Shown: positions 1 through 15,469 of the stretch, piece by piece
Position numbering within the stretch: position 1 is the stretch's first letter
Layout of the letters: each line of letters begins with the position of its first letter
UHGV virus genome: UHGV-1756799
Length of the DNA stretch: 15,469 nucleotides
Source of the DNA: a virus
Reading direction: 5' to 3' (one strand)
The notes under the pieces: model-generated
What the model saw: the letters and a program-made list of their open reading frames with translations, nothing else
The model's database searches: none
Told to the model about the DNA's origin: nothing
Made by a program: the position numbers and the translations under genes

Positions 1-115
1 AGAAAAAATAACGTTCACCACCGACCTCTGTCAGATCGATTTCCCAGAGCACCACCTGGGCTGACTGAGTGAGGCGTGTCGTCTCATGATGTGTTTCCTG
101 TGGAATATCCTGCAT
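1..115 (-). CDS. L: Minor tail protein L, N-terminal 38 codons only (gene continues past the window start)
   Basis: Minus-strand ATG at 115-113 preceded by GGAGG; translation MQDIPQETHHETTRLTQSAQVVLWEIDLTEVGGERYFF closely matches the N-terminus of lambda gpL as I recall it; lies directly after M as in lambda. Confidence 0.85.
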   Translation of the reverse strand, partial: MQDIPQETHHETTRLTQSAQVVLWEIDLTEVGGERYFF

Positions 116-124
116 CAGAGCCTC

Positions 125-454
125 CTATGCCACGACCTGTTCAAAATCTGCCGTTATGGTTACCCACAACGCCCCCACGCTTGCCGACCATTTACGACAA
201 ACCACCCTGATCGGCTTCCAGTCATAAGGTGGCGTCCACTGAAATGCGCGGACGCCACCGTGCCGTTCCAGAAAGGCTTTTAAAGATGGGTGTTCACATT
301 TACGAACACGTATCGTCACGCTGTAAGTCGACAACTGGTTATTCAGTCCCGCCGCACGACGCTGTTCATAACCATCGCCAAGCTTCACTGTCACCACTTT
401 CGGCTCTGATACCACATTCATATCCGGGCGCACTTTCCAGTGAAACGTCTCCAT
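125..454 (-). CDS. M: Minor tail protein M
   Basis: 109-aa ORF, same length as lambda gpM, with recognisable similarity along its length (GDGY, HGG, WTPPY, AxFEQVV motifs); start overlaps the H stop as TAATG. Confidence 0.9.
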   Translation of the reverse strand: METFHWKVRPDMNVVSEPKVVTVKLGDGYEQRRAAGLNNQLSTYSVTIRVRKCEHPSLKAFLERHGGVRAFQWTPPYDWKPIRVVCRKWSASVGALWVTITADFEQVVA

Positions 455-3400
455 TACCGATATGCTCCACTTAACCGACCACCATCACGGGCCTGCTGTT
501 GCATAAAGTCCGCTGCCGCTTTTTTCCCGAGGTCATAAACCGCCTTCAGGGCAGCCGGACCTATCTGCCCGTTCGTGCCATCGTTATTGATCTCGATGTT
601 GTACTGCGGGGAAAACATCGCCATACCTGAACCCCCAATATCCGCCACAACCCCCAGCTTACCGTCAGCACCACGACGCAATGGCAGAATGGCTTCAGGT
701 CCCGCTTCCCCCATCACACCCGCGCCTTTTGCAAAAGCAAAAAACGTCGGACGGTTAACCACCGTGCCACTGTAACGACTCAAATCAGCAGACTGATAAA
801 TCCCCCCATTGGCATTCAGGGAAAGGCTGCTGAGATCAAATCCCAGCACACTGCCAATCCCTTTTATCGATTTCATCATGGTTGCCTGCGCCAGGATTTT
901 CGCCATATCTGACAGCACAGAAGAGGTGAAGGATTTGAAATTGAGTTTGCCGGTAGTGACAAAAGTTGCCAGGCCATTTCCCATGTTGCTGAAGGCTGAC
1001 GAGAACACCTGTTCTGCTGTTCCTGCCGTATTATCTGCATCCACGGTAAAATCCTGAAATGCACGCAGGACTCCGTTTTTCCAGTTACCCTGCACAACTT
1101 CAAGCTGTTGCCAGTAACGGCGATTCTCATTCAGTTGTCGGTTCAGGCTCTCCGTCAGCGCCTGCTCGGCCTTTCTGTAGTCATCCGTGTTATATGTTCC
1201 TTTCTGCTCACTATCCCGCCTCAACTGCTCCAGCTGTTGCTGGTATTTCTGGCGAAGACTCAGTTGTACCTGATATCGCTGCCGCTGCTGATCACCCATA
1301 CCCACCGTGGCGATATCCAGGTCATGTTGCTGACGCTGAGCGCGCTCTTCTTCAGCCAGTTGACTGGTCAGCTGAATTGTTTTTTTCTTCAGCTCGTTGA
1401 GTGCCGTCTGTTTCTGAAGCTCCTGCTGTTTTACATCCAGCAGCGTCAGTGCCTGAATCAGTTCATCTTTACGGGCCAGCACACTCTTTTCATCTGCCGT
1501 CAGTTTTTTCCCGTCCAGGTCGCTGATGCGCTGCTGCAGAGCCAGAAGCTGTTTATGCGCTTCTGTCATCCTTTCCGTGGCAATGCCTGCTGACTGTCTG
1601 GCAGCAGCAATCTGTCCTTCCACCTGTGCCTGTTGCTGACTGTACTGCAGCAATAACCGGGTGGCCTCATCATTACGGGGTTCGCGTGTTTTTTTCTTAC
1701 CGGATGCCAGGGCTTTCTCGTAACGTTCATTTTCACGTTGTATCGCTGCATCCCTGACAGCCTGATCGGCGTACTGCATGGAATTAATACGCGCAATTTC
1801 ACGCTGATGTCGTGCTGCTTCCGTTTCATTCATCCGGTTCAGTGCAGCATTTTCAGCATTACGTCGTTTCTGTTGCTCCTGATAATTCCGCTCTGCCTGC
1901 TCTTTTGCATCCTGCAAATCCTTCTGGCGTTTTTTCTCCTGAAGATCGTTAAGACGCTGCTGATCGTATTCAACCTGAGAAGATGATGCCGTCCAGGGGA
2001 GTCTTTTCGCCCGCGACACTTTCTCCTGTAAAGCGGCAATCTGTTCATCCAGCGAGTCTTCACGACCAATATTCATGGCCGCATCCCAGAAACGACTCCA
2101 CAAATCAGACAGATACTTCAGCGTACTGCCAAGCGCATTGAGGTTATTATCAATATCCGCAGTACGCCGACCGGTTTCCTCTGCCAGTGCAGACATGGCT
2201 ATCCGTGCAGCATCACTGGACCGTCCCTGATCCCCAAGGACACGTATCTGCTCAAGCTGAGTGGCAGTAAGAAAATGCAGCTCATTGTCCAGAGCCTTCG
2301 CGGCATTTACAGGATCATCCTTCAGCCGCTTAAACTGATTTATGGTATCGCTGACCGACTGGCCAACCGATCGCTCCATCTGTGCGGCAGCTCTCGCCAC
2401 CATACCGATATCGTTTCCACGAAATGCACCACTCCCCACCACCTGAGCCAGCGCACCGGCTGCAGCATGTTGCGTGATACCATTCCCGGAAATAGCACGA
2501 CTGAGCGTCCACAGCTGCCCGGCAGTGACTCCGGCATAATGCCCCGTCAGCGACAACTGGCGGTTAAATTCTTCCCCCTCCTTCTGACCGTCATACCAGG
2601 CTTTACCCAGACCATAGACGGACGCGGCAATACCGCCAATAACCCCGCCAAGCATCATGCCTTTCGGTGACATCAGAGTGTCTATCCATCCGGCACGGTT
2701 AGCCAGCGTTATCCCGGATCCCCTCAGCGCCCCTAAATTGCCGCGGGCCAGTTCACCTATCAGAACGCCAATCTCCTGGCGGGCCGCTGCACTTTTCAGA
2801 CCCAGCGAATGCGTGGCTTTTCCTGCCTGCTCCATTTTGCGGATATACACTTCTGCAGCACTGCTTACCCCCAGCTGGGCAGCCTTAGCACGAAGCAACT
2901 CAGAAGAAGAAAGATTCTGGCGGGTTGCCTGCTCTTTAAGCTGACGGATAAACGCCACTTTCTGTCGGGTAGCCTCTTCCTCAGCCTGCGTAAGAACACG
3001 GGTTTTCGCCGTAACCTCAGAAATCAGCGCCAGATAATCCTGCTGACCAATCCCGCCACTGTTTCTGGCCTGTCGGATCTGCTGCTGAATACGCTGTAAT
3101 TCCTGCAGCCCCGCACTGGCCTGTTTCACACTGTCAATCTGACGATAAAACGCGGCAGCCGCTTTATCCTGAGCCTCCGCCAGAGCCATGGCCTGCGCCT
3201 GTTCCTCGCGCATTTTCTGGCTCAGTGCCTCCATACGCTGGCGGGTTTGCTCCACCTCGCGGGCCATGCGTTCATGAGCCTGTGCGCTCTTCTCCACCGT
3301 CTGCGCATGGACGGATGCGGCTGTTGCAGCCGAAGAAGCCGCCTGCATTGTCTGCCGGGCGGCCTGAGTCTGACGCTCCATAAAACGCTGCATACGGGCA

Positions 3401-3519
3401 GAAGACCGTTCTGCATCGCTGGCTGCACCATTCAGAAGGTTTTTGATACGGGGAATTTCATTTTTAAACTCTGCCGCATCAATCCCCAAATCAATGACCA
3501 GGTTGGCTATCTGGTCCAT
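454..3519 (-). CDS. H: Tail tape measure protein (lambda gpH-like), about 1021 aa
   Basis: Very long ORF rich in Q/A/E/R coiled-coil sequence with a Gly-rich hydrophobic segment; the track start at 3549 is TTG, so I chose ATG at 3519 (MDQIANLVIDLGIDAAEF, matching the lambda gpH N-terminal pattern) preceded by GGAGGTG. Confidence 0.9.
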   Translation of the reverse strand: MDQIANLVIDLGIDAAEFKNEIPRIKNLLNGAASDAERSSARMQRFMERQTQAARQTMQAASSAATAASVHAQTVEKSAQAHERMAREVEQTRQRMEALSQKMREEQAQAMALAEAQDKAAAAFYRQIDSVKQASAGLQELQRIQQQIRQARNSGGIGQQDYLALISEVTAKTRVLTQAEEEATRQKVAFIRQLKEQATRQNLSSSELLRAKAAQLGVSSAAEVYIRKMEQAGKATHSLGLKSAAARQEIGVLIGELARGNLGALRGSGITLANRAGWIDTLMSPKGMMLGGVIGGIAASVYGLGKAWYDGQKEGEEFNRQLSLTGHYAGVTAGQLWTLSRAISGNGITQHAAAGALAQVVGSGAFRGNDIGMVARAAAQMERSVGQSVSDTINQFKRLKDDPVNAAKALDNELHFLTATQLEQIRVLGDQGRSSDAARIAMSALAEETGRRTADIDNNLNALGSTLKYLSDLWSRFWDAAMNIGREDSLDEQIAALQEKVSRAKRLPWTASSSQVEYDQQRLNDLQEKKRQKDLQDAKEQAERNYQEQQKRRNAENAALNRMNETEAARHQREIARINSMQYADQAVRDAAIQRENERYEKALASGKKKTREPRNDEATRLLLQYSQQQAQVEGQIAAARQSAGIATERMTEAHKQLLALQQRISDLDGKKLTADEKSVLARKDELIQALTLLDVKQQELQKQTALNELKKKTIQLTSQLAEEERAQRQQHDLDIATVGMGDQQRQRYQVQLSLRQKYQQQLEQLRRDSEQKGTYNTDDYRKAEQALTESLNRQLNENRRYWQQLEVVQGNWKNGVLRAFQDFTVDADNTAGTAEQVFSSAFSNMGNGLATFVTTGKLNFKSFTSSVLSDMAKILAQATMMKSIKGIGSVLGFDLSSLSLNANGGIYQSADLSRYSGTVVNRPTFFAFAKGAGVMGEAGPEAILPLRRGADGKLGVVADIGGSGMAMFSPQYNIEINNDGTNGQIGPAALKAVYDLGKKAAADFMQQQARDGGRLSGAYR

Positions 3520-4218
3520 AACGCACACCTCCGGAAATACCTTCCCCAAGATGCATCAGTTCTTCGTCCGTTCGCTCCGGTATCCCGTTCTCTTCCGGTA
3601 AAAGGCTGAAATCAGCCACCGCAGCATCACTGCTACCGGACACCATTCTCACGATCAATGCCTTCAGCGAGGCAAACTGCGCATCCATCCACACATCACT
3701 GAAGCTCTGCATCCGGAAATAATCGCCCCACTCACCAAGCTCAGTGGCCGACATTTCCGACAGCATCCGCCGCCAGTCTGCCCGCCGGAACTCCCGGGCA
3801 AGCCGCATGACAAACTGCATTTCCCGCGTCAGGACTTTTCCGGCGTCAGCACCTCATGCTCCAAATCCCCGGCATTCTCAATGACTCCCATACCGCTCAG
3901 CGACAGAACCATCTCCGCCCCCGCTCCCAGGGCATCATACGACCATGTTGTAATAACGGATGCGCAAAGCGTCTCAACATCCTGAGACTGTTCCGCATTC
4001 CACAGTGAGCGGGAAACCAGCCAGGCATTGATATCCATCCCCATCCGCAGAAAAGCAATCTGTCGTTCAGCCTCCGGCAGTTCTCCCTCTTCGGCATCAA
4101 ACTTTGCCGTTCGCTGCTGAACAAACGCCAGATATTCAATTCTCTGCAGCCCGGACAGCTCACTGAGCACCACGGACTGCTTTTCATAATTAAACGTGCC
4201 CTGTTTCAGAAACATCAT
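3491..4218 (-). CDS. T: Tail assembly chaperone G-T fusion made by programmed -1 ribosomal frameshift near the end of G
   Basis: The T reading frame (3491-3853) is open and overlaps the 3' end of G in the -1 frame with no credible independent RBS; a slippery-like heptamer GGAAAAG (minus strand, plus coordinates 3835-3841) sits 2 codons before the G stop. G/GT frameshifting is conserved across long-tailed phages. Confidence 0.7.
3829..4218 (-). CDS. G: Tail assembly chaperone G
   Basis: Translation from ATG at 4218 (MMFLKQGTF...SELSGLQRIEYLAF) resembles lambda gpG; strong RBS GGTGGAG upstream; the track start at 4257 is TTG and runs through the V terminator hairpin, so I rejected it. Confidence 0.85.
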   Translation of the reverse strand: MMFLKQGTFNYEKQSVVLSELSGLQRIEYLAFVQQRTAKFDAEEGELPEAERQIAFLRMGMDINAWLVSRSLWNAEQSQDVETLCASVITTWSYDALGAGAEMVLSLSGMGVIENAGDLEHEVLTPEKS

Positions 4219-4231
4219 GTTCTCCACCTGC

Positions 4232-4255
4232 AAAAAAGCCCCGGATAACCGGGGC
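4232..4255 (-). terminator. Intrinsic terminator or attenuator between V and G
   Basis: Minus-strand GCCCCGG-TTAT-CCGGGGC hairpin followed by TTTTTT, immediately after the V stop (4276) and before the G RBS. Confidence 0.6.
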
Positions 4256-4275
4256 AAATGATGAGTATCGTCCTG

Positions 4276-5019
4276 TTAACCTGCGGCGCTGACAGCCACC
4301 GCAGCCACTGCCACAAAATCGCCGTCAGAAGTCATGCCCACAATGCTGACACTGCCCTGCTTCACGCCTTTCACCGTGGCCACAAGCCCGTTCAGGGTCA
4401 CCGTGGCAGTCTGTGGATCTGTCGAATGCACACTGATCGCTTTGTCACTGGCTCCGTCAGGTTTTACTGTAAAGGTCAGCGTGGTGGTTGCTCCCACTTT
4501 TACACTGGCAGATGCCGGTGCCACCGTCAGCCCGGTAACGCTCACTGTTTCAGTGCCTTCCTCTGCCAGATACGGACGCCCCACACCGCTGATTTTCACT
4601 GTGCGGGTCATCACGTCTTTTGAGGCAATGGTTTTACCCAGTGAGCTCAGCCAGCCACGGAAAACATCAACAGTGCCGTTGGGATATTTGATACGAAACG
4701 CGCAGACTTCACCGGAGTCGAACAACTGAACCAGTTTTTTCTGCCCGCTGTCACCCGGACGCCAGGCCAGCGTCGCCGAAGTATCACCGACGGATTTCTG
4801 CCCCTGGGTTGTCGTTTTCCAGTCTGCATCTTCATCATCGAGATAAGTGTCATCTTCTGCATCAGCGGTCATTTCGCCAGGTTGCAGATCCTTCACCATC
4901 GCAAGACGCAGCCAGTCAGTGTCCGATAAAGGGTTCGCAAACGCATCGCCCTTGCCGGTGTACATCCAGAACGTCGTTCCCGCACCTTTCGTTTTTGCCA
5001 GTGGATTTGGTGTGGTCAT
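4276..5019 (-). CDS. V: Major tail protein V with C-terminal Ig-like domain
   Basis: Translation resembles lambda gpV (PNP..KGAGTT, LDDEDADW, FRGW) with a Thr/Val-rich Big_2-like C-terminus; the track start at 5025 is GTG, so I chose ATG at 5019 preceded by AAGGAGGTG. Confidence 0.9.
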   Translation of the reverse strand: MTTPNPLAKTKGAGTTFWMYTGKGDAFANPLSDTDWLRLAMVKDLQPGEMTADAEDDTYLDDEDADWKTTTQGQKSVGDTSATLAWRPGDSGQKKLVQLFDSGEVCAFRIKYPNGTVDVFRGWLSSLGKTIASKDVMTRTVKISGVGRPYLAEEGTETVSVTGLTVAPASASVKVGATTTLTFTVKPDGASDKAISVHSTDPQTATVTLNGLVATVKGVKQGSVSIVGMTSDGDFVAVAAVAVSAAG

Positions 5020-5030
5020 TGCCACCTCCT

Positions 5031-5444
5031 TTAATTCGTGTACGTGATCTGGTACGTGATTTCCGCCATCGCCCAGGTGGCCATCTCATTATCACGTTGA
5101 TAGTTAAAACCGAGAGGGATCAGGGTGTCGATGAGTCCGGAAAGTGCCGGTATATCATTCAGGGCCGGGAAAATGGTGCTCTCCATCCACATATCCAGCT
5201 CTGAATCCGGTGCCTGTGCCCGGATGAAGACAGCAATATGCAGAACAGCCTGCCAGTCATCTTCATCCGTCATTTTTCCGGTGTACTGAGCATCACTCAG
5301 CCACACCGCCACGGCAGGCAGTTCCTGCGCATCAATAAATGCCGGAAGCCCGTCAAAAAACGTGGCGCTGTCTCCACACTGTTCCCGAAGGCGTGCCAGT
5401 ACGGCCTGGCGGATTTGTGTATGTCGGTTCATCGGGTCAGCCAT
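5031..5444 (-). CDS. U: Tail terminator protein U
   Basis: Similar to lambda gpU (ATFFDG.PA..D...PAVAV, DIPALS); the true start may be ATG at 5432 (MNRHTQIRQAVLARL, ATGA overlap with the Z stop) rather than 5444. Confidence 0.85.
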   Translation of the reverse strand: MADPMNRHTQIRQAVLARLREQCGDSATFFDGLPAFIDAQELPAVAVWLSDAQYTGKMTDEDDWQAVLHIAVFIRAQAPDSELDMWMESTIFPALNDIPALSGLIDTLIPLGFNYQRDNEMATWAMAEITYQITYTN

Positions 5445-6007
5445 AACCTCAGTTGTTGTTTCAGTGCATACCCCAGCTGTTTCGGCATTTCCGCAGCAAT
5501 AATGCGGTCGCGGGCATCTTCAAATGCCTGTGTCAGCGGTCCGGACAGCGGGACTTTCACCACATCAATGGGGTAACGATTTTTGCCATCAATACGCCGC
5601 ATCACATGCCAGCGACCATTCGCCAGTTGCTGAATAAACGCATCCCGGAAAAGATATTTACCCACCTTCAGCACACTGCCACGGTACTGCAGTTTTCCAC
5701 CACGCCGGGCCAGTCTGACCCGGGCTGTCCCCAGCTTAATAGCGGGCAGATTGCCCCGGTTAACGCGGATCCTGGCCGTCATTTTTCCTGACGGACTGGC
5801 TTTAAACACCCGGACACGCTGACGTACCAGTTTCAGGGGGATCCCTTTCACCTGGTTATCTCCCGCAACGGTATTCCCGGCAACCTGCCGGGTGGCGACC
5901 GAGACCGCTTTCTGTGCCACACGGTTTATCGCCCATGCGCTGGCCTGTGGCACCATACGGGTATCAAGGCTGTTCAGATTACGGATGGCATTCTCAAGCC
6001 CCTTCAT
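5429..6007 (-). CDS. Z: Tail completion protein Z
   Basis: 192 aa, the same length as lambda gpZ, in the syntenic position; RBS AGAGGTG 5 nt upstream of the ATG. Confidence 0.8.
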   Translation of the reverse strand: MKGLENAIRNLNSLDTRMVPQASAWAINRVAQKAVSVATRQVAGNTVAGDNQVKGIPLKLVRQRVRVFKASPSGKMTARIRVNRGNLPAIKLGTARVRLARRGGKLQYRGSVLKVGKYLFRDAFIQQLANGRWHVMRRIDGKNRYPIDVVKVPLSGPLTQAFEDARDRIIAAEMPKQLGYALKQQLRLWLTR

Positions 6008-6018
6008 CCCACACCTCT

Positions 6019-6294
6019 TTACTCAATAAAGATCATTGGCTTACCGTTAAAACGTTCATGCCGTGTGACCGTCCATTGTTGTCCGTCATAAACAACGCGA
6101 TCCCCGCGCCGTGGGCGGTATCCCGAAGAAAACACCACCAGAGAGACCGCAGGTCCGGACAGAGCATTCAGCTCTGCCAGTGTTTCTCCCGGGATCACAG
6201 TCATATCGACATCATTAATCGAGGCTGTCTTTCCCATCTTTCTGACCGTGATAGCATCCATACGCGCTGCCAGCCGGGAAAAGGGATCAGACAT
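6019..6294 (-). CDS. Head-tail joining protein, lambda FII-like (often annotated in Gifsy-type prophages as ATP-binding sugar transporter-like)
   Basis: 91-aa ORF between the head and tail modules; the RRGD motif and small size resemble gpFII; ATGTCTGA overlap with the upstream gene stop suggests coupling. Assignment is by position and weak resemblance only. Confidence 0.5.
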   Translation of the reverse strand: MSDPFSRLAARMDAITVRKMGKTASINDVDMTVIPGETLAELNALSGPAVSLVVFSSGYRPRRGDRVVYDGQQWTVTRHERFNGKPMIFIE

Positions 6295-6610
6295 TGAGTT
6301 TTACCGGCACTTCTTCTGCACTGGTTCCGGCATCTGCCCAGACAACCCCGACCAGCGGATCAGAGCCGCTGTTAGTCAGCTGAACTTTTCCGGACTTCAG
6401 ATAAACCTTCTTACCCGTTTTCATGTCATCCGTTTTCAGCTTAGGCAGCATAAACACACCTTCGGTCATGCCGTCGCCTGTTTCACCCTGTGGAATATCG
6501 GTCAGCGCCACCGCAAAAACATCGCCCACCTGCACCAGATCTCCGCTGCTGATGGCTGCACTGGCAACAATCGCCACCGTTTTTCCTTCTTCTACAAAAT
6601 TCTTTGCCAT
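6287..6610 (-). CDS. DUF2190-like small head-associated protein (possible decoration or head-completion protein)
   Basis: About 107 aa from ATG at 6610 (MAKNFVEEGKTV...) with RBS GGAGA; the track start at 6655 is TTG and overlaps terminator hairpins. Family assignment is from memory of prophage capsid-adjacent genes. Confidence 0.5.
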   Translation of the reverse strand: MAKNFVEEGKTVAIVASAAISSGDLVQVGDVFAVALTDIPQGETGDGMTEGVFMLPKLKTDDMKTGKKVYLKSGKVQLTNSGSDPLVGVVWADAGTSAEEVPVKLNV

Positions 6611-6653
6611 AACTGTCTCCGCACAGCCCCGTTCAGGGGCTGATTTCAGGTAC

Positions 6654-6673
6654 AAAAAAAGCCCTTACGGGCC
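6654..6673 (-). terminator. Intrinsic terminator downstream of the capsid gene (partial or leaky)
   Basis: Minus-strand GCCC-GTAA-GGGC followed by TTTTTTT, 24 nt after the capsid stop; a second GC hairpin (CAGCCCC-N5-GGGGCTG, 6625-6643) follows. Confidence 0.5.
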
Positions 6674-6696
6674 ATCAGAGTTGTTGTCTGCGACGT

Positions 6697-8655
6697 TTAC
6701 GCCGTACATTTCACCAGACCGCGGTGATCAACTGGCGCGACACCGGCGTCAATACGCACTTTCGTTGTCACGCCATCCACACTGAAGCCCTCCATCTGAT
6801 CAATATATGGCGTATCCACACCGTTGAGATAAGCCACTTCAATCGTATCGGAGCCTTTTGACGCAGCCAGGTAGAAGGTGGTCTGGCTGTTATCATCAAG
6901 ACGAGGCTCTGCAATAACGGTCGCAAAATCTTTCACCGGGTTAATAATACCGGCGTTAATGTCAGCCCCCTTGACACTTGAGGAGCGAATGACCTGGTTA
7001 GCAACAGACTCCATCGCCGTCGGTACCAGTACGAACGCAGGACGAATATTCAGATGACGCTCCCCCTCTTTCTGAACGCGCATCAACTGGCGGGCTTTAT
7101 CCAGCGATGCCACGTCCATTGCAGCGCTCTCCAGTACGTTTGCATGTTTCGCTTTATCGAACAGACTTACATTATCTGTGGAGATTTTCGGGTTAGACGT
7201 CAGAATGGCATAAACCAGATCGGCAATAGTGGATTTCGCCGCACGGCCCAGTTTCATCGGGACATCGGTCAGCATATTCAGATCATCATTGATAATGGCC
7301 TGACGGGTGATACTGAACAGCTCGCCATAGGTCGCCAGTGCAATAGTGGCCTGTTTATCTCCGGTGGTGACGTATTTATATTCCGCCCCTTCACGCACCT
7401 GACGTAGAGCACTGAAGCCCCCCATACCCACACGATGGGCAATTTTAAAATCAGACAACTGACCTTTCCGCGTCCACTGTTCATAGGTTTCAGGGGCATC
7501 TTCCCAGCCCTGCAGAATGGCTTTGTTCGCAACATCCAGCAGAATATTACCGAAGTCAGACGTACTGTGTGTGAACGCCGCACCGACCATCTGCATCGGG
7601 TTATAACCGGAAACCCCAATACCCCGTTCAGTTAGTGACATACGGGCATATTCACGCAGGGTCATCCCGTTGTAGACATTATCACGTTCGGTTTTTTCAA
7701 ATCCGGCACGCGCCATCAGCGCCTGGCGAATCCCGTCCCCCACAAAATTACCGTTACCGGCATAAATATGAGCCGGGGTATTTTTATTGGATGGCGTGGA
7801 CTCGCGCCCCATCTCGTTCAACAGCTTTTCACGGGCCTGCTCCAGCGAACATTCAGGATCGGCAAGACACTGGGCCTGCAGCGTCTGATAACGCCCGCCA
7901 AACATGGCAAACAGATCATTAATACCGTTTACACGCGCTTTTTGCTCTGCCAGTACCTGCGCACGGATACTGTTTTCATCCACCACGGGTGCTGCTGCCT
8001 GCACTGGCGTCCGGGAGGCTGCAGGTTCATCATCCTGTACGCGTGGAGCACTGTTGCGTGGCGGAGTAATCATGTTTCGAATGGATTCCGGCATCTTTTT
8101 AAATTCCTCTGTACGTTTTGACTGAATACATGCCATTGCCTTAACGGCTGGTGTCACCTGATCAGCAAATCCCTGTGCCAGACATTCGGCACCGGACATC
8201 CAGGTCTCATCCGCCAGCATGGCAGCAATTTCATCGGTGGTTTTCCCGGTTTTCTGTGCATAAGCGGGTAACAGAACCGCCTCAACTTTATCGAGCAGGT
8301 CGGCATAGGTGCGCATGTCCTCCGCATCACCGCCCGTAAAGCCAAATGGTTTATGAATCATCATGAAGGAGTTTTCCGGCATAATGACCGGGTTTCCCAC
8401 CATCGCAATGACCGACGCCATTGACGCCGCCACACCGTCGACATAAACGGTAATGGACGCACCATGTGTTTTCAGTGCATTAAAAATGGCGATGCCTTCA
8501 AAGACATCGCCACCCGGTGAATTAATATGGAGATTAATGTGGGTGATATCGCCCAGTGCATTCAGATCACTGATAAACTGCTTCGCTGTAACACCCCAGA
8601 AACCAATCTCGTCATAAATATAAATATCCGCGTCACTCTGGTGACCTGCCTGCAT
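6697..8655 (-). CDS. Prohead protease (ClpP/S49-like) fused to HK97-fold major capsid protein, about 652 aa
   Basis: N-terminal part has ClpP-like sequence (IYIYDEIGFWG...INSPGGDVFEG...MMIHKP); the long C-terminal part looks like a phage major capsid protein; single continuous ORF. The track start at 8916 is TTG and overlaps the portal by 248 nt; I chose ATG at 8655, 13 nt after the portal stop. Confidence 0.8.
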   Translation of the reverse strand: MQAGHQSDADIYIYDEIGFWGVTAKQFISDLNALGDITHINLHINSPGGDVFEGIAIFNALKTHGASITVYVDGVAASMASVIAMVGNPVIMPENSFMMIHKPFGFTGGDAEDMRTYADLLDKVEAVLLPAYAQKTGKTTDEIAAMLADETWMSGAECLAQGFADQVTPAVKAMACIQSKRTEEFKKMPESIRNMITPPRNSAPRVQDDEPAASRTPVQAAAPVVDENSIRAQVLAEQKARVNGINDLFAMFGGRYQTLQAQCLADPECSLEQAREKLLNEMGRESTPSNKNTPAHIYAGNGNFVGDGIRQALMARAGFEKTERDNVYNGMTLREYARMSLTERGIGVSGYNPMQMVGAAFTHSTSDFGNILLDVANKAILQGWEDAPETYEQWTRKGQLSDFKIAHRVGMGGFSALRQVREGAEYKYVTTGDKQATIALATYGELFSITRQAIINDDLNMLTDVPMKLGRAAKSTIADLVYAILTSNPKISTDNVSLFDKAKHANVLESAAMDVASLDKARQLMRVQKEGERHLNIRPAFVLVPTAMESVANQVIRSSSVKGADINAGIINPVKDFATVIAEPRLDDNSQTTFYLAASKGSDTIEVAYLNGVDTPYIDQMEGFSVDGVTTKVRIDAGVAPVDHRGLVKCTA

Positions 8656-8668
8656 CCTGAACCAGGAA

Positions 8669-10177
8669 TTATTCTTCGGACTGGTCGTCGGTGTGCTGCG
8701 GCTCCTGTCGTTTCGTTGCGGCACTGCTGCCTCCTTTATCACTGGCCGGATCGGTATCAAATACCAGATCCAGCTTGCGGTTTTCATCAATTTCGGCCTT
8801 GCGCCGACGTTTGACATCATCCGGATTACGACCACCTGCACGTACCCAGTCTGATTCTGTCGCCGCTCCACCACGAATCTGAATTTTCCAGGCCTCAGCC
8901 TCCTTAACAGGGTCAATCCACGGCATCACCGGTCCGGAATACACCGCGGTATACAGTGAAGAACGATCAAGATCGCGGGGTAGCCTGATAACACCGGATG
9001 CCACAGCCTGTTTCAGCCAGGCACGATACATCGGGCGGGTGACGGCACCAATAAACCAGTCCTGCAGGATCAGGTAGCCATCAGTGGATTCAACCAGCTC
9101 CTGACGCTGGGCGCTGTAAGTGCCGTTATAGTTGCGTGCCGTACTGGAAAAACTCAGACGACTGCCCGCCGCCACGGCACGCAACTGACCATTACGAAAA
9201 GTTTCAAGGTTAGGATTGGGACGATCCGACTTCACCATTCCGATTTCTTCGCCGGGTTTCAGATCGTCGTAAATAATGCCTGGCTGAATGGTAAGCTCGC
9301 GTTCATTCTCCTTGCTGCCATTACCATCCGGTTCATAGCTCTGCCCGTCGCCTTTCCGGATGTACATCCCCAGAGCAGCGGCGATCCTTGCTGCAGTCAG
9401 CTCAGAATCTTCATACTCTTTCAGGGCACTGAGGCGGATCAGCACACCGGACAACAAAGACGTCCCGCGCATCTGGTGCAGACGGCGAACAAATTTAAGA
9501 TGCAGCATTCGCTCTGCATCCACTTCTTTGGTTTCCATCTGCCGCCCGGATACGGGACGGCTTTTATACACCAGATATTTTTCGGGACGCCCCCAGTCAT
9601 CAACAAACACGCCCTGATTCAGCCTGTTGCTCTCATCACTGGTCATGGGAATAAAGTCCGGCTCGAGCGCCTCCAGCCAGAAATGAACACCGGCAGAAGG
9701 CGTCAGGCTGTTTATGCGCCCGGAAACCATCTGGGCAAACACCTCACCATCGCGCAGCCAGGTACGCAGCATCAGACGTTCCAGCATCGGACGGGTAAAC
9801 TGCCCGGTGACTTCCGGACTGACAGACCATTCACTCCATCGGGTGCGTATCTCCGCTGCCAGATCACGGGCAATGGCCCCATTGCGTAATACCGGATGTG
9901 GCTCGACAATAATCCCGTTTTTCCCCACCACCCGTTCTTCCAGCTTGTCAAATACACCAATAACCAGATCGTGGTTGTTATCAAGGTAACGGGCCTGCTC
10001 ACGTAACGACACGGCCCCGTACTGGCTTAACTGGTCGGCAGTTCGGTTTTCCCGCCGGGCTTTGTGTGTCCGTGTCGTTTTTACGGCCTCATAAGCCTGG
10101 ATCACCGCACGGGAACGCAGCCTTGCCGCTTTCCATCCTGGTGAAAAAACGCCAATCACATCATCAAGAATTGCCAT
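8669..10177 (-). CDS. Portal protein
   Basis: About 502-aa ORF between the gpW-like gene and the protease-capsid gene; the track start at 10249 is GTG; ATG at 10177 (MAILDDVIG...) overlaps the gpW-like stop as TGATG. Size, position and acidic C-terminus fit a portal. Confidence 0.8.
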   Translation of the reverse strand: MAILDDVIGVFSPGWKAARLRSRAVIQAYEAVKTTRTHKARRENRTADQLSQYGAVSLREQARYLDNNHDLVIGVFDKLEERVVGKNGIIVEPHPVLRNGAIARDLAAEIRTRWSEWSVSPEVTGQFTRPMLERLMLRTWLRDGEVFAQMVSGRINSLTPSAGVHFWLEALEPDFIPMTSDESNRLNQGVFVDDWGRPEKYLVYKSRPVSGRQMETKEVDAERMLHLKFVRRLHQMRGTSLLSGVLIRLSALKEYEDSELTAARIAAALGMYIRKGDGQSYEPDGNGSKENERELTIQPGIIYDDLKPGEEIGMVKSDRPNPNLETFRNGQLRAVAAGSRLSFSSTARNYNGTYSAQRQELVESTDGYLILQDWFIGAVTRPMYRAWLKQAVASGVIRLPRDLDRSSLYTAVYSGPVMPWIDPVKEAEAWKIQIRGGAATESDWVRAGGRNPDDVKRRRKAEIDENRKLDLVFDTDPASDKGGSSAATKRQEPQHTDDQSEE

Positions 10178-10395
10178 CAGAACCTCGCCAGCCGGTACCC
10201 GGGATGCCCCCGTCGTCGTGTAATCAGAGCCGCAAGGCGGCGCTCCCACTCCTGCCGTCCCTGCCGGATCTCAGATAAGTTTTCCATGGTCATCTGCTGA
10301 CCATTAAAGGTGACGGATTTTCCGTCCAGCACCGCCATTTCAGCTTCCGTATAACGCTGAATCATGGCTTCGATATCATTCTGGTTCATAACCAT
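10177..10395 (-). CDS. W: gpW-like head-tail joining protein
   Basis: About 70-aa ORF ending in RRRGHPGY, resembling the C-terminus of lambda gpW (QRRRGPAGF); the second ATG at 10389 overlaps the terminase stop as ATGA. Confidence 0.7.
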   Translation of the reverse strand: MVMNQNDIEAMIQRYTEAEMAVLDGKSVTFNGQQMTMENLSEIRQGRQEWERRLAALITRRRGHPGYRLARF

Positions 10396-12488
10396 CCTCC
10401 GGAAGTCAGCCAGGGGTTAACATCGTCAGTTACTGTTTTCTTCCGTTTTTGTTTTTTAACAGGCGTGGATACCGGTTCCGGTGTGGGTGACGGTTCGGTA
10501 CTGTCCGGGACACACTCCAGCCAGGTTTCCCGGCTCGCCCACTCCGGTGCATCCGGCCAGCGGATCTTTTCGTATCCATGCAGAATGACCAGAGCCTCGG
10601 CATACACCATCAGGTCAAAAGCTTCGTTGGCACCGCGACCCGGCTTACTCCATTTCCCGTCACTGCTCCGCTCTTCATACGTCAGTTCGTCGTAAAACCA
10701 GCTCCCCAGCCAGTCAGGGAAATGCACATAGCCGGGACCTGGCGAGTCACGCCATAACGCGTTATTCACCCGGTCTTTCAGGGCATCCGTCTGAAGAAGC
10801 CAGAGCGGCACATCACCTGCGGCCTGCGCCCGGCGGCCCGTTCGTCCGGTGTTATCAGGGAATGTACGGCTGATCAGTTTTGCGCGCCGGATGCTGTCAC
10901 CCTTAAACAGGTAAATACGTTTACCAAGGCCATCACGACGGCAACGACGCCAGAATTTATAGGCATTATCAGTGACCCCGTCTTCACCGCCGGAGTCCAC
11001 CGCCATTGCCATCAGTCGCATTTGTTGAGAAGGATCGGAGGCCAGCGGCCAGCTTTTATGAAAAACATCCGTCAGCAGGACATCCCAGTCTTCCGGATAG
11101 CTGGCCGGATCAATTCGCTGGCTCTCCCCGTCGCTGTCACCGCGCAATGACTGCGTGATGTTGTAACGATCAATAATCCAGCGTTCGCCACGGCTGCCAT
11201 AGCCCGTTACCTGAACCACAAAACGGCGATGACGTCCCGCCTGCACATCCACTGTCGCCACAAGGAAATTAACGCCATCCGGCACACTGCGGGAAGGAAC
11301 TGGCTCTGCCCGCTGCTCAAGCAATTCACTTTTTCGTTGCTCCATGCTGGCGCGGGGAAGATAAGGTAATCCCCAGTCGGTATTGATAACCGTCTTGAGT
11401 GTCTCTTCACTTCCGGTTGTCTCGTATTCCTGTTCTGCAGTAAGCAGTTTGTAAACGAGTTGCGAGAGTGTCTGATAAGCAGCTGCCGGACCCTCCATCC
11501 AGAATGACGCAATACGTGAACGCCGGGGATCACCATAACGACTGCCATCTGCATTGATGGATTCACCATCCCGTAACCAGACCCCACGTCCGTTCAGCTC
11601 GCGTTTTTGTTCAGGCAAAATCCGTCCTGAACAGGAAGGACACTGAATATAAGCCGCCTCACTTGCCAGCACAGGATCGGCAATATCACGGAAACCAGCA
11701 ACCACATCGCCGCAGGGCTGAAAATACTCACCACAGTGTGGACAGGGCCAGTACCAGCGACGGCGATCGCCACGGTTATAGAGCGACAGGATCCCCGTGG
11801 TTGGTGGAGCCTCATGCGGTGAAGTCCGTCGCCATTTCACATCCTTCACATCCCTGCCGGGGGAACTCTCCACCAGCGTCATACCACTGGACATAAATGT
11901 GGTGGTACGTTTTGAGGCAAGAGAGAAGGCATCCCCCTCACCATCAATATCTTCCGGAAAACGGTCATAATCCGTCAGCGCCACGCATTTATAATCTGAT
12001 GAAGACATGATATTGACTGACGGCCAGCCGATTTTCAGGTAGTTGCCAGCAAGGAATGTTCTGTCATAAACGTTGTTGTCATTTTTGTTCGGACTCAGGC
12101 GACTGACCACTTCCGGGCTGACGCGAAACGTTCTGGCGAGTCGTTTTTTGGAGTGTTCGCGGGCTTTTTCCTCCGTCATCTGAATGATCAGCATATCAGC
12201 AGGATCGCAAATCACGTTGTAAATCACCCAGCCGTCAATCAGGCCGATAGTCTTGCCGGTTCGTGCCGGGCCAACAAATATCACTGCGTCGTATTCACGC
12301 GAGGCCAGGCAGTTCATAGGCTCAATAACATACGGTGCCACCAGCGGATCCCACGGGACTGAGTTCCCTGCCCCCATAGGCACCCGCATATACTGAGCAA
12401 CGGCATCAGCAACCCGCATTCGTCTCGGTGCGCGAAGGATATAACCTGAATCGGTTCGTGCTGCCTTTGCGGTTTCCTGATTCAGCAT
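10386..12488 (-). CDS. Terminase large subunit, GpA family
   Basis: 700-aa ORF with Walker A-like VGPARTGKT, a CPHCGE zinc-finger-like motif as in lambda gpA, and acidic nuclease-domain residues; start overlaps the small-subunit stop as TAATG. Confidence 0.9.
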   Translation of the reverse strand: MLNQETAKAARTDSGYILRAPRRMRVADAVAQYMRVPMGAGNSVPWDPLVAPYVIEPMNCLASREYDAVIFVGPARTGKTIGLIDGWVIYNVICDPADMLIIQMTEEKAREHSKKRLARTFRVSPEVVSRLSPNKNDNNVYDRTFLAGNYLKIGWPSVNIMSSSDYKCVALTDYDRFPEDIDGEGDAFSLASKRTTTFMSSGMTLVESSPGRDVKDVKWRRTSPHEAPPTTGILSLYNRGDRRRWYWPCPHCGEYFQPCGDVVAGFRDIADPVLASEAAYIQCPSCSGRILPEQKRELNGRGVWLRDGESINADGSRYGDPRRSRIASFWMEGPAAAYQTLSQLVYKLLTAEQEYETTGSEETLKTVINTDWGLPYLPRASMEQRKSELLEQRAEPVPSRSVPDGVNFLVATVDVQAGRHRRFVVQVTGYGSRGERWIIDRYNITQSLRGDSDGESQRIDPASYPEDWDVLLTDVFHKSWPLASDPSQQMRLMAMAVDSGGEDGVTDNAYKFWRRCRRDGLGKRIYLFKGDSIRRAKLISRTFPDNTGRTGRRAQAAGDVPLWLLQTDALKDRVNNALWRDSPGPGYVHFPDWLGSWFYDELTYEERSSDGKWSKPGRGANEAFDLMVYAEALVILHGYEKIRWPDAPEWASRETWLECVPDSTEPSPTPEPVSTPVKKQKRKKTVTDDVNPWLTSGGWL

Positions 12489-12982
12489 TACTCCTCCTGC
12501 TGTAATTCCTCCTCATCATCCGCACCTGCTTCAGTCACCCGCAGGGCTATCTGATCGCGCAGATCATCAATAATGGACTGAACACGGCTCACAGCGGCAG
12601 GCTGCAGACCGCAGTCACGTTCAAGAATATCCGGTAATGTCTCCAGCACCTGCACGACCGCTTTTGCCCAGATGGCAAACTCCCGTCTGACATCACTGGC
12701 CGGAATGAGTTGTGCCGTTTCCTGTTCGAACTTAAGACGCTCACGTTCAGACTGATACCAGGCTTTGCGCTCATGCGCGTCCATTTCGCCTTCTGCAACC
12801 GGCGGTGGTAATGCCAGAAATGCCGACACAATATCAACCACCCGATAAAGCTTGAGGTTGCTTTCATGCCCCCCTGCAACGGGTAGATTTTGCAGCCTTG
12901 CCGCAGCAGTCTGGCGATGTACACCTGACAATGCCGCCAGTTGACTGATATTCAGCGTCAGATTTTTTAACTCTCGATCCAT
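12488..12982 (-). CDS. Terminase small subunit (Nu1-like), N-terminal HTH
   Basis: 164 aa directly upstream of the large terminase; N-terminal helix-turn-helix-like segment (LNISQLAALSGVHRQTAAARL) and acidic C-terminus; RBS GGAG 5 nt upstream. Confidence 0.75.
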   Translation of the reverse strand: MDRELKNLTLNISQLAALSGVHRQTAAARLQNLPVAGGHESNLKLYRVVDIVSAFLALPPPVAEGEMDAHERKAWYQSERERLKFEQETAQLIPASDVRREFAIWAKAVVQVLETLPDILERDCGLQPAAVSRVQSIIDDLRDQIALRVTEAGADDEEELQQEE

Positions 12983-13085
12983 ACCCGCTCCAGAATGTTT
13001 TAAACATGCATCTTGCGAACAACTTTAGGCAAACGGTGTTAGTGATGAACAAAAAACAATCAGAATCGACACCATAAAAATAAAT

Positions 13086-13116
13086 CCACTGTAATATCAA
13101 TCAATTACAGTAGTGG
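13086..13116. promoter_or_regulatory. Imperfect inverted repeat with an embedded IHF-consensus match (candidate cosB-type terminase/IHF binding region)
   Basis: CCACTGTAAT...ATTACAGTAGTGG inverted repeat; TATCAATCAATTA (13095-13107) fits WATCAANNNNTTR; lies between the GC-rich element and the small-terminase start. Confidence 0.35.
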
Positions 13117-13159
13117 TGATGACGAATAAAATTTCAAAAACTAGCCTTTTTCCGCGACG

Positions 13160-13192
13160 CTCCCGCCCCGTGGCAGGGGCCCCCACCGGGAG
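13160..13192. promoter_or_regulatory. GC-rich nested palindrome, candidate cosN-like terminase cleavage site
   Basis: CTCCCG-CCCC-GTGGCA-GGGG-CCCCCAC-CGGGAG: outer CTCCCG/CGGGAG and inner GCCCC/GGGGC inverted repeats in a sharply GC-rich island inside AT-rich DNA, about 180-210 bp upstream of the terminase small-subunit start, comparable to cos-Nu1 spacing in lambda. Confidence 0.35.
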
Positions 13193-13197
13193 GACCC

Positions 13198-13220
13198 GAC
13201 AGCCTGACAGCCTGACAGCC
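13198..13220. repeat. Tandem direct repeat, about 2.9 copies of the octamer GACAGCCT
   Basis: gacagcct gacagcct gacagcc read directly from the sequence, adjacent to the palindrome. Confidence 0.85.
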
Positions 13221-13356
13221 GTGACGAGCATCTGATACAGCGCTTTACATAATGGCATAGGAATAATTCAGAAGGACATCACAGCATGCCCACACAAATT
13301 AGTGTGAGTGTCCTGTTTCTTCCTACGCACAGGACTGACGAGCATGAGGGGAAAAT

Positions 13357-13524
13357 ATGCGAACCATAAATGCCTCATCTTCAGCAATGCAGCCGGCATC
13401 CGAACAGGACGATATTGTAAATTCACCTAATTACGAGGACATTGCAGTAGTTGAATTGCAGCTCTGTATTAGCCTGACAGTGACAGAATGCGATATTGAC
13501 TCTGTCACAGGTGAAATAGTTTGA
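13357..13524 (+). CDS. Hypothetical small acidic protein, 55 aa
   Basis: Not in the ORF track (below 60 aa). ATG at 13357 with GAGGGG 5 nt upstream; translation MRTINASSSAMQPASEQDDIVNSPNYEDIAVVELQLCISLTVTECDIDSVTGEIV. No homolog recognised; it converges on the 68-aa ORF with only 20 nt between stops and no terminator. Confidence 0.25.
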   Translation: MRTINASSSAMQPASEQDDIVNSPNYEDIAVVELQLCISLTVTECDIDSVTGEIV

Positions 13525-13544
13525 ATGATTAGCAGTTATGGTGC

Positions 13545-13751
13545 TCAGTCAACCACCAGGGAATAATCCTTCGAATTCTTATCGTGCTTCACCAACGCTG
13601 CCTCAATTGCCCTGAATGCTTCCAGAGACACCTGATGTTCTATACATGCAATTACAACATCCGGGTAACTCATAGAAATGGTGCTATTAAGCATATTTTT
13701 TACACGAATCAGATCCAACGAGAGTTCATCAGCAGATTGTTCTTTATTCAT
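13545..13751 (-). CDS. Hypothetical small protein, 68 aa (possibly the counterpart of K-12 Qin ynfO by position)
   Basis: ATG start with GGAG 7 nt upstream; lies between the terminase/cos region and the ydfO-like gene, where K-12 Qin carries a small gene between nohQ and ydfO. I do not recognise the sequence itself. Confidence 0.45.
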
Positions 13752-14051
13752 TTTGTCGCTCCATGCGTTTGCTCGTCATCTAGCGGTTAAAATATTACTT
13801 CAAATCTTACTGCATAAAAGAGGAAAAGTATGAAAGTTTGAGTACATCGACCTTACATACATCTGTCGGTTGCATATCCCTCCTGGATGCCAGCAAGGCT
13901 CAATTTTGTTACGCAATCAACACTATTCATTAAAAACAGGCTTAATATTTGACATAAATCATCAACAAAACACAAAGAGGTCAGACCAGATTAAAACAAT
14001 AAACACGATAATGCAAACTACGCGCCATCGTATCACATGGAAGGTTTACCA

Positions 14052-14462
14052 ATGGCTCAGGCTGCCATTTTTAAAGAAATATTCGATCAAGTGCGTAAAG
14101 ATTTAAACTGTGAATTATTTTATTCTGAGCTAAAACGTCACAATATCTCACTTTATATTTACTATTTAGCCACAGATAATATTCACATTGTGTTAGAAAA
14201 CGACAACATAGTGTTAGTAAAAGGACTCAAAAAGGTTGTAAATGTTAAATTCTCCAGAAACAAACATCTTATAGAGACCTCCTATAATAAGTTGAAATCA
14301 AAAGAAATCACATTTCAACAATACAGGGAAAATCTTGCTAAAGCAGGAGTTTTCCGATGGGTTACAAATATCCAGGAACACCAAAGATATTACTATGCCT
14401 TTGATAACTCATTACTATTTACTGAAAGCATCCAGAAAACTACACAGATCTTACCACGCTAA
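14052..14462 (+). CDS. ydfO: YdfO-like protein (DUF1398 family), prophage moron
   Basis: 136 aa from the second ATG ([11 protein letters not shown]...), which has GGAAGG 7 nt upstream; the first ATG at 14037 lacks an RBS. Matches my recollection of K-12 Qin YdfO and its position next to gnsB and the Nu1-like gene. Confidence 0.6.
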
Positions 14463-14470
14463 ACCATAAC

Positions 14471-14499
14471 GTCCGGCTTCTCTCACTCCTGAGCCGGAC
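14471..14499 (+). terminator. Hairpin downstream of ydfO-like gene (weak candidate terminator)
   Basis: GTCCGGCT-13 nt-AGCCGGAC, 8-bp stem beginning 9 nt after the stop; large loop and no clean T-tract. Confidence 0.3.
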
Positions 14500-14551
14500 T
14501 GCATTGGTTTAATAAAAACCATCAACAATTGTGATTTAGATATTCGGAACC

Positions 14552-14574
14552 ATTCAAATATAACAAAACCCCGT
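14552..14574 (-). terminator. Candidate intrinsic terminator for the gnsB-like gene
   Basis: Minus-strand CCUCG-UUUUUA-CGGGG (one G-U pair) followed by UUUUGUU, about 40 nt after the gnsB-like stop. Confidence 0.4.
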
Positions 14575-14613
14575 AAAAACGAGGTTTATGGATAAATTTT
14601 ATTATTGAATACA

Positions 14614-14790
14614 TCAGATTAAATTAATCTTGACATCATAGCTTTCAAGACCCGTCATTTTTTCCCGTGCGGTAAACTGAATACTGGTAACTTCTTTCCC
14701 GGTCTTTTTCTTAAGTTCAATAATTTTTTTTGTTATATATTCAGAAATATCTGCTTCTGCTTTTGTTTTTAAGTTTTCAATATTCATCAT
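14614..14790 (-). CDS. gnsB: GnsA/GnsB-family protein, 58 aa
   Basis: Not in the ORF track (below 60 aa). Translation MMNIENLKTKAEADISEYITKKIIELKKKTGKEVTSIQFTAREKMTGLESYDVKINLI; the FTAREKMTGLESYDVKI segment matches E. coli GnsA/GnsB as I recall them; RBS AAGAGGAAA upstream. Confidence 0.8.
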   Translation of the reverse strand: MMNIENLKTKAEADISEYITKKIIELKKKTGKEVTSIQFTAREKMTGLESYDVKINLI

Positions 14791-14958
14791 TTCCTCTTTT
14801 AGTCTGTTATGACTTTCCAGTTACACAGTAAGTCGATTATATGGTGCAAACGTGTAAAAGATAAGATGAAACATCGCAATAATCAACATACGATAGTCTA
14901 AATTTTACACAAACAGACAAAGAGAATTTTCCTGAATTATCAATACAATAGCATCAAA

Positions 14959-15189
14959 TCAACTCAAGAGCCTTATTGCTGCTTCCAGAATTTCTTCTGA
15001 AGTAACATGTCGATCCGCGGCTACATAAATGACTTTATGATCTCCGGTCAGAGATGGAAACCCTGCGGCCATTACAGTAAGGTGTGTTTTTTCGCCATTT
15101 GGATATTCACGCATGATGGTGTTAACTCCAGTCATCGCTGGCACTACCACTGCTGGTTCAGAGTTAAAAAAAACTATGATTTTTTTCAT
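14959..15189 (-). CDS. Small protein, 76 aa, upstream partner of the gnsB-like gene (YmcE/YnfN-like by position and size)
   Basis: ATG at 15189 (MKKIIVFFNSEP...); the track start at 15231 is TTG and lies in the terminator. Same strand as and 168 nt upstream of gnsB, like ymcE-gnsA and ynfN-gnsB in K-12. Weak RBS; sequence not recognised with certainty. Confidence 0.5.
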   Translation of the reverse strand: MKKIIVFFNSEPAVVVPAMTGVNTIMREYPNGEKTHLTVMAAGFPSLTGDHKVIYVAADRHVTSEEILEAAIRLLS

Positions 15190-15233
15190 GATGTTACCGT
15201 AGTATGTGAGTATCCATCGAATAGATACCAAGC

Positions 15234-15253
15234 AAAAAAGCTCCCGAAGGAGC
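15234..15253 (-). terminator. Intrinsic terminator (possibly bidirectional)
   Basis: Minus-strand GGCUCC-UUCG-GGAGC(C) with a UUCG tetraloop followed by UUUUUU; the plus-strand side is also followed by T-rich sequence. Immediately after the stop at 15262 of an upstream minus-strand ORF. Confidence 0.6.
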
Positions 15254-15261
15254 CTTCATTT

Positions 15262-15418
15262 TCACTTTTTTAAATCCAACGACAGACGGCTGGCATTTAA
15301 GTATTGTGAAATATTATCAAATGTAATCATCATTGATTTACAAAAGATACATTTTGCCCCGAAAGGATTCATGTCAGAAACATCAAAAGATGATGTTCTA
15401 TACTGGGAACCATGACAA
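15262..15418 (-). CDS. C-terminal fragment of an unidentified minus-strand gene (truncated by the contig end)
   Basis: Open minus-strand frame ending at TGA 15262-15264 (...YRTSSFDVSDMNPFGAKCIFCKSMMITFDNISQYLNASRLSLDLKK) and followed by a strong terminator; the track ORF 15262-15447 extends into adapter sequence, so only 15262-15418 is genomic. Confidence 0.25.
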
Positions 15419-15469
15419 CTGTCTCTTATACACATCTCCGAGCCCACGAGACATCTCAGGATCTCGTAT
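15419..15469 (+). other. Illumina Nextera (Tn5 mosaic-end) adapter read-through; not biological sequence
   Basis: CTGTCTCTTATACACATCTCCGAGCCCACGAGAC, then an 8-nt index-like ATCTCAGG, then ATCTCGTAT (start of the P7 sequence). Confidence 0.95.

What the first reader, a model, noticed from the sequence alone, without database searches (positions are those of the whole stretch)
3829..3853. G-T frameshift window with a non-canonical slippery heptamer
The T frame is open from about 3853 and overlaps the end of G in the -1 frame, as expected for the conserved G/GT tail chaperone frameshift. The only candidate slippery site just before the G stop is GGAAAAG (plus coordinates 3835-3841), which departs from the canonical XXXYYYZ pattern and from lambda's G-GGA-AAG as I recall it.
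Basis: partly seen in the sequence, partly recalled or inferred. Interest (0 to 1): 0.45.

Follow-up and report, generated by a model that had tools for sequence, protein, structure and literature searches.

The report
Known-type phage G-T tail frameshift site
This is the usual lambda-style "slip back one base" site that lets a prophage make a small amount of a fused G-T tail-assembly chaperone; its odd-looking slippery sequence GGAAAAG is a conserved variant already annotated in phage N15, so the finding is correct but ordinary.

Summary
On the minus strand, gene G (lambda gpG family) ends ...ACG CCG GAA AAG TCC TGA at 3829. The T frame (lambda gpT family) is the -1 frame and is open from 3853. 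The only re-pairing-competent site in the 25-nt overlap is G_GAA_AAG (3841-3835).

It sits at the position homologous to lambda's G_GGA_AAG and differs by one base. The heptamer is invariant in 21 distinct lineages of this clade, although the surrounding G tail is hypervariable. In some relatives the overlap is only 19 nt. Conservation of the T-frame peptide starts exactly at the heptamer (GKVL..E..F..LAREF, shared with lambda).

The in-frame ATG that annotators use as the T start is not conserved; it is absent in Gifsy-2.

The same heptamer is found in phi80, mEp043 and a Klebsiella phage. The N15 GenBank record explicitly annotates it as "slippery sequence for -1 translational frameshift". 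Relatives with the window's layout carry canonical GGGAAAG, so the two forms have been exchanged at least twice.

The likely mechanism is low-level -1 slippage driven by tRNA-Lys (AAG to AAA), with tRNA-Glu re-pairing GAA to GGA through a middle G·U pair. I found no downstream RNA structure. An upstream GAGG motif is only suggestive.

Verdict: real, already known, low interest. RefSeq and GenBank records nevertheless annotate G and T separately.

The parts
3829..4215 (-). Gene G, the tail assembly chaperone. It is 128 aa from the MFLK start at 4215. An in-frame ATG one codon upstream at 4218 would give 129 aa. The stop TGA is at 3831-3829.
   Evidence: Translation. Pfam PF06894 Phage_TAC_2, E 7.4e-40. 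Homologues and RefSeq start at MFLK.
3835..3841 (-). Shift site G_GAA_AAG in the G frame, read as GGA AAA G in the T frame. It is homologous to lambda's G_GGA_AAG.
   Evidence: Invariant in 21 unique lineages. The same 7 bases are annotated as the slippery sequence in N15.
3829..3853 (-). G/T overlap window. It runs from the first open T-frame codon (after the T-frame TGA at 3856-3854) to the G stop.
   Evidence: The equivalent window is only 19 nt in relatives L101, L108 and L110.
3491..3835 (-). T-frame (-1) coding part of the predicted GT fusion. It runs from codon GTC (3835-3833) to the stop at 3493-3491 and adds 114 aa, giving a predicted GT of about 241 aa.
   Evidence: Pfam PF06223 Phage_tail_T, E 5.1e-15. 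39% identity to lambda T and 44% to N15 gp15, aligned from the heptamer onward.
3818..3820 (-). In-frame ATG that RefSeq and GenBank use as an independent T start (109-aa ORF). It lies 8 nt after the G stop and is not conserved in the clade.
   Evidence: The position of the first T-frame ATG varies from 3 to 24 codons after the heptamer among relatives.
3850..3855 (-). GAGGTG, a Shine-Dalgarno-like hexamer. GAGG is followed by a 10-nt spacer before the heptamer. It is a possible but unproven upstream stimulator.
   Evidence: Predicted anti-SD duplex of -9.2 kcal/mol, in the top 1% of 8-mers in G. A GAGG-like motif is seen at -14 in most clade members. It is absent in N15 and phi80, which use the same heptamer.
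4232..4255 (-). Intrinsic terminator-like hairpin GCCCCGG-TTAT-CCGGGGC followed by T6, between the major tail gene V and G. It is context that would lower G/T/H expression relative to V.
   Evidence: Annotated as a terminator at the same place in Ayreon, mEp460 and N15.
454..3519 (-). Tape measure gene (lambda H homologue). The likely start is the ATG at 3519-3517, preceded by GGAGGTG. It overlaps the end of T by 29 nt.
   Evidence: The Ayreon and RefSeq annotations show the same overlap.

Best explanation
This is the G/GT tail-assembly-chaperone recoding site of a lambdoid E. coli prophage of the cdtI / mEp460 / Ayreon type.

- Most ribosomes read G to its stop and make gpG.
- A small fraction slip back one base on G_GAA_AAG and continue in the T frame. 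This makes a roughly 241-aa G-T fusion with the predicted junction ...LTPEK|VLTREMQF...
- By analogy with lambda, the G part of the fusion would bind the tape measure protein and the T part would recruit the major tail protein.
- The slip is driven by the single E. coli tRNA-Lys (mnm5s2UUU) moving from AAG to the fully cognate AAA.
- The preceding tRNA-Glu either re-pairs from GAA to GGA, with a G·U pair in the middle position, or does not need to re-pair well. The second case is the NNA_AAG "hexanucleotide" type of shift.

Shown here: the gene identities, the frame geometry, the homology of the site to lambda's, and its conservation. Inferred: that the shift happens, its efficiency, and whether one or two tRNAs slip.
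For: 1. G is Phage_TAC_2 and T is Phage_tail_T, in the V-G-T-H gene order.
2. T is in the -1 frame. The overlap is 25 nt here and only 19 nt (TTCGCCGGAAAAGTCCTGA) in L101, L108 and L110.
3. The heptamer is at the position of lambda's GCG GGA AAG. T-frame homology to lambda T and N15 gp15 starts at the heptamer's Gly-Lys.
4. The heptamer is 100% conserved in 21 unique lineages, whereas the G tail just upstream is hypervariable. All 120 listed protein homologues with an intact C-terminus end in (T/S)PEK(S/P/F), apart from one partial sequence that ends in PYKS.
5. T-frame residues between the heptamer and any ATG are conserved, with synonymous change at the Glu codon (GAA/GAG). The frame upstream of the heptamer is not conserved.
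6. The first T-frame ATG is not conserved; it lies 24 codons downstream in Gifsy-2 and L110.
7. The same heptamer occurs in N15, where the record annotates it as the slippery sequence, and in phi80, mEp043, Klebsiella phage Kp4865-4 and a Superficieibacter prophage.
8. Serratia and Symbiopectobacterium relatives with the window's layout carry ACG CCG GGA AAG TCT TAG. The G/A exchange therefore occurred in both layouts.
9. Literature: -1 shifting at NNA_AAG, and heptamers whose X_XX is G_GA, are both known (PMC5009743). GAA to GGA re-pairing through G·U has been proposed for mycobacteriophage chaperone sites (PMC10885494). In E. coli, cognate A-site re-pairing matters most (PMC4066793).
Against: - No GT product or frameshift frequency was measured for this heptamer in any source I could read.
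- In a reconstituted E. coli system, G GAA AAG gave mainly 0-frame product and served as the "less slippery" control for G GGA AAG (PMC6924986).
- A_AAG alone gave about 0.15% in vivo without a stimulator, against 5.6% with a pseudoknot (PMC4066793).
- I found no convincing stimulator. The downstream folds are no better than shuffled sequence (z -0.96 and +0.09).
- In this particular window an ATG lies 8 nt after the G stop, so some free T could also be made.
Confidence: 0.85

Rival explanations
1. There is no recoding. T is an independent gene translated from the ATG at 3820-3818, perhaps by termination-reinitiation after the G stop 8 nt upstream, as RefSeq and GenBank annotate it.
For: A 109-aa ORF with an ATG start exists. 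PGAP, mEp460 and cdtI-type records annotate G and T as separate CDS.
Against: - The ATG is not conserved. The first T-frame ATG lies 3, 6, 9, 10 or 24 codons after the heptamer in different lineages, and gene callers give T lengths of 87-110 aa.
- Gifsy-2 and L110 would lose the conserved LAREFRRPDW start of the T domain.
- The GGGAA just before the ATG has almost no spacer.
- T-frame conservation begins at the heptamer, upstream of the ATG.
- By established knowledge of lambda, T acts only as part of GT (summarised in PMC5009743).
Confidence: 0.07
2. The frame change is real, but the essential signal is the heptamer plus an upstream Shine-Dalgarno-like GAGG (10-nt spacer, as in E. coli dnaX). 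This motif would compensate for the weaker P-site re-pairing of GGAAAAG in this clade.
For: - GAGGTG lies at 3855-3850, with a predicted anti-SD duplex of -9.2 kcal/mol, in the top 1% of 8-mers in G.
- There is a local conservation peak G-A-G-G at -14 to -11 inside a hypervariable stretch.
- The Glu codon at that position is GAG wherever Glu occurs there, in most of the representative lineages, while by inspection other Glu codons in the tail are mostly GAA.
- Mean duplex energy is -7.3 kcal/mol in 20 clade lineages, against -5.7 in 3 relatives of the same layout that carry canonical GGGAAAG.
Against: - Synonymous-recoding tests are individually not significant (P 0.03 to 0.77), and the lineages are not independent.
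- The tail is rich in Glu, Asp and Gly codons, which produce GAGG by composition alone.
- N15, phi80 and mEp043 use the same GGAAAAG with no SD-like sequence (0 to -1 kcal/mol).
- Some clade members are weak (L204, -2.9).
Confidence: 0.2
3. The frame change is made at the RNA level, by RNA polymerase slippage on the A run; or the ribosome shifts at a different place or in a different direction.
For: None specific. The run of four A is the only homopolymer in the overlap.
Against: - By established knowledge, known transcriptional slippage sites need far longer runs (about 7-9 or more); the review in PMC5009743 describes slippage on a T5C5 motif and on 9 Ts in T. thermophilus dnaX. Here there are only four A.
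- The overlap can be as short as 19 nt, and no other codon in it can re-pair at -1.
- The +1 frame is closed.
- The homologous lambda site is a proven ribosomal -1 site (Levin et al. 1993, as cited in PMC5009743 and PMC3296357).
Confidence: 0.02

Closest known systems
Bacteriophage lambda G / G-T programmed -1 frameshift (G_GGA_AAG; about 4% shifting)
   Same: - Same two protein families and the same V-G-T-H gene order.
- The shift site is at the homologous codons.
- The T-frame Gly-Lys and the following ..E..F..LARE motif are shared.
   Different: - Heptamer position 3 is A rather than G. The P-site codon is therefore GAA (Glu), which must re-pair to GGA with a middle G·U pair.
- The G-frame stop follows after 1 codon rather than 5.
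[quoted passage not shown]
Phage N15 genes 14/15 (also phi80, mEp043, Klebsiella phage Kp4865-4): G-T junction with GGAAAAG
   Same: - Identical heptamer in the same phase, GCG GAA AAG.
- The N15 record labels it "slippery sequence for -1 translational frameshift".
- 44% identity across T, aligned from the heptamer.
   Different: - These phages keep the lambda-like layout, with the stop 5 codons downstream (1 codon in Kp4865-4).
- The preceding codon is Ala (GCG), not Pro (CCG).
- They lack the upstream GAGG motif.
Gifsy-2 prophage (Salmonella) G/T pair
   Same: - The same 18 nt, ACGCCGGAAAAGTCCTGA, at 55% G-protein identity.
- T is annotated as part of a frameshift hybrid protein.
   Different: - There is no T-frame ATG near the junction.
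- The acidic tail of G differs.
NNA_AAG hexanucleotide / A_AAG single-tRNA-Lys -1 shift sites (B. subtilis cdd A_CGA_AAG, IS1222 G_CGA_AAG)
   Same: - A_AAG decoded by the shift-prone tRNA-Lys.
- The preceding tRNA cannot re-pair cognately.
- Shifting is at a low level (PMC5009743; PMC4066793).
   Different: - Here the 5' codon can still form two Watson-Crick pairs plus one G·U pair in the -1 frame, so the site is intermediate between a hexamer and a true heptamer.
- No proven stimulator is present.
G_GAN_NNN-type heptamers of eukaryotic RNA viruses (insect-specific flaviviruses, umbraviruses, dianthoviruses, mesoniviruses) and the mycobacteriophage GGGGGAA chaperone site
   Same: - X_XX is G_GA, or GAA re-pairs to GGA through G·U (PMC5009743; PMC10885494).
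   Different: - Different hosts, tRNAs and A-site codons.
- The eukaryotic sites rely on strong downstream RNA structures.

Membership tests
Lambda-type G/GT tail assembly chaperone frameshift cassette | Located between the major tail protein gene and the tape measure gene, on the same strand. | tested here: met
   Order V (4276-5025), G, T, tape measure (454-3519), all on the minus strand. Ayreon is annotated the same way.
Lambda-type G/GT tail assembly chaperone frameshift cassette | The upstream ORF is a gpG homologue and the downstream ORF is a gpT homologue. | tested here: met
   PF06894 at E 7.4e-40 and PF06223 at E 5.1e-15. BLASTP to lambda T gives 39% identity, E 6e-29.
Lambda-type G/GT tail assembly chaperone frameshift cassette | The downstream ORF is in the -1 frame and overlaps the 3' end of G. 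| tested here: met
   T-frame codons start one base 5' of the G codons. The overlap is 3853-3829.
Lambda-type G/GT tail assembly chaperone frameshift cassette | A conserved, in-phase, shift-prone site lies inside the overlap. | tested here: met
   G_GAA_AAG is in phase, invariant in 21 lineages, and at lambda's position.
Lambda-type G/GT tail assembly chaperone frameshift cassette | T has no conserved translation start of its own. | tested here: met
   Across the clade, the first T-frame ATG varies from 3 to 24 codons after the heptamer. In this window itself an ATG does exist at 3820, so the feature is met for the family but not decisive for this one copy.
Lambda-type G/GT tail assembly chaperone frameshift cassette | A GT fusion protein is made at a few percent of G and is needed for tail assembly. 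| not testable with these tools
   This needs a western blot, mass spectrometry or genetics. No such data for this heptamer were found in the papers searched.
Canonical X_XXY_YYZ tandem-slippage heptamer | The first three bases are identical, so the P-site tRNA keeps its first two pairs after the -1 shift. | tested here: not met
   The bases are G-G-A. tRNA-Glu on GAA would face GGA, a middle-position G·U pair.
Canonical X_XXY_YYZ tandem-slippage heptamer | The A-site codon YYZ re-pairs to YYY. | tested here: met
   AAG re-pairs to AAA. In E. coli both are read by one tRNA-Lys (PMC6924986).
NNA_AAG / A_AAG single-tRNA-Lys -1 shift motif | A_AAG is in phase in the 0 frame. | tested here: met
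   GAA AAG in the G frame.
NNA_AAG / A_AAG single-tRNA-Lys -1 shift motif | Appreciable shifting normally needs a stimulator (an upstream SD-like sequence or a downstream structure). | tested here: inconclusive
   The downstream folds are not better than shuffles. The upstream GAGGTG is present, but the statistics are weak and it is absent in N15 and phi80.
dnaX-type signal (SD-like, heptamer, downstream hairpin) | A stable hairpin or pseudoknot lies a few nucleotides 3' of the heptamer. | tested here: not met
   z -0.96 (100 nt) and +0.09 (60 nt). No Rfam family matched the window.
Transcriptional slippage site | A long homopolymer run (about 7-9 or more A or T). | tested here: not met
   There are only four A.

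The most novel reading that the evidence does not exclude
In this very common E. coli/Salmonella prophage clade, the weakened heptamer G_GAA_AAG may be kept at a workable GT level by two clade-specific features. One is an upstream Shine-Dalgarno-like GAGG at a dnaX-like 10-nt spacing. The other is a 0-frame stop placed exactly one codon after the heptamer. Both slipping tRNAs (Glu and Lys) carry mnm5s2U34. The G:GT ratio, and hence tail assembly, might therefore depend more strongly on the host's tRNA thiolation state than it does in lambda.
Probability: 0.15. Interest if true: 0.35.

Novelty: already known. Interest (0 to 1): 0.12.

Why it matters
The finding matters little as a discovery. 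The G-T frameshift is a textbook case, and GGAAAAG is already annotated as its slippery sequence in N15.

There are two practical points. First, the cassette occurs in about a third of complete E. coli genomes (1849 of 5426), yet the RefSeq and GenBank records I inspected annotate T as a free-standing ORF with an arbitrary start and omit the GT fusion. Second, the site is a natural test case for how much P-site mismatch bacterial -1 frameshifting tolerates. The 0-frame dipeptide (Glu-Lys) differs from the -1-frame dipeptide (Gly-Lys), so a junction peptide would show at which codon the slip occurs, which lambda's own sequence cannot reveal.

Tried and rejected
- **Downstream stimulatory RNA structure.** I folded 60 and 100 nt 3' of the heptamer. 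Neither was better than shuffled sequence. The GC-rich hairpin about 45 nt downstream is not conserved in the Salmonella lineages.
- **Rfam.** No family reached threshold anywhere in the window.
- **Upstream SD-like stimulator.** It is suggestive within the clade, but not significant under synonymous recoding, and it is absent from N15 and phi80. I kept it only as a minor hypothesis.
- **Independent T initiation.** Rejected as the conserved route, because the ATG is not conserved.
- **Transcriptional slippage, or another shift site or direction.** Rejected on sequence grounds.
- **Natural G-T fusion proteins in the database (P0031, P0046).** They are deletion derivatives, not annotated slippage products.
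- **Sampling.** The genome-contig scan returned only 13 loci, so I obtained diversity from viral contigs, exact-protein look-ups and phage records instead.
- **Literature not retrievable.** Xu et al. 2004 (Mol Cell), Licznar et al. 2003 (EMBO J) and Xu et al. 2013 (PMC3907469) were not held. What I say about them comes from reviews that cite them or from my own knowledge.
- **Literature searches.** Searches for GGAAAAG or "G GAA AAG" together with phage tail terms found nothing specific.

Full report
**What is in the sequence.**
All relevant genes are on the minus strand. Gene G runs from 4215 (MFLK start; an extra in-frame ATG lies at 4218) to the TGA at 3831-3829. It ends ...GAG GTG CTG ACG CCG GAA AAG TCC TGA. 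The next ORF downstream has a TGA at 3856-3854, is open from 3853 to 3491, and has codons that begin one base 5' of the G codons. It is therefore the -1 frame and overlaps G by 25 nt. GGAAAAG lies at 3841-3835 in the phase G_GAA_AAG. None of the other overlap codons (GTG, CTG, ACG, CCG, TCC) can re-pair one base back.

**What the genes are.**
- G matches Pfam Phage_TAC_2, the lambda gpG family, at E 7e-40. The -1 ORF matches Phage_tail_T at E 5e-15.
- They lie between the major tail protein (4276-5025, with a Big_2 domain) and a 1031-codon tape measure ORF.
- The region is 99.7% identical to phage Ayreon and about 98% identical to phages cdtI and mEp460.
- It occurs in 1849 of 5426 complete E. 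coli genomes, including O157:H7. The window is therefore the head and tail module of a very common lambdoid prophage.

**Homology of the site to lambda's.**
Lambda reads GCG GGA AAG at the corresponding place, and the window reads CCG GAA AAG. Translated from the heptamer in the T frame, the window product aligns without gaps from its first residue (Gly-Lys). It is 39% identical to lambda T taken from lambda's own shift site (E 6e-29) and 44% identical to N15 gp15.

**Conservation.**
- Among 120 G homologues, the C-terminal tail is an acidic, hypervariable stretch. Even so, every homologue with an intact C-terminus ends in (T/S)PEK(S/P/F), apart from one partial sequence that ends in PYKS.
- At the DNA level, 193 loci collapsed to about 33 distinct contexts.
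- In 21 representative lineages the seven bases are invariant. Positions -36 to -13 show only 58% major-allele identity.
- In L101, L108 and L110 the overlap is only 19 nt, TTCGCCGGAAAAGTCCTGA. This leaves no room for another site.
- In the T frame, the peptide upstream of the heptamer is unconserved (GADA, IRGHDA, NGSGRGRFA and so on).
- From the heptamer onward the T-frame peptide reads GK(V/A)(L/F)xxExxF(V/A)xxLAREF in all lineages, including lambda. The conserved Glu codon shows synonymous change.
- Conservation in the second frame thus starts exactly at the proposed shift site.

**The annotated alternative.**
RefSeq (PGAP) and most GenBank records annotate T as a separate 109-aa ORF starting at the ATG at 3820, with no slippage. 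That ATG is not conserved. The first T-frame ATG lies 3, 6, 9, 10 or 24 codons after the heptamer in different lineages. In Gifsy-2 and L110 it falls inside the conserved T domain, and gene callers give T lengths from 87 to 110 aa. Independent initiation may add some free T in this particular copy. It cannot be the conserved mode of expression.

**How unusual the heptamer is.**
It is not unusual within this family. A survey of gpG-family junctions gave the following:
- G_GGA_AAG in lambda, PhiR46_1, Chlobot, PhiR12_2* and an Stx2a phage.
- A_AAA_AAG in an Stx1a-converting phage.
- G_GAA_AAG in phi80, mEp043, Klebsiella phage Kp4865-4 and a Superficieibacter prophage.
- A_AAA followed by a stop codon (CTG GCA AAA TAG) in Ewingella-type elements.

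The N15 reference record annotates its GGAAAAG as "slippery sequence for -1 translational frameshift". The Gifsy-2 record carries the identical ACGCCGGAAAAGTCCTGA and calls its T homologue part of a frameshift hybrid protein. Serratia and Symbiopectobacterium relatives have the window's layout (ACG CCG G.A AAG TC. stop) but carry canonical GGGAAAG. The G/A difference at heptamer position 3 therefore arose in both layouts. The two forms appear functionally interchangeable.

**Mechanism.**
- The A-site event (tRNA-Lys, AAG to AAA) is fully cognate. It is the main determinant of -1 shifting in E. coli (PMC4066793).
- The P-site tRNA-Glu would re-pair from GAA to GGA with a G·U pair in the middle position. 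The same re-pairing is proposed for the mycobacteriophage GGGGGAA chaperone site (PMC10885494). It also corresponds to the "G_GA" class of X_XX noted for several eukaryotic viruses (PMC5009743).
- Alternatively, only tRNA-Lys slips, as at NNA_AAG sites such as cdd and IS1222.
- The expected efficiency is low. G GAA AAG was the "less slippery" control in vitro (PMC6924986). A_AAG alone gave about 0.15% in vivo without a stimulator (PMC4066793).
- Lambda needs only about 4% shifting (PMC3296357), a G:GT ratio of about 30:1 (PMC5009743).
- N15 and phi80, which I know as viable phages, carry this heptamer. A low rate is evidently sufficient.
- If both codons are decoded in frame 0 before the slip, the junction is ...LTPEK|VLTREMQF... 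and GT is about 241 aa.

**Search for stimulators.**
- Downstream folds are not better than shuffled sequence (z -0.96 and +0.09). No Rfam family matches the window.
- Upstream, GAGGTG (3855-3850) could pair with the anti-SD. The spacing of GAGG plus 10 nt equals that of dnaX, by my own knowledge of dnaX.
- GAGG is a local conservation peak at -14 to -11 in the clade. The Glu codon at that position is GAG wherever Glu occurs there, in most of the representative lineages.
- However, the synonymous-recoding tests are individually not significant, and the region is rich in Glu, Asp and Gly codons. N15, phi80 and mEp043 use the same heptamer without any SD-like sequence.
- I regard the upstream motif as a weak, clade-specific hypothesis.

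**Verdict.**
Two things remain. One is an annotation gap, since the GT fusion is not annotated in the E. coli and phage records I inspected. The other is a small unanswered quantitative question, since the efficiency of G_GAA_AAG in its native context has not been measured in any source I could access.

Noticed in passing
window 4232-4255 (minus strand): A strong intrinsic-terminator-like hairpin (GCCCCGG TTAT CCGGGGC followed by T6) lies between the major tail gene and G. The same place is annotated as a terminator in Ayreon, mEp460 and N15. It would set G/T/H expression below that of V.
   Followed up: partly
window 3850-3855 (minus strand); same position in L002, L004, L093, L099, L101, L110, L207, L210 and others: A Shine-Dalgarno-like GAGG lies 10 nt upstream of the heptamer and forms a local conservation peak inside a hypervariable coding stretch. 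The Glu codon there is GAG wherever Glu occurs at that position in this clade, but GAA in the phi80, N15 and mEp043 lineages.
   Followed up: partly
window 3829-3834 (minus strand) and all clade loci: The 0-frame stop codon lies exactly one codon after the heptamer in every lineage with this layout (TGA, TAA or TAG), including the Serratia-type relatives that carry GGGAAAG. Lambda, phi80 and N15 have it five codons after. I could not tell whether this is functional or a by-product of the T-frame Leu codon (CTG A).
   Followed up: no
L095, L111, L112 (Ewingella americana and related viral contigs), G 3' end: These gpG-family members have neither GGGAAAG nor GGAAAAG. The only re-pairing site in the overlap is A_AAA directly followed by TAG (CTG GCA AAA TAG), a shift site next to a stop codon, with Gly-Lys still encoded in the T frame.
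   Followed up: partly
L214 (Stx1a-converting phage Stx1_131719), G 3' end: The Stx1 phage sampled has the dnaX-type heptamer A_AAA_AAG (TCA AAA AAG) at the G-T junction. One protein family thus shows at least four different shift sites.
   Followed up: no
Proteins P0031 (215 aa) and P0046 (212 aa): Some E. coli contigs encode in-frame G-T fusions created by deletions. In P0046 the deletion joins ...WSYDA directly to GKVLTREMQ, entering the T frame at the heptamer's Gly-Lys. It probably arose between short GA(T/C)GCC repeats. These are likely defective prophages.
   Followed up: partly
RefSeq and GenBank records H78, H83, H1, H13; phi80 JX871397: G and T are annotated as separate CDS, with T starts that differ between records: 109 aa in RefSeq, 87 aa in Ayreon, and a start 51 nt after the G stop in phi80. 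No ribosomal slippage feature is given, although N15, O276 and Gifsy-2 do annotate the fusion or the site.
   Followed up: yes
window 2817-2823, 6385-6391 (minus strand); 5647-5653, 6277-6283, 13822-13828 (plus strand): There are five further copies of GGAAAAG in the window (6 in total against 2.6 expected; 14 of 200 shuffles reach 6). The copy in the tape measure gene is in the phase GGA_AAA_G, which is not shift-prone. I did not examine the others.
   Followed up: partly
L086 (MAG labelled Bacillota bacterium) and L091 (MAG labelled Proteobacteria, soil): These metagenome-assembled genomes carry this E. coli prophage G gene at 98% and 93% protein identity. This suggests mis-binned or contaminating E. 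coli contigs.
   Followed up: no
window 3491-3519 (minus strand): The tape measure gene most likely starts at the ATG at 3519-3517, preceded by GGAGGTG. It overlaps the last 29 nt of T. The ORF lister's TTG at 3549 is probably not the real start.
   Followed up: partly

Follow-up and report, generated by a model that had tools for sequence, protein, structure and literature searches.

What is the AT-rich stretch that adjoins the packaging genes of the virus genome UHGV-1756799, and does it add anything to the accessory genes already recorded in lambdoid phages? The window analyzed here comprises all 15,469 nt of this sequence; its AT-rich part, the island, occupies positions 12983–15419. A preliminary description made from the sequence by eye interpreted the island as a set of morons, that is, small genes in both orientations with promoters and terminators of their own, and noted that its gene order parallels a block of the defective Qin prophage of Escherichia coli K-12. 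The results presented below indicate that the region is very probably the standard, non-essential right end of the lambdoid chromosome in a full-length Qin-type E. coli prophage, the context being read from E. coli 118UI.

Composition and limits of the region

The GC content is 0.378 in 12983–15419 compared with 0.536 in 1–12982. Among windows of the same size within 1–12982 (n = 211), GC ranges from 0.513 to 0.561 (standard deviation 0.012) and never falls below 0.513; the island lies about 13 standard deviations below their mean. The same contrast is seen at third codon positions, with GC3 of 0.28–0.42 in island genes versus 0.50–0.57 in structural genes. Both comparisons bear out the reported shift in composition, and the low GC of the cassettes reflects their foreign, mobile origin. 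The cos segment at 13135–13230 forms a GC-rich spike inside the island (GC 0.68; 0.677 before rounding).

No homology extends past 15419, and the match to the Nextera adapter (CTGTCTCTTATACACATCTCCGAGCCCACGAGAC) is followed by ATCTCAGG and ATCTCGTAT at the end of the window. The right limit originally given for the island, 15418, is correct because the sequencing adapter begins at 15419. As a practical warning, the final bases of this 15.5-kb contig are adapter sequence.

Table 1. Features in the AT-rich region and next to it (positions in the window)
Feature	Coordinates	Strand	Evidence
TerS, small terminase subunit, DUF1441 family, mEp460/phi458 type	12488..12982	-	Pfam, PHROG, nucleotide identity
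AT-rich spacer, cos to TerS start	12983..13134	-	GC 0.342; hairpin
cos core, GC-rich (predicted)	13135..13230	-	Tritos termini; cosN-/cosQ-like motifs
55-codon ORF, absent from RefSeq annotation, coding status uncertain	13357..13524	+	phrog_4035, full length, E 1.2e-41
ybcW homologue, 68 aa	13545..13751	-	91% aa identity to K-12 DLP12 YbcW; phrog_657 E 5e-47
PdhR box (predicted), ybcW/DUF1398 divergent spacer	13975..13991	-	Exact match to DLP12 box ATCTGGTCTGACCTCTT
DUF1398 gene, ybcV/ydfO family	14052..14462	+	Pfam DUF1398 E 2.2e-43, profile 1-119/119
9-bp GC-rich hairpin between convergent DUF1398 gene and gnsB, candidate bidirectional terminator	14471..14499		Folding
Intrinsic terminator (predicted) 3' of gnsB	14566..14587	-	9-bp stem, then U-run
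gnsB	14614..14787	-	Pfam GnsAB_toxin (PF08178) E 3.3e-35, profile 1-54/54; 100% aa identity to K-12 GnsB
ynfN, full-length 76-codon form	14959..15189	-	RefSeq 'protein YnfN' WP_000720962; phrog_3425 over 76/76 positions
ynfR, 21 aa	15194..15259	-	95% identity to K-12 YnfR
Hairpin and U-run just downstream of ynfQ, overlapping ynfR	15232..15256	-	Sequence scan, folding
ynfQ/ymcF-like gene, 158/189 nt present, cut by end of genuine sequence	15262..15419	-	Pfam YmcF-like E 5e-23
Illumina Nextera adapter read-through, not biological	15419..15469	+	Exact 34-nt match to CTGTCTCTTATACACATCTCCGAGCCCACGAGAC

Genomic context and prevalence

Positions 1–15419 are 100.000% identical to the chromosome of E. 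coli 118UI, where they form part of a full-length lambdoid prophage inserted at the place that Qin occupies in K-12, flanked by ydfJ and rspB. The order in that prophage is Q, lysis genes (essD-ydfR-rrrQ-rzpQ), cspI, island, TerS/TerL, head and tail, which places the island downstream of the lysis genes and directly before cos and TerS; the right end of the phage Tritos (OV696610; prophage 3 of the AIEC E. coli strain LF82; Misson et al. 2023, PMC9928086), the closest characterised relative, shows the same order. Together with the GC data, this context supports an AT-rich accessory ('moron') region next to lambdoid packaging genes. Its attachment to an apparently intact morphogenesis operon is supported as well: 14 contiguous packaging, head and tail CDS carry no pseudogene flags in the identical 118UI RefSeq record, and the structural module is 95.6% identical at the nucleotide level to that of Tritos, a plaque-forming phage imaged as a siphovirus (PMC9928086).

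At least 80% of the island is present in 440 of 5426 complete E. coli genomes, and the island is at least 99% identical in 346 E. coli records. One cassette (13974–15419) matches Qin with 94.2% nucleotide identity, and another (13399–14481) matches DLP12 and lambda with about 89.5%. Every ORF of the island belongs to an existing PHROG, and no segment of 12983–15419 is absent from all related phages and prophages. Thus, the alignment against K-12 Qin and lambdoid phages and prophages that had been proposed as a way to define new cassettes returned only known ones, and the island contains nothing without a known counterpart.

The small terminase gene and cos

The gene that borders the island, 12488–12982, had been labelled Nu1-like. 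Profile searches identify its product as a member of Pfam DUF1441 (E 2.7e-41), the sole Pfam family found, with no match to Phage_Nu1, and of phrog_141, 'terminase small subunit' (E 7e-74); the amino acid identity is 42% to Tritos TerS and 25% to NohA (145 aa, E 0.013 in a 12-sequence search). The Nu1-type identity is rejected on account of the exclusive DUF1441 match and the 25% identity to NohA, and the label has to be replaced by that of a DUF1441 protein which, by its match to phrog_141, is functionally a small terminase. The gene and the cosB-side spacer (12488–13134) share 98–99% nucleotide identity with phi458 and mEp460. The spacer itself, which includes a 10-bp inverted repeat at 13086–13113, is 96–99% identical in mEp460_4F5, phi458 and 569R4 and unalignable with Tritos, which carries another TerS; spacer and gene travel as a single module. 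In lambda, cosB occupies the position between cos and the TerS start, and by analogy this spacer may play the role of cosB.

The 12-nt cosN end, GGGCGGGAGCGT, is the reverse complement of 13157–13168 and matches lambda cosN, GGGCGGCGACCT, at 8 of 12 bases. A cosQ-like GGGTCCT, the reverse complement of 13191–13197, is located 22 nt from this end, versus 23 nt in lambda, and GACAGCCT repeats are found at about 13198–13222. The deposited linear termini of Tritos join at window position 13168/13169, and identity between the two sequences starts at 13135 and extends to the right. With a GC-rich 12-nt cosN end and a cosQ in the lambda position, 13135–13230 has the makeup of a lambda-type cos, the predicted cleavage site.

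Genes of the island

The description of small genes in both orientations is correct insofar as ybcW, gnsB, ynfN, ynfR and ynfQ are on the minus strand and the DUF1398 gene is on the plus strand; the plus strand carries only the latter and possibly the 55-codon ORF. This ORF sits in the slot occupied in DLP12, lambda and Qin by ylcI/ynfO (DUF3950). It has no match in Pfam or NCBIfam, and towards its 3' end it runs into the block shared with lambda and DLP12, in which the frame is disrupted by indels. The 'small gene' previously proposed as the ynfO counterpart is instead ybcW, encoded on the opposite strand and annotated as a CDS in both 118UI and Tritos; its ynfO identity is rejected, and no ynfO/ylcI (DUF3950) gene was found in the island by profile search and protein comparison. 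Because TerS belongs to DUF1441, the small gene is ybcW and ynfO/ylcI is absent, the left half of the island is of the DLP12/lambda type and not of the Qin type. The parallel with the Qin order extends as homology over ydfO-gnsB-ynfN (94.2% nucleotide identity), whereas for its first two members it is positional only.

The PdhR box between ybcW and the DUF1398 gene is a match expected 0.01 times by chance, and it also marks the left limit of Qin homology (13974). In a K-12 pdhR mutant, ybcV and ybcW mRNA drop about 10-fold (PMC7660256), and LF82_2580, the gene in the same position as ybcW, shows a 30-fold rise in macrophages (PMC9928086 S4). The DUF1398 protein is 89% identical to YbcV and 77% identical to YdfO (PDB entry 2HH8, E 1.4e-69); an alternative start at 14037 would yield 141 aa. 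This is the sole annotated gene antisense to the late operon. A comparison of the island proteins with PADLOC defence models gave only a weak, partial match of DUF1398 to REase_II (17.9 bits, E 4e-4).

Overexpressed GnsB increases the content of unsaturated fatty acids and rescues cold-sensitive mutants and growth at low temperature (Sugai 2001, as cited in PMC10607373; bioRxiv 10.1101/2024.03.27.586906). The K-12 annotation of ynfN covers the last 51 codons only, with T7 in K-12 versus T8 in the window, and homologues with as little as 52% identity still conserve the N-terminal 25 aa. These observations suggest, with good support, that the 51-aa YnfN of the K-12 reference is what a frameshift has left of a 76-aa protein; judging from the structural model, it is well supported that this remnant lacks nearly three of the five beta-strands. 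The 76-residue YnfN is unrelated to YmcE and has no recognisable structural relative. SPA-tagged YnfR is induced by cold shock in K-12 (PMC6001520). The ynfQ product covers positions 12–62 of the 62-position YmcF-like profile and is 100% identical to K-12 YnfQ over 51 aa; in 118UI the gene is complete, and just past the contig end comes cspI, the product of which is annotated as a cold-shock protein in both K-12 and 118UI.

Signals and evidence of transcription

The notion that each gene has its own promoter and terminator is not borne out in that form: the island contains 9 promoter-like consensus sites versus 8.4 +/- 3.2 in shuffled sequences, and 3 terminator-like sites versus 1.6 +/- 1.3, which is not above chance. 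The region does contain one PdhR box and three individually convincing hairpins or terminators (Table 1), including the hairpin at 14471–14499, with a minimum free energy of -21.9 kcal/mol (z -5.7; 0 of 200 shuffles as stable).

Given that consensus sites are not enriched here, the case for autonomous transcription comes from RNA-seq of Tritos in LF82, a near-identical prophage of a different strain; moron genes in the accessory block have been reported earlier from these data (PMC9928086). In LB, normalised values are about 274 for gnsB, 955 for cspI, 51 for ynfN and 32 for ybcW, compared with about 14 for TerS, 8 for TerL and 6 for endolysin (PMC9928086 Table 1, S1, S4); for LF82_0907, the gene in the same position as gnsB, transcription exceeds the prophage background 27-fold (PMC9928086). 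Because gnsB, cspI, ynfN and ybcW are transcribed far above the silent late genes in this 99.8%-identical lysogen, they probably have their own promoters in the present prophage as well. The DUF1398 gene, at about 9 against a background of about 10 (PMC9928086), is at background in LB; therefore, not every island gene is moron-like in that condition.

Alternative explanations

A cassette specific to this prophage, beyond the accessory copies of Qin, DLP12 and lambda, might be sought in 12983–13134 and 13231–13398, which have no counterpart in those three, and in the 55-codon ORF that RefSeq leaves unannotated. However, the first segment recurs in isolated phages (phi458, 569R4 and mEp460_4F5, 96–99%), 13169–15419 is 99.8% identical in Tritos, the entire island is present in 118UI and, at 99% identity or higher, in the 346 records, and the ORF already constitutes a PHROG family. 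These matches refute the reading, which is extremely improbable, and with it goes the novelty implied at the outset: the island is collinear and near-identical with Tritos (99.8%) and 118UI (100%) and contains nothing additional. A decayed, Qin-like cryptic remnant unattached to a working phage is very improbable, too. The nearest textbook relative, K-12 Qin, is indeed defective, and an IS200 lies beside the tail-fibre gene of the identical 118UI prophage, but the RefSeq annotation of that prophage shows each of the window's 14 packaging, head and tail CDS to be intact, the module closely resembles that of Tritos, which yields virions and plaques, and the 118UI prophage retains int, xis, repressor-like genes, Q, lysis genes and J.

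The genes might also not be morons at all but passengers of the late operon, transcribed exclusively in lytic growth by read-through from pR', with the low GC attributable to ancestry. In favour of passengers, six of the seven annotated genes share the orientation of the late operon, promoter-like sites show no enrichment, and the DUF1398 gene is at background in LB. Yet, in the LF82 lysogen, gnsB, cspI, ynfN and ybcW exceed the terminase and lysis genes beside them by 3- to 90-fold and vary with conditions independently of those genes (PMC9928086). In K-12, cold shock and PdhR regulate the expression of the Qin and DLP12 copies even though a functional late operon is missing there (PMC6001520, PMC7660256). 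This explanation is improbable. It is decidedly improbable that gnsB is the toxin of a prophage-stabilising toxin-antitoxin module with a small neighbour, such as ynfN, as the antitoxin, even though Pfam and RefSeq use the name 'GnsA/GnsB family addiction module toxin' and the 76-aa ymcE located directly upstream of gnsA has the 76-aa ynfN in the equivalent position here. YnfN lacks similarity to YmcE, of which there is no homologue in the island; ynfN and gnsB are separated by 171 nt whereas ymcE and gnsA overlap; PADLOC gave no match; and ASKA overexpression of gnsB restores growth and does not kill.

Proposed organization and significance

The region is a mosaic of known cassettes: an mEp460-type TerS with the cosB-side spacer, a lambda-like cos, the lambda/DLP12 ybcW/DUF1398 pair, and, from Qin, the cold-shock genes gnsB-ynfN-ynfR-ynfQ, directly followed by cspI. 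By the lambda paradigm and gene orientation, Q-antiterminated late transcription of the circularised phage would proceed on the minus strand through lysis, cspI, ynfQ, ynfR, ynfN, gnsB, ybcW, cos, TerS and TerL, so that the island would be read through in lytic growth. The DUF1398 gene lies antisense to this operon, next to a PdhR box of the kind that accompanies PdhR-dependent activation in K-12 DLP12. The lysogen would likely benefit by adjusting its membrane lipids and RNA physiology in the cold or when stressed; this would fit the effect of GnsB on fatty acids, seen on overexpression, the cold-shock name of CspI and the cold induction of YnfR. A more specific and rather unlikely proposal is that cspI-ynfQ-ynfR-ynfN-gnsB is a mobile phage version of the cold-shock/lipid-remodelling cluster cspG-ymcF-ymcE-gnsA, with YnfN in place of YmcE, and that YnfN and GnsB adapt the lysogen or phage development to cold.

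As a discovery, the region carries little weight, since the accessory block recurs without change in one characterised phage and in the sequences of hundreds of E. coli. It displays Qin of K-12 as it looks without the deletion, allows cos to be placed, and raises a modest question on the role of prophage cold-shock genes in physiology.

Comparison with known systems

The chromosomal K-12 cluster cspG-ymcF-ymcE-gnsA has paralogous ends and the same order and strand as the genes from cspI to gnsB (about 74% nucleotide identity of cspI-ynfQ to cspG-ymcF and about 73% of gnsB to gnsA) but differs in the middle, where ymcE replaces ynfR and ynfN without similarity to them, and in the ymcE/gnsA overlap instead of the 171-nt gap before gnsB. 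The phages mEp460, phi458 and vB_EcoS-569R4 share the DUF1441 TerS and the cos-side spacer (98–99% identity), whereas their accessory regions match only partly, mEp460_ev081 covering 68% of the island with 91% identity.

The right end of lambda and DLP12, ybcV-ybcW-ylcI-cos-Nu1/nohD (with borD before ybcV in DLP12), has in common with the window the divergent ybcW/DUF1398 pair (YbcW 91%, YbcV 89%) with its spacer and PdhR box, the placement of this pair just before cos, and the cosN and cosQ motifs. The present prophage differs in lacking bor and ylcI, in the TerS family, and in the presence of gnsB-ynfN-ynfR-ynfQ-cspI between ybcV and the lysis genes. In K-12 Qin, where the block reads nohA-ynfO-ydfO-gnsB-ynfN-ynfR-ynfQ-cspI, the genes from ydfO to ynfQ are homologous, and GnsB, YnfN (over 51 aa) and YnfQ are identical as proteins; Qin occupies the same chromosomal site as the 118UI prophage, and its ydfO-hokD remainder is 98.7% identical to 118UI. 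Where the window has a DUF1441 TerS, cos and ybcW, Qin instead carries nohA, of the Nu1 type, and the DUF3950 gene ynfO; genes for tail, head and terminase, about 23 kb in all, are missing from Qin, its DUF1398 allele is only 77% identical, and its ynfN is cut to 51 codons by the T8-to-T7 change. Tritos differs from the window in the TerS gene and spacer (12390–13134), which represent another allele (42% at the amino acid level), with the breakpoint 34 nt inside the left cohesive end region; from there on, 13135–15419 is 99.8–100% identical, with the same cos and the same order of ybcW, DUF1398, gnsB, ynfN and ynfQ.

Gene content and base composition

Positions 1–15419 of the window are 100.000% identical (no mismatches, no gaps) to the chromosome of E. 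coli strain 118UI (NZ_CP032515), and the genes of the AT-rich island (12983–15419) were annotated from RefSeq through this identical region (see the table). The stretch 15419–15469 is untrimmed Illumina Nextera adapter, with an exact match to the 34-nt transposase/adapter sequence CTGTCTCTTATACACATCTCCGAGCCCACGAGAC, followed by ATCTCAGG and ATCTCGTAT, so that all alignments stop at 15419 and the ynfQ/ymcF gene is cut there. The query also matches Streptococcus, Bacillus, Listeria and other phage records at 99% or higher, probably an effect of the adapter.

Features of the island and its borders (window coordinates)
Feature	Coordinates	Strand	Basis and similarity
Small terminase (TerS), DUF1441 protein	12488–12982	−	RefSeq
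Putative cosN, lambda-like	13157–13168	−	8/12 bases as in lambda
cosQ-like heptamer GGGTCCT	13191–13197	−	sequence
55-codon ORF	13357–13524	+	unannotated in RefSeq; phrog_4035 match, full length
68-aa hypothetical protein (ybcW)	13545–13751	−	RefSeq; 91% to DLP12 YbcW
PdhR box, 17-mer	13975–13991		identical to box in DLP12 ybcV/ybcW spacer; at left limit of Qin homology (13974)
DUF1398 protein	14052–14462	+	RefSeq; 89% to DLP12 YbcV, 77% to Qin YdfO
Hairpin	14471–14499		z = −5.7
gnsB terminator	14566–14587		hairpin
gnsB	14614–14787	−	RefSeq; protein 100% to K-12 GnsB
ynfN	14959–15189	−	RefSeq; 100% to K-12 YnfN over 51 aa
ynfR	15194–15259	−	RefSeq; protein 95% to K-12 YnfR
Stem and U-run	15232–15256	−	
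ymcF/ynfQ	15262–15450	−	RefSeq; 100% to K-12 YnfQ over part present

In 500-bp windows, GC content is 0.49–0.58 up to about 12750 and 0.31–0.45 from 13000 to the end; the island has a GC content of 0.378 compared with 0.536 for 1–12982, and none of the 211 windows of the same size in the structural region falls below 0.513 (standard deviation 0.012). GC3 is 0.28–0.42 in the island genes compared with 0.50–0.57 in the terminase, portal, capsid and tape-measure genes. Thus, the compositional shift reported in the preliminary description is real, and small ORFs are indeed found on both strands. The further claim that each gene has promoter-like and terminator-like signals of its own lacks statistical support: consensus scans identify 9 promoter-like sites (8.4 ± 3.2 in shuffled sequences) and 3 terminator-like sites (1.6 ± 1.3), neither above chance, although three hairpins (see the table) are convincing one by one. 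An Rfam scan of 12400–15469 (E ≤ 1) detects no RNA family, and a repeat search yields only short two-copy matches. The AT-richness appears to mirror a mobile, foreign origin of the cassettes, which would be H-NS targets.

Pfam searches identify DUF1441, DUF1398, GnsAB_toxin and YmcF-like domains in the respective proteins, and GpA ATPase and nuclease domains in the 700-aa large terminase (TerL). There is an existing PHROG family for every island ORF, including the 55-codon ORF, but NCBIfam gives no meaningful match among the island proteins, and PADLOC no credible defence-system match (the sole match is a weak, spurious one of REase_II to the DUF1398 protein). The DUF1398 gene carries conflicting names, “head protein” (phrog_413 and the HK629/HK630 RefSeq records), “putative envelope protein” (lambda-type records) and “DUF1398”; the database and profile matches found lend no support to a structural role. 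The 55-codon ORF lies where DLP12, lambda and Qin carry their DUF3950 gene (ylcI/ynfO). In its 3' half, the ORF extends into a block that is conserved with lambda and contains the inverted repeat TGACAGA...TCTGTCA; the frame is broken by indels in this block, so that the ORF may be non-coding.

The cos region

A single GC-rich spike (13135–13230, GC 0.68) is embedded in the AT-rich DNA. The deposited linear ends of Tritos (OV696610), a prophage of E. coli LF82, join at window position 13168/13169, and from there the identity between window and Tritos extends 34 nt into the left end, to 13135, and is lost beyond. By local pairwise alignment with lambda and direct reading, the minus strand of the window at the junction reads ...GGGTCCT, 22 nt, junction, GGGCGGGAGCGTCGCGG, compared with ...GGGTCCT, 23 nt, junction, GGGCGGCGACCTCGCGG in lambda; GGGTCCT is lambda cosQ, and GGGCGGCGACCT is the lambda cohesive end. 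The Tritos end junction and the lambda-like layout of the motifs point to the presence of a lambda-like cosN and a cosQ-like heptamer, and the spike is the predicted cos. The island then consists of two parts joined at cos, namely, the right end of the virion chromosome with the accessory genes and a short leader of the packaging operon on the cosB side.

The mosaic breakpoint relative to Tritos lies at 13134/13135, 34 nt inside the left cohesive-end region. Tritos shares cosN and cosQ with the window, whereas TerS and the spacer of the window are of the mEp460/phi458 type. In the lambda paradigm, TerS and cosB are matched in specificity. The joint replacement of TerS and spacer with retention of cosN and cosQ would be what this paradigm predicts.

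Relationship to the Qin prophage

The 118UI prophage (within 1812000–1861000) is full length and occupies the Qin site of K-12, with a truncated ydfJ on one side and rspB on the other. The gene order is int, xis, exo, dicB, ydfD, repressor/cro-like genes, hokD, rem, ydfU, Q (ydfT), cspF, cspB, lysis genes, cspI, the island, TerS, TerL, portal, protease-capsid fusion, tail genes, J, lom, tail fibre, tfaQ, pinQ and ydfK. An IS200 adjoins the tail-fibre gene. K-12 Qin is 98.6–98.7% identical to this prophage on both flanks, but about 1.4 kb with nohA and ynfO replaces about 23 kb (from the tail fibre N-terminus to ybcW); the window therefore represents a full-length relative of Qin. A defective remnant, such as Qin itself, is an unlikely alternative given that the genes are intact and that the near-twin Tritos is viable: this prophage 3 of adherent-invasive LF82 shows spontaneous induction, and the phage, a siphovirus, plaques on MG1655 hsdR− (PMC9928086).

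Thus, the proposal that a Qin-like block is attached here to an intact morphogenesis operon was right. The proposed parallel with the nohQ-ynfO-ydfO-gnsB-ynfN order largely holds and is one of homology for ydfO, gnsB and ynfN and of position only for the first two genes: the small terminase is a DUF1441 protein rather than Nu1/NohA, and the small gene taken for ynfO is ybcW, on the opposite strand, the DUF3950 gene ynfO/ylcI being absent.

The ynfN allele and the gnsB neighborhood

The ynfN leader contains a run of eight T in the window, 118UI and Tritos compared with seven in K-12 Qin (retrieved K-12 locus L003:5955–6190), which results in a 76-codon ORF; the K-12 annotation is limited to the last 51 codons. 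The N-terminal 25 residues (MxKVxVFFNS...) are retained in 76-aa homologs of Citrobacter and other Enterobacteriaceae with identities as low as 52%, and the internal methionine that serves as the K-12 start is missing from the most distant of these. The AlphaFold model is confident and places three of the five strands at residues 2–28; no fold relative was found in PDB. The reference YnfN of K-12 seems to represent a truncated allele.

GnsB could be considered half of a toxin-antitoxin pair. YnfN was compared with YmcE because each consists of 76 aa and is encoded upstream of a gns gene; the relationship was rejected as there is no similarity. With YnfN, 171 nt from gnsB, unrelated to YmcE, no YmcE-like partner is present, and overexpression of gnsB rescues growth, with no killing, which argues against such a pair. 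Both ends of the chromosomal cspG-ymcF...gnsA block are paralogous to the phage cspI-ynfQ...gnsB block (about 74% nucleotide identity, retrieved loci L001:7632–8691 versus L008:1962–2741), but in the middle the phage has ynfR and ynfN where the chromosome has ymcE, with no similarity between them.

Expression and proposed function

In RNA-seq of the LF82 lysogen, the normalised LB values, assigned by position, are about 274 for gnsB, 955 for cspI, 51 for ynfN and 32 for ybcW, and about 14, 8 and 6 for TerS, TerL and endolysin, respectively; ybcW is about 30-fold higher in macrophages (log2FC 4.94), and the DUF1398 gene is at background level in LB, with a modest rise (PMC9928086). Transcription of the first four genes is therefore independent of the late operon, the property by which that study defines morons. 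The product labels of its S1 Table are off by one gene in the island block: the moron “YnfN” of its Table 1 (LF82_0907, 1610202–1610375, 174 nt) is gnsB, judging by length and offset from ybcW, and the true ynfN is LF82_3578 (156 nt, window 14959–15114).

In K-12, YnfR is induced by cold shock (PMC6001520), and ybcV and ybcW mRNAs are about 10-fold down in a pdhR mutant, with a PdhR box in the spacer between them (PMC7660256). Overexpression of T4 MotB raises DLP12 ybcV and ybcW more than 1000-fold (PMC7827196), which is compatible with H-NS control but confounded by prophage induction. When overexpressed, GnsB increases unsaturated fatty acids and relieves the cold sensitivity of growth (Sugai et al. 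2001, as cited in PMC10607373; bioRxiv 10.1101/2024.03.27.586906). The expression data from LF82 and K-12 contradict the view that the island genes are only passengers of the late operon. In the lytic cycle, late transcription antiterminated by Q would cross the island on the minus strand and extend into the terminase genes. The cassettes would be expressed from their own promoters in the lysogen and probably tune the physiology of membrane and RNA in the cold or under other stress.

Comparison with known phages and prophages

A known counterpart exists for every segment of the island. K-12 Qin matches only 13974–15419 (94.2%; ydfO-gnsB-ynfN-ynfR-ynfQ), whereas DLP12 and lambda match 13399–14481 (89.9% and 89.4%, respectively), a segment that comprises the ybcW/ybcV pair and the divergent spacer between the two genes. 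Tritos matches 13169–15419 at 99.8% and, in the structural module, 1–12389 at 95.6%, but does not align with the TerS gene and cos-side spacer (12488–13134; TerS 42% identical in amino acid sequence), for which phi458, vB_EcoS-569R4, mEp460 and mEp460_4F5 are 98–99% identical. At least 80% of the island is present in 440 of 5426 complete E. coli genomes, and matches of 99% or higher occur in 346 records. Uniqueness of the island to this contig was rejected on the basis of these counts, the identity with 118UI and the Tritos and phi458/mEp460-type matches. The possibility that it holds a novel cassette, which the preliminary description had left to prophage alignment, is refuted given that all segments are matched elsewhere, all ORFs belong to PHROG families and the near-identical records are numerous; the alignment reveals nothing additional. 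The island is an ordinary, widespread and already known accessory region, previously characterised in related prophages.

Follow-up and report, generated by a model that had tools for sequence, protein, structure and literature searches.

A very probable lambda-type cos site beside a DUF1441 small-terminase gene in a lambda-like prophage, with a variable octamer repeat at its edge

Just upstream of the small-terminase gene in UHGV virus genome UHGV-1756799, a GC-rich stretch with short inverted repeats, a tandem array of octamers and a match to the IHF consensus lie close together. The question is whether they form a cos site, where such a site would be cut and whether the octamers have a part in it. 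We analysed the whole 15,469-nt stretch of DNA (the window) and conclude, with high confidence, that a lambda-like prophage, its head and terminase module being of the Gifsy-2/mEp213 type, has its cos site here, with packaging in the direction of the minus strand. All long open reading frames to the left of the site are on the minus strand, and because the site lies upstream of a minus-strand small-terminase gene, it must be read on that strand. Five genes follow it, all on the minus strand: those for the small terminase TerS (12488-12982), the large terminase TerL (10386-12488), a head-tail adaptor (10177-10395), a lambda-family portal (8669-10249) and a fused ClpP-protease/capsid protein (6697-8916). 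A preliminary description had called this a cos region of lambda-like layout, in which an IHF site separates the cut site from the small-terminase gene, and that call is borne out. Its distance to the small-terminase start (about 180-250 bp) is also correct, as the ATG at 12982 (minus strand) is 178-248 bp from the feature.

The terminase resembles that of lambda in family and predicted fold rather than in overall sequence. TerL belongs to the gpA family (Pfam GpA_ATPase, 1.6e-71; GpA_nuclease, 1.1e-85) and is 25% identical to lambda gpA (BLASTP, E 3e-19), vs 80% identical to the TerL of phage Tritos. TerS, of 164 aa, falls in the DUF1441/phrog_141 family (Pfam E 2.7e-41; PHROG "terminase small subunit" E 7e-74), and its N-terminal domain is a winged helix-turn-helix. 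Its Pfam family is DUF1441, not Nu1, and against lambda Nu1 it gave no match in BLASTP and a probability of 9% in hhalign. A profile search against the PDB returned only a weak HTH match (E 0.07). The best fold match of the predicted model of the N-terminal domain is lambda TerS, and in this model the domain has the winged helix-turn-helix of the Nu1 fold; the fold search with the full-length model was dominated by coiled-coil matches and was uninformative. In RefSeq, this type of small terminase is named only "DUF1441 family protein".

The core of the site is evident from a single pattern. GGGTCCT-N18-24-CGGGGCGG, which describes cosQ, the spacer and cosN, has one match in the window, at 13163-13197 on the minus strand, and none in 200 shuffles. 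The putative packaging-termination element cosQ (GGGTCCT, 13191-13197, minus strand) is identical at 7/7 positions to the lambda heptamer at 48473-48479. The heptamer is common to lambda, DLP12 and cdtI, BLAST matches to distant phages start at it, and its role and natural invariance have been described (PMC4669245). It is followed by a spacer of 20 nt (CCCGGTGGGGGCCCCTGCCA, 13171-13190, minus strand); the spacer has 20 or 21 nt in most of the lambda-type cos sites that we sampled, and 21 in lambda. Alignment to lambda and the ends of the Tritos and cdtI records place cosN at 13155-13170 (minus strand). From homology, lambda genetics and the ends of deposited records, we infer nicks between 13169 and 13168 on the top strand and between 13157 and 13156 on the bottom strand, which would leave the 12-nt 5' cohesive end GGGCGGGAGCGT (13168-13157). 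CG flanks the cohesive end on both sides (13170-13169 and 13156-13155), as it does in lambda.

With the presumed nicks marked by slashes, the minus strand reads GGCTGTCA GGCTGTCA GGCTGTCG-GGTCCT CCCGGTGGGGGCCCCTGCCA CG/GGGCGGGAGCGT/CGCGG AAAAAGGCTAGTTTTTGAAATTTTATT, and the joined ends of lambda (NC_001416) read GGGTCCT TTCCGGTGATCCGACAGGTTA CG/GGGCGGCGACCT/CGCGG GTTTTCGCTATTTATGAAAATTTT. The statement in the preliminary description that this is not the lambda cosN sequence does not stand in view of the common CG and CGCGG flanks and the identical cosQ. The cohesive end is identical to that of lambda at 8/12 positions, with 6/6 in the left half and mismatches only at positions 7, 8, 9 and 11. 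Natural variation in lambda-like cos sites falls in positions 7-12, with cosQ and the CG flanks conserved (PMC4669245), and the four differences thus agree with the naturally varying half. Twofold symmetry at cosN is 12/22 here vs 10/22 in lambda. From cosQ to p45 (p gives the distance in nucleotides from the left end) the identity with lambda is 60%, and the small-terminase ATG lies at p187 vs p191 in lambda.

This sequence already serves as the opening point of deposited phage genomes. The linear record of Tritos (OV696610) ends with the base equivalent to 13169 (...CCTGCCACG) and begins with GGGCGGGAGCGT, and the record of cdtI (AB285204) is opened at the same base. The cut site, which had been called unknown, can therefore be placed from homology together with the ends at which these deposited genomes are opened. 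The record of mEp460_4F5 (GenBank LR595868, 1-30) starts 5 nt upstream of the presumed nick and has 3 nt missing inside the cohesive end (GGGCGGGAGC-GCGG); the missing 3 nt and the break are probably an assembly artefact at physical ends. In a literature search, the exact 12-mer GGGCGGGAGCGT was found in no relevant paper, and no paper on phage Tritos or HannyBb was found.

To the left of cosN in window coordinates lies an AT-rich, I2-like segment with poly-dA and poly-dT runs (GGAAAAAGGCTAGTTTTTGAAATTTTATT, 13124-13154, minus strand; p16-44). I2 has been defined as about bp 18-50 with poly-dA/dT runs (PMC4856287). The segment is conserved to p33 in all cosB classes, and a sharp mosaic joint follows at about 13135 (p~34): cosQ, cosN and I2 are identical up to the joint, and beyond it three unrelated cosB sequences occur with matching TerS N-termini, with TerL staying about 80% identical. 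Because the core is identical to about p33 and diverges completely thereafter, the specificity module (cosB and the TerS N-terminus) starts at about 13135. The comparison with Tritos and cdtI illustrates this joint. Both have cosQ, cosN and I2 identical to the window to p33, and in both cosB is another sequence from p34; the TerS of Tritos differs from ours at the N-terminus, and the overall identity of 42% lies mostly in the C-terminal half.

Beyond the joint, the best-defined element is an I1-like IHF core (TATCAATCAATTA; consensus WATCAANNNNTTR) at 13095-13107 on the plus strand; an A/T tract precedes it on the 5' side, at about 13076-13087. The consensus has a single match in the window vs 0.7 expected, which is not significant by count, and the significance of the match comes from its position and conservation. 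Across 10 diverged DUF1441-type cos sites, the TGA of the TTGAT core is invariant and the flanking T's are conserved in at least 90%; among 22 class-A variants (class A being the cosB/TerS class of the window), the consensus positions are kept, and the NNNN positions take 9 different values. The core is enclosed by an 8-bp inverted repeat with 100% complementary arms, ACTGTAAT at 13088-13095 and ATTACAGT at 13104-13111 (13088-13111 in all). The inverted repeat with an IHF-consensus match that had been described between the cos element and the small-terminase start is hence present. A reading of the repeat as a conserved protein site or structure is not supported: among the DUF1441-type cosB classes it occurs in that of the window only, and changes in one arm are not compensated in the other. 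Sequence conservation accordingly supports the IHF site but not the inverted repeat around it.

When ten diverged left ends of the DUF1441 type were aligned, four blocks past I2 proved to be conserved, namely the TTGAT of the IHF core and three others on the minus strand. We regard these three as candidate TerS sites: an R3-like site GTCATCACC at 13115-13123 (p46-54; block TCATCAYCAYC in the ten cos sites), an inverted R2-like site GGTGTCGAT (reverse complement ATCGACACC) at 13065-13073 within the conserved block TGTCGAAT, and a direct R1-like site TTCATCACT at 13041-13049 (conserved block TGTTCAYCAYC). In lambda, R3 is at p50-65 and the order is R3-I1-R2-R1 (PMC9026076). Since the inverted block, when reversed (ATCGACACC), resembles the other two, the order here is direct, IHF, inverted, direct, and would correspond to that of lambda. 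The putative roles of cosQ, I2 and IHF, like the labels R3, R2 and R1, are carried over from lambda genetics. The R-like motifs are short (7-9 bp) and not enriched (TCATCAC occurs 4 times in the window vs 2.9 expected), and they are of the TCATCAC type, unrelated to the CGTTTCC type of lambda. A search of the literature for a dissection of a DUF1441-type cosB found none.

The three blocks vary together with TerS. Among 76 unique DUF1441-type sequences, all three blocks have CAC where TerS reads LNISQLA (34 complete cases) and CAT where it reads LNINQLA (28), and the first base of the R2-like block, G or A, covaries with the CAC or CAT of the other two blocks. Few independent CAC/CAT events are represented in these counts, because the covariation comes down to about two clades. 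The CAC or CAT of the three R-like blocks and the S or N at TerS residue 13 may together form a packaging-specificity code, and DUF1441 small terminases may fall into at least two packaging-specificity groups that can be read from S13 or N13 and one base per R-like site. The proposed sites and the S13/N13 correlation are small additions and not a new kind of system. A conserved 28-nt block just upstream of the TerS start (AAAGTTGTTCGCAAGATGCATGTTTAAA, 12999-13026, minus strand) is common to the otherwise different cosB classes A, C and D, and the short cosB type also has a part of it (TTCGCAAGATG). An open reading frame across cos (13097-13258, minus strand, 53 aa) was set aside; it has no Pfam match and would be interrupted in virion DNA.

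The cos region here is lambda-type in build and ordinary among its relatives, with matches in thousands of genomes. It has in common with lambda the identical cosQ, a spacer of nearly the same length (20 nt vs 21), the AT-rich I2 and a similar position of the TerS start; the arrangement of the candidate TerS sites, two of which (one direct, one inverted) flank the IHF site while the last is direct, would also match. Two further systems are close. The putative cos of mEp213 and LLS has a DUF1441-type TerS (the "MDQEI..LNINQLA" group), a lambda-type cosQ and cosN, and a Gifsy-2-like fused protease-coat head gene, and 12-nt 5' ends have already been inferred, by similar reasoning, for this terminase and head type (PMC12315714, citing Vahanian et al. 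2017, Virology 509:140). It differs from the window in its cohesive end (GGGCGGCGCGCT), in a shorter cosB with the TerS ATG at about p130, in CAT-type candidate sites and in N13 vs S13 in the window. The cohesive end of Gifsy-1 (GGGCGGCAGCGT) is off by position 7 only; in the sampled loci, however, this overhang is paired with a Nu1-type TerS ("MNVNKKKLAEIFG") and not with DUF1441.

The GC-rich element itself could be read in another way, as a hairpin or cruciform with a function of its own (for example as a terminator, in recombination or as a signal for replication) and not as a part of packaging. It was presented in the preliminary description as a nested palindrome at 13160-13192, and its composition and complementary runs are indeed there: 28/33 bases are G or C (about 85% vs about 52% across the window), and short complementary runs occur (CTCCCG at 13160-65 with CGGGAG at 13188-93; GCCCC with GGGGC; GGGGCCCC). 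What does not stand is the palindrome as a functional unit. The arms have at most 6 bp, and a repeat search (seed 6, minimum 8) reported none in this stretch; the 83 nt that contain it (13150-13232), folded as single-stranded DNA, gave z = 0.07, with 100/200 dinucleotide shuffles equally stable. Because the fold is no better than that of the shuffles, the nested palindrome is not beyond chance for its composition. The stretch is in fact the cosQ-cosN spacer, which makes up most of it, together with the left part of the cohesive end, so that one arm is cohesive-end sequence; its centre lies at about 13176, vs 13162/13163 for the centre of cosN. In place of the palindromic centre GGGGCCCC, close relatives have GGGGTGGCC, GGGGGTCCC and others, and lambda has a sequence unrelated to it. 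In addition, no terminator-like site was called in the stretch and no Rfam match was found. On the fold, the terminator and Rfam negatives and the non-conserved centre, a hairpin function was rejected and has almost no chance of being correct. A less remote alternative, though still an improbable one, is that the region is cos by descent only, an intact-looking relic in a defective prophage that is never cut in its host. Cryptic K-12 prophages such as DLP12 do retain a near-perfect lambda cos, there beside nohD, and the prophage is visible here for 15.5 kb only. Against a relic, the conserved cos sub-sites are all intact and are followed by undisrupted, full-length open reading frames for TerS, TerL, the head-tail adaptor, the portal and the protease-capsid protein. 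A 521-bp stretch of the region recurs unchanged in many E. coli genomes (the best 15 records listed all have 100% identity and coverage), and 245 records match it at 99% identity or more. Moreover, among phage records searched by megablast, the free-living phage Tritos is 99.6% identical on the right side, and vB_EcoS-569R4 matches most of the region at 88.7%.

We return to the reading of the region as a lambda-type cos site, and to the octamers at its edge. The array (GGCTGTCA GGCTGTCA GGCTGTCG, 13197-13220, minus strand) was delimited by TRF and direct reading. It lies outside the conserved cos core and is flush with cosQ, the last G of the array being the first G of cosQ. TRF reports 13198-13225 with period 8, 3.4 copies, 95% matches and the consensus GACAGCCT; the 7-mer GGCTGTC occurs 7 times in the window vs 1.9 expected, with three adjacent occurrences in the array. 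The tandem octamers first noticed at 13198-13220, in about 2.9 copies, are therefore real and non-random, judging from TRF and the GGCTGTC count. They are not part of cosB: they lie across cosN from it, immediately outside cosQ, and would be at the right end of the packaged chromosome.

To see how the array is distributed, we used lambda-type cos sites gathered from IMG/VR by two pattern scans. The overhang GGGCGGGAGCGT is present in 115 of them: 30 without a unit, one with a single unit, 74 with two and 10 with three. When these 115 are separated by cosB/TerS class, the numbers of sites with 0, 1, 2 and 3 units are 16, 1, 37 and 3 in class A, 11, 0, 25 and 7 in class B (the Tritos/cdtI type), and 2, 0, 12 and 0 in class C; octamer copy number is thus independent of the cosB/TerS class. 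Tritos has the three-unit array, with the upstream 250 bp at 99.6% identity, and cdtI has no octamers. None of the sampled lambda-type cos sites with other overhangs, about 60 of which carry that of lambda, has octamer units. The three-unit allele is limited to the lineage whose two units are perfect copies, and a change between two and three units in this lineage only is what slippage would predict. Because the array is absent from 30/115 sites with the same overhang and is unlinked to the cosB/TerS class, it appears dispensable; from these comparisons of sequences it is probably a lineage-specific slippage repeat of variable copy number. The octamers were rejected as cosB or TerS sites because of their position, on the cosQ side, and because they combine freely with the three cosB/TerS classes. 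They were also rejected as Chi-like sites, since they are not GCTGGTGG. The window has two Chi sites, both inside the TerL gene, which is not significant.

It may still be asked whether the array is a working part of cos, such as an accessory protein-binding site that aids termination or a sequence that protects or marks the exposed right end. It is clearly non-random and flush with cosQ, its two-unit form is kept in two diverged upstream lineages (GGYTGTCAGGCTGTC and GCTGTCAGGCTGAC), and the right end that bears cosQ is nuclease-open after cutting (PMC4856287). Its absence from same-overhang sites includes, however, 16/57 of those with the same TerS/cosB class, and it is lacking in cdtI and in all the sampled sites with other overhangs; its copy number varies between two and three in the perfect-repeat lineage only, and it is not Chi. 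We therefore consider a working role doubtful, and equally doubtful its more specific form, in which the array would be an accessory element peculiar to the lineage that adjusts how terminase arrests at cosQ and nicks the bottom strand there, or that shields the right end. If the array were functional, a copy number of 0, 2 or 3 would set packaging processivity.

At the position of the array, other cos sites carry other sequences. Lambda differs from the window in having a Fur-box-like palindrome followed by a T-run there (TGATAATCATTATCA, 5-25 nt upstream of cosQ; 48451-48469), and DLP12 has the same at about 3095-3112. This combination is present in 49/232 sampled lambda-type cos sites, among them 36/59 with the overhang of lambda; other sampled sites have a terminator-like hairpin and T-run at the Fur-box position. 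A 17-nt direct repeat, ATGCTCGTCA(C/G)..CTGT, occurs at 13215-13231 and 13329-13345, 114 nt apart, and its cos-proximal copy overlaps into the first octamer. The stretch between the copies (13280-13330) is hairpin-rich (AGGACA...TGTCCT and CACAC-TAATT-TGTGTG) and has no Rfam match.

With the roles of the sub-sites taken from lambda genetics (PMC9026076, PMC4669245, PMC4856287), packaging at this site most likely proceeds as in lambda. Dimers of TerS (DUF1441, with a Nu1-like winged helix-turn-helix) and IHF would assemble on cosB (about 13124-13040) and position the gpA-type TerL on cosN. TerL would then nick at 13169/13168 on the gene strand and at 13157/13156 on the other strand, producing the 12-nt 5' cohesive ends GGGCGGGAGCGT, and packaging would run leftward in window coordinates, with the terminase genes entering first. 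At the next cos on the concatemer, cosQ (13197-13191), cosN and I2 would trigger the terminal cut. The octamers, outside cosQ, would not be needed by the packaging machinery.

No new mechanism is implied, and the value of the finding is practical more than conceptual, in that it locates the genome ends, and gives the direction of packaging, of a common type of E. coli prophage. The prophage family is very common indeed: the region has a match in 2114 of 5426 complete E. coli genomes. It is also evident that the cosQ-cosN-I2 core of lambda is common to terminases whose TerL is only 25% identical and whose TerS has no similarity detectable by BLASTP, and that the specificity module, which is exchangeable, starts about 34 bp in from the left end. 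The placement can be used for the correct opening of phage assemblies, for predicting helper packaging of cos-bearing elements (PICIs, cosmids) and for annotating DUF1441 as a small terminase.

Further to the right, on the strand opposite to the late genes, a 55-aa open reading frame (13357-13524, plus strand) has a full-length match to phrog_4035 (E 1e-41); PGAP leaves it unannotated in the identical prophage of E. coli 118UI (NZ_CP032515), whose copy of the 521-bp cos stretch is 100% identical. Between the lysis genes and cos, 13500-15469 is an AT-rich cargo segment (30-40% G+C). According to the annotation of the same 118UI prophage, it carries the Qin-like small genes gnsB, ynfN, ynfR and ymcF together with DUF1398 and ybcW homologues. 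A 21-bp unit is present twice in tandem (85% matches) at 14185-14226, inside the DUF1398 (ybcV-like) gene at 14037-14462.

What the first reader, a model, noticed from the sequence alone, without database searches (positions are those of the whole stretch)
13357..13751. Convergent pair of unassigned small ORFs (55 aa and 68 aa) between cos and the ydfO-like gene
Both ORFs have plausible Shine-Dalgarno sequences and ATG starts. Neither resembles a protein I can name. They converge with only 20 nt between stops and no intervening terminator, and the 68-aa gene is divergent from the ydfO-like gene across a 300-bp AT-rich region. This is the least explained stretch of the window and the most likely place for an undescribed small accessory function (immunity, regulation or anti-defence).
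Basis: inference. Interest (0 to 1): 0.55.

Follow-up and report, generated by a model that had tools for sequence, protein, structure and literature searches.

The report
Known lambda gene plus chance ORF
The 68-codon gene is this prophage's copy of ybcW/lambdap79, a conserved lambda gene of unknown native function that a 2026 preprint reports as the trigger of the Vulcan anti-phage NADase, and the 55-codon ORF facing it is most likely a chance reading frame in non-coding DNA next to cos.

Summary
Both ORFs exist exactly as described: 13357-13524 (+), 55 aa, and 13545-13751 (-), 68 aa, with 20 nt between the stops. They are not equivalent.

The 68-aa ORF is a real gene that already has a name. 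It is the orthologue of E. coli K-12 DLP12 YbcW and of phage lambda lambdap79 (62/68 identical, PHROG 657). It occurs in about 37% of complete E. coli genomes. It has no indel in about 170 related loci, and its substitutions are enriched at third codon positions. It points the same way as the late transcript that runs from the lysis genes across cos into the terminase genes. The literature shows it is non-essential in lambda, H-NS/Hha/PdhR-regulated in K-12, and, per a September 2026 preprint, the activator of the NIR-HEAT NADase defence protein Vulcan. The predicted fold is a small acidic three-helix bundle with no informative structural match, so the native function is still unknown.

The 55-aa ORF (PHROG 4035, auto-annotated only) is what chance predicts: 63% of shuffles of this intergenic region give an ATG ORF at least as long. 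Its start and frame are lost in the related clades, and frameshifts occur even beside identical ybcW copies. It shows no codon-position signal.

Verdict: already known; low interest.

The parts
13545..13751 (-). ybcW/lambdap79 orthologue, 68 aa. A real protein-coding gene for an acidic (pI 4.9) predicted three-helix-bundle protein.
   Evidence: It is 62/68 identical to lambda p79 and 91% identical to K-12 YbcW. It matches PHROG 657 at E=5e-47. PGAP annotates it as WP_001031431.1. There is no indel in about 170 loci. Third-position substitutions number 10-13 against 6-7 at each of positions 1 and 2 in the comparisons with the mEp460 type (L006, L038, L039), and pN/pS ranges from 0.2 to 0.95 over the informative pairs. 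Diverged homologues at 54% and about 40% identity keep the core YPDVVxACI..VSxExFxAIEAxL. AF2 gives pLDDT 77, with the core at 86-92.
13759..13762 (-). Shine-Dalgarno GGAG of ybcW.
   Evidence: It lies in the sequence CAAACGCATGGAGCGACAAA|ATG. The element is invariant in all four clades aligned.
13357..13524 (+). 55-aa ORF (PHROG 4035). Most likely a chance, non-coding ORF.
   Evidence: Shuffles give an ORF this long 63% of the time. The ATG is ACG and there are 1-nt indels in mEp460/HannyBb, an indel in PhiR30_1, and no start codon in lambda/DLP12. Frameshift variants occur in L048, L053, L068, L072 and L088, whose ybcW is 100% identical. pN/pS is about 0.6-1.3 in the cross-clade comparisons and differences are flat across codon positions. 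PGAP and the Tritos annotation do not call it.
13399..13399 (.). Mosaic junction. Homology to lambda/DLP12 starts here, inside the 55-aa ORF. To the left lies sequence linked to the DUF1441-terminase/cos module.
   Evidence: Megablast and blastn alignments to lambda and K-12 start at window 13399. In lambda the equivalent stretch is the non-coding gap between the ylcI-like stop and the p79 stop.
13480..13508 (.). Hairpin GTGACAGA-N13-TCTGTCAC in the shared 3' region. The stem is invariant and the loop varies between clades. It is not a canonical terminator.
   Evidence: Searches show the hairpin and its conservation pattern. No T-run or terminator call was found. The surrounding 181 nt fold no better than shuffles, z=-0.45.
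13752..14036 (.). AT-rich divergent control region between ybcW and the DUF1398 gene. It contains an exact copy of the K-12 PdhR box at 13975-13991.
   Evidence: G+C is 37.5%. The PdhR SELEX site ATCTGGTCTGACCTCTT matches exactly (PMC7660256). The 150 nt upstream of ybcW are conserved across clades.
13157..13170 (.). Approximate cos cleavage region of this DUF1441-terminase phage type.
   Evidence: The deposited right end of the linear phage Tritos genome aligns to window 13169. The DUF1441 small terminase gene lies at 12488-12982 (-).

Best explanation
The locus holds one real gene and one chance ORF.

The 68-aa ORF (13545-13751, minus strand) is the orthologue of lambda lambdap79 and K-12 YbcW. 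It encodes a soluble, acidic, roughly three-helix-bundle protein. It is the last small gene on the lysis side of cos and points the same way as the lysis, terminase and head genes. It is therefore transcribed by the Q-antiterminated late transcript on its way across cos. This step is shown for lambda by CRISPRi polarity and is inferred here from gene order. In lysogens it is also transcribed from its own promoter in the AT-rich spacer shared with the DUF1398 gene. In K-12 that promoter is H-NS/Hha-silenced and PdhR-dependent. The protein is dispensable for plaque formation.

Its one demonstrated activity comes from lambda p79, which is 91% identical. It switches on the NIR-HEAT NADase defence protein Vulcan, causing NAD+ depletion and abortive infection. 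I infer that it acts as a small protein-binding module that the HEAT repeats recognise. I also infer that its benefit to the phage is an accessory function, such as host modulation or counter-defence. That function remains unidentified.

The 55-aa ORF (13357-13524, plus strand) is not a gene. It is an open frame that happens to span the recombination junction between the cos/terminase module and the lambda-like ybcW 3' flank.
For: Identity of the 68-aa gene:
- It is 62/68 identical to lambda p79, matches PHROG 657 at E=5e-47, and phage records annotate it as YbcW.
- Synteny is the same in lambda and DLP12.
- It is found in 1990 of 5426 complete E. coli genomes.

Coding constraint on the 68-aa gene:
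- There are no indels in about 170 loci, substitutions are enriched at third positions, and changes cluster in the first 16 residues.
- Genuine homologues at 54% and about 40% identity keep the core motif.

Orientation and expression:
- rrrQ, rzpQ, cspI, gnsB, ybcW, terS, terL and portal are all on the same strand.
- The CRISPRi study states that p79 is non-essential but scores as essential because of polarity on the late transcript.
- K-12 expression data come from PdhR (with the box conserved here), Hha and MotB/H-NS.

Defence trigger:
- All seven lambda-vir escapers of Vulcan deleted lambdap79, and co-expression with Vulcan is toxic.

Fold:
- AF2 with a 9-sequence alignment gives pLDDT 77 and a helical bundle.
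- pI is 4.9 and net charge is -4.

The 55-aa ORF as chance:
Against: The native function of YbcW is not established by anything here. No Pfam, NCBIfam, PDB or BFVD match is informative.

pN/pS for ybcW is only moderately below 1 in some pairs (0.2-0.95). Divergence is small, so the selection test has limited power.

Whether this 91%-identical allele triggers Vulcan is untested. It carries 6 substitutions (D9E, P10L, V12L, K40Q, N58K, M60S).

Late-transcript expression in this prophage is inferred from gene order, not measured.

The 55-aa ORF has a plausible SD and ATG. It is intact in about 46 of 171 sampled loci. Some pipelines have called it (PHROG 4035; 95-member cluster). Translation of a clade-specific peptide cannot be excluded.
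Confidence: 0.85

Rival explanations
1. The 55-aa ORF is a real, evolutionarily young, clade-specific small protein gene. It would form a functional convergent pair with ybcW, for example as an immunity or anti-defence module.
For: An ATG is preceded by GAGGGG. The frame is intact with only point substitutions in most window-type loci. It matches PHROG 4035 at E=1e-41, and a 95-member cluster of auto-annotated hypothetical proteins is seen on at least 1000 contigs.
Against: All cluster members are near-identical, so the match says nothing about constraint. The frame is destroyed in the mEp460 type (about 80 loci) and has no start codon in the lambda type (about 31 loci). Five window-type variants carry frameshifting indels although their ybcW is 100% identical. 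pN/pS is about 1 and there is no third-position excess. An ORF this long arises in 63% of shuffles. There is no Pfam, NCBIfam or PADLOC hit. PGAP does not call it.
Confidence: 0.08
2. YbcW is functionally tied to cos or DNA packaging rather than being a free-standing accessory gene. It would be a packaging accessory factor shared by lambda-like phages and their satellites.
For: In every phage or prophage context examined, ybcW is the last co-directional ORF before cos and the small terminase gene. A homologue at about 40% identity in a Salmonella PICI-like island sits between gpD-like and Nu1-like genes. It ends about 45 nt before a lambda-like cosQ/cosN sequence.
Against: It is dispensable for lambda plaque formation. 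Vulcan escapers delete it, and the literature scores it non-essential. It is found next to two unrelated small terminases, Nu1 in lambda and DUF1441 here, with the mosaic junction lying between it and cos. Qin has cos and nohA without it. It is acidic, which argues against DNA binding. The second diverged homologue (P0159, L128) has no recognisable cos next to it. The satellite case rests on a single genome.
Confidence: 0.07
3. The convergent arrangement is an RNA-level regulatory unit (an excludon or antisense pair). Plus-strand transcription through 13357-13545 would control ybcW, and the conserved hairpin would act as a processing or termination signal.
For: In K-12 the ybcW-ylcI pair is listed as a convergent excludon from RNA-seq. 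The 3' flank shared with lambda (13399-13544) is 86-90% conserved. The hairpin stem at 13480-13508 is invariant while its loop varies. A machine-learning study flagged two intergenic mutations downstream of lambdap79 as lowering lambda infection efficiency.
Against: This window lacks ylcI, and no convincing plus-strand promoter lies upstream. There is no Rfam hit. The fold energy is not different from shuffles, z=-0.45. The flank is conserved no more strongly than the CDS beside it. There is no T-run on either side of the hairpin.
Confidence: 0.07
4. YbcW is a small winged-helix/HTH DNA-binding regulator.
For: The single-sequence AF2 model has three helices plus a beta-hairpin. Its best Foldseek PDB matches are winged-helix domains such as cullin WHB, MCM8 WH and AhrC-N.
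Confidence: 0.05

Closest known systems
Phage lambda lambdap79 (47738-47944) and E. coli K-12 DLP12 YbcW (b0559); PHROG 657
   Same: Both are 68 aa and 91% identical to the window protein. The start, stop and SD are the same. The position is the same: between the DUF1398 gene (ybcV / lambda p78) and cos, co-directional with late transcription. The upstream control region, including the PdhR box, is also the same.
   Different: There are six substitutions, four of them near the N- and C-termini. Here the gene sits in a Qin-like right arm (gnsB, ynfN, cspI) joined to a DUF1441-terminase head module instead of Nu1. The antisense ylcI-like DUF3950 gene between it and cos is missing.
YlcI / YnfO (DUF3950): the real convergent neighbour of ybcW in lambda and DLP12
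   Same: It occupies the same slot as the 55-aa ORF, between cos and ybcW, on the strand opposite to ybcW. It forms a convergent pair that RNA-seq lists as an excludon.
   Different: The 55-aa ORF has no DUF3950 or other Pfam match. It overlaps sequence that in lambda is the non-coding gap downstream of ylcI, and it is not conserved.
Small non-essential phage proteins that activate abortive-infection sensors. The documented case is lambdap79 activating Vulcan. T7 Ocr activating PARIS and T4 Stp activating PrrC are analogies from my own knowledge.
   Same: These are small, dispensable phage proteins whose presence alone switches on a toxic defence effector. Escape occurs by gene loss.
   Different: Ocr and Stp have known counter-defence functions. 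No such function is known for YbcW, and nothing here tests it.
Lambdoid 'moron'/lysogenic-conversion genes in the same arm, such as bor (own knowledge for the class)
   Same: It is an AT-rich, independently promoted, H-NS-silenced accessory gene located between the lysis cassette and cos. It is expressed from cryptic prophages.
   Different: Unlike bor, ybcW is co-oriented with the late transcript and encodes a cytoplasmic protein rather than an envelope protein.

Membership tests
YbcW / lambdap79 (PHROG 657) | Full-length sequence similarity to lambda p79 / K-12 YbcW | tested here: met
   62/68 identical with no gaps. PHROG 657 match at E=5.2e-47 over residues 1-68 of 68.
YbcW / lambdap79 (PHROG 657) | Conserved core motif YPDVVxACI...VSxExFxAIEAxL kept in diverged members | tested here: met
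   These columns are invariant in alignments A3 and A4, which include homologues at 54% and about 40% identity.
YbcW / lambdap79 (PHROG 657) | Synteny: last small ORF before cos, on the strand of the lysis and terminase genes, divergent from a DUF1398 gene | tested here: met
   The mEp460 type lacks the DUF1398 neighbour.
YbcW / lambdap79 (PHROG 657) | Activates the Vulcan (NIR-HEAT) NADase on co-expression | not testable with these tools
   This was shown for lambda p79 only (bioRxiv 10.64898/2026.09.04.749371). The window allele differs at 6 residues.
DUF3950 (YlcI/YnfO), as candidate identity of the 55-aa ORF | Match to the Pfam DUF3950 profile, or similarity to YlcI | tested here: not met
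   The 55-aa protein has no Pfam family at E up to 1. The YlcI coding sequence lies outside the region homologous to the window.
Protein-coding gene (55-aa ORF, PHROG 4035) | Reading frame and start codon conserved in diverged relatives, with a purifying-selection signature | tested here: not met
   The start is lost, the frame is shifted or there is no start codon in the other clades. Indels occur in close relatives. pN/pS is about 1.
Known anti-phage defence or toxin-antitoxin components (PADLOC) | Significant match of either ORF to a defence-system protein model | tested here: not met
   The 55-aa ORF has no hit. The 68-aa protein has only a non-significant hit, E=0.021 at 12.5 bits.
Known RNA families (Rfam 15) | Covariance-model match in 12400-15469 on either strand | tested here: not met
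   There are 0 matches at E up to 1.
Winged-helix DNA-binding domain | Confident structural match including the beta-wing, and a basic recognition surface | tested here: inconclusive
   The matches are weak (E at least 0.18) and arise only with the low-confidence single-sequence model. The alignment-based model has no wing. The protein is acidic.

The most novel reading that the evidence does not exclude
YbcW is not a random accessory gene. It would be a late-expressed protein-binding factor with a counter-defence or packaging-linked role shared by lambda-like phages and capsid-forming PICI-like satellites. A homologue at about 40% identity sits directly upstream of a lambda-like cos and a Nu1-like gene in a Salmonella island. 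Vulcan would then be guarding against that activity rather than merely recognising a passive marker.
Probability: 0.12. Interest if true: 0.5.

Novelty: already known. Interest (0 to 1): 0.15.

Why it matters
The practical value is annotation. The 68-aa 'hypothetical protein' carried by about a third of E. coli genomes should be labelled YbcW/lambdap79, a reported activator of the Vulcan NADase defence system. The facing 55-aa ORF, which many automatic annotations call, should not be treated as a gene.

Biologically, prophages with this allele are predicted to be restricted in Vulcan-carrying hosts. Natural ybcW-less arrangements such as Qin may then represent escape variants. What ybcW does for the phage remains an open question. 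It is a narrow question about one small, Escherichia-restricted family.

Tried and rejected
- Pfam, NCBIfam, PADLOC and Rfam scans gave no informative family for either ORF.
- A PDB sequence-profile search gave no hit at E up to 10.
- The search for distant homologues was swamped by lambda spike-in and nanopore control-strand contamination. Only two genuine diverged homologues emerged, P0159 and P0264. Neither has further relatives in IMG/VR or in the phage collection.
- I considered the 13480-13508 hairpin as a bidirectional terminator or structured RNA. I rejected this because there is no T-run, no terminator call, and a fold z-score of -0.45.
- I considered the 55-aa ORF as a diverged ylcI/DUF3950. 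I rejected this because it has no profile hit and aligns to the non-coding flank of ylcI in lambda.
- The lambda ribosome-profiling paper (Liu et al. 2013, cited from memory) could not be retrieved.

Full report
**Observation**

The first runs 13357-13524 on the plus strand, has an ATG start and encodes 55 aa, with GAGGGG 6-11 nt upstream. The second runs 13545-13751 on the minus strand, has an ATG start and encodes 68 aa, with GGAG at 13762-13759. Their stop codons are 20 nt apart. No terminator-like site is predicted between or next to them. The 68-aa ORF is separated from the divergent DUF1398 (ydfO/ybcV-like) gene by 285 nt of 37.5% G+C.

To the left lie a DUF1441-type small terminase gene (12488-12982, minus strand) and cos. 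The deposited end of the linear phage Tritos genome maps to window 13169.

**Setting**

The window is 100% identical to prophages in many E. coli chromosomes. In strain 118UI the gene order on one strand is rrrQ, rzpQ, cspI, ymcF, ynfR, ynfN, gnsB, then the 68-aa gene, DUF1441 terS, terL and portal. Only the DUF1398 gene is on the other strand. PGAP annotates the 68-aa ORF (WP_001031431.1, hypothetical protein) and does not call the 55-aa ORF.

The same stretch from window 13399 rightwards is 88% identical to the right end of phage lambda (47454-48090) and to K-12 DLP12.

**The 68-aa ORF is YbcW/lambdap79**

- It is 62/68 identical, without gaps, to the lambda protein and 91% identical to K-12 YbcW, b0559.
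- It matches PHROG 657 end to end at E=5e-47.
- Several phage records label it YbcW.
- It has no Pfam or NCBIfam family.
- Megablast finds the CDS in 1990 of 5426 complete E. coli genomes.

In about 170 related loci from IMG/VR and annotated records the 207-nt CDS never carries an indel. Against the mEp460-type allele, substitutions fall 6/6/11 on codon positions 1/2/3. pN/pS ranges from 0.2 to 0.95 over the informative pairs, and replacements are concentrated in the first 16 residues.

An exhaustive search of 1.8 billion cluster representatives returned mostly corrupted copies of lambda control DNA. It also returned two genuine diverged homologues, P0159 at 54% identity and P0264 at about 40%. 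Both keep the core YPDVVxACI..VSxExFxAIEAxL. The ORF is therefore a real protein-coding gene of a narrow, essentially Escherichia-lambdoid family.

**What is known about it**

A CRISPRi essentiality map of lambda scored lambdap79 as essential. The authors state that the gene is non-essential and that the score reflects polarity of the roadblock on the late transcript. This fits the gene order seen here: the gene lies in the path of the Q-dependent late transcript from the lysis genes across cos into the terminase genes.

In K-12 the gene is also expressed on its own. A PdhR SELEX site lies in the ybcV-ybcW spacer, and both mRNAs fall about ten-fold in a pdhR mutant. That 17-nt box is present unchanged at window 13975-13991. 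Hha binds the region and induces ybcW 17-fold. Overexpression of T4 MotB, which the paper reports co-purifies with H-NS and alters H-NS-dependent repression, raises ybcV and ybcW more than 1000-fold.

Most relevant is a September 2026 preprint. It reports that all seven lambda-vir escapers of the NIR(DUF4062)-HEAT defence protein Vulcan had deleted lambdap79 by recombination with Qin. It also reports that co-expressing lambdap79 with Vulcan is toxic, and names lambdap79 the activator of Vulcan-mediated NAD+ depletion. Qin indeed has ynfO-ydfO without ybcW.

**Structure**

The protein is acidic, with pI 4.9 and net charge -4. The most economical reading is a small protein-binding module. This fits recognition by HEAT repeats, but the native partner is unknown.

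**The 55-aa ORF**

It matches PHROG 4035, and a 95-member cluster of auto-annotated hypothetical proteins exists. All members are at least 90% identical, so this shows only that gene callers pick it up. The evidence against it being a gene is as follows.

1. An ATG ORF of at least 55 aa appears in 63% of dinucleotide shuffles of the 562-nt intergenic region.
2. Homology with lambda begins at 13399, inside the ORF. In lambda and DLP12 the equivalent sequence is the non-coding gap between the stop of the ylcI-like DUF3950 gene and the stop of p79. The frame there has no start codon.
3. In the mEp460/HannyBb type (about 80 loci) the ATG is ACG, and two 1-nt indels leave a different 34-aa ORF. PhiR30_1 also has an indel.
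4. Five window-type variants (L048, L053, L068, L072, L088) carry frameshifting indels in this stretch while their ybcW is 100% identical.
5. Over the shared 126 nt, pN/pS is about 0.6-1.3 in the cross-clade comparisons, and differences are spread evenly over codon positions.
6. There are no Pfam, NCBIfam or PADLOC matches.

I conclude that it is a chance ORF spanning a mosaic junction. I leave about 8% for a translated clade-specific peptide.

**RNA-level alternatives**

In K-12, ybcW and ylcI are listed as a convergent excludon, but ylcI is absent here. The shared 3' flank contains a hairpin, GTGACAGA-N13-TCTGTCAC at 13480-13508, whose stem is invariant and whose loop varies between clades. 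No T-run follows it on either strand. Rfam finds nothing. The 181-nt region folds no better than shuffles, z=-0.45. The flank is no better conserved than the CDS. I record it as unexplained but minor.

**A lead on native function**

The homologue P0264, at about 40% identity, lies in a Salmonella island with a DUF927 primase, PerC, gpE-like and gpD-like capsid genes, the YbcW-like gene, a lambda-like cosQ/cosN sequence about 45 nt after its stop, and a 111-aa Nu1-like gene. This conserved position just upstream of cos in both phage and satellite could hint at a packaging-linked role.

Several facts argue against that. The gene is dispensable. It sits next to two unrelated terminase types. Qin lacks it, and the satellite case is a single genome. 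I rate this idea at about 7% on its own. The broader counter-defence or packaging-linked reading I rate at about 12%.

**Verdict**

The stretch does contain a small accessory gene connected to phage defence. That gene is the already described ybcW/lambdap79, and its supposed partner is not a gene. Novelty: already known. Interest: low.

Noticed in passing
L126:1-4860 (Salmonella enterica serovar Glostrup; also L127): This is a PICI-like island. It carries a DUF927 primase, PerC, lambda gpE-like and gpD-like capsid genes, a YbcW-like gene at about 40% identity, and a lambda-like cosQ/cosN sequence ('acgggtcctttc...') about 45 nt after that gene's stop. It also has three 'gtgtcggt/accgacat' R-like repeats and a truncated 111-aa Nu1-like gene. 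It looks like a capsid-forming or packaging-redirecting satellite of a lambda-like helper.
   Followed up: partly
window 13203-13218 and 13473-13480: The octamer CCTGACAG occurs three times on the plus strand between cos and ybcW, twice in tandem next to cos. There are 4 copies in the whole window against 0.44 expected, and no shuffle reached 4. The third copy is CCTTACAG in the mEp460 type.
   Followed up: partly
window 13480-13508: The hairpin GTGACAGA-N13-TCTGTCAC lies downstream of ybcW. Its stem is invariant in the window, mEp460, PhiR30_1, DLP12 and lambda types, while its loop carries several substitutions. It is not a canonical terminator. A machine-learning study reported intergenic mutations downstream of lambdap79 that lower lambda infection efficiency.
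   Followed up: partly
window 13308/13344-13430 (+): A second plus-strand frame ending at TAA 13428-13430 ('...GIRTGRYCKFT') recurs with different N-termini. It is 28/40 aa in the window, 47 aa in the mEp460 type, 46 aa in PhiR30_1 and 17 aa in lambda. It is probably chance, but I did not test it.
   Followed up: no
window 13975-13991 (-): This is an exact copy of the K-12 PdhR SELEX box ATCTGGTCTGACCTCTT, located in the ybcW / DUF1398-gene spacer (PMC7660256).
   Followed up: yes
window 14037-14462 (+): PGAP starts the DUF1398 (ydfO/ybcV-like) gene at the position equivalent to 14052, giving 136 aa (MAQAAIF...).
   Followed up: no
loci L009-L045; proteins P0028-P0120 and many of P0121-P0266: Most apparent YbcW homologues outside Escherichia are lambda control DNA or nanopore control-strand contamination, many with sequencing-error frameshifts. 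Examples are Veillonella, Pseudomonas, Streptomyces, Cohnella, the plant Dovyalis caffra, and thousands of 3.5-kb ENA contigs. They inflate the apparent breadth of the family.
   Followed up: partly
window 13215-13231 and 13329-13345: These are a 17-nt direct repeat, ACAGCCGTGACGAGCAT and ACAGGACTGACGAGCAT, 114 nt apart on the cos-distal side. They lie in the segment that travels with the DUF1441 terminase module.
   Followed up: no
L128:273-464 (Logan contig SRR35261337_157): A second diverged YbcW homologue (P0159, 54% identity) lies at the edge of another satellite-like element with AlpA, REP_ORF2-G2P, DUF7828 Zn-ribbon and UCP030791 genes. No recognisable cos is adjacent.
   Followed up: partly

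Follow-up and report, generated by a model that had tools for sequence, protein, structure and literature searches.

The window, a stretch of 15,469 nt from the virus genome UHGV-1756799, carries toward its end a cluster of small genes and putative control elements, whose coordinates are compiled in Table 1. RefSeq annotation gives a minus-strand order of rrrQ and rzpQ (lysis), cspI, ynfQ (named ymcF in some records), ynfR, ynfN and gnsB, followed past gnsB by a convergent DUF1398 (ydfO-like) gene, a hypothetical gene, and the genes for DUF1441, TerL, the portal and the remaining late functions. Sequence comparison revealed positions 1–15,419 to be 100% identical to many complete Escherichia coli chromosomes, while the last 50 bases (15,420–15,469) matched no genome and presumably represent an Illumina Nextera i7 adapter. 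As these terminal bases are adapter-like and without a genomic counterpart, the end of the contig inside ynfQ is artificial.

Table 1. Features of the ynfQ–gnsB region, with positions counted from the first base of the window.
Feature	Position	Strand	Description and basis
Convergent DUF1398 gene (ydfO-like)	14052–14462	+	Pfam PF07166 (E = 2.2e-43) and annotation; terminase-side boundary of the cassette
gnsB intrinsic terminator	14556–14587	-	AAACCUCGU-UUUU-ACGGGGUUU with U-rich tail; terminator scan
gnsB	14614–14790	-	58 aa from the first ATG (14790); RefSeq: 57 aa from the second ATG (14787), i.e. 14614–14787
ynfN–gnsB spacer	14791–14958	-	168 nt; promoter-like element, TATAAT, leader, Shine-Dalgarno site
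ynfN, full length	14959–15189	-	76 aa; 100% identical to WP_000720962.1 ('protein YnfN')
T8 homopolymer	15165–15172	-	ynfN codons 6–9; alignment with the K-12 Qin prophage and K-12 annotation
ynfR	15194–15259	-	21-aa small ORF (MKAPSGAFLLGIYSMDTHILR); RefSeq-annotated
cspI–ynfQ intrinsic terminator	15234–15256	-	GGCUCC-UUCG-GGAGC followed by U6; -12.5 kcal/mol, z = -2.2
ynfQ, 3′ part	15262–15419	-	ymcF-like cold-shock small protein; annotation mapping and tblastn against YnfQ; 5′ end missing at the genuine contig end

The segment from 14,400 to 15,419 was matched by 2151 of the 20,395 records searched, 1499 of them at an identity of at least 99%. Within it, the module spanning positions 14,560–15,419 recurs at 100% identity in phage Tritos, a prophage of LF82 (OV696610.1), and at ~93% identity in phages 2H10, mEp460_ev081, HannyBb and PhiR63_1. 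That ynfR, ynfN and gnsB are annotated at 100% identity in many complete genomes implies that these ORFs do not occur by chance, and this identity makes the two small ORFs singled out in the original prediction ynfN and gnsB themselves, both annotated previously in E. coli prophages of the Qin/Tritos type, rather than lookalikes. The cassette sits between rzpQ/rrrQ and the genes for DUF1441 and TerL, i.e. in the position of a moron, and consists of non-structural, non-lytic cargo; this much of the view of the pair as a moron within the late operon is borne out. At the lysis–terminase junction of related prophages, the cassette is absent and other cargo is found instead. Genes, gene order and prophage location had thus been annotated before, and GnsB has already been reported as a Tritos moron: in an LF82 lysogen, it is among the Tritos genes transcribed above the prophage background (bioRxiv 10.1101/2022.10.28.514194). 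An Rfam scan of positions 13,500–15,469 at E ≤ 1 returned no known RNA family.

The assignment of the 58-aa ORF to the GnsA/GnsB family, for which a profile search had been proposed as a check, proved correct, and the gene is gnsB itself. Its product matches Pfam family PF08178 (GnsAB_toxin) with E = 3.3e-35 and 120.2 bits (cut-off 27), residues 2–55 aligning with positions 1–54 and hence with the full 54-position model. Residues 1–56 of GnsB further align with structurally solved GnsA (4XO2_A; E = 5.4e-20). The protein belongs to PHROG 2301 and is 100% identical both to WP_001019606.1 and to GnsB of a K-12-like locus in E. coli ECDA1023. dN/dS ratios for gnsB amounted to 0.04–0.07 in comparison with Citrobacter, and to 0.22 in comparison with a closely related E. 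coli allele. Overproduced Gns raises the proportion of unsaturated fatty acids and acidic phospholipids, especially at low temperature; overexpression of K-12 gnsA/gnsB is reported to raise unsaturated fatty acids and to suppress fabA6(Ts) and a secG null mutation (Sugai 2001 and 2004, as cited in later studies). PADLOC reported no defense-system match for either GnsB or YnfN.

The upstream ORF of 76 aa, nested in a 90-aa ORF with a TTG start, is the full-length ynfN. YnfN matches phrog_3425 (PHROG 3425, function unknown) with E = 7e-54 over positions 1–76 of 76, and its homologues, ranging from 76% down to ~30% identity, are consistently 75–76 aa long and share a near-invariant MKKxIVFFN start. 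Against Citrobacter orthologues, ynfN displayed dN/dS ratios of 0.07–0.22 (Nei-Gojobori), and the first 25 codons alone ratios of 0.03–0.27, which points to purifying selection over the whole length of the gene. The 76-aa ORF is therefore conserved among relatives, in answer to a doubt that the original prediction itself had raised. An AF2 model (pLDDT 89.5) depicts a beta-rich protein of five strands and a C-terminal helix, with residues 2–7 and 14–18 forming strands of the sheet at a pLDDT of ~90. Fold and family searches with YnfN gave no significant match, including to any antitoxin or DNA-binding family or fold. A YnfN HMM searched exhaustively against 1.84 billion representative proteins retrieved 46 matches at E ≤ 0.001, almost all of them ~40–110 aa in length; the only long match was weak, and no link to a larger family emerged from this search.

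In the reference strain K-12 MG1655, ynfN is annotated as a gene of merely 51 aa. Alignment traced this to the homopolymer run listed in Table 1, which comprises seven rather than eight T residues in K-12, the 1-nt deletion shifting the frame of the first 25 codons. Viral contigs scanned for exact patterns gave 102 matches to the T8 allele vs. 15 to the T7 allele, and in C. murliniae, ynfN has independently acquired a +1 frameshift immediately past the run. Taken together, the T7 alleles and the independent Citrobacter event mark the A7/T8 stretch as a mutational hot spot. The K-12 annotation, along with the existence of a PHROG of its own for the 51-aa form (phrog_4911), could be read the other way around, namely that the 51-aa form is the true gene, the 25 N-terminal codons are an untranslated leader, and the 76-aa ORF is an annotation artefact. 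However, selection acts on precisely these codons, the start motif persists to ~30% identity, the modeled sheet incorporates the two N-terminal strands with high confidence, and K-12 deviates by a single base in a homopolymer, so that we regard the chance of an artefact as negligible. Conservation, selection and the allele counts instead show that the 76-aa protein is the functional form of YnfN and the K-12 gene a frameshift-truncated allele.

Both terminators of the original prediction exist. Upstream, the core hairpin and T-run occupy exactly the predicted positions (15,234–15,253), with the RNAfold stem reaching 15,256. This hairpin is kept in Citrobacter and at the cspG–ymcF locus, its stem surviving changes in sequence. 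Downstream, the terminator is real but had been placed at 14,552–14,574, an interval confined to the tail and the 3′ arm of the hairpin: the hairpin spans positions 14,566–14,587, with a T-rich tail to ~14,556 (-11.1 kcal/mol, z = -3.2), and a terminator-like hairpin is found at the equivalent position in Citrobacter. What did not hold was the conclusion that the two terminators bracket a self-contained pair. The upstream terminator belongs to ynfQ and lies within the ynfR ORF, which starts 5 nt before the core hairpin, crosses the terminator, and stops 4 nt short of the ynfN ATG. A SPA-tagged YnfR was detected and found to be strongly induced by cold shock (VanOrsdel et al., PMC6001520); as the start codon and the tagged end of ynfR flank the terminator, cold-induced YnfR-SPA implies cold-induced read-through. 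The ynfR ATG is absent from Citrobacter and likewise not conserved at the cspG locus. In some Citrobacter species, a small ORF crosses the terminator to finish at the start of ynfN (ATGA overlap), yet this arrangement was rejected as a general feature for not being conserved across species.

Were ynfN and gnsB an operon in their own right, independent of cspI, one would expect a promoter just past the ynfQ terminator. Such an operon would agree with the presence of both terminators, and in the fold of the spacer no hairpin terminator is evident, so ynfN transcripts could run on into gnsB. Yet, only ~45 nt separate the T-run from the ynfN ATG, a promoter scan between the ynfQ terminator and ynfN found none, and the best hexamer pair in this interval (TTGGTA-19 nt-CATACT) is of poor quality, with hardly any room for a leader. 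Published RNA-seq data also show ynfN to behave like the genes upstream of the terminator: upon AZT induction, cspI, ynfQ and ynfN rose 6.5-, 5.9- and 5.8-fold, and their SspA dependence amounted to 38-, 42- and 51-fold, respectively (PMC11228462). The cold-induced ynfR ORF, moreover, bridges the terminator and the start of ynfN, and distant relatives retain ynfN together with csp where gns is absent. An independent ynfN–gnsB operon hence appears very unlikely. With ynfN co-regulated with cspI and ynfQ, and gnsB preceded by a conserved promoter-like element of its own, the presumed bracketed unit would more aptly be viewed as the tail of the cspI operon (ynfR–ynfN) with an autonomous gnsB unit behind it. 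In terms of what is expected of a moron, gnsB possesses a terminator and, going by a conserved motif, a putative promoter, and ynfN is without a visible promoter of its own.

The spacer between the two same-strand genes measures 168 nt, just as originally predicted. It harbors a promoter-like element, TTGATTATTGCGA...TATCTTTTACA, at ~14,842–14,875. Alignment of the regions upstream of gns from Escherichia, Citrobacter, a chromosomal locus whose protein is source-labeled Hafnia, and a gns copy located after a Mn-catalase gene revealed a conserved block, TTGATTATTGA(A/G)..TTTC...(C/G)TTTATA, that in most lineages reads as TTGAAT-17 nt-TATAAC or TATAGA. The block is followed by a conserved leader, ACAGACC-AGAAGAGG, which ahead of gnsB takes the form of an ACAGAC..AAGAGG leader with Shine-Dalgarno site. 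Motif and leader were present upstream of every gns copy aligned, of the gnsA as well as the gnsB type, and with or without ynfN. We take the block to be a putative gns promoter and leader. A consensus promoter scan omits the spacer element, which matches 8 of 12 positions, and the conserved -10 position is weak in the window (TACACG). An E. coli-specific TATAAT at ~14,824–14,829, i.e. 18 nt downstream of the conserved -10 position, may be the promoter that is actually used. The fold of the 168-nt spacer (z = -1.8) offered neither a convincing structure nor an internal terminator, and for want of the latter, read-through may also reach gnsB. Judging from the aligned upstream regions, gns genes look like autonomous promoter–leader–ORF–terminator units that travel with csp genes. 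The ACAGAC(C) motif was also considered as a csp 'cold box', but local alignment of the cspI leader with the region upstream of gnsB yielded nothing meaningful.

To what extent ynfN and gns accompany one another was assessed in a species-level sample of 26 Gns loci, drawn from Escherichia, Shigella, Citrobacter, and two metagenome bins with apparently wrong labels. In all 26, a csp gene and a ymcF/ynfQ homologue lie immediately upstream of gns. ynfN is present in between at 15 of these loci and absent from the other 11, which comprise gnsA-type loci (E. coli, E. albertii, E. ruysiae, E. whittamii, and others) and two Citrobacter loci. The chromosomal locus with a protein source-labeled Hafnia likewise has the order csp–ymcF–gns without ynfN. 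Conversely, five distinct kinds of locus encode a YnfN homologue without gns. Among them are loci with ynfN directly after csp (L010–L012, with a second ynfN paralogue as well), loci with ynfN divergent from csp (L239–L241), a locus with ynfN divergent from a ynaE-family gene (L242), and unrelated prophages with ynfN between lysis and terminase genes (L235, L243–L245). The ynaE/ydfK genes are cold-shock-induced. In an unrelated stress-gene island (L236/L237), ynfN and gns are 2.6 kb apart with three genes in between. Gns loci devoid of ynfN and YnfN loci devoid of gns imply that neither gene needs the other. What the two have in common, as far as their genomic neighborhoods tell, is the company of cold-shock genes and the phage lysis–terminase junction. 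Their being neighbors in 15 of 26 loci, and their proximity in the stress-gene island, may reflect a looser functional link.

These distributions bear on the suggestion, made in the original prediction by analogy with a proposed YmcE–GnsA pair, that the two genes behave like a toxin–antitoxin (TA) module in which GnsB is the toxin and YnfN neutralizes it. The notion has a basis in nomenclature, Pfam and PGAP naming the family 'GnsA/GnsB toxin' and 'addiction module toxin', and in TA surveys that list ymcE–gnsA with the partner placed upstream. These names follow a crystallographic study reported to have found GnsA toxicity relieved by YmcE (Wei et al. 2015, as cited by others), to which, within the TA literature surveyed, the citations for the TA label all trace back; the toxicity claim concerns GnsA and YmcE alone. 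The small upstream gene also shares the strand of gnsB and adjoins gns at the 15 loci mentioned above, and one preprint found persister counts to be elevated upon overexpression of gnsA/gnsB. Against a TA relationship, co-occurrence fails in both directions. The spacer (168 nt here, ~205 nt in Citrobacter) contains a promoter-like motif, whereas type II pairs are usually tight or overlapping, and YnfN lacks a match to any antitoxin or DNA-binding family or fold. K-12 and ~13% of the viral-contig alleles combine a frameshifted ynfN with an intact gnsB, a configuration hard to explain if YnfN were an essential antidote, short of the 51-aa remnant being sufficient. In addition, several independent studies employed gnsA/gnsB plasmids as multicopy suppressors, with growth restored in several backgrounds and unsaturated fatty acids raised.

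Nor does the analogy with ymcE hold. The gene layout had been said to mirror those of ymcE–gnsA and ynfN–gnsB; the locus is indeed ynfN–gnsB itself, but YnfN is unrelated to YmcE, and ymcE DNA did not align with ynfN. The cspG–ymcF–ymcE–gnsA locus is a paralogous block, in which cspG, ymcF and gnsA take the places of cspI, ynfQ and gnsB, respectively (63–67% protein identity between GnsA and GnsB), and it shares with the stretch analyzed here a terminator after ymcF/ynfQ, a promoter-like motif, and a leader before gns. In contrast, it is without ynfN, and the gap between ymcF and gnsA is ~190 nt, as opposed to ~470 nt between the corresponding genes here. The ymcE ORF shares 26 nt with ymcF and 11 nt with gnsA, and covers the ymcF terminator and the promoter-like motif of gns. 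In five of the seven Escherichia lineages examined, its frame is broken or its start codon lacking: the start codon is missing from E. albertii and from one E. coli, the latter also having an in-frame stop, and E. ruysiae, E. sp. E1V33 and E. whittamii have a disrupted frame. Across the seven lineages, by comparison, the terminator, the promoter-like motif and the leader that lie within the region are near-invariant. Disruption of the frame alongside retention of these elements indicates that the region evolves as regulatory DNA rather than as a protein-coding sequence, and ymcE is probably not a gene. With the partner of the model pair not a conserved ORF in Escherichia and ynfN and gns found apart, a TA pair is highly improbable in our view, and the comparative evidence argues for ynfN and gnsB being two independent cargo genes.

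Collectively, we consider it highly probable that the stretch carries the downstream half of the known Qin/Tritos cargo cassette cspI–ynfQ–ynfR–ynfN–gnsB, wherein ynfN and gnsB became neighbors through their association with csp genes, not through neutralization of one product by the other. Under this scenario, a cspI transcript induced by cold shock would be partly stopped at the ynfQ terminator, and those transcripts that read through would carry ynfR and ynfN, the translation of which might be coupled, given that ynfR stops 4 nt before ynfN starts. gnsB would form a separate mini-unit, its putative sigma-70-like promoter lying in the spacer ahead of a conserved leader and Shine-Dalgarno site, with a terminator of its own at the far end, and may in addition receive read-through transcription. 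In light of the effect of Gns on unsaturated fatty acids and acidic phospholipids, the cassette would most plausibly supply the lysogen with functions for adaptation to cold and of membrane fluidity. Further-reaching, and in our estimate unlikely, is a model in which ynfR and the ynfQ terminator it traverses form a gate that responds to cold—operated by translation of ynfR or by Csp antitermination—for ynfN and possibly gnsB, in which YnfN is a cold-shock effector with an unrecognized fold acting together with GnsB in membrane or lipid adaptation, and in which the slippery T8 run serves as an on/off switch.

The present analysis entails modest annotation corrections that should be useful for the curation of E. 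coli small proteins and for TA catalogues. For one, the reference K-12 ynfN of 51 aa would be listed as a truncated allele of a conserved 76-aa gene. For another, the 'addiction module toxin' label attached to GnsA/GnsB appears weakly founded, the partner ymcE not being a conserved ORF and ynfN failing the test of co-occurrence.

Compared with known systems, the region is closest to the K-12 Qin prophage (cspI–ynfQ–ynfR–ynfN–gnsB–ydfO, b1552–b1549) and Tritos, which have the same genes in the same order and on the same strands. Over ynfQ–gnsB, three differences between K-12 and the window were seen, namely the T8/T7 indel and two substitutions; K-12 YnfR deviates by one residue (I/V), and the K-12 ydfO-like protein is 77% identical. 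With type II TA modules such as relBE and yefM–yoeB, the pair shares two small genes on the same strand, residence on a mobile element, and a family name for the downstream gene that contains the word 'toxin'. It differs from them in the long spacer with its promoter-like motif, in partners that are also found apart, in the absence of an antitoxin or DNA-binding fold from YnfN, and in gns having repeatedly been isolated as a growth-restoring multicopy suppressor. Lambdoid morons at the lysis–terminase junction, exemplified by lambda bor, resemble the cassette in that their cargo is dispensable for lytic growth, has its own terminator, and, going for the cassette by the data on Tritos GnsB, is transcribed in the lysogen. 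Unlike bor, however, the cargo here is a cluster of cold-shock genes instead of a surface or virulence factor, and falls into two or more transcription units, with a convergent gene in addition.

The K-12 reference strain MG1655 has lost a single nucleotide from a T8 run in ynfN (b1551), so that its 51-aa version is a shortened allele of what is otherwise a conserved gene of 76 aa. Exact matches in viral contigs numbered 102 for the T8 allele vs. 15 for the T7 allele, and Citrobacter murliniae carries an independent +1 frameshift adjoining the same run.

Four nucleotides upstream of ynfN ends the annotated small protein gene ynfR, whose codons 2–9 contain the intrinsic terminator of ynfQ. Published cold-shock induction of YnfR-SPA (PMC6001520) thus implies read-through of this terminator. 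In Citrobacter, the ynfR ATG is missing, yet the terminator hairpin is kept.

Features of the window and of two enterobacterial contigs, with coordinates
Feature	Sequence source	Coordinates	Strand	Detail
Inverted repeat, 8 bp, GC-rich	Window	14470-14500		GUCCGGCU...AGCCGGAC
T8 run	Window	15165-15172	minus	ynfN codons 6-9
ynfR	Window	15194-15259	minus	
Adapter-like end	Window	15420-15469	plus	CTGTCTCTTATACACATCTCCGAGCCCACGAGAC-ATCTCAGG-ATCTCGTAT
YnfN paralogues	L010	2037-2279; 3001-3228		
YnfN paralogues	L012	725-952; 2766-2993		

At the opposite side of the module, the convergent DUF1398 gene is followed, directly past its stop codon, by a GC-rich inverted repeat, with the gnsB terminator on the repeat's other side. 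The segment containing it folded at −20 kcal/mol (z = −3.3), and the repeat may represent the terminator of this ydfO-like gene, or a bidirectional one.

The last 50 bases of the window matched none of the E. coli genomes searched and read as what we take to be an Illumina Nextera i7 adapter with index N715; the contig thus ends in an artefact of assembly. Here, ynfQ fused to translated adapter makes up the 61-aa ‘GTG’ ORF (15262..15447, minus strand). Two metagenome-assembled genomes of the genome collection, labelled Veillonella parvula (L014) and Mucilaginibacter sp. (L030), contributed contigs that match gnsB or gnsA loci of E. coli at 100% identity and are probably binning contaminants.

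YnfN homologues also occur in other settings. In some enterobacterial contigs (L010, L012), a csp gene is flanked by two diverged YnfN paralogues; these contigs lack gns and carry a truncated remnant resembling ynfQ. A chromosomal stress-gene island (L236/L237; Logan ERR11172906, ERR11172909) comprises, in order, HSP20, a YnfN homologue, two unknown genes, Mn catalase and a Gns homologue; here, gns retains the conserved upstream motif and is adjoined by neither csp nor ymcF.

At the paralogous cspG-ymcF-ymcE-gnsA loci, ymcE was compared across seven Escherichia lineages (L028, L029, L031, L032, L034, L035 and L036; positions about 2770–3015). The reading frame lacked a start codon, was frameshifted or was interrupted in five of the seven, and the underlying DNA, comprising a terminator, a promoter-like motif and the gnsA leader, was near-invariant. 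The proposed antitoxin gene of GnsA, ymcE, has the look of a spurious reading frame overlying regulatory sequence.

Follow-up and report, generated by a model that had tools for sequence, protein, structure and literature searches.

What is the sequence in which this contig ends, where does the genome proper stop, and what has happened to the gene that is interrupted there? The window (the whole stretch of 15,469 nucleotides that was analysed) is, judged by its sequence, a Qin-like lambdoid prophage of E. coli. An earlier note on this DNA had read its final 51 bases as adapter plus an index-like sequence of non-genomic origin. Both an exact match to the Nextera adapter and a break of homology at the adapter bear this out. 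We conclude that the terminal 51 bases (50 if a C shared with the genome is counted as genomic) are almost certainly Illumina Nextera adapter that escaped trimming and entered the assembly.

Adapter architecture of the last 51 bases

The window terminates in ...GGGAACCATGACAA, followed by CTGTCTCTTATACACATCT CCGAGCCCACGAGAC ATCTCAGG ATCTCGTAT. These four blocks were assigned as follows:

15419-15437, + strand: Tn5 mosaic end CTGTCTCTTATACACATCT, exact match, the start of the Nextera read-through adapter
15438-15452, + strand: CCGAGCCCACGAGAC, complement of the Nextera Read 2 / i7-side adapter GTCTCGTGGGCTCGG, exact match
15453-15460, + strand: i7 sample index ATCTCAGG, 8 bases, Illumina N715 according to the published index list
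15461-15469, + strand: ATCTCGTAT, the first 9 bases of the P7 flow-cell sequence complement ATCTCGTATGCCGTCTTCTGCTTG, exact match, cut by the contig end

All 51 bases are identical to the i7-side adapter of Nextera / Nextera XT as it appears in Read 1 read-through, with genomic DNA directly adjoining. The only departure from the full Nextera i7 adapter is that 9 of the 24 P7 bases are present, the contig ending there. The 34-base constant part (CTGTCTCTTATACACATCT plus CCGAGCCCACGAGAC) is quoted in 120 papers, for example as a target for Nextera adapter trimming, and a published library design contains the same 34 bases with the P7 complement ATCTCGTATGCCGTCTTCTGCTTG further along. For N715 the index read is ATCTCAGG and the primer carries CCTGAGAT (PMC7589761 Appendix B). 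The 8 bases in the window are more than "index-like": ATCTCAGG reads as a true catalogue index in read-through orientation. Neither the TruSeq adapter nor the Nextera Read 1 side adapter was present in the window, left end included.

When the whole window was searched for the pattern CTGTCTCTTATACACATCTCCGAGCCCACGAGAC-N8-ATCTCGTAT, a single match was found, at 15419-15469 (+) and without a mismatch. In 200 dinucleotide-preserving shuffles the Nextera pattern never matched, even with 3 mismatches allowed. The pattern specifies 43 adapter bases, for which about 4e-22 chance matches are expected in the window, and 43/43 match. A natural phage or bacterial sequence with the look of an adapter would have to account for these figures (43/43 bases, 0/200 shuffles) and also for the fact that homology to all relatives halts exactly there. 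Chance resemblance was ruled out by the match statistics together with the homology break, and we give it no weight at all.

The beginning of the tail could also be read as the edge of a real Tn5-derived element (e.g. EZ-Tn5 or mini-Tn5) inserted in ymcF, with the contig stopping at its mosaic end. Tn5 transposase recognises the 19-base mosaic end as a functional end, and the mosaic end lies directly against genomic DNA; it is an engineered derivative of the IS50/Tn5 terminal inverted repeats, and Tn5 transposase joins it to target DNA. However, the mosaic end is followed by the Read 2 primer site, then by a catalogue i7 index and the first part of P7, with no cargo or IS50 sequence. A Read 2 primer site, an i7 index and P7 occur together only on sequencing-library molecules. 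The mosaic end is itself a synthetic hybrid, which differs from both natural IS50 ends, outside (CTGACTCTTATACACAAGT) and inside (CTGTCTCTTGATCAGATCT). Its sole copy on both strands of the window is the one at 15419-15437 (+), no second mosaic end was found on either strand with up to 3 mismatches, and comparison with IS50/Tn5 revealed neither a transposase gene nor a second end in the window sequence. The terminal 51-mer, moreover, was not found in any of 5,426 complete E. coli genomes, 28 Gb in total. A genuine Tn5/IS50 or mini-Tn5 insertion, extremely improbable in our estimate, was rejected because library adapter and not transposon-internal sequence follows the mosaic end.

Position at which genomic sequence stops

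Window 1-15419 aligned in one piece and with 100.0% identity to the chromosome of E. coli 118UI (NZ_CP032515.1:1827127-1842545), and the same stretch was unbroken and 100% identical in at least 10 complete E. coli chromosomes, 118UI included. The last 2 kb of the window were 99.9% identical to phage Tritos. Alignments to the E. coli chromosomes and to Tritos all terminated at window 15419. In a three-way alignment identity was perfect through ...CATGACAAC, after which the references read ACACGGGCATCTAAAGTG... and the window TGTCTCTTATAC.... Beyond 15419 the reference genomes run on as ACACGGGCATCT..., and the window diverges from all of them at 15420. The exact 35-mer across the junction had no match in the viral, genome and metagenome contig collections. 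Identity of the terminal sequence, the break in homology and the true continuation in the reference genomes were observed directly.

Base 15419, a C, is common to genome and adapter, and genome-supported sequence reaches 15419. Since this C agrees with the genome as well as with the first adapter base, the junction is either 15418/15419 or 15419/15420, an ambiguity of one base. The adapter had earlier been placed at 15419-15469; these coordinates match ours, with the reservation that their first base also fits the real genome. The contig is to be trimmed at 15418/15419, and inferences about a junction, start codon, promoter or protein N-terminus from 15420 on are invalid. A -35-like hexamer, TTGTCA at 15418 (-), is located on genomic junction bases; on that strand the sequence upstream of the hexamer consists entirely of adapter.

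The reference genomes extend beyond 15419, in agreement with the earlier statement that the prophage continues past the window. Its presumed course into the lysis cassette was also found in the references, where the cassette follows about 0.6 kb on, after the 5′ end of ymcF and cspI. According to the reference annotation the right-hand genes of the window are ybcW-like, DUF1398 (ybcV-like), gnsB, ynfN, ynfR and ymcF, all on the - strand except DUF1398. Past the junction come the remaining 31 bases of ymcF (its 5′ end) and then cspI; about 0.6 kb past it are rzpQ (DUF2514, Rz-like), the rrrQ lysozyme gene, ydfR and the essD holin gene, and after essD the references carry cspB, cspF and the Q antiterminator gene. 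Because the genes are on the - strand, the lysis cassette is located upstream of the window genes in the late operon, not downstream. From right to left the window comprises a moron island, the cos/terminase region, and the head and tail genes, with its left end in the gene for minor tail protein L. Over window 13400-14481 identity to phage lambda is about 89.5%, the matching part being its extreme right arm (J02459.1 47023-48089, reverse strand); this match places the cos-proximal region of the window and confirms the late-operon orientation on the - strand.

The truncated ymcF/ynfQ gene

The junction falls within an open reading frame of 61 aa at 15262-15447 (-), which consists of two parts:

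15262-15419, - strand: genuine 3′ part of ymcF/ynfQ, 51 codons plus stop and 2 bases of the preceding codon
15420-15447, - strand: spurious adapter-coded 5′ end of the frame, with the GTG start, VGSEMCIRD and the first base of the junction codon S

The junction codon S occupies 15420-15418 (-). Codons 1-10 (VGSEMCIRDS, GTG start included) are adapter-derived, and codons 11-61 plus the stop are identical to annotated ymcF/ynfQ. The frame had been dismissed as artefactual, which is correct for its start and first 10 codons and incorrect for the remaining 51 codons and stop, which are real ymcF/ynfQ. Instead of a 61-aa ORF, a 5′-truncated ymcF/ynfQ fragment should be recorded.

The 158 bases at window 15262-15419 (-) show 100% identity to the 3′ portion of the annotated 189-base ymcF of 118UI (WP_071524604.1) and of Tritos. 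At the protein level the C-terminal 51 aa of the frame are identical to WP_071524604.1, full-length YmcF being 62 aa. The complete gene would span window 15262-15450 (-), and the contig end deletes its first 31 bases. Missing are 11 codons with an ATT start, encoding residues ITNHIHFRCPC with the first Cys pair. The reference gene is translated as ITNHIHFRCPCCHGSQYRTSSFDV...LDLKK*, and the frame at 15262-15447 (-) as VGSEMCIRDSCHGSQYRTSSFDV...LDLKK*. The truncation strips the first Cys pair (CPCC) from YmcF, an apparent CxxC...CxxC protein. In NCBIfam the true YmcF reached only 17.8 bits with a CxxC zinc-binding family, below the cut-off of 37, and the chimeric frame gave no match.

The gene is that of Qin-like lambdoid E. 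coli prophages, in which it adjoins cspI; the copy in the window differs in having no true 5′ end, the N-terminal 11 aa and the neighbouring cspI being situated past the contig end. Under PGAP the gene carries either name, ymcF or ynfQ, with the product "cold shock small protein". The literature yielded a single transcriptome paper, which was not relevant, and what is said of the protein's experimental status is based on RefSeq product names only. In the references the true start of ymcF is an ATT located 10 bases past the cspI stop codon, and a GAGG overlaps that stop. This region is equivalent to window 15448-15463, had the genome continued. An ATT start near the cspI stop with an overlapping GAGG suggests translational coupling of ymcF to cspI. 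An ORF finder limited to ATG, GTG and TTG starts would miss the true ymcF start, even with the genome intact.

The exact chimeric 61-aa protein was not on record in the gene-position collection, and the artefact has not visibly spread within that collection. The adapter-coded peptide VGSEMCIRDS is the type of string that pollutes protein databases.

Just 3′ of the ymcF stop codon, and within the annotated 21-aa ynfR, a GC-rich hairpin (GCTCC-CGAA-GGAGC) is present at 15240-15253. A T run comes after it on the - strand, so that it resembles an intrinsic terminator; the scan had flagged it on the + strand only.

Origin of the adapter tail and its occurrence in other phage records

The order genome, mosaic end, Read 2 complement, i7 index and P7 complement is that of Read 1 on a short insert, so that the junction marks a Tn5 cut made during library preparation. 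The mechanism of read-through and the cause of the break are what we infer from this arrangement. Tn5 tagmentation would have cut E. coli DNA at 15418/15419, within ymcF/ynfQ, giving a library fragment of less than one read length. Sequenced in the + direction of the window, Read 1 would then have overrun the insert and reported, one after another, mosaic end, Read 2 primer site, N715 i7 index and the start of P7. Adapter trimming was presumably absent or incomplete, and the assembler may have retained the adapter-bearing tip as the contig end with the true path missing or weak in the assembly graph. Untrimmed read-through reads generally make tips in assembly graphs, and for such a tip to persist as the end of a contig, the true path has to be absent or weak there.

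Weakness of the true path is probably explained by a local dropout of coverage in a low-GC island. An AT-rich island of about 2.4 kb with 29-41% GC covers window ~13750-15418 and runs on to ~16150 in reference coordinates. It lies between the cos/terminase region and the lysis genes and carries ybcW, ybcV (DUF1398), gnsB, ynfN, ynfR, ymcF and cspI. The structural genes have 51-56% GC, against 29-41% in the island at the contig end. Low-GC regions are under-covered in Nextera XT data (PMC6796507). Because the contig ends in this low-GC island and Nextera XT under-covers such regions, local coverage dropout is the most likely reason for the contig break. As to why the tail should measure exactly 51 bases, one may speculate that this is the difference between read and insert length, or that it reflects a de Bruijn k of 51.

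Another explanation of the break accepts the adapter and places the cause in the source genome, which would differ from the references at or just past 15419 through an IS insertion, a deletion or a second near-identical prophage, and not through low coverage. Lambdoid prophages are mosaic and often have modules in common, a whole-window query finds 2-3 places per genome, and the junction region itself occurs in 2 places in a few genomes. However, of the 2,145 complete genomes with the 600 bases across the true junction, 2,130 carry this stretch unbroken (median one copy, maximum two), and the next 620 bases are single copy too. As this 600-base region is contiguous and single copy, there is no natural breakpoint or repeat boundary at 15419; nor would a repeat boundary be expected to fall on a Tn5 cut site. 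We regard such a difference in the source genome as quite unlikely. The narrower proposal of a real strain difference at ymcF/cspI (for instance an inserted IS or a point of recombination between prophage modules), to which the adapter tip would be no more than an addition, is very unlikely. Even with a true structural difference the 51 bases stay an artefact. A repeat-induced break at the right contig end is likewise unlikely, the region being single copy in nearly all complete genomes.

The left end of the contig (window 1-115) is inside the phage minor tail protein L gene and has no adapter. In the best-matching strains the whole-window query found its 2-3 places per genome, and for this reason a repeat in common with co-resident lambdoid prophages probably caused the break on the left.

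An adapter at a contig terminus is an ordinary assembly artefact, a textbook case without biological novelty, and the tail is relevant for data hygiene only. Since it remained untrimmed here, the other contig ends of this assembly should probably be screened as well. The 51-mer matched 43 records of the phage collection, mostly at record ends, and the hosts of these phages are unrelated, belonging to Streptococcus, Bacillus, Listeria, Staphylococcus, Pseudomonas, Paenibacillus and E. coli. Adapter copies with an index other than N715 were located at the following positions:

MT584805.1, ~107535-107585: adapter in phage record
MK327937.1, 110018-110068: adapter in phage record
MZ092003.1, 28015-28065: adapter in phage record
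LR597637.1, 29127-29203: adapter in phage record
LR597652.1, 46720-46770: adapter in phage record

When five phage records were aligned, the flanks were unrelated and the two constant adapter segments were invariant; the 8-base slot alone varied (TCCTGAGC, CGTACTAG, TCAACTTG). Invariant segments around a variable index, set in unrelated flanks, form a pattern that reads as the signature of synthetic library sequence. The aligned records go on with GCCGTCTTCTGCTTG and then polyA or polyG. In contrast to these public copies, the one in the window has no such tail.

Deposited "complete" phage genomes contain the Nextera i7 adapter with full P7, and certain copies lie inside the record. The record of Bacillus phage Tomato has the adapter after an N run, between two pieces of a "DNA polymerase" CDS. 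In ESSI2_ev239 and Lambda_ev110, annotated hypothetical-protein CDSs extend into the adapter.
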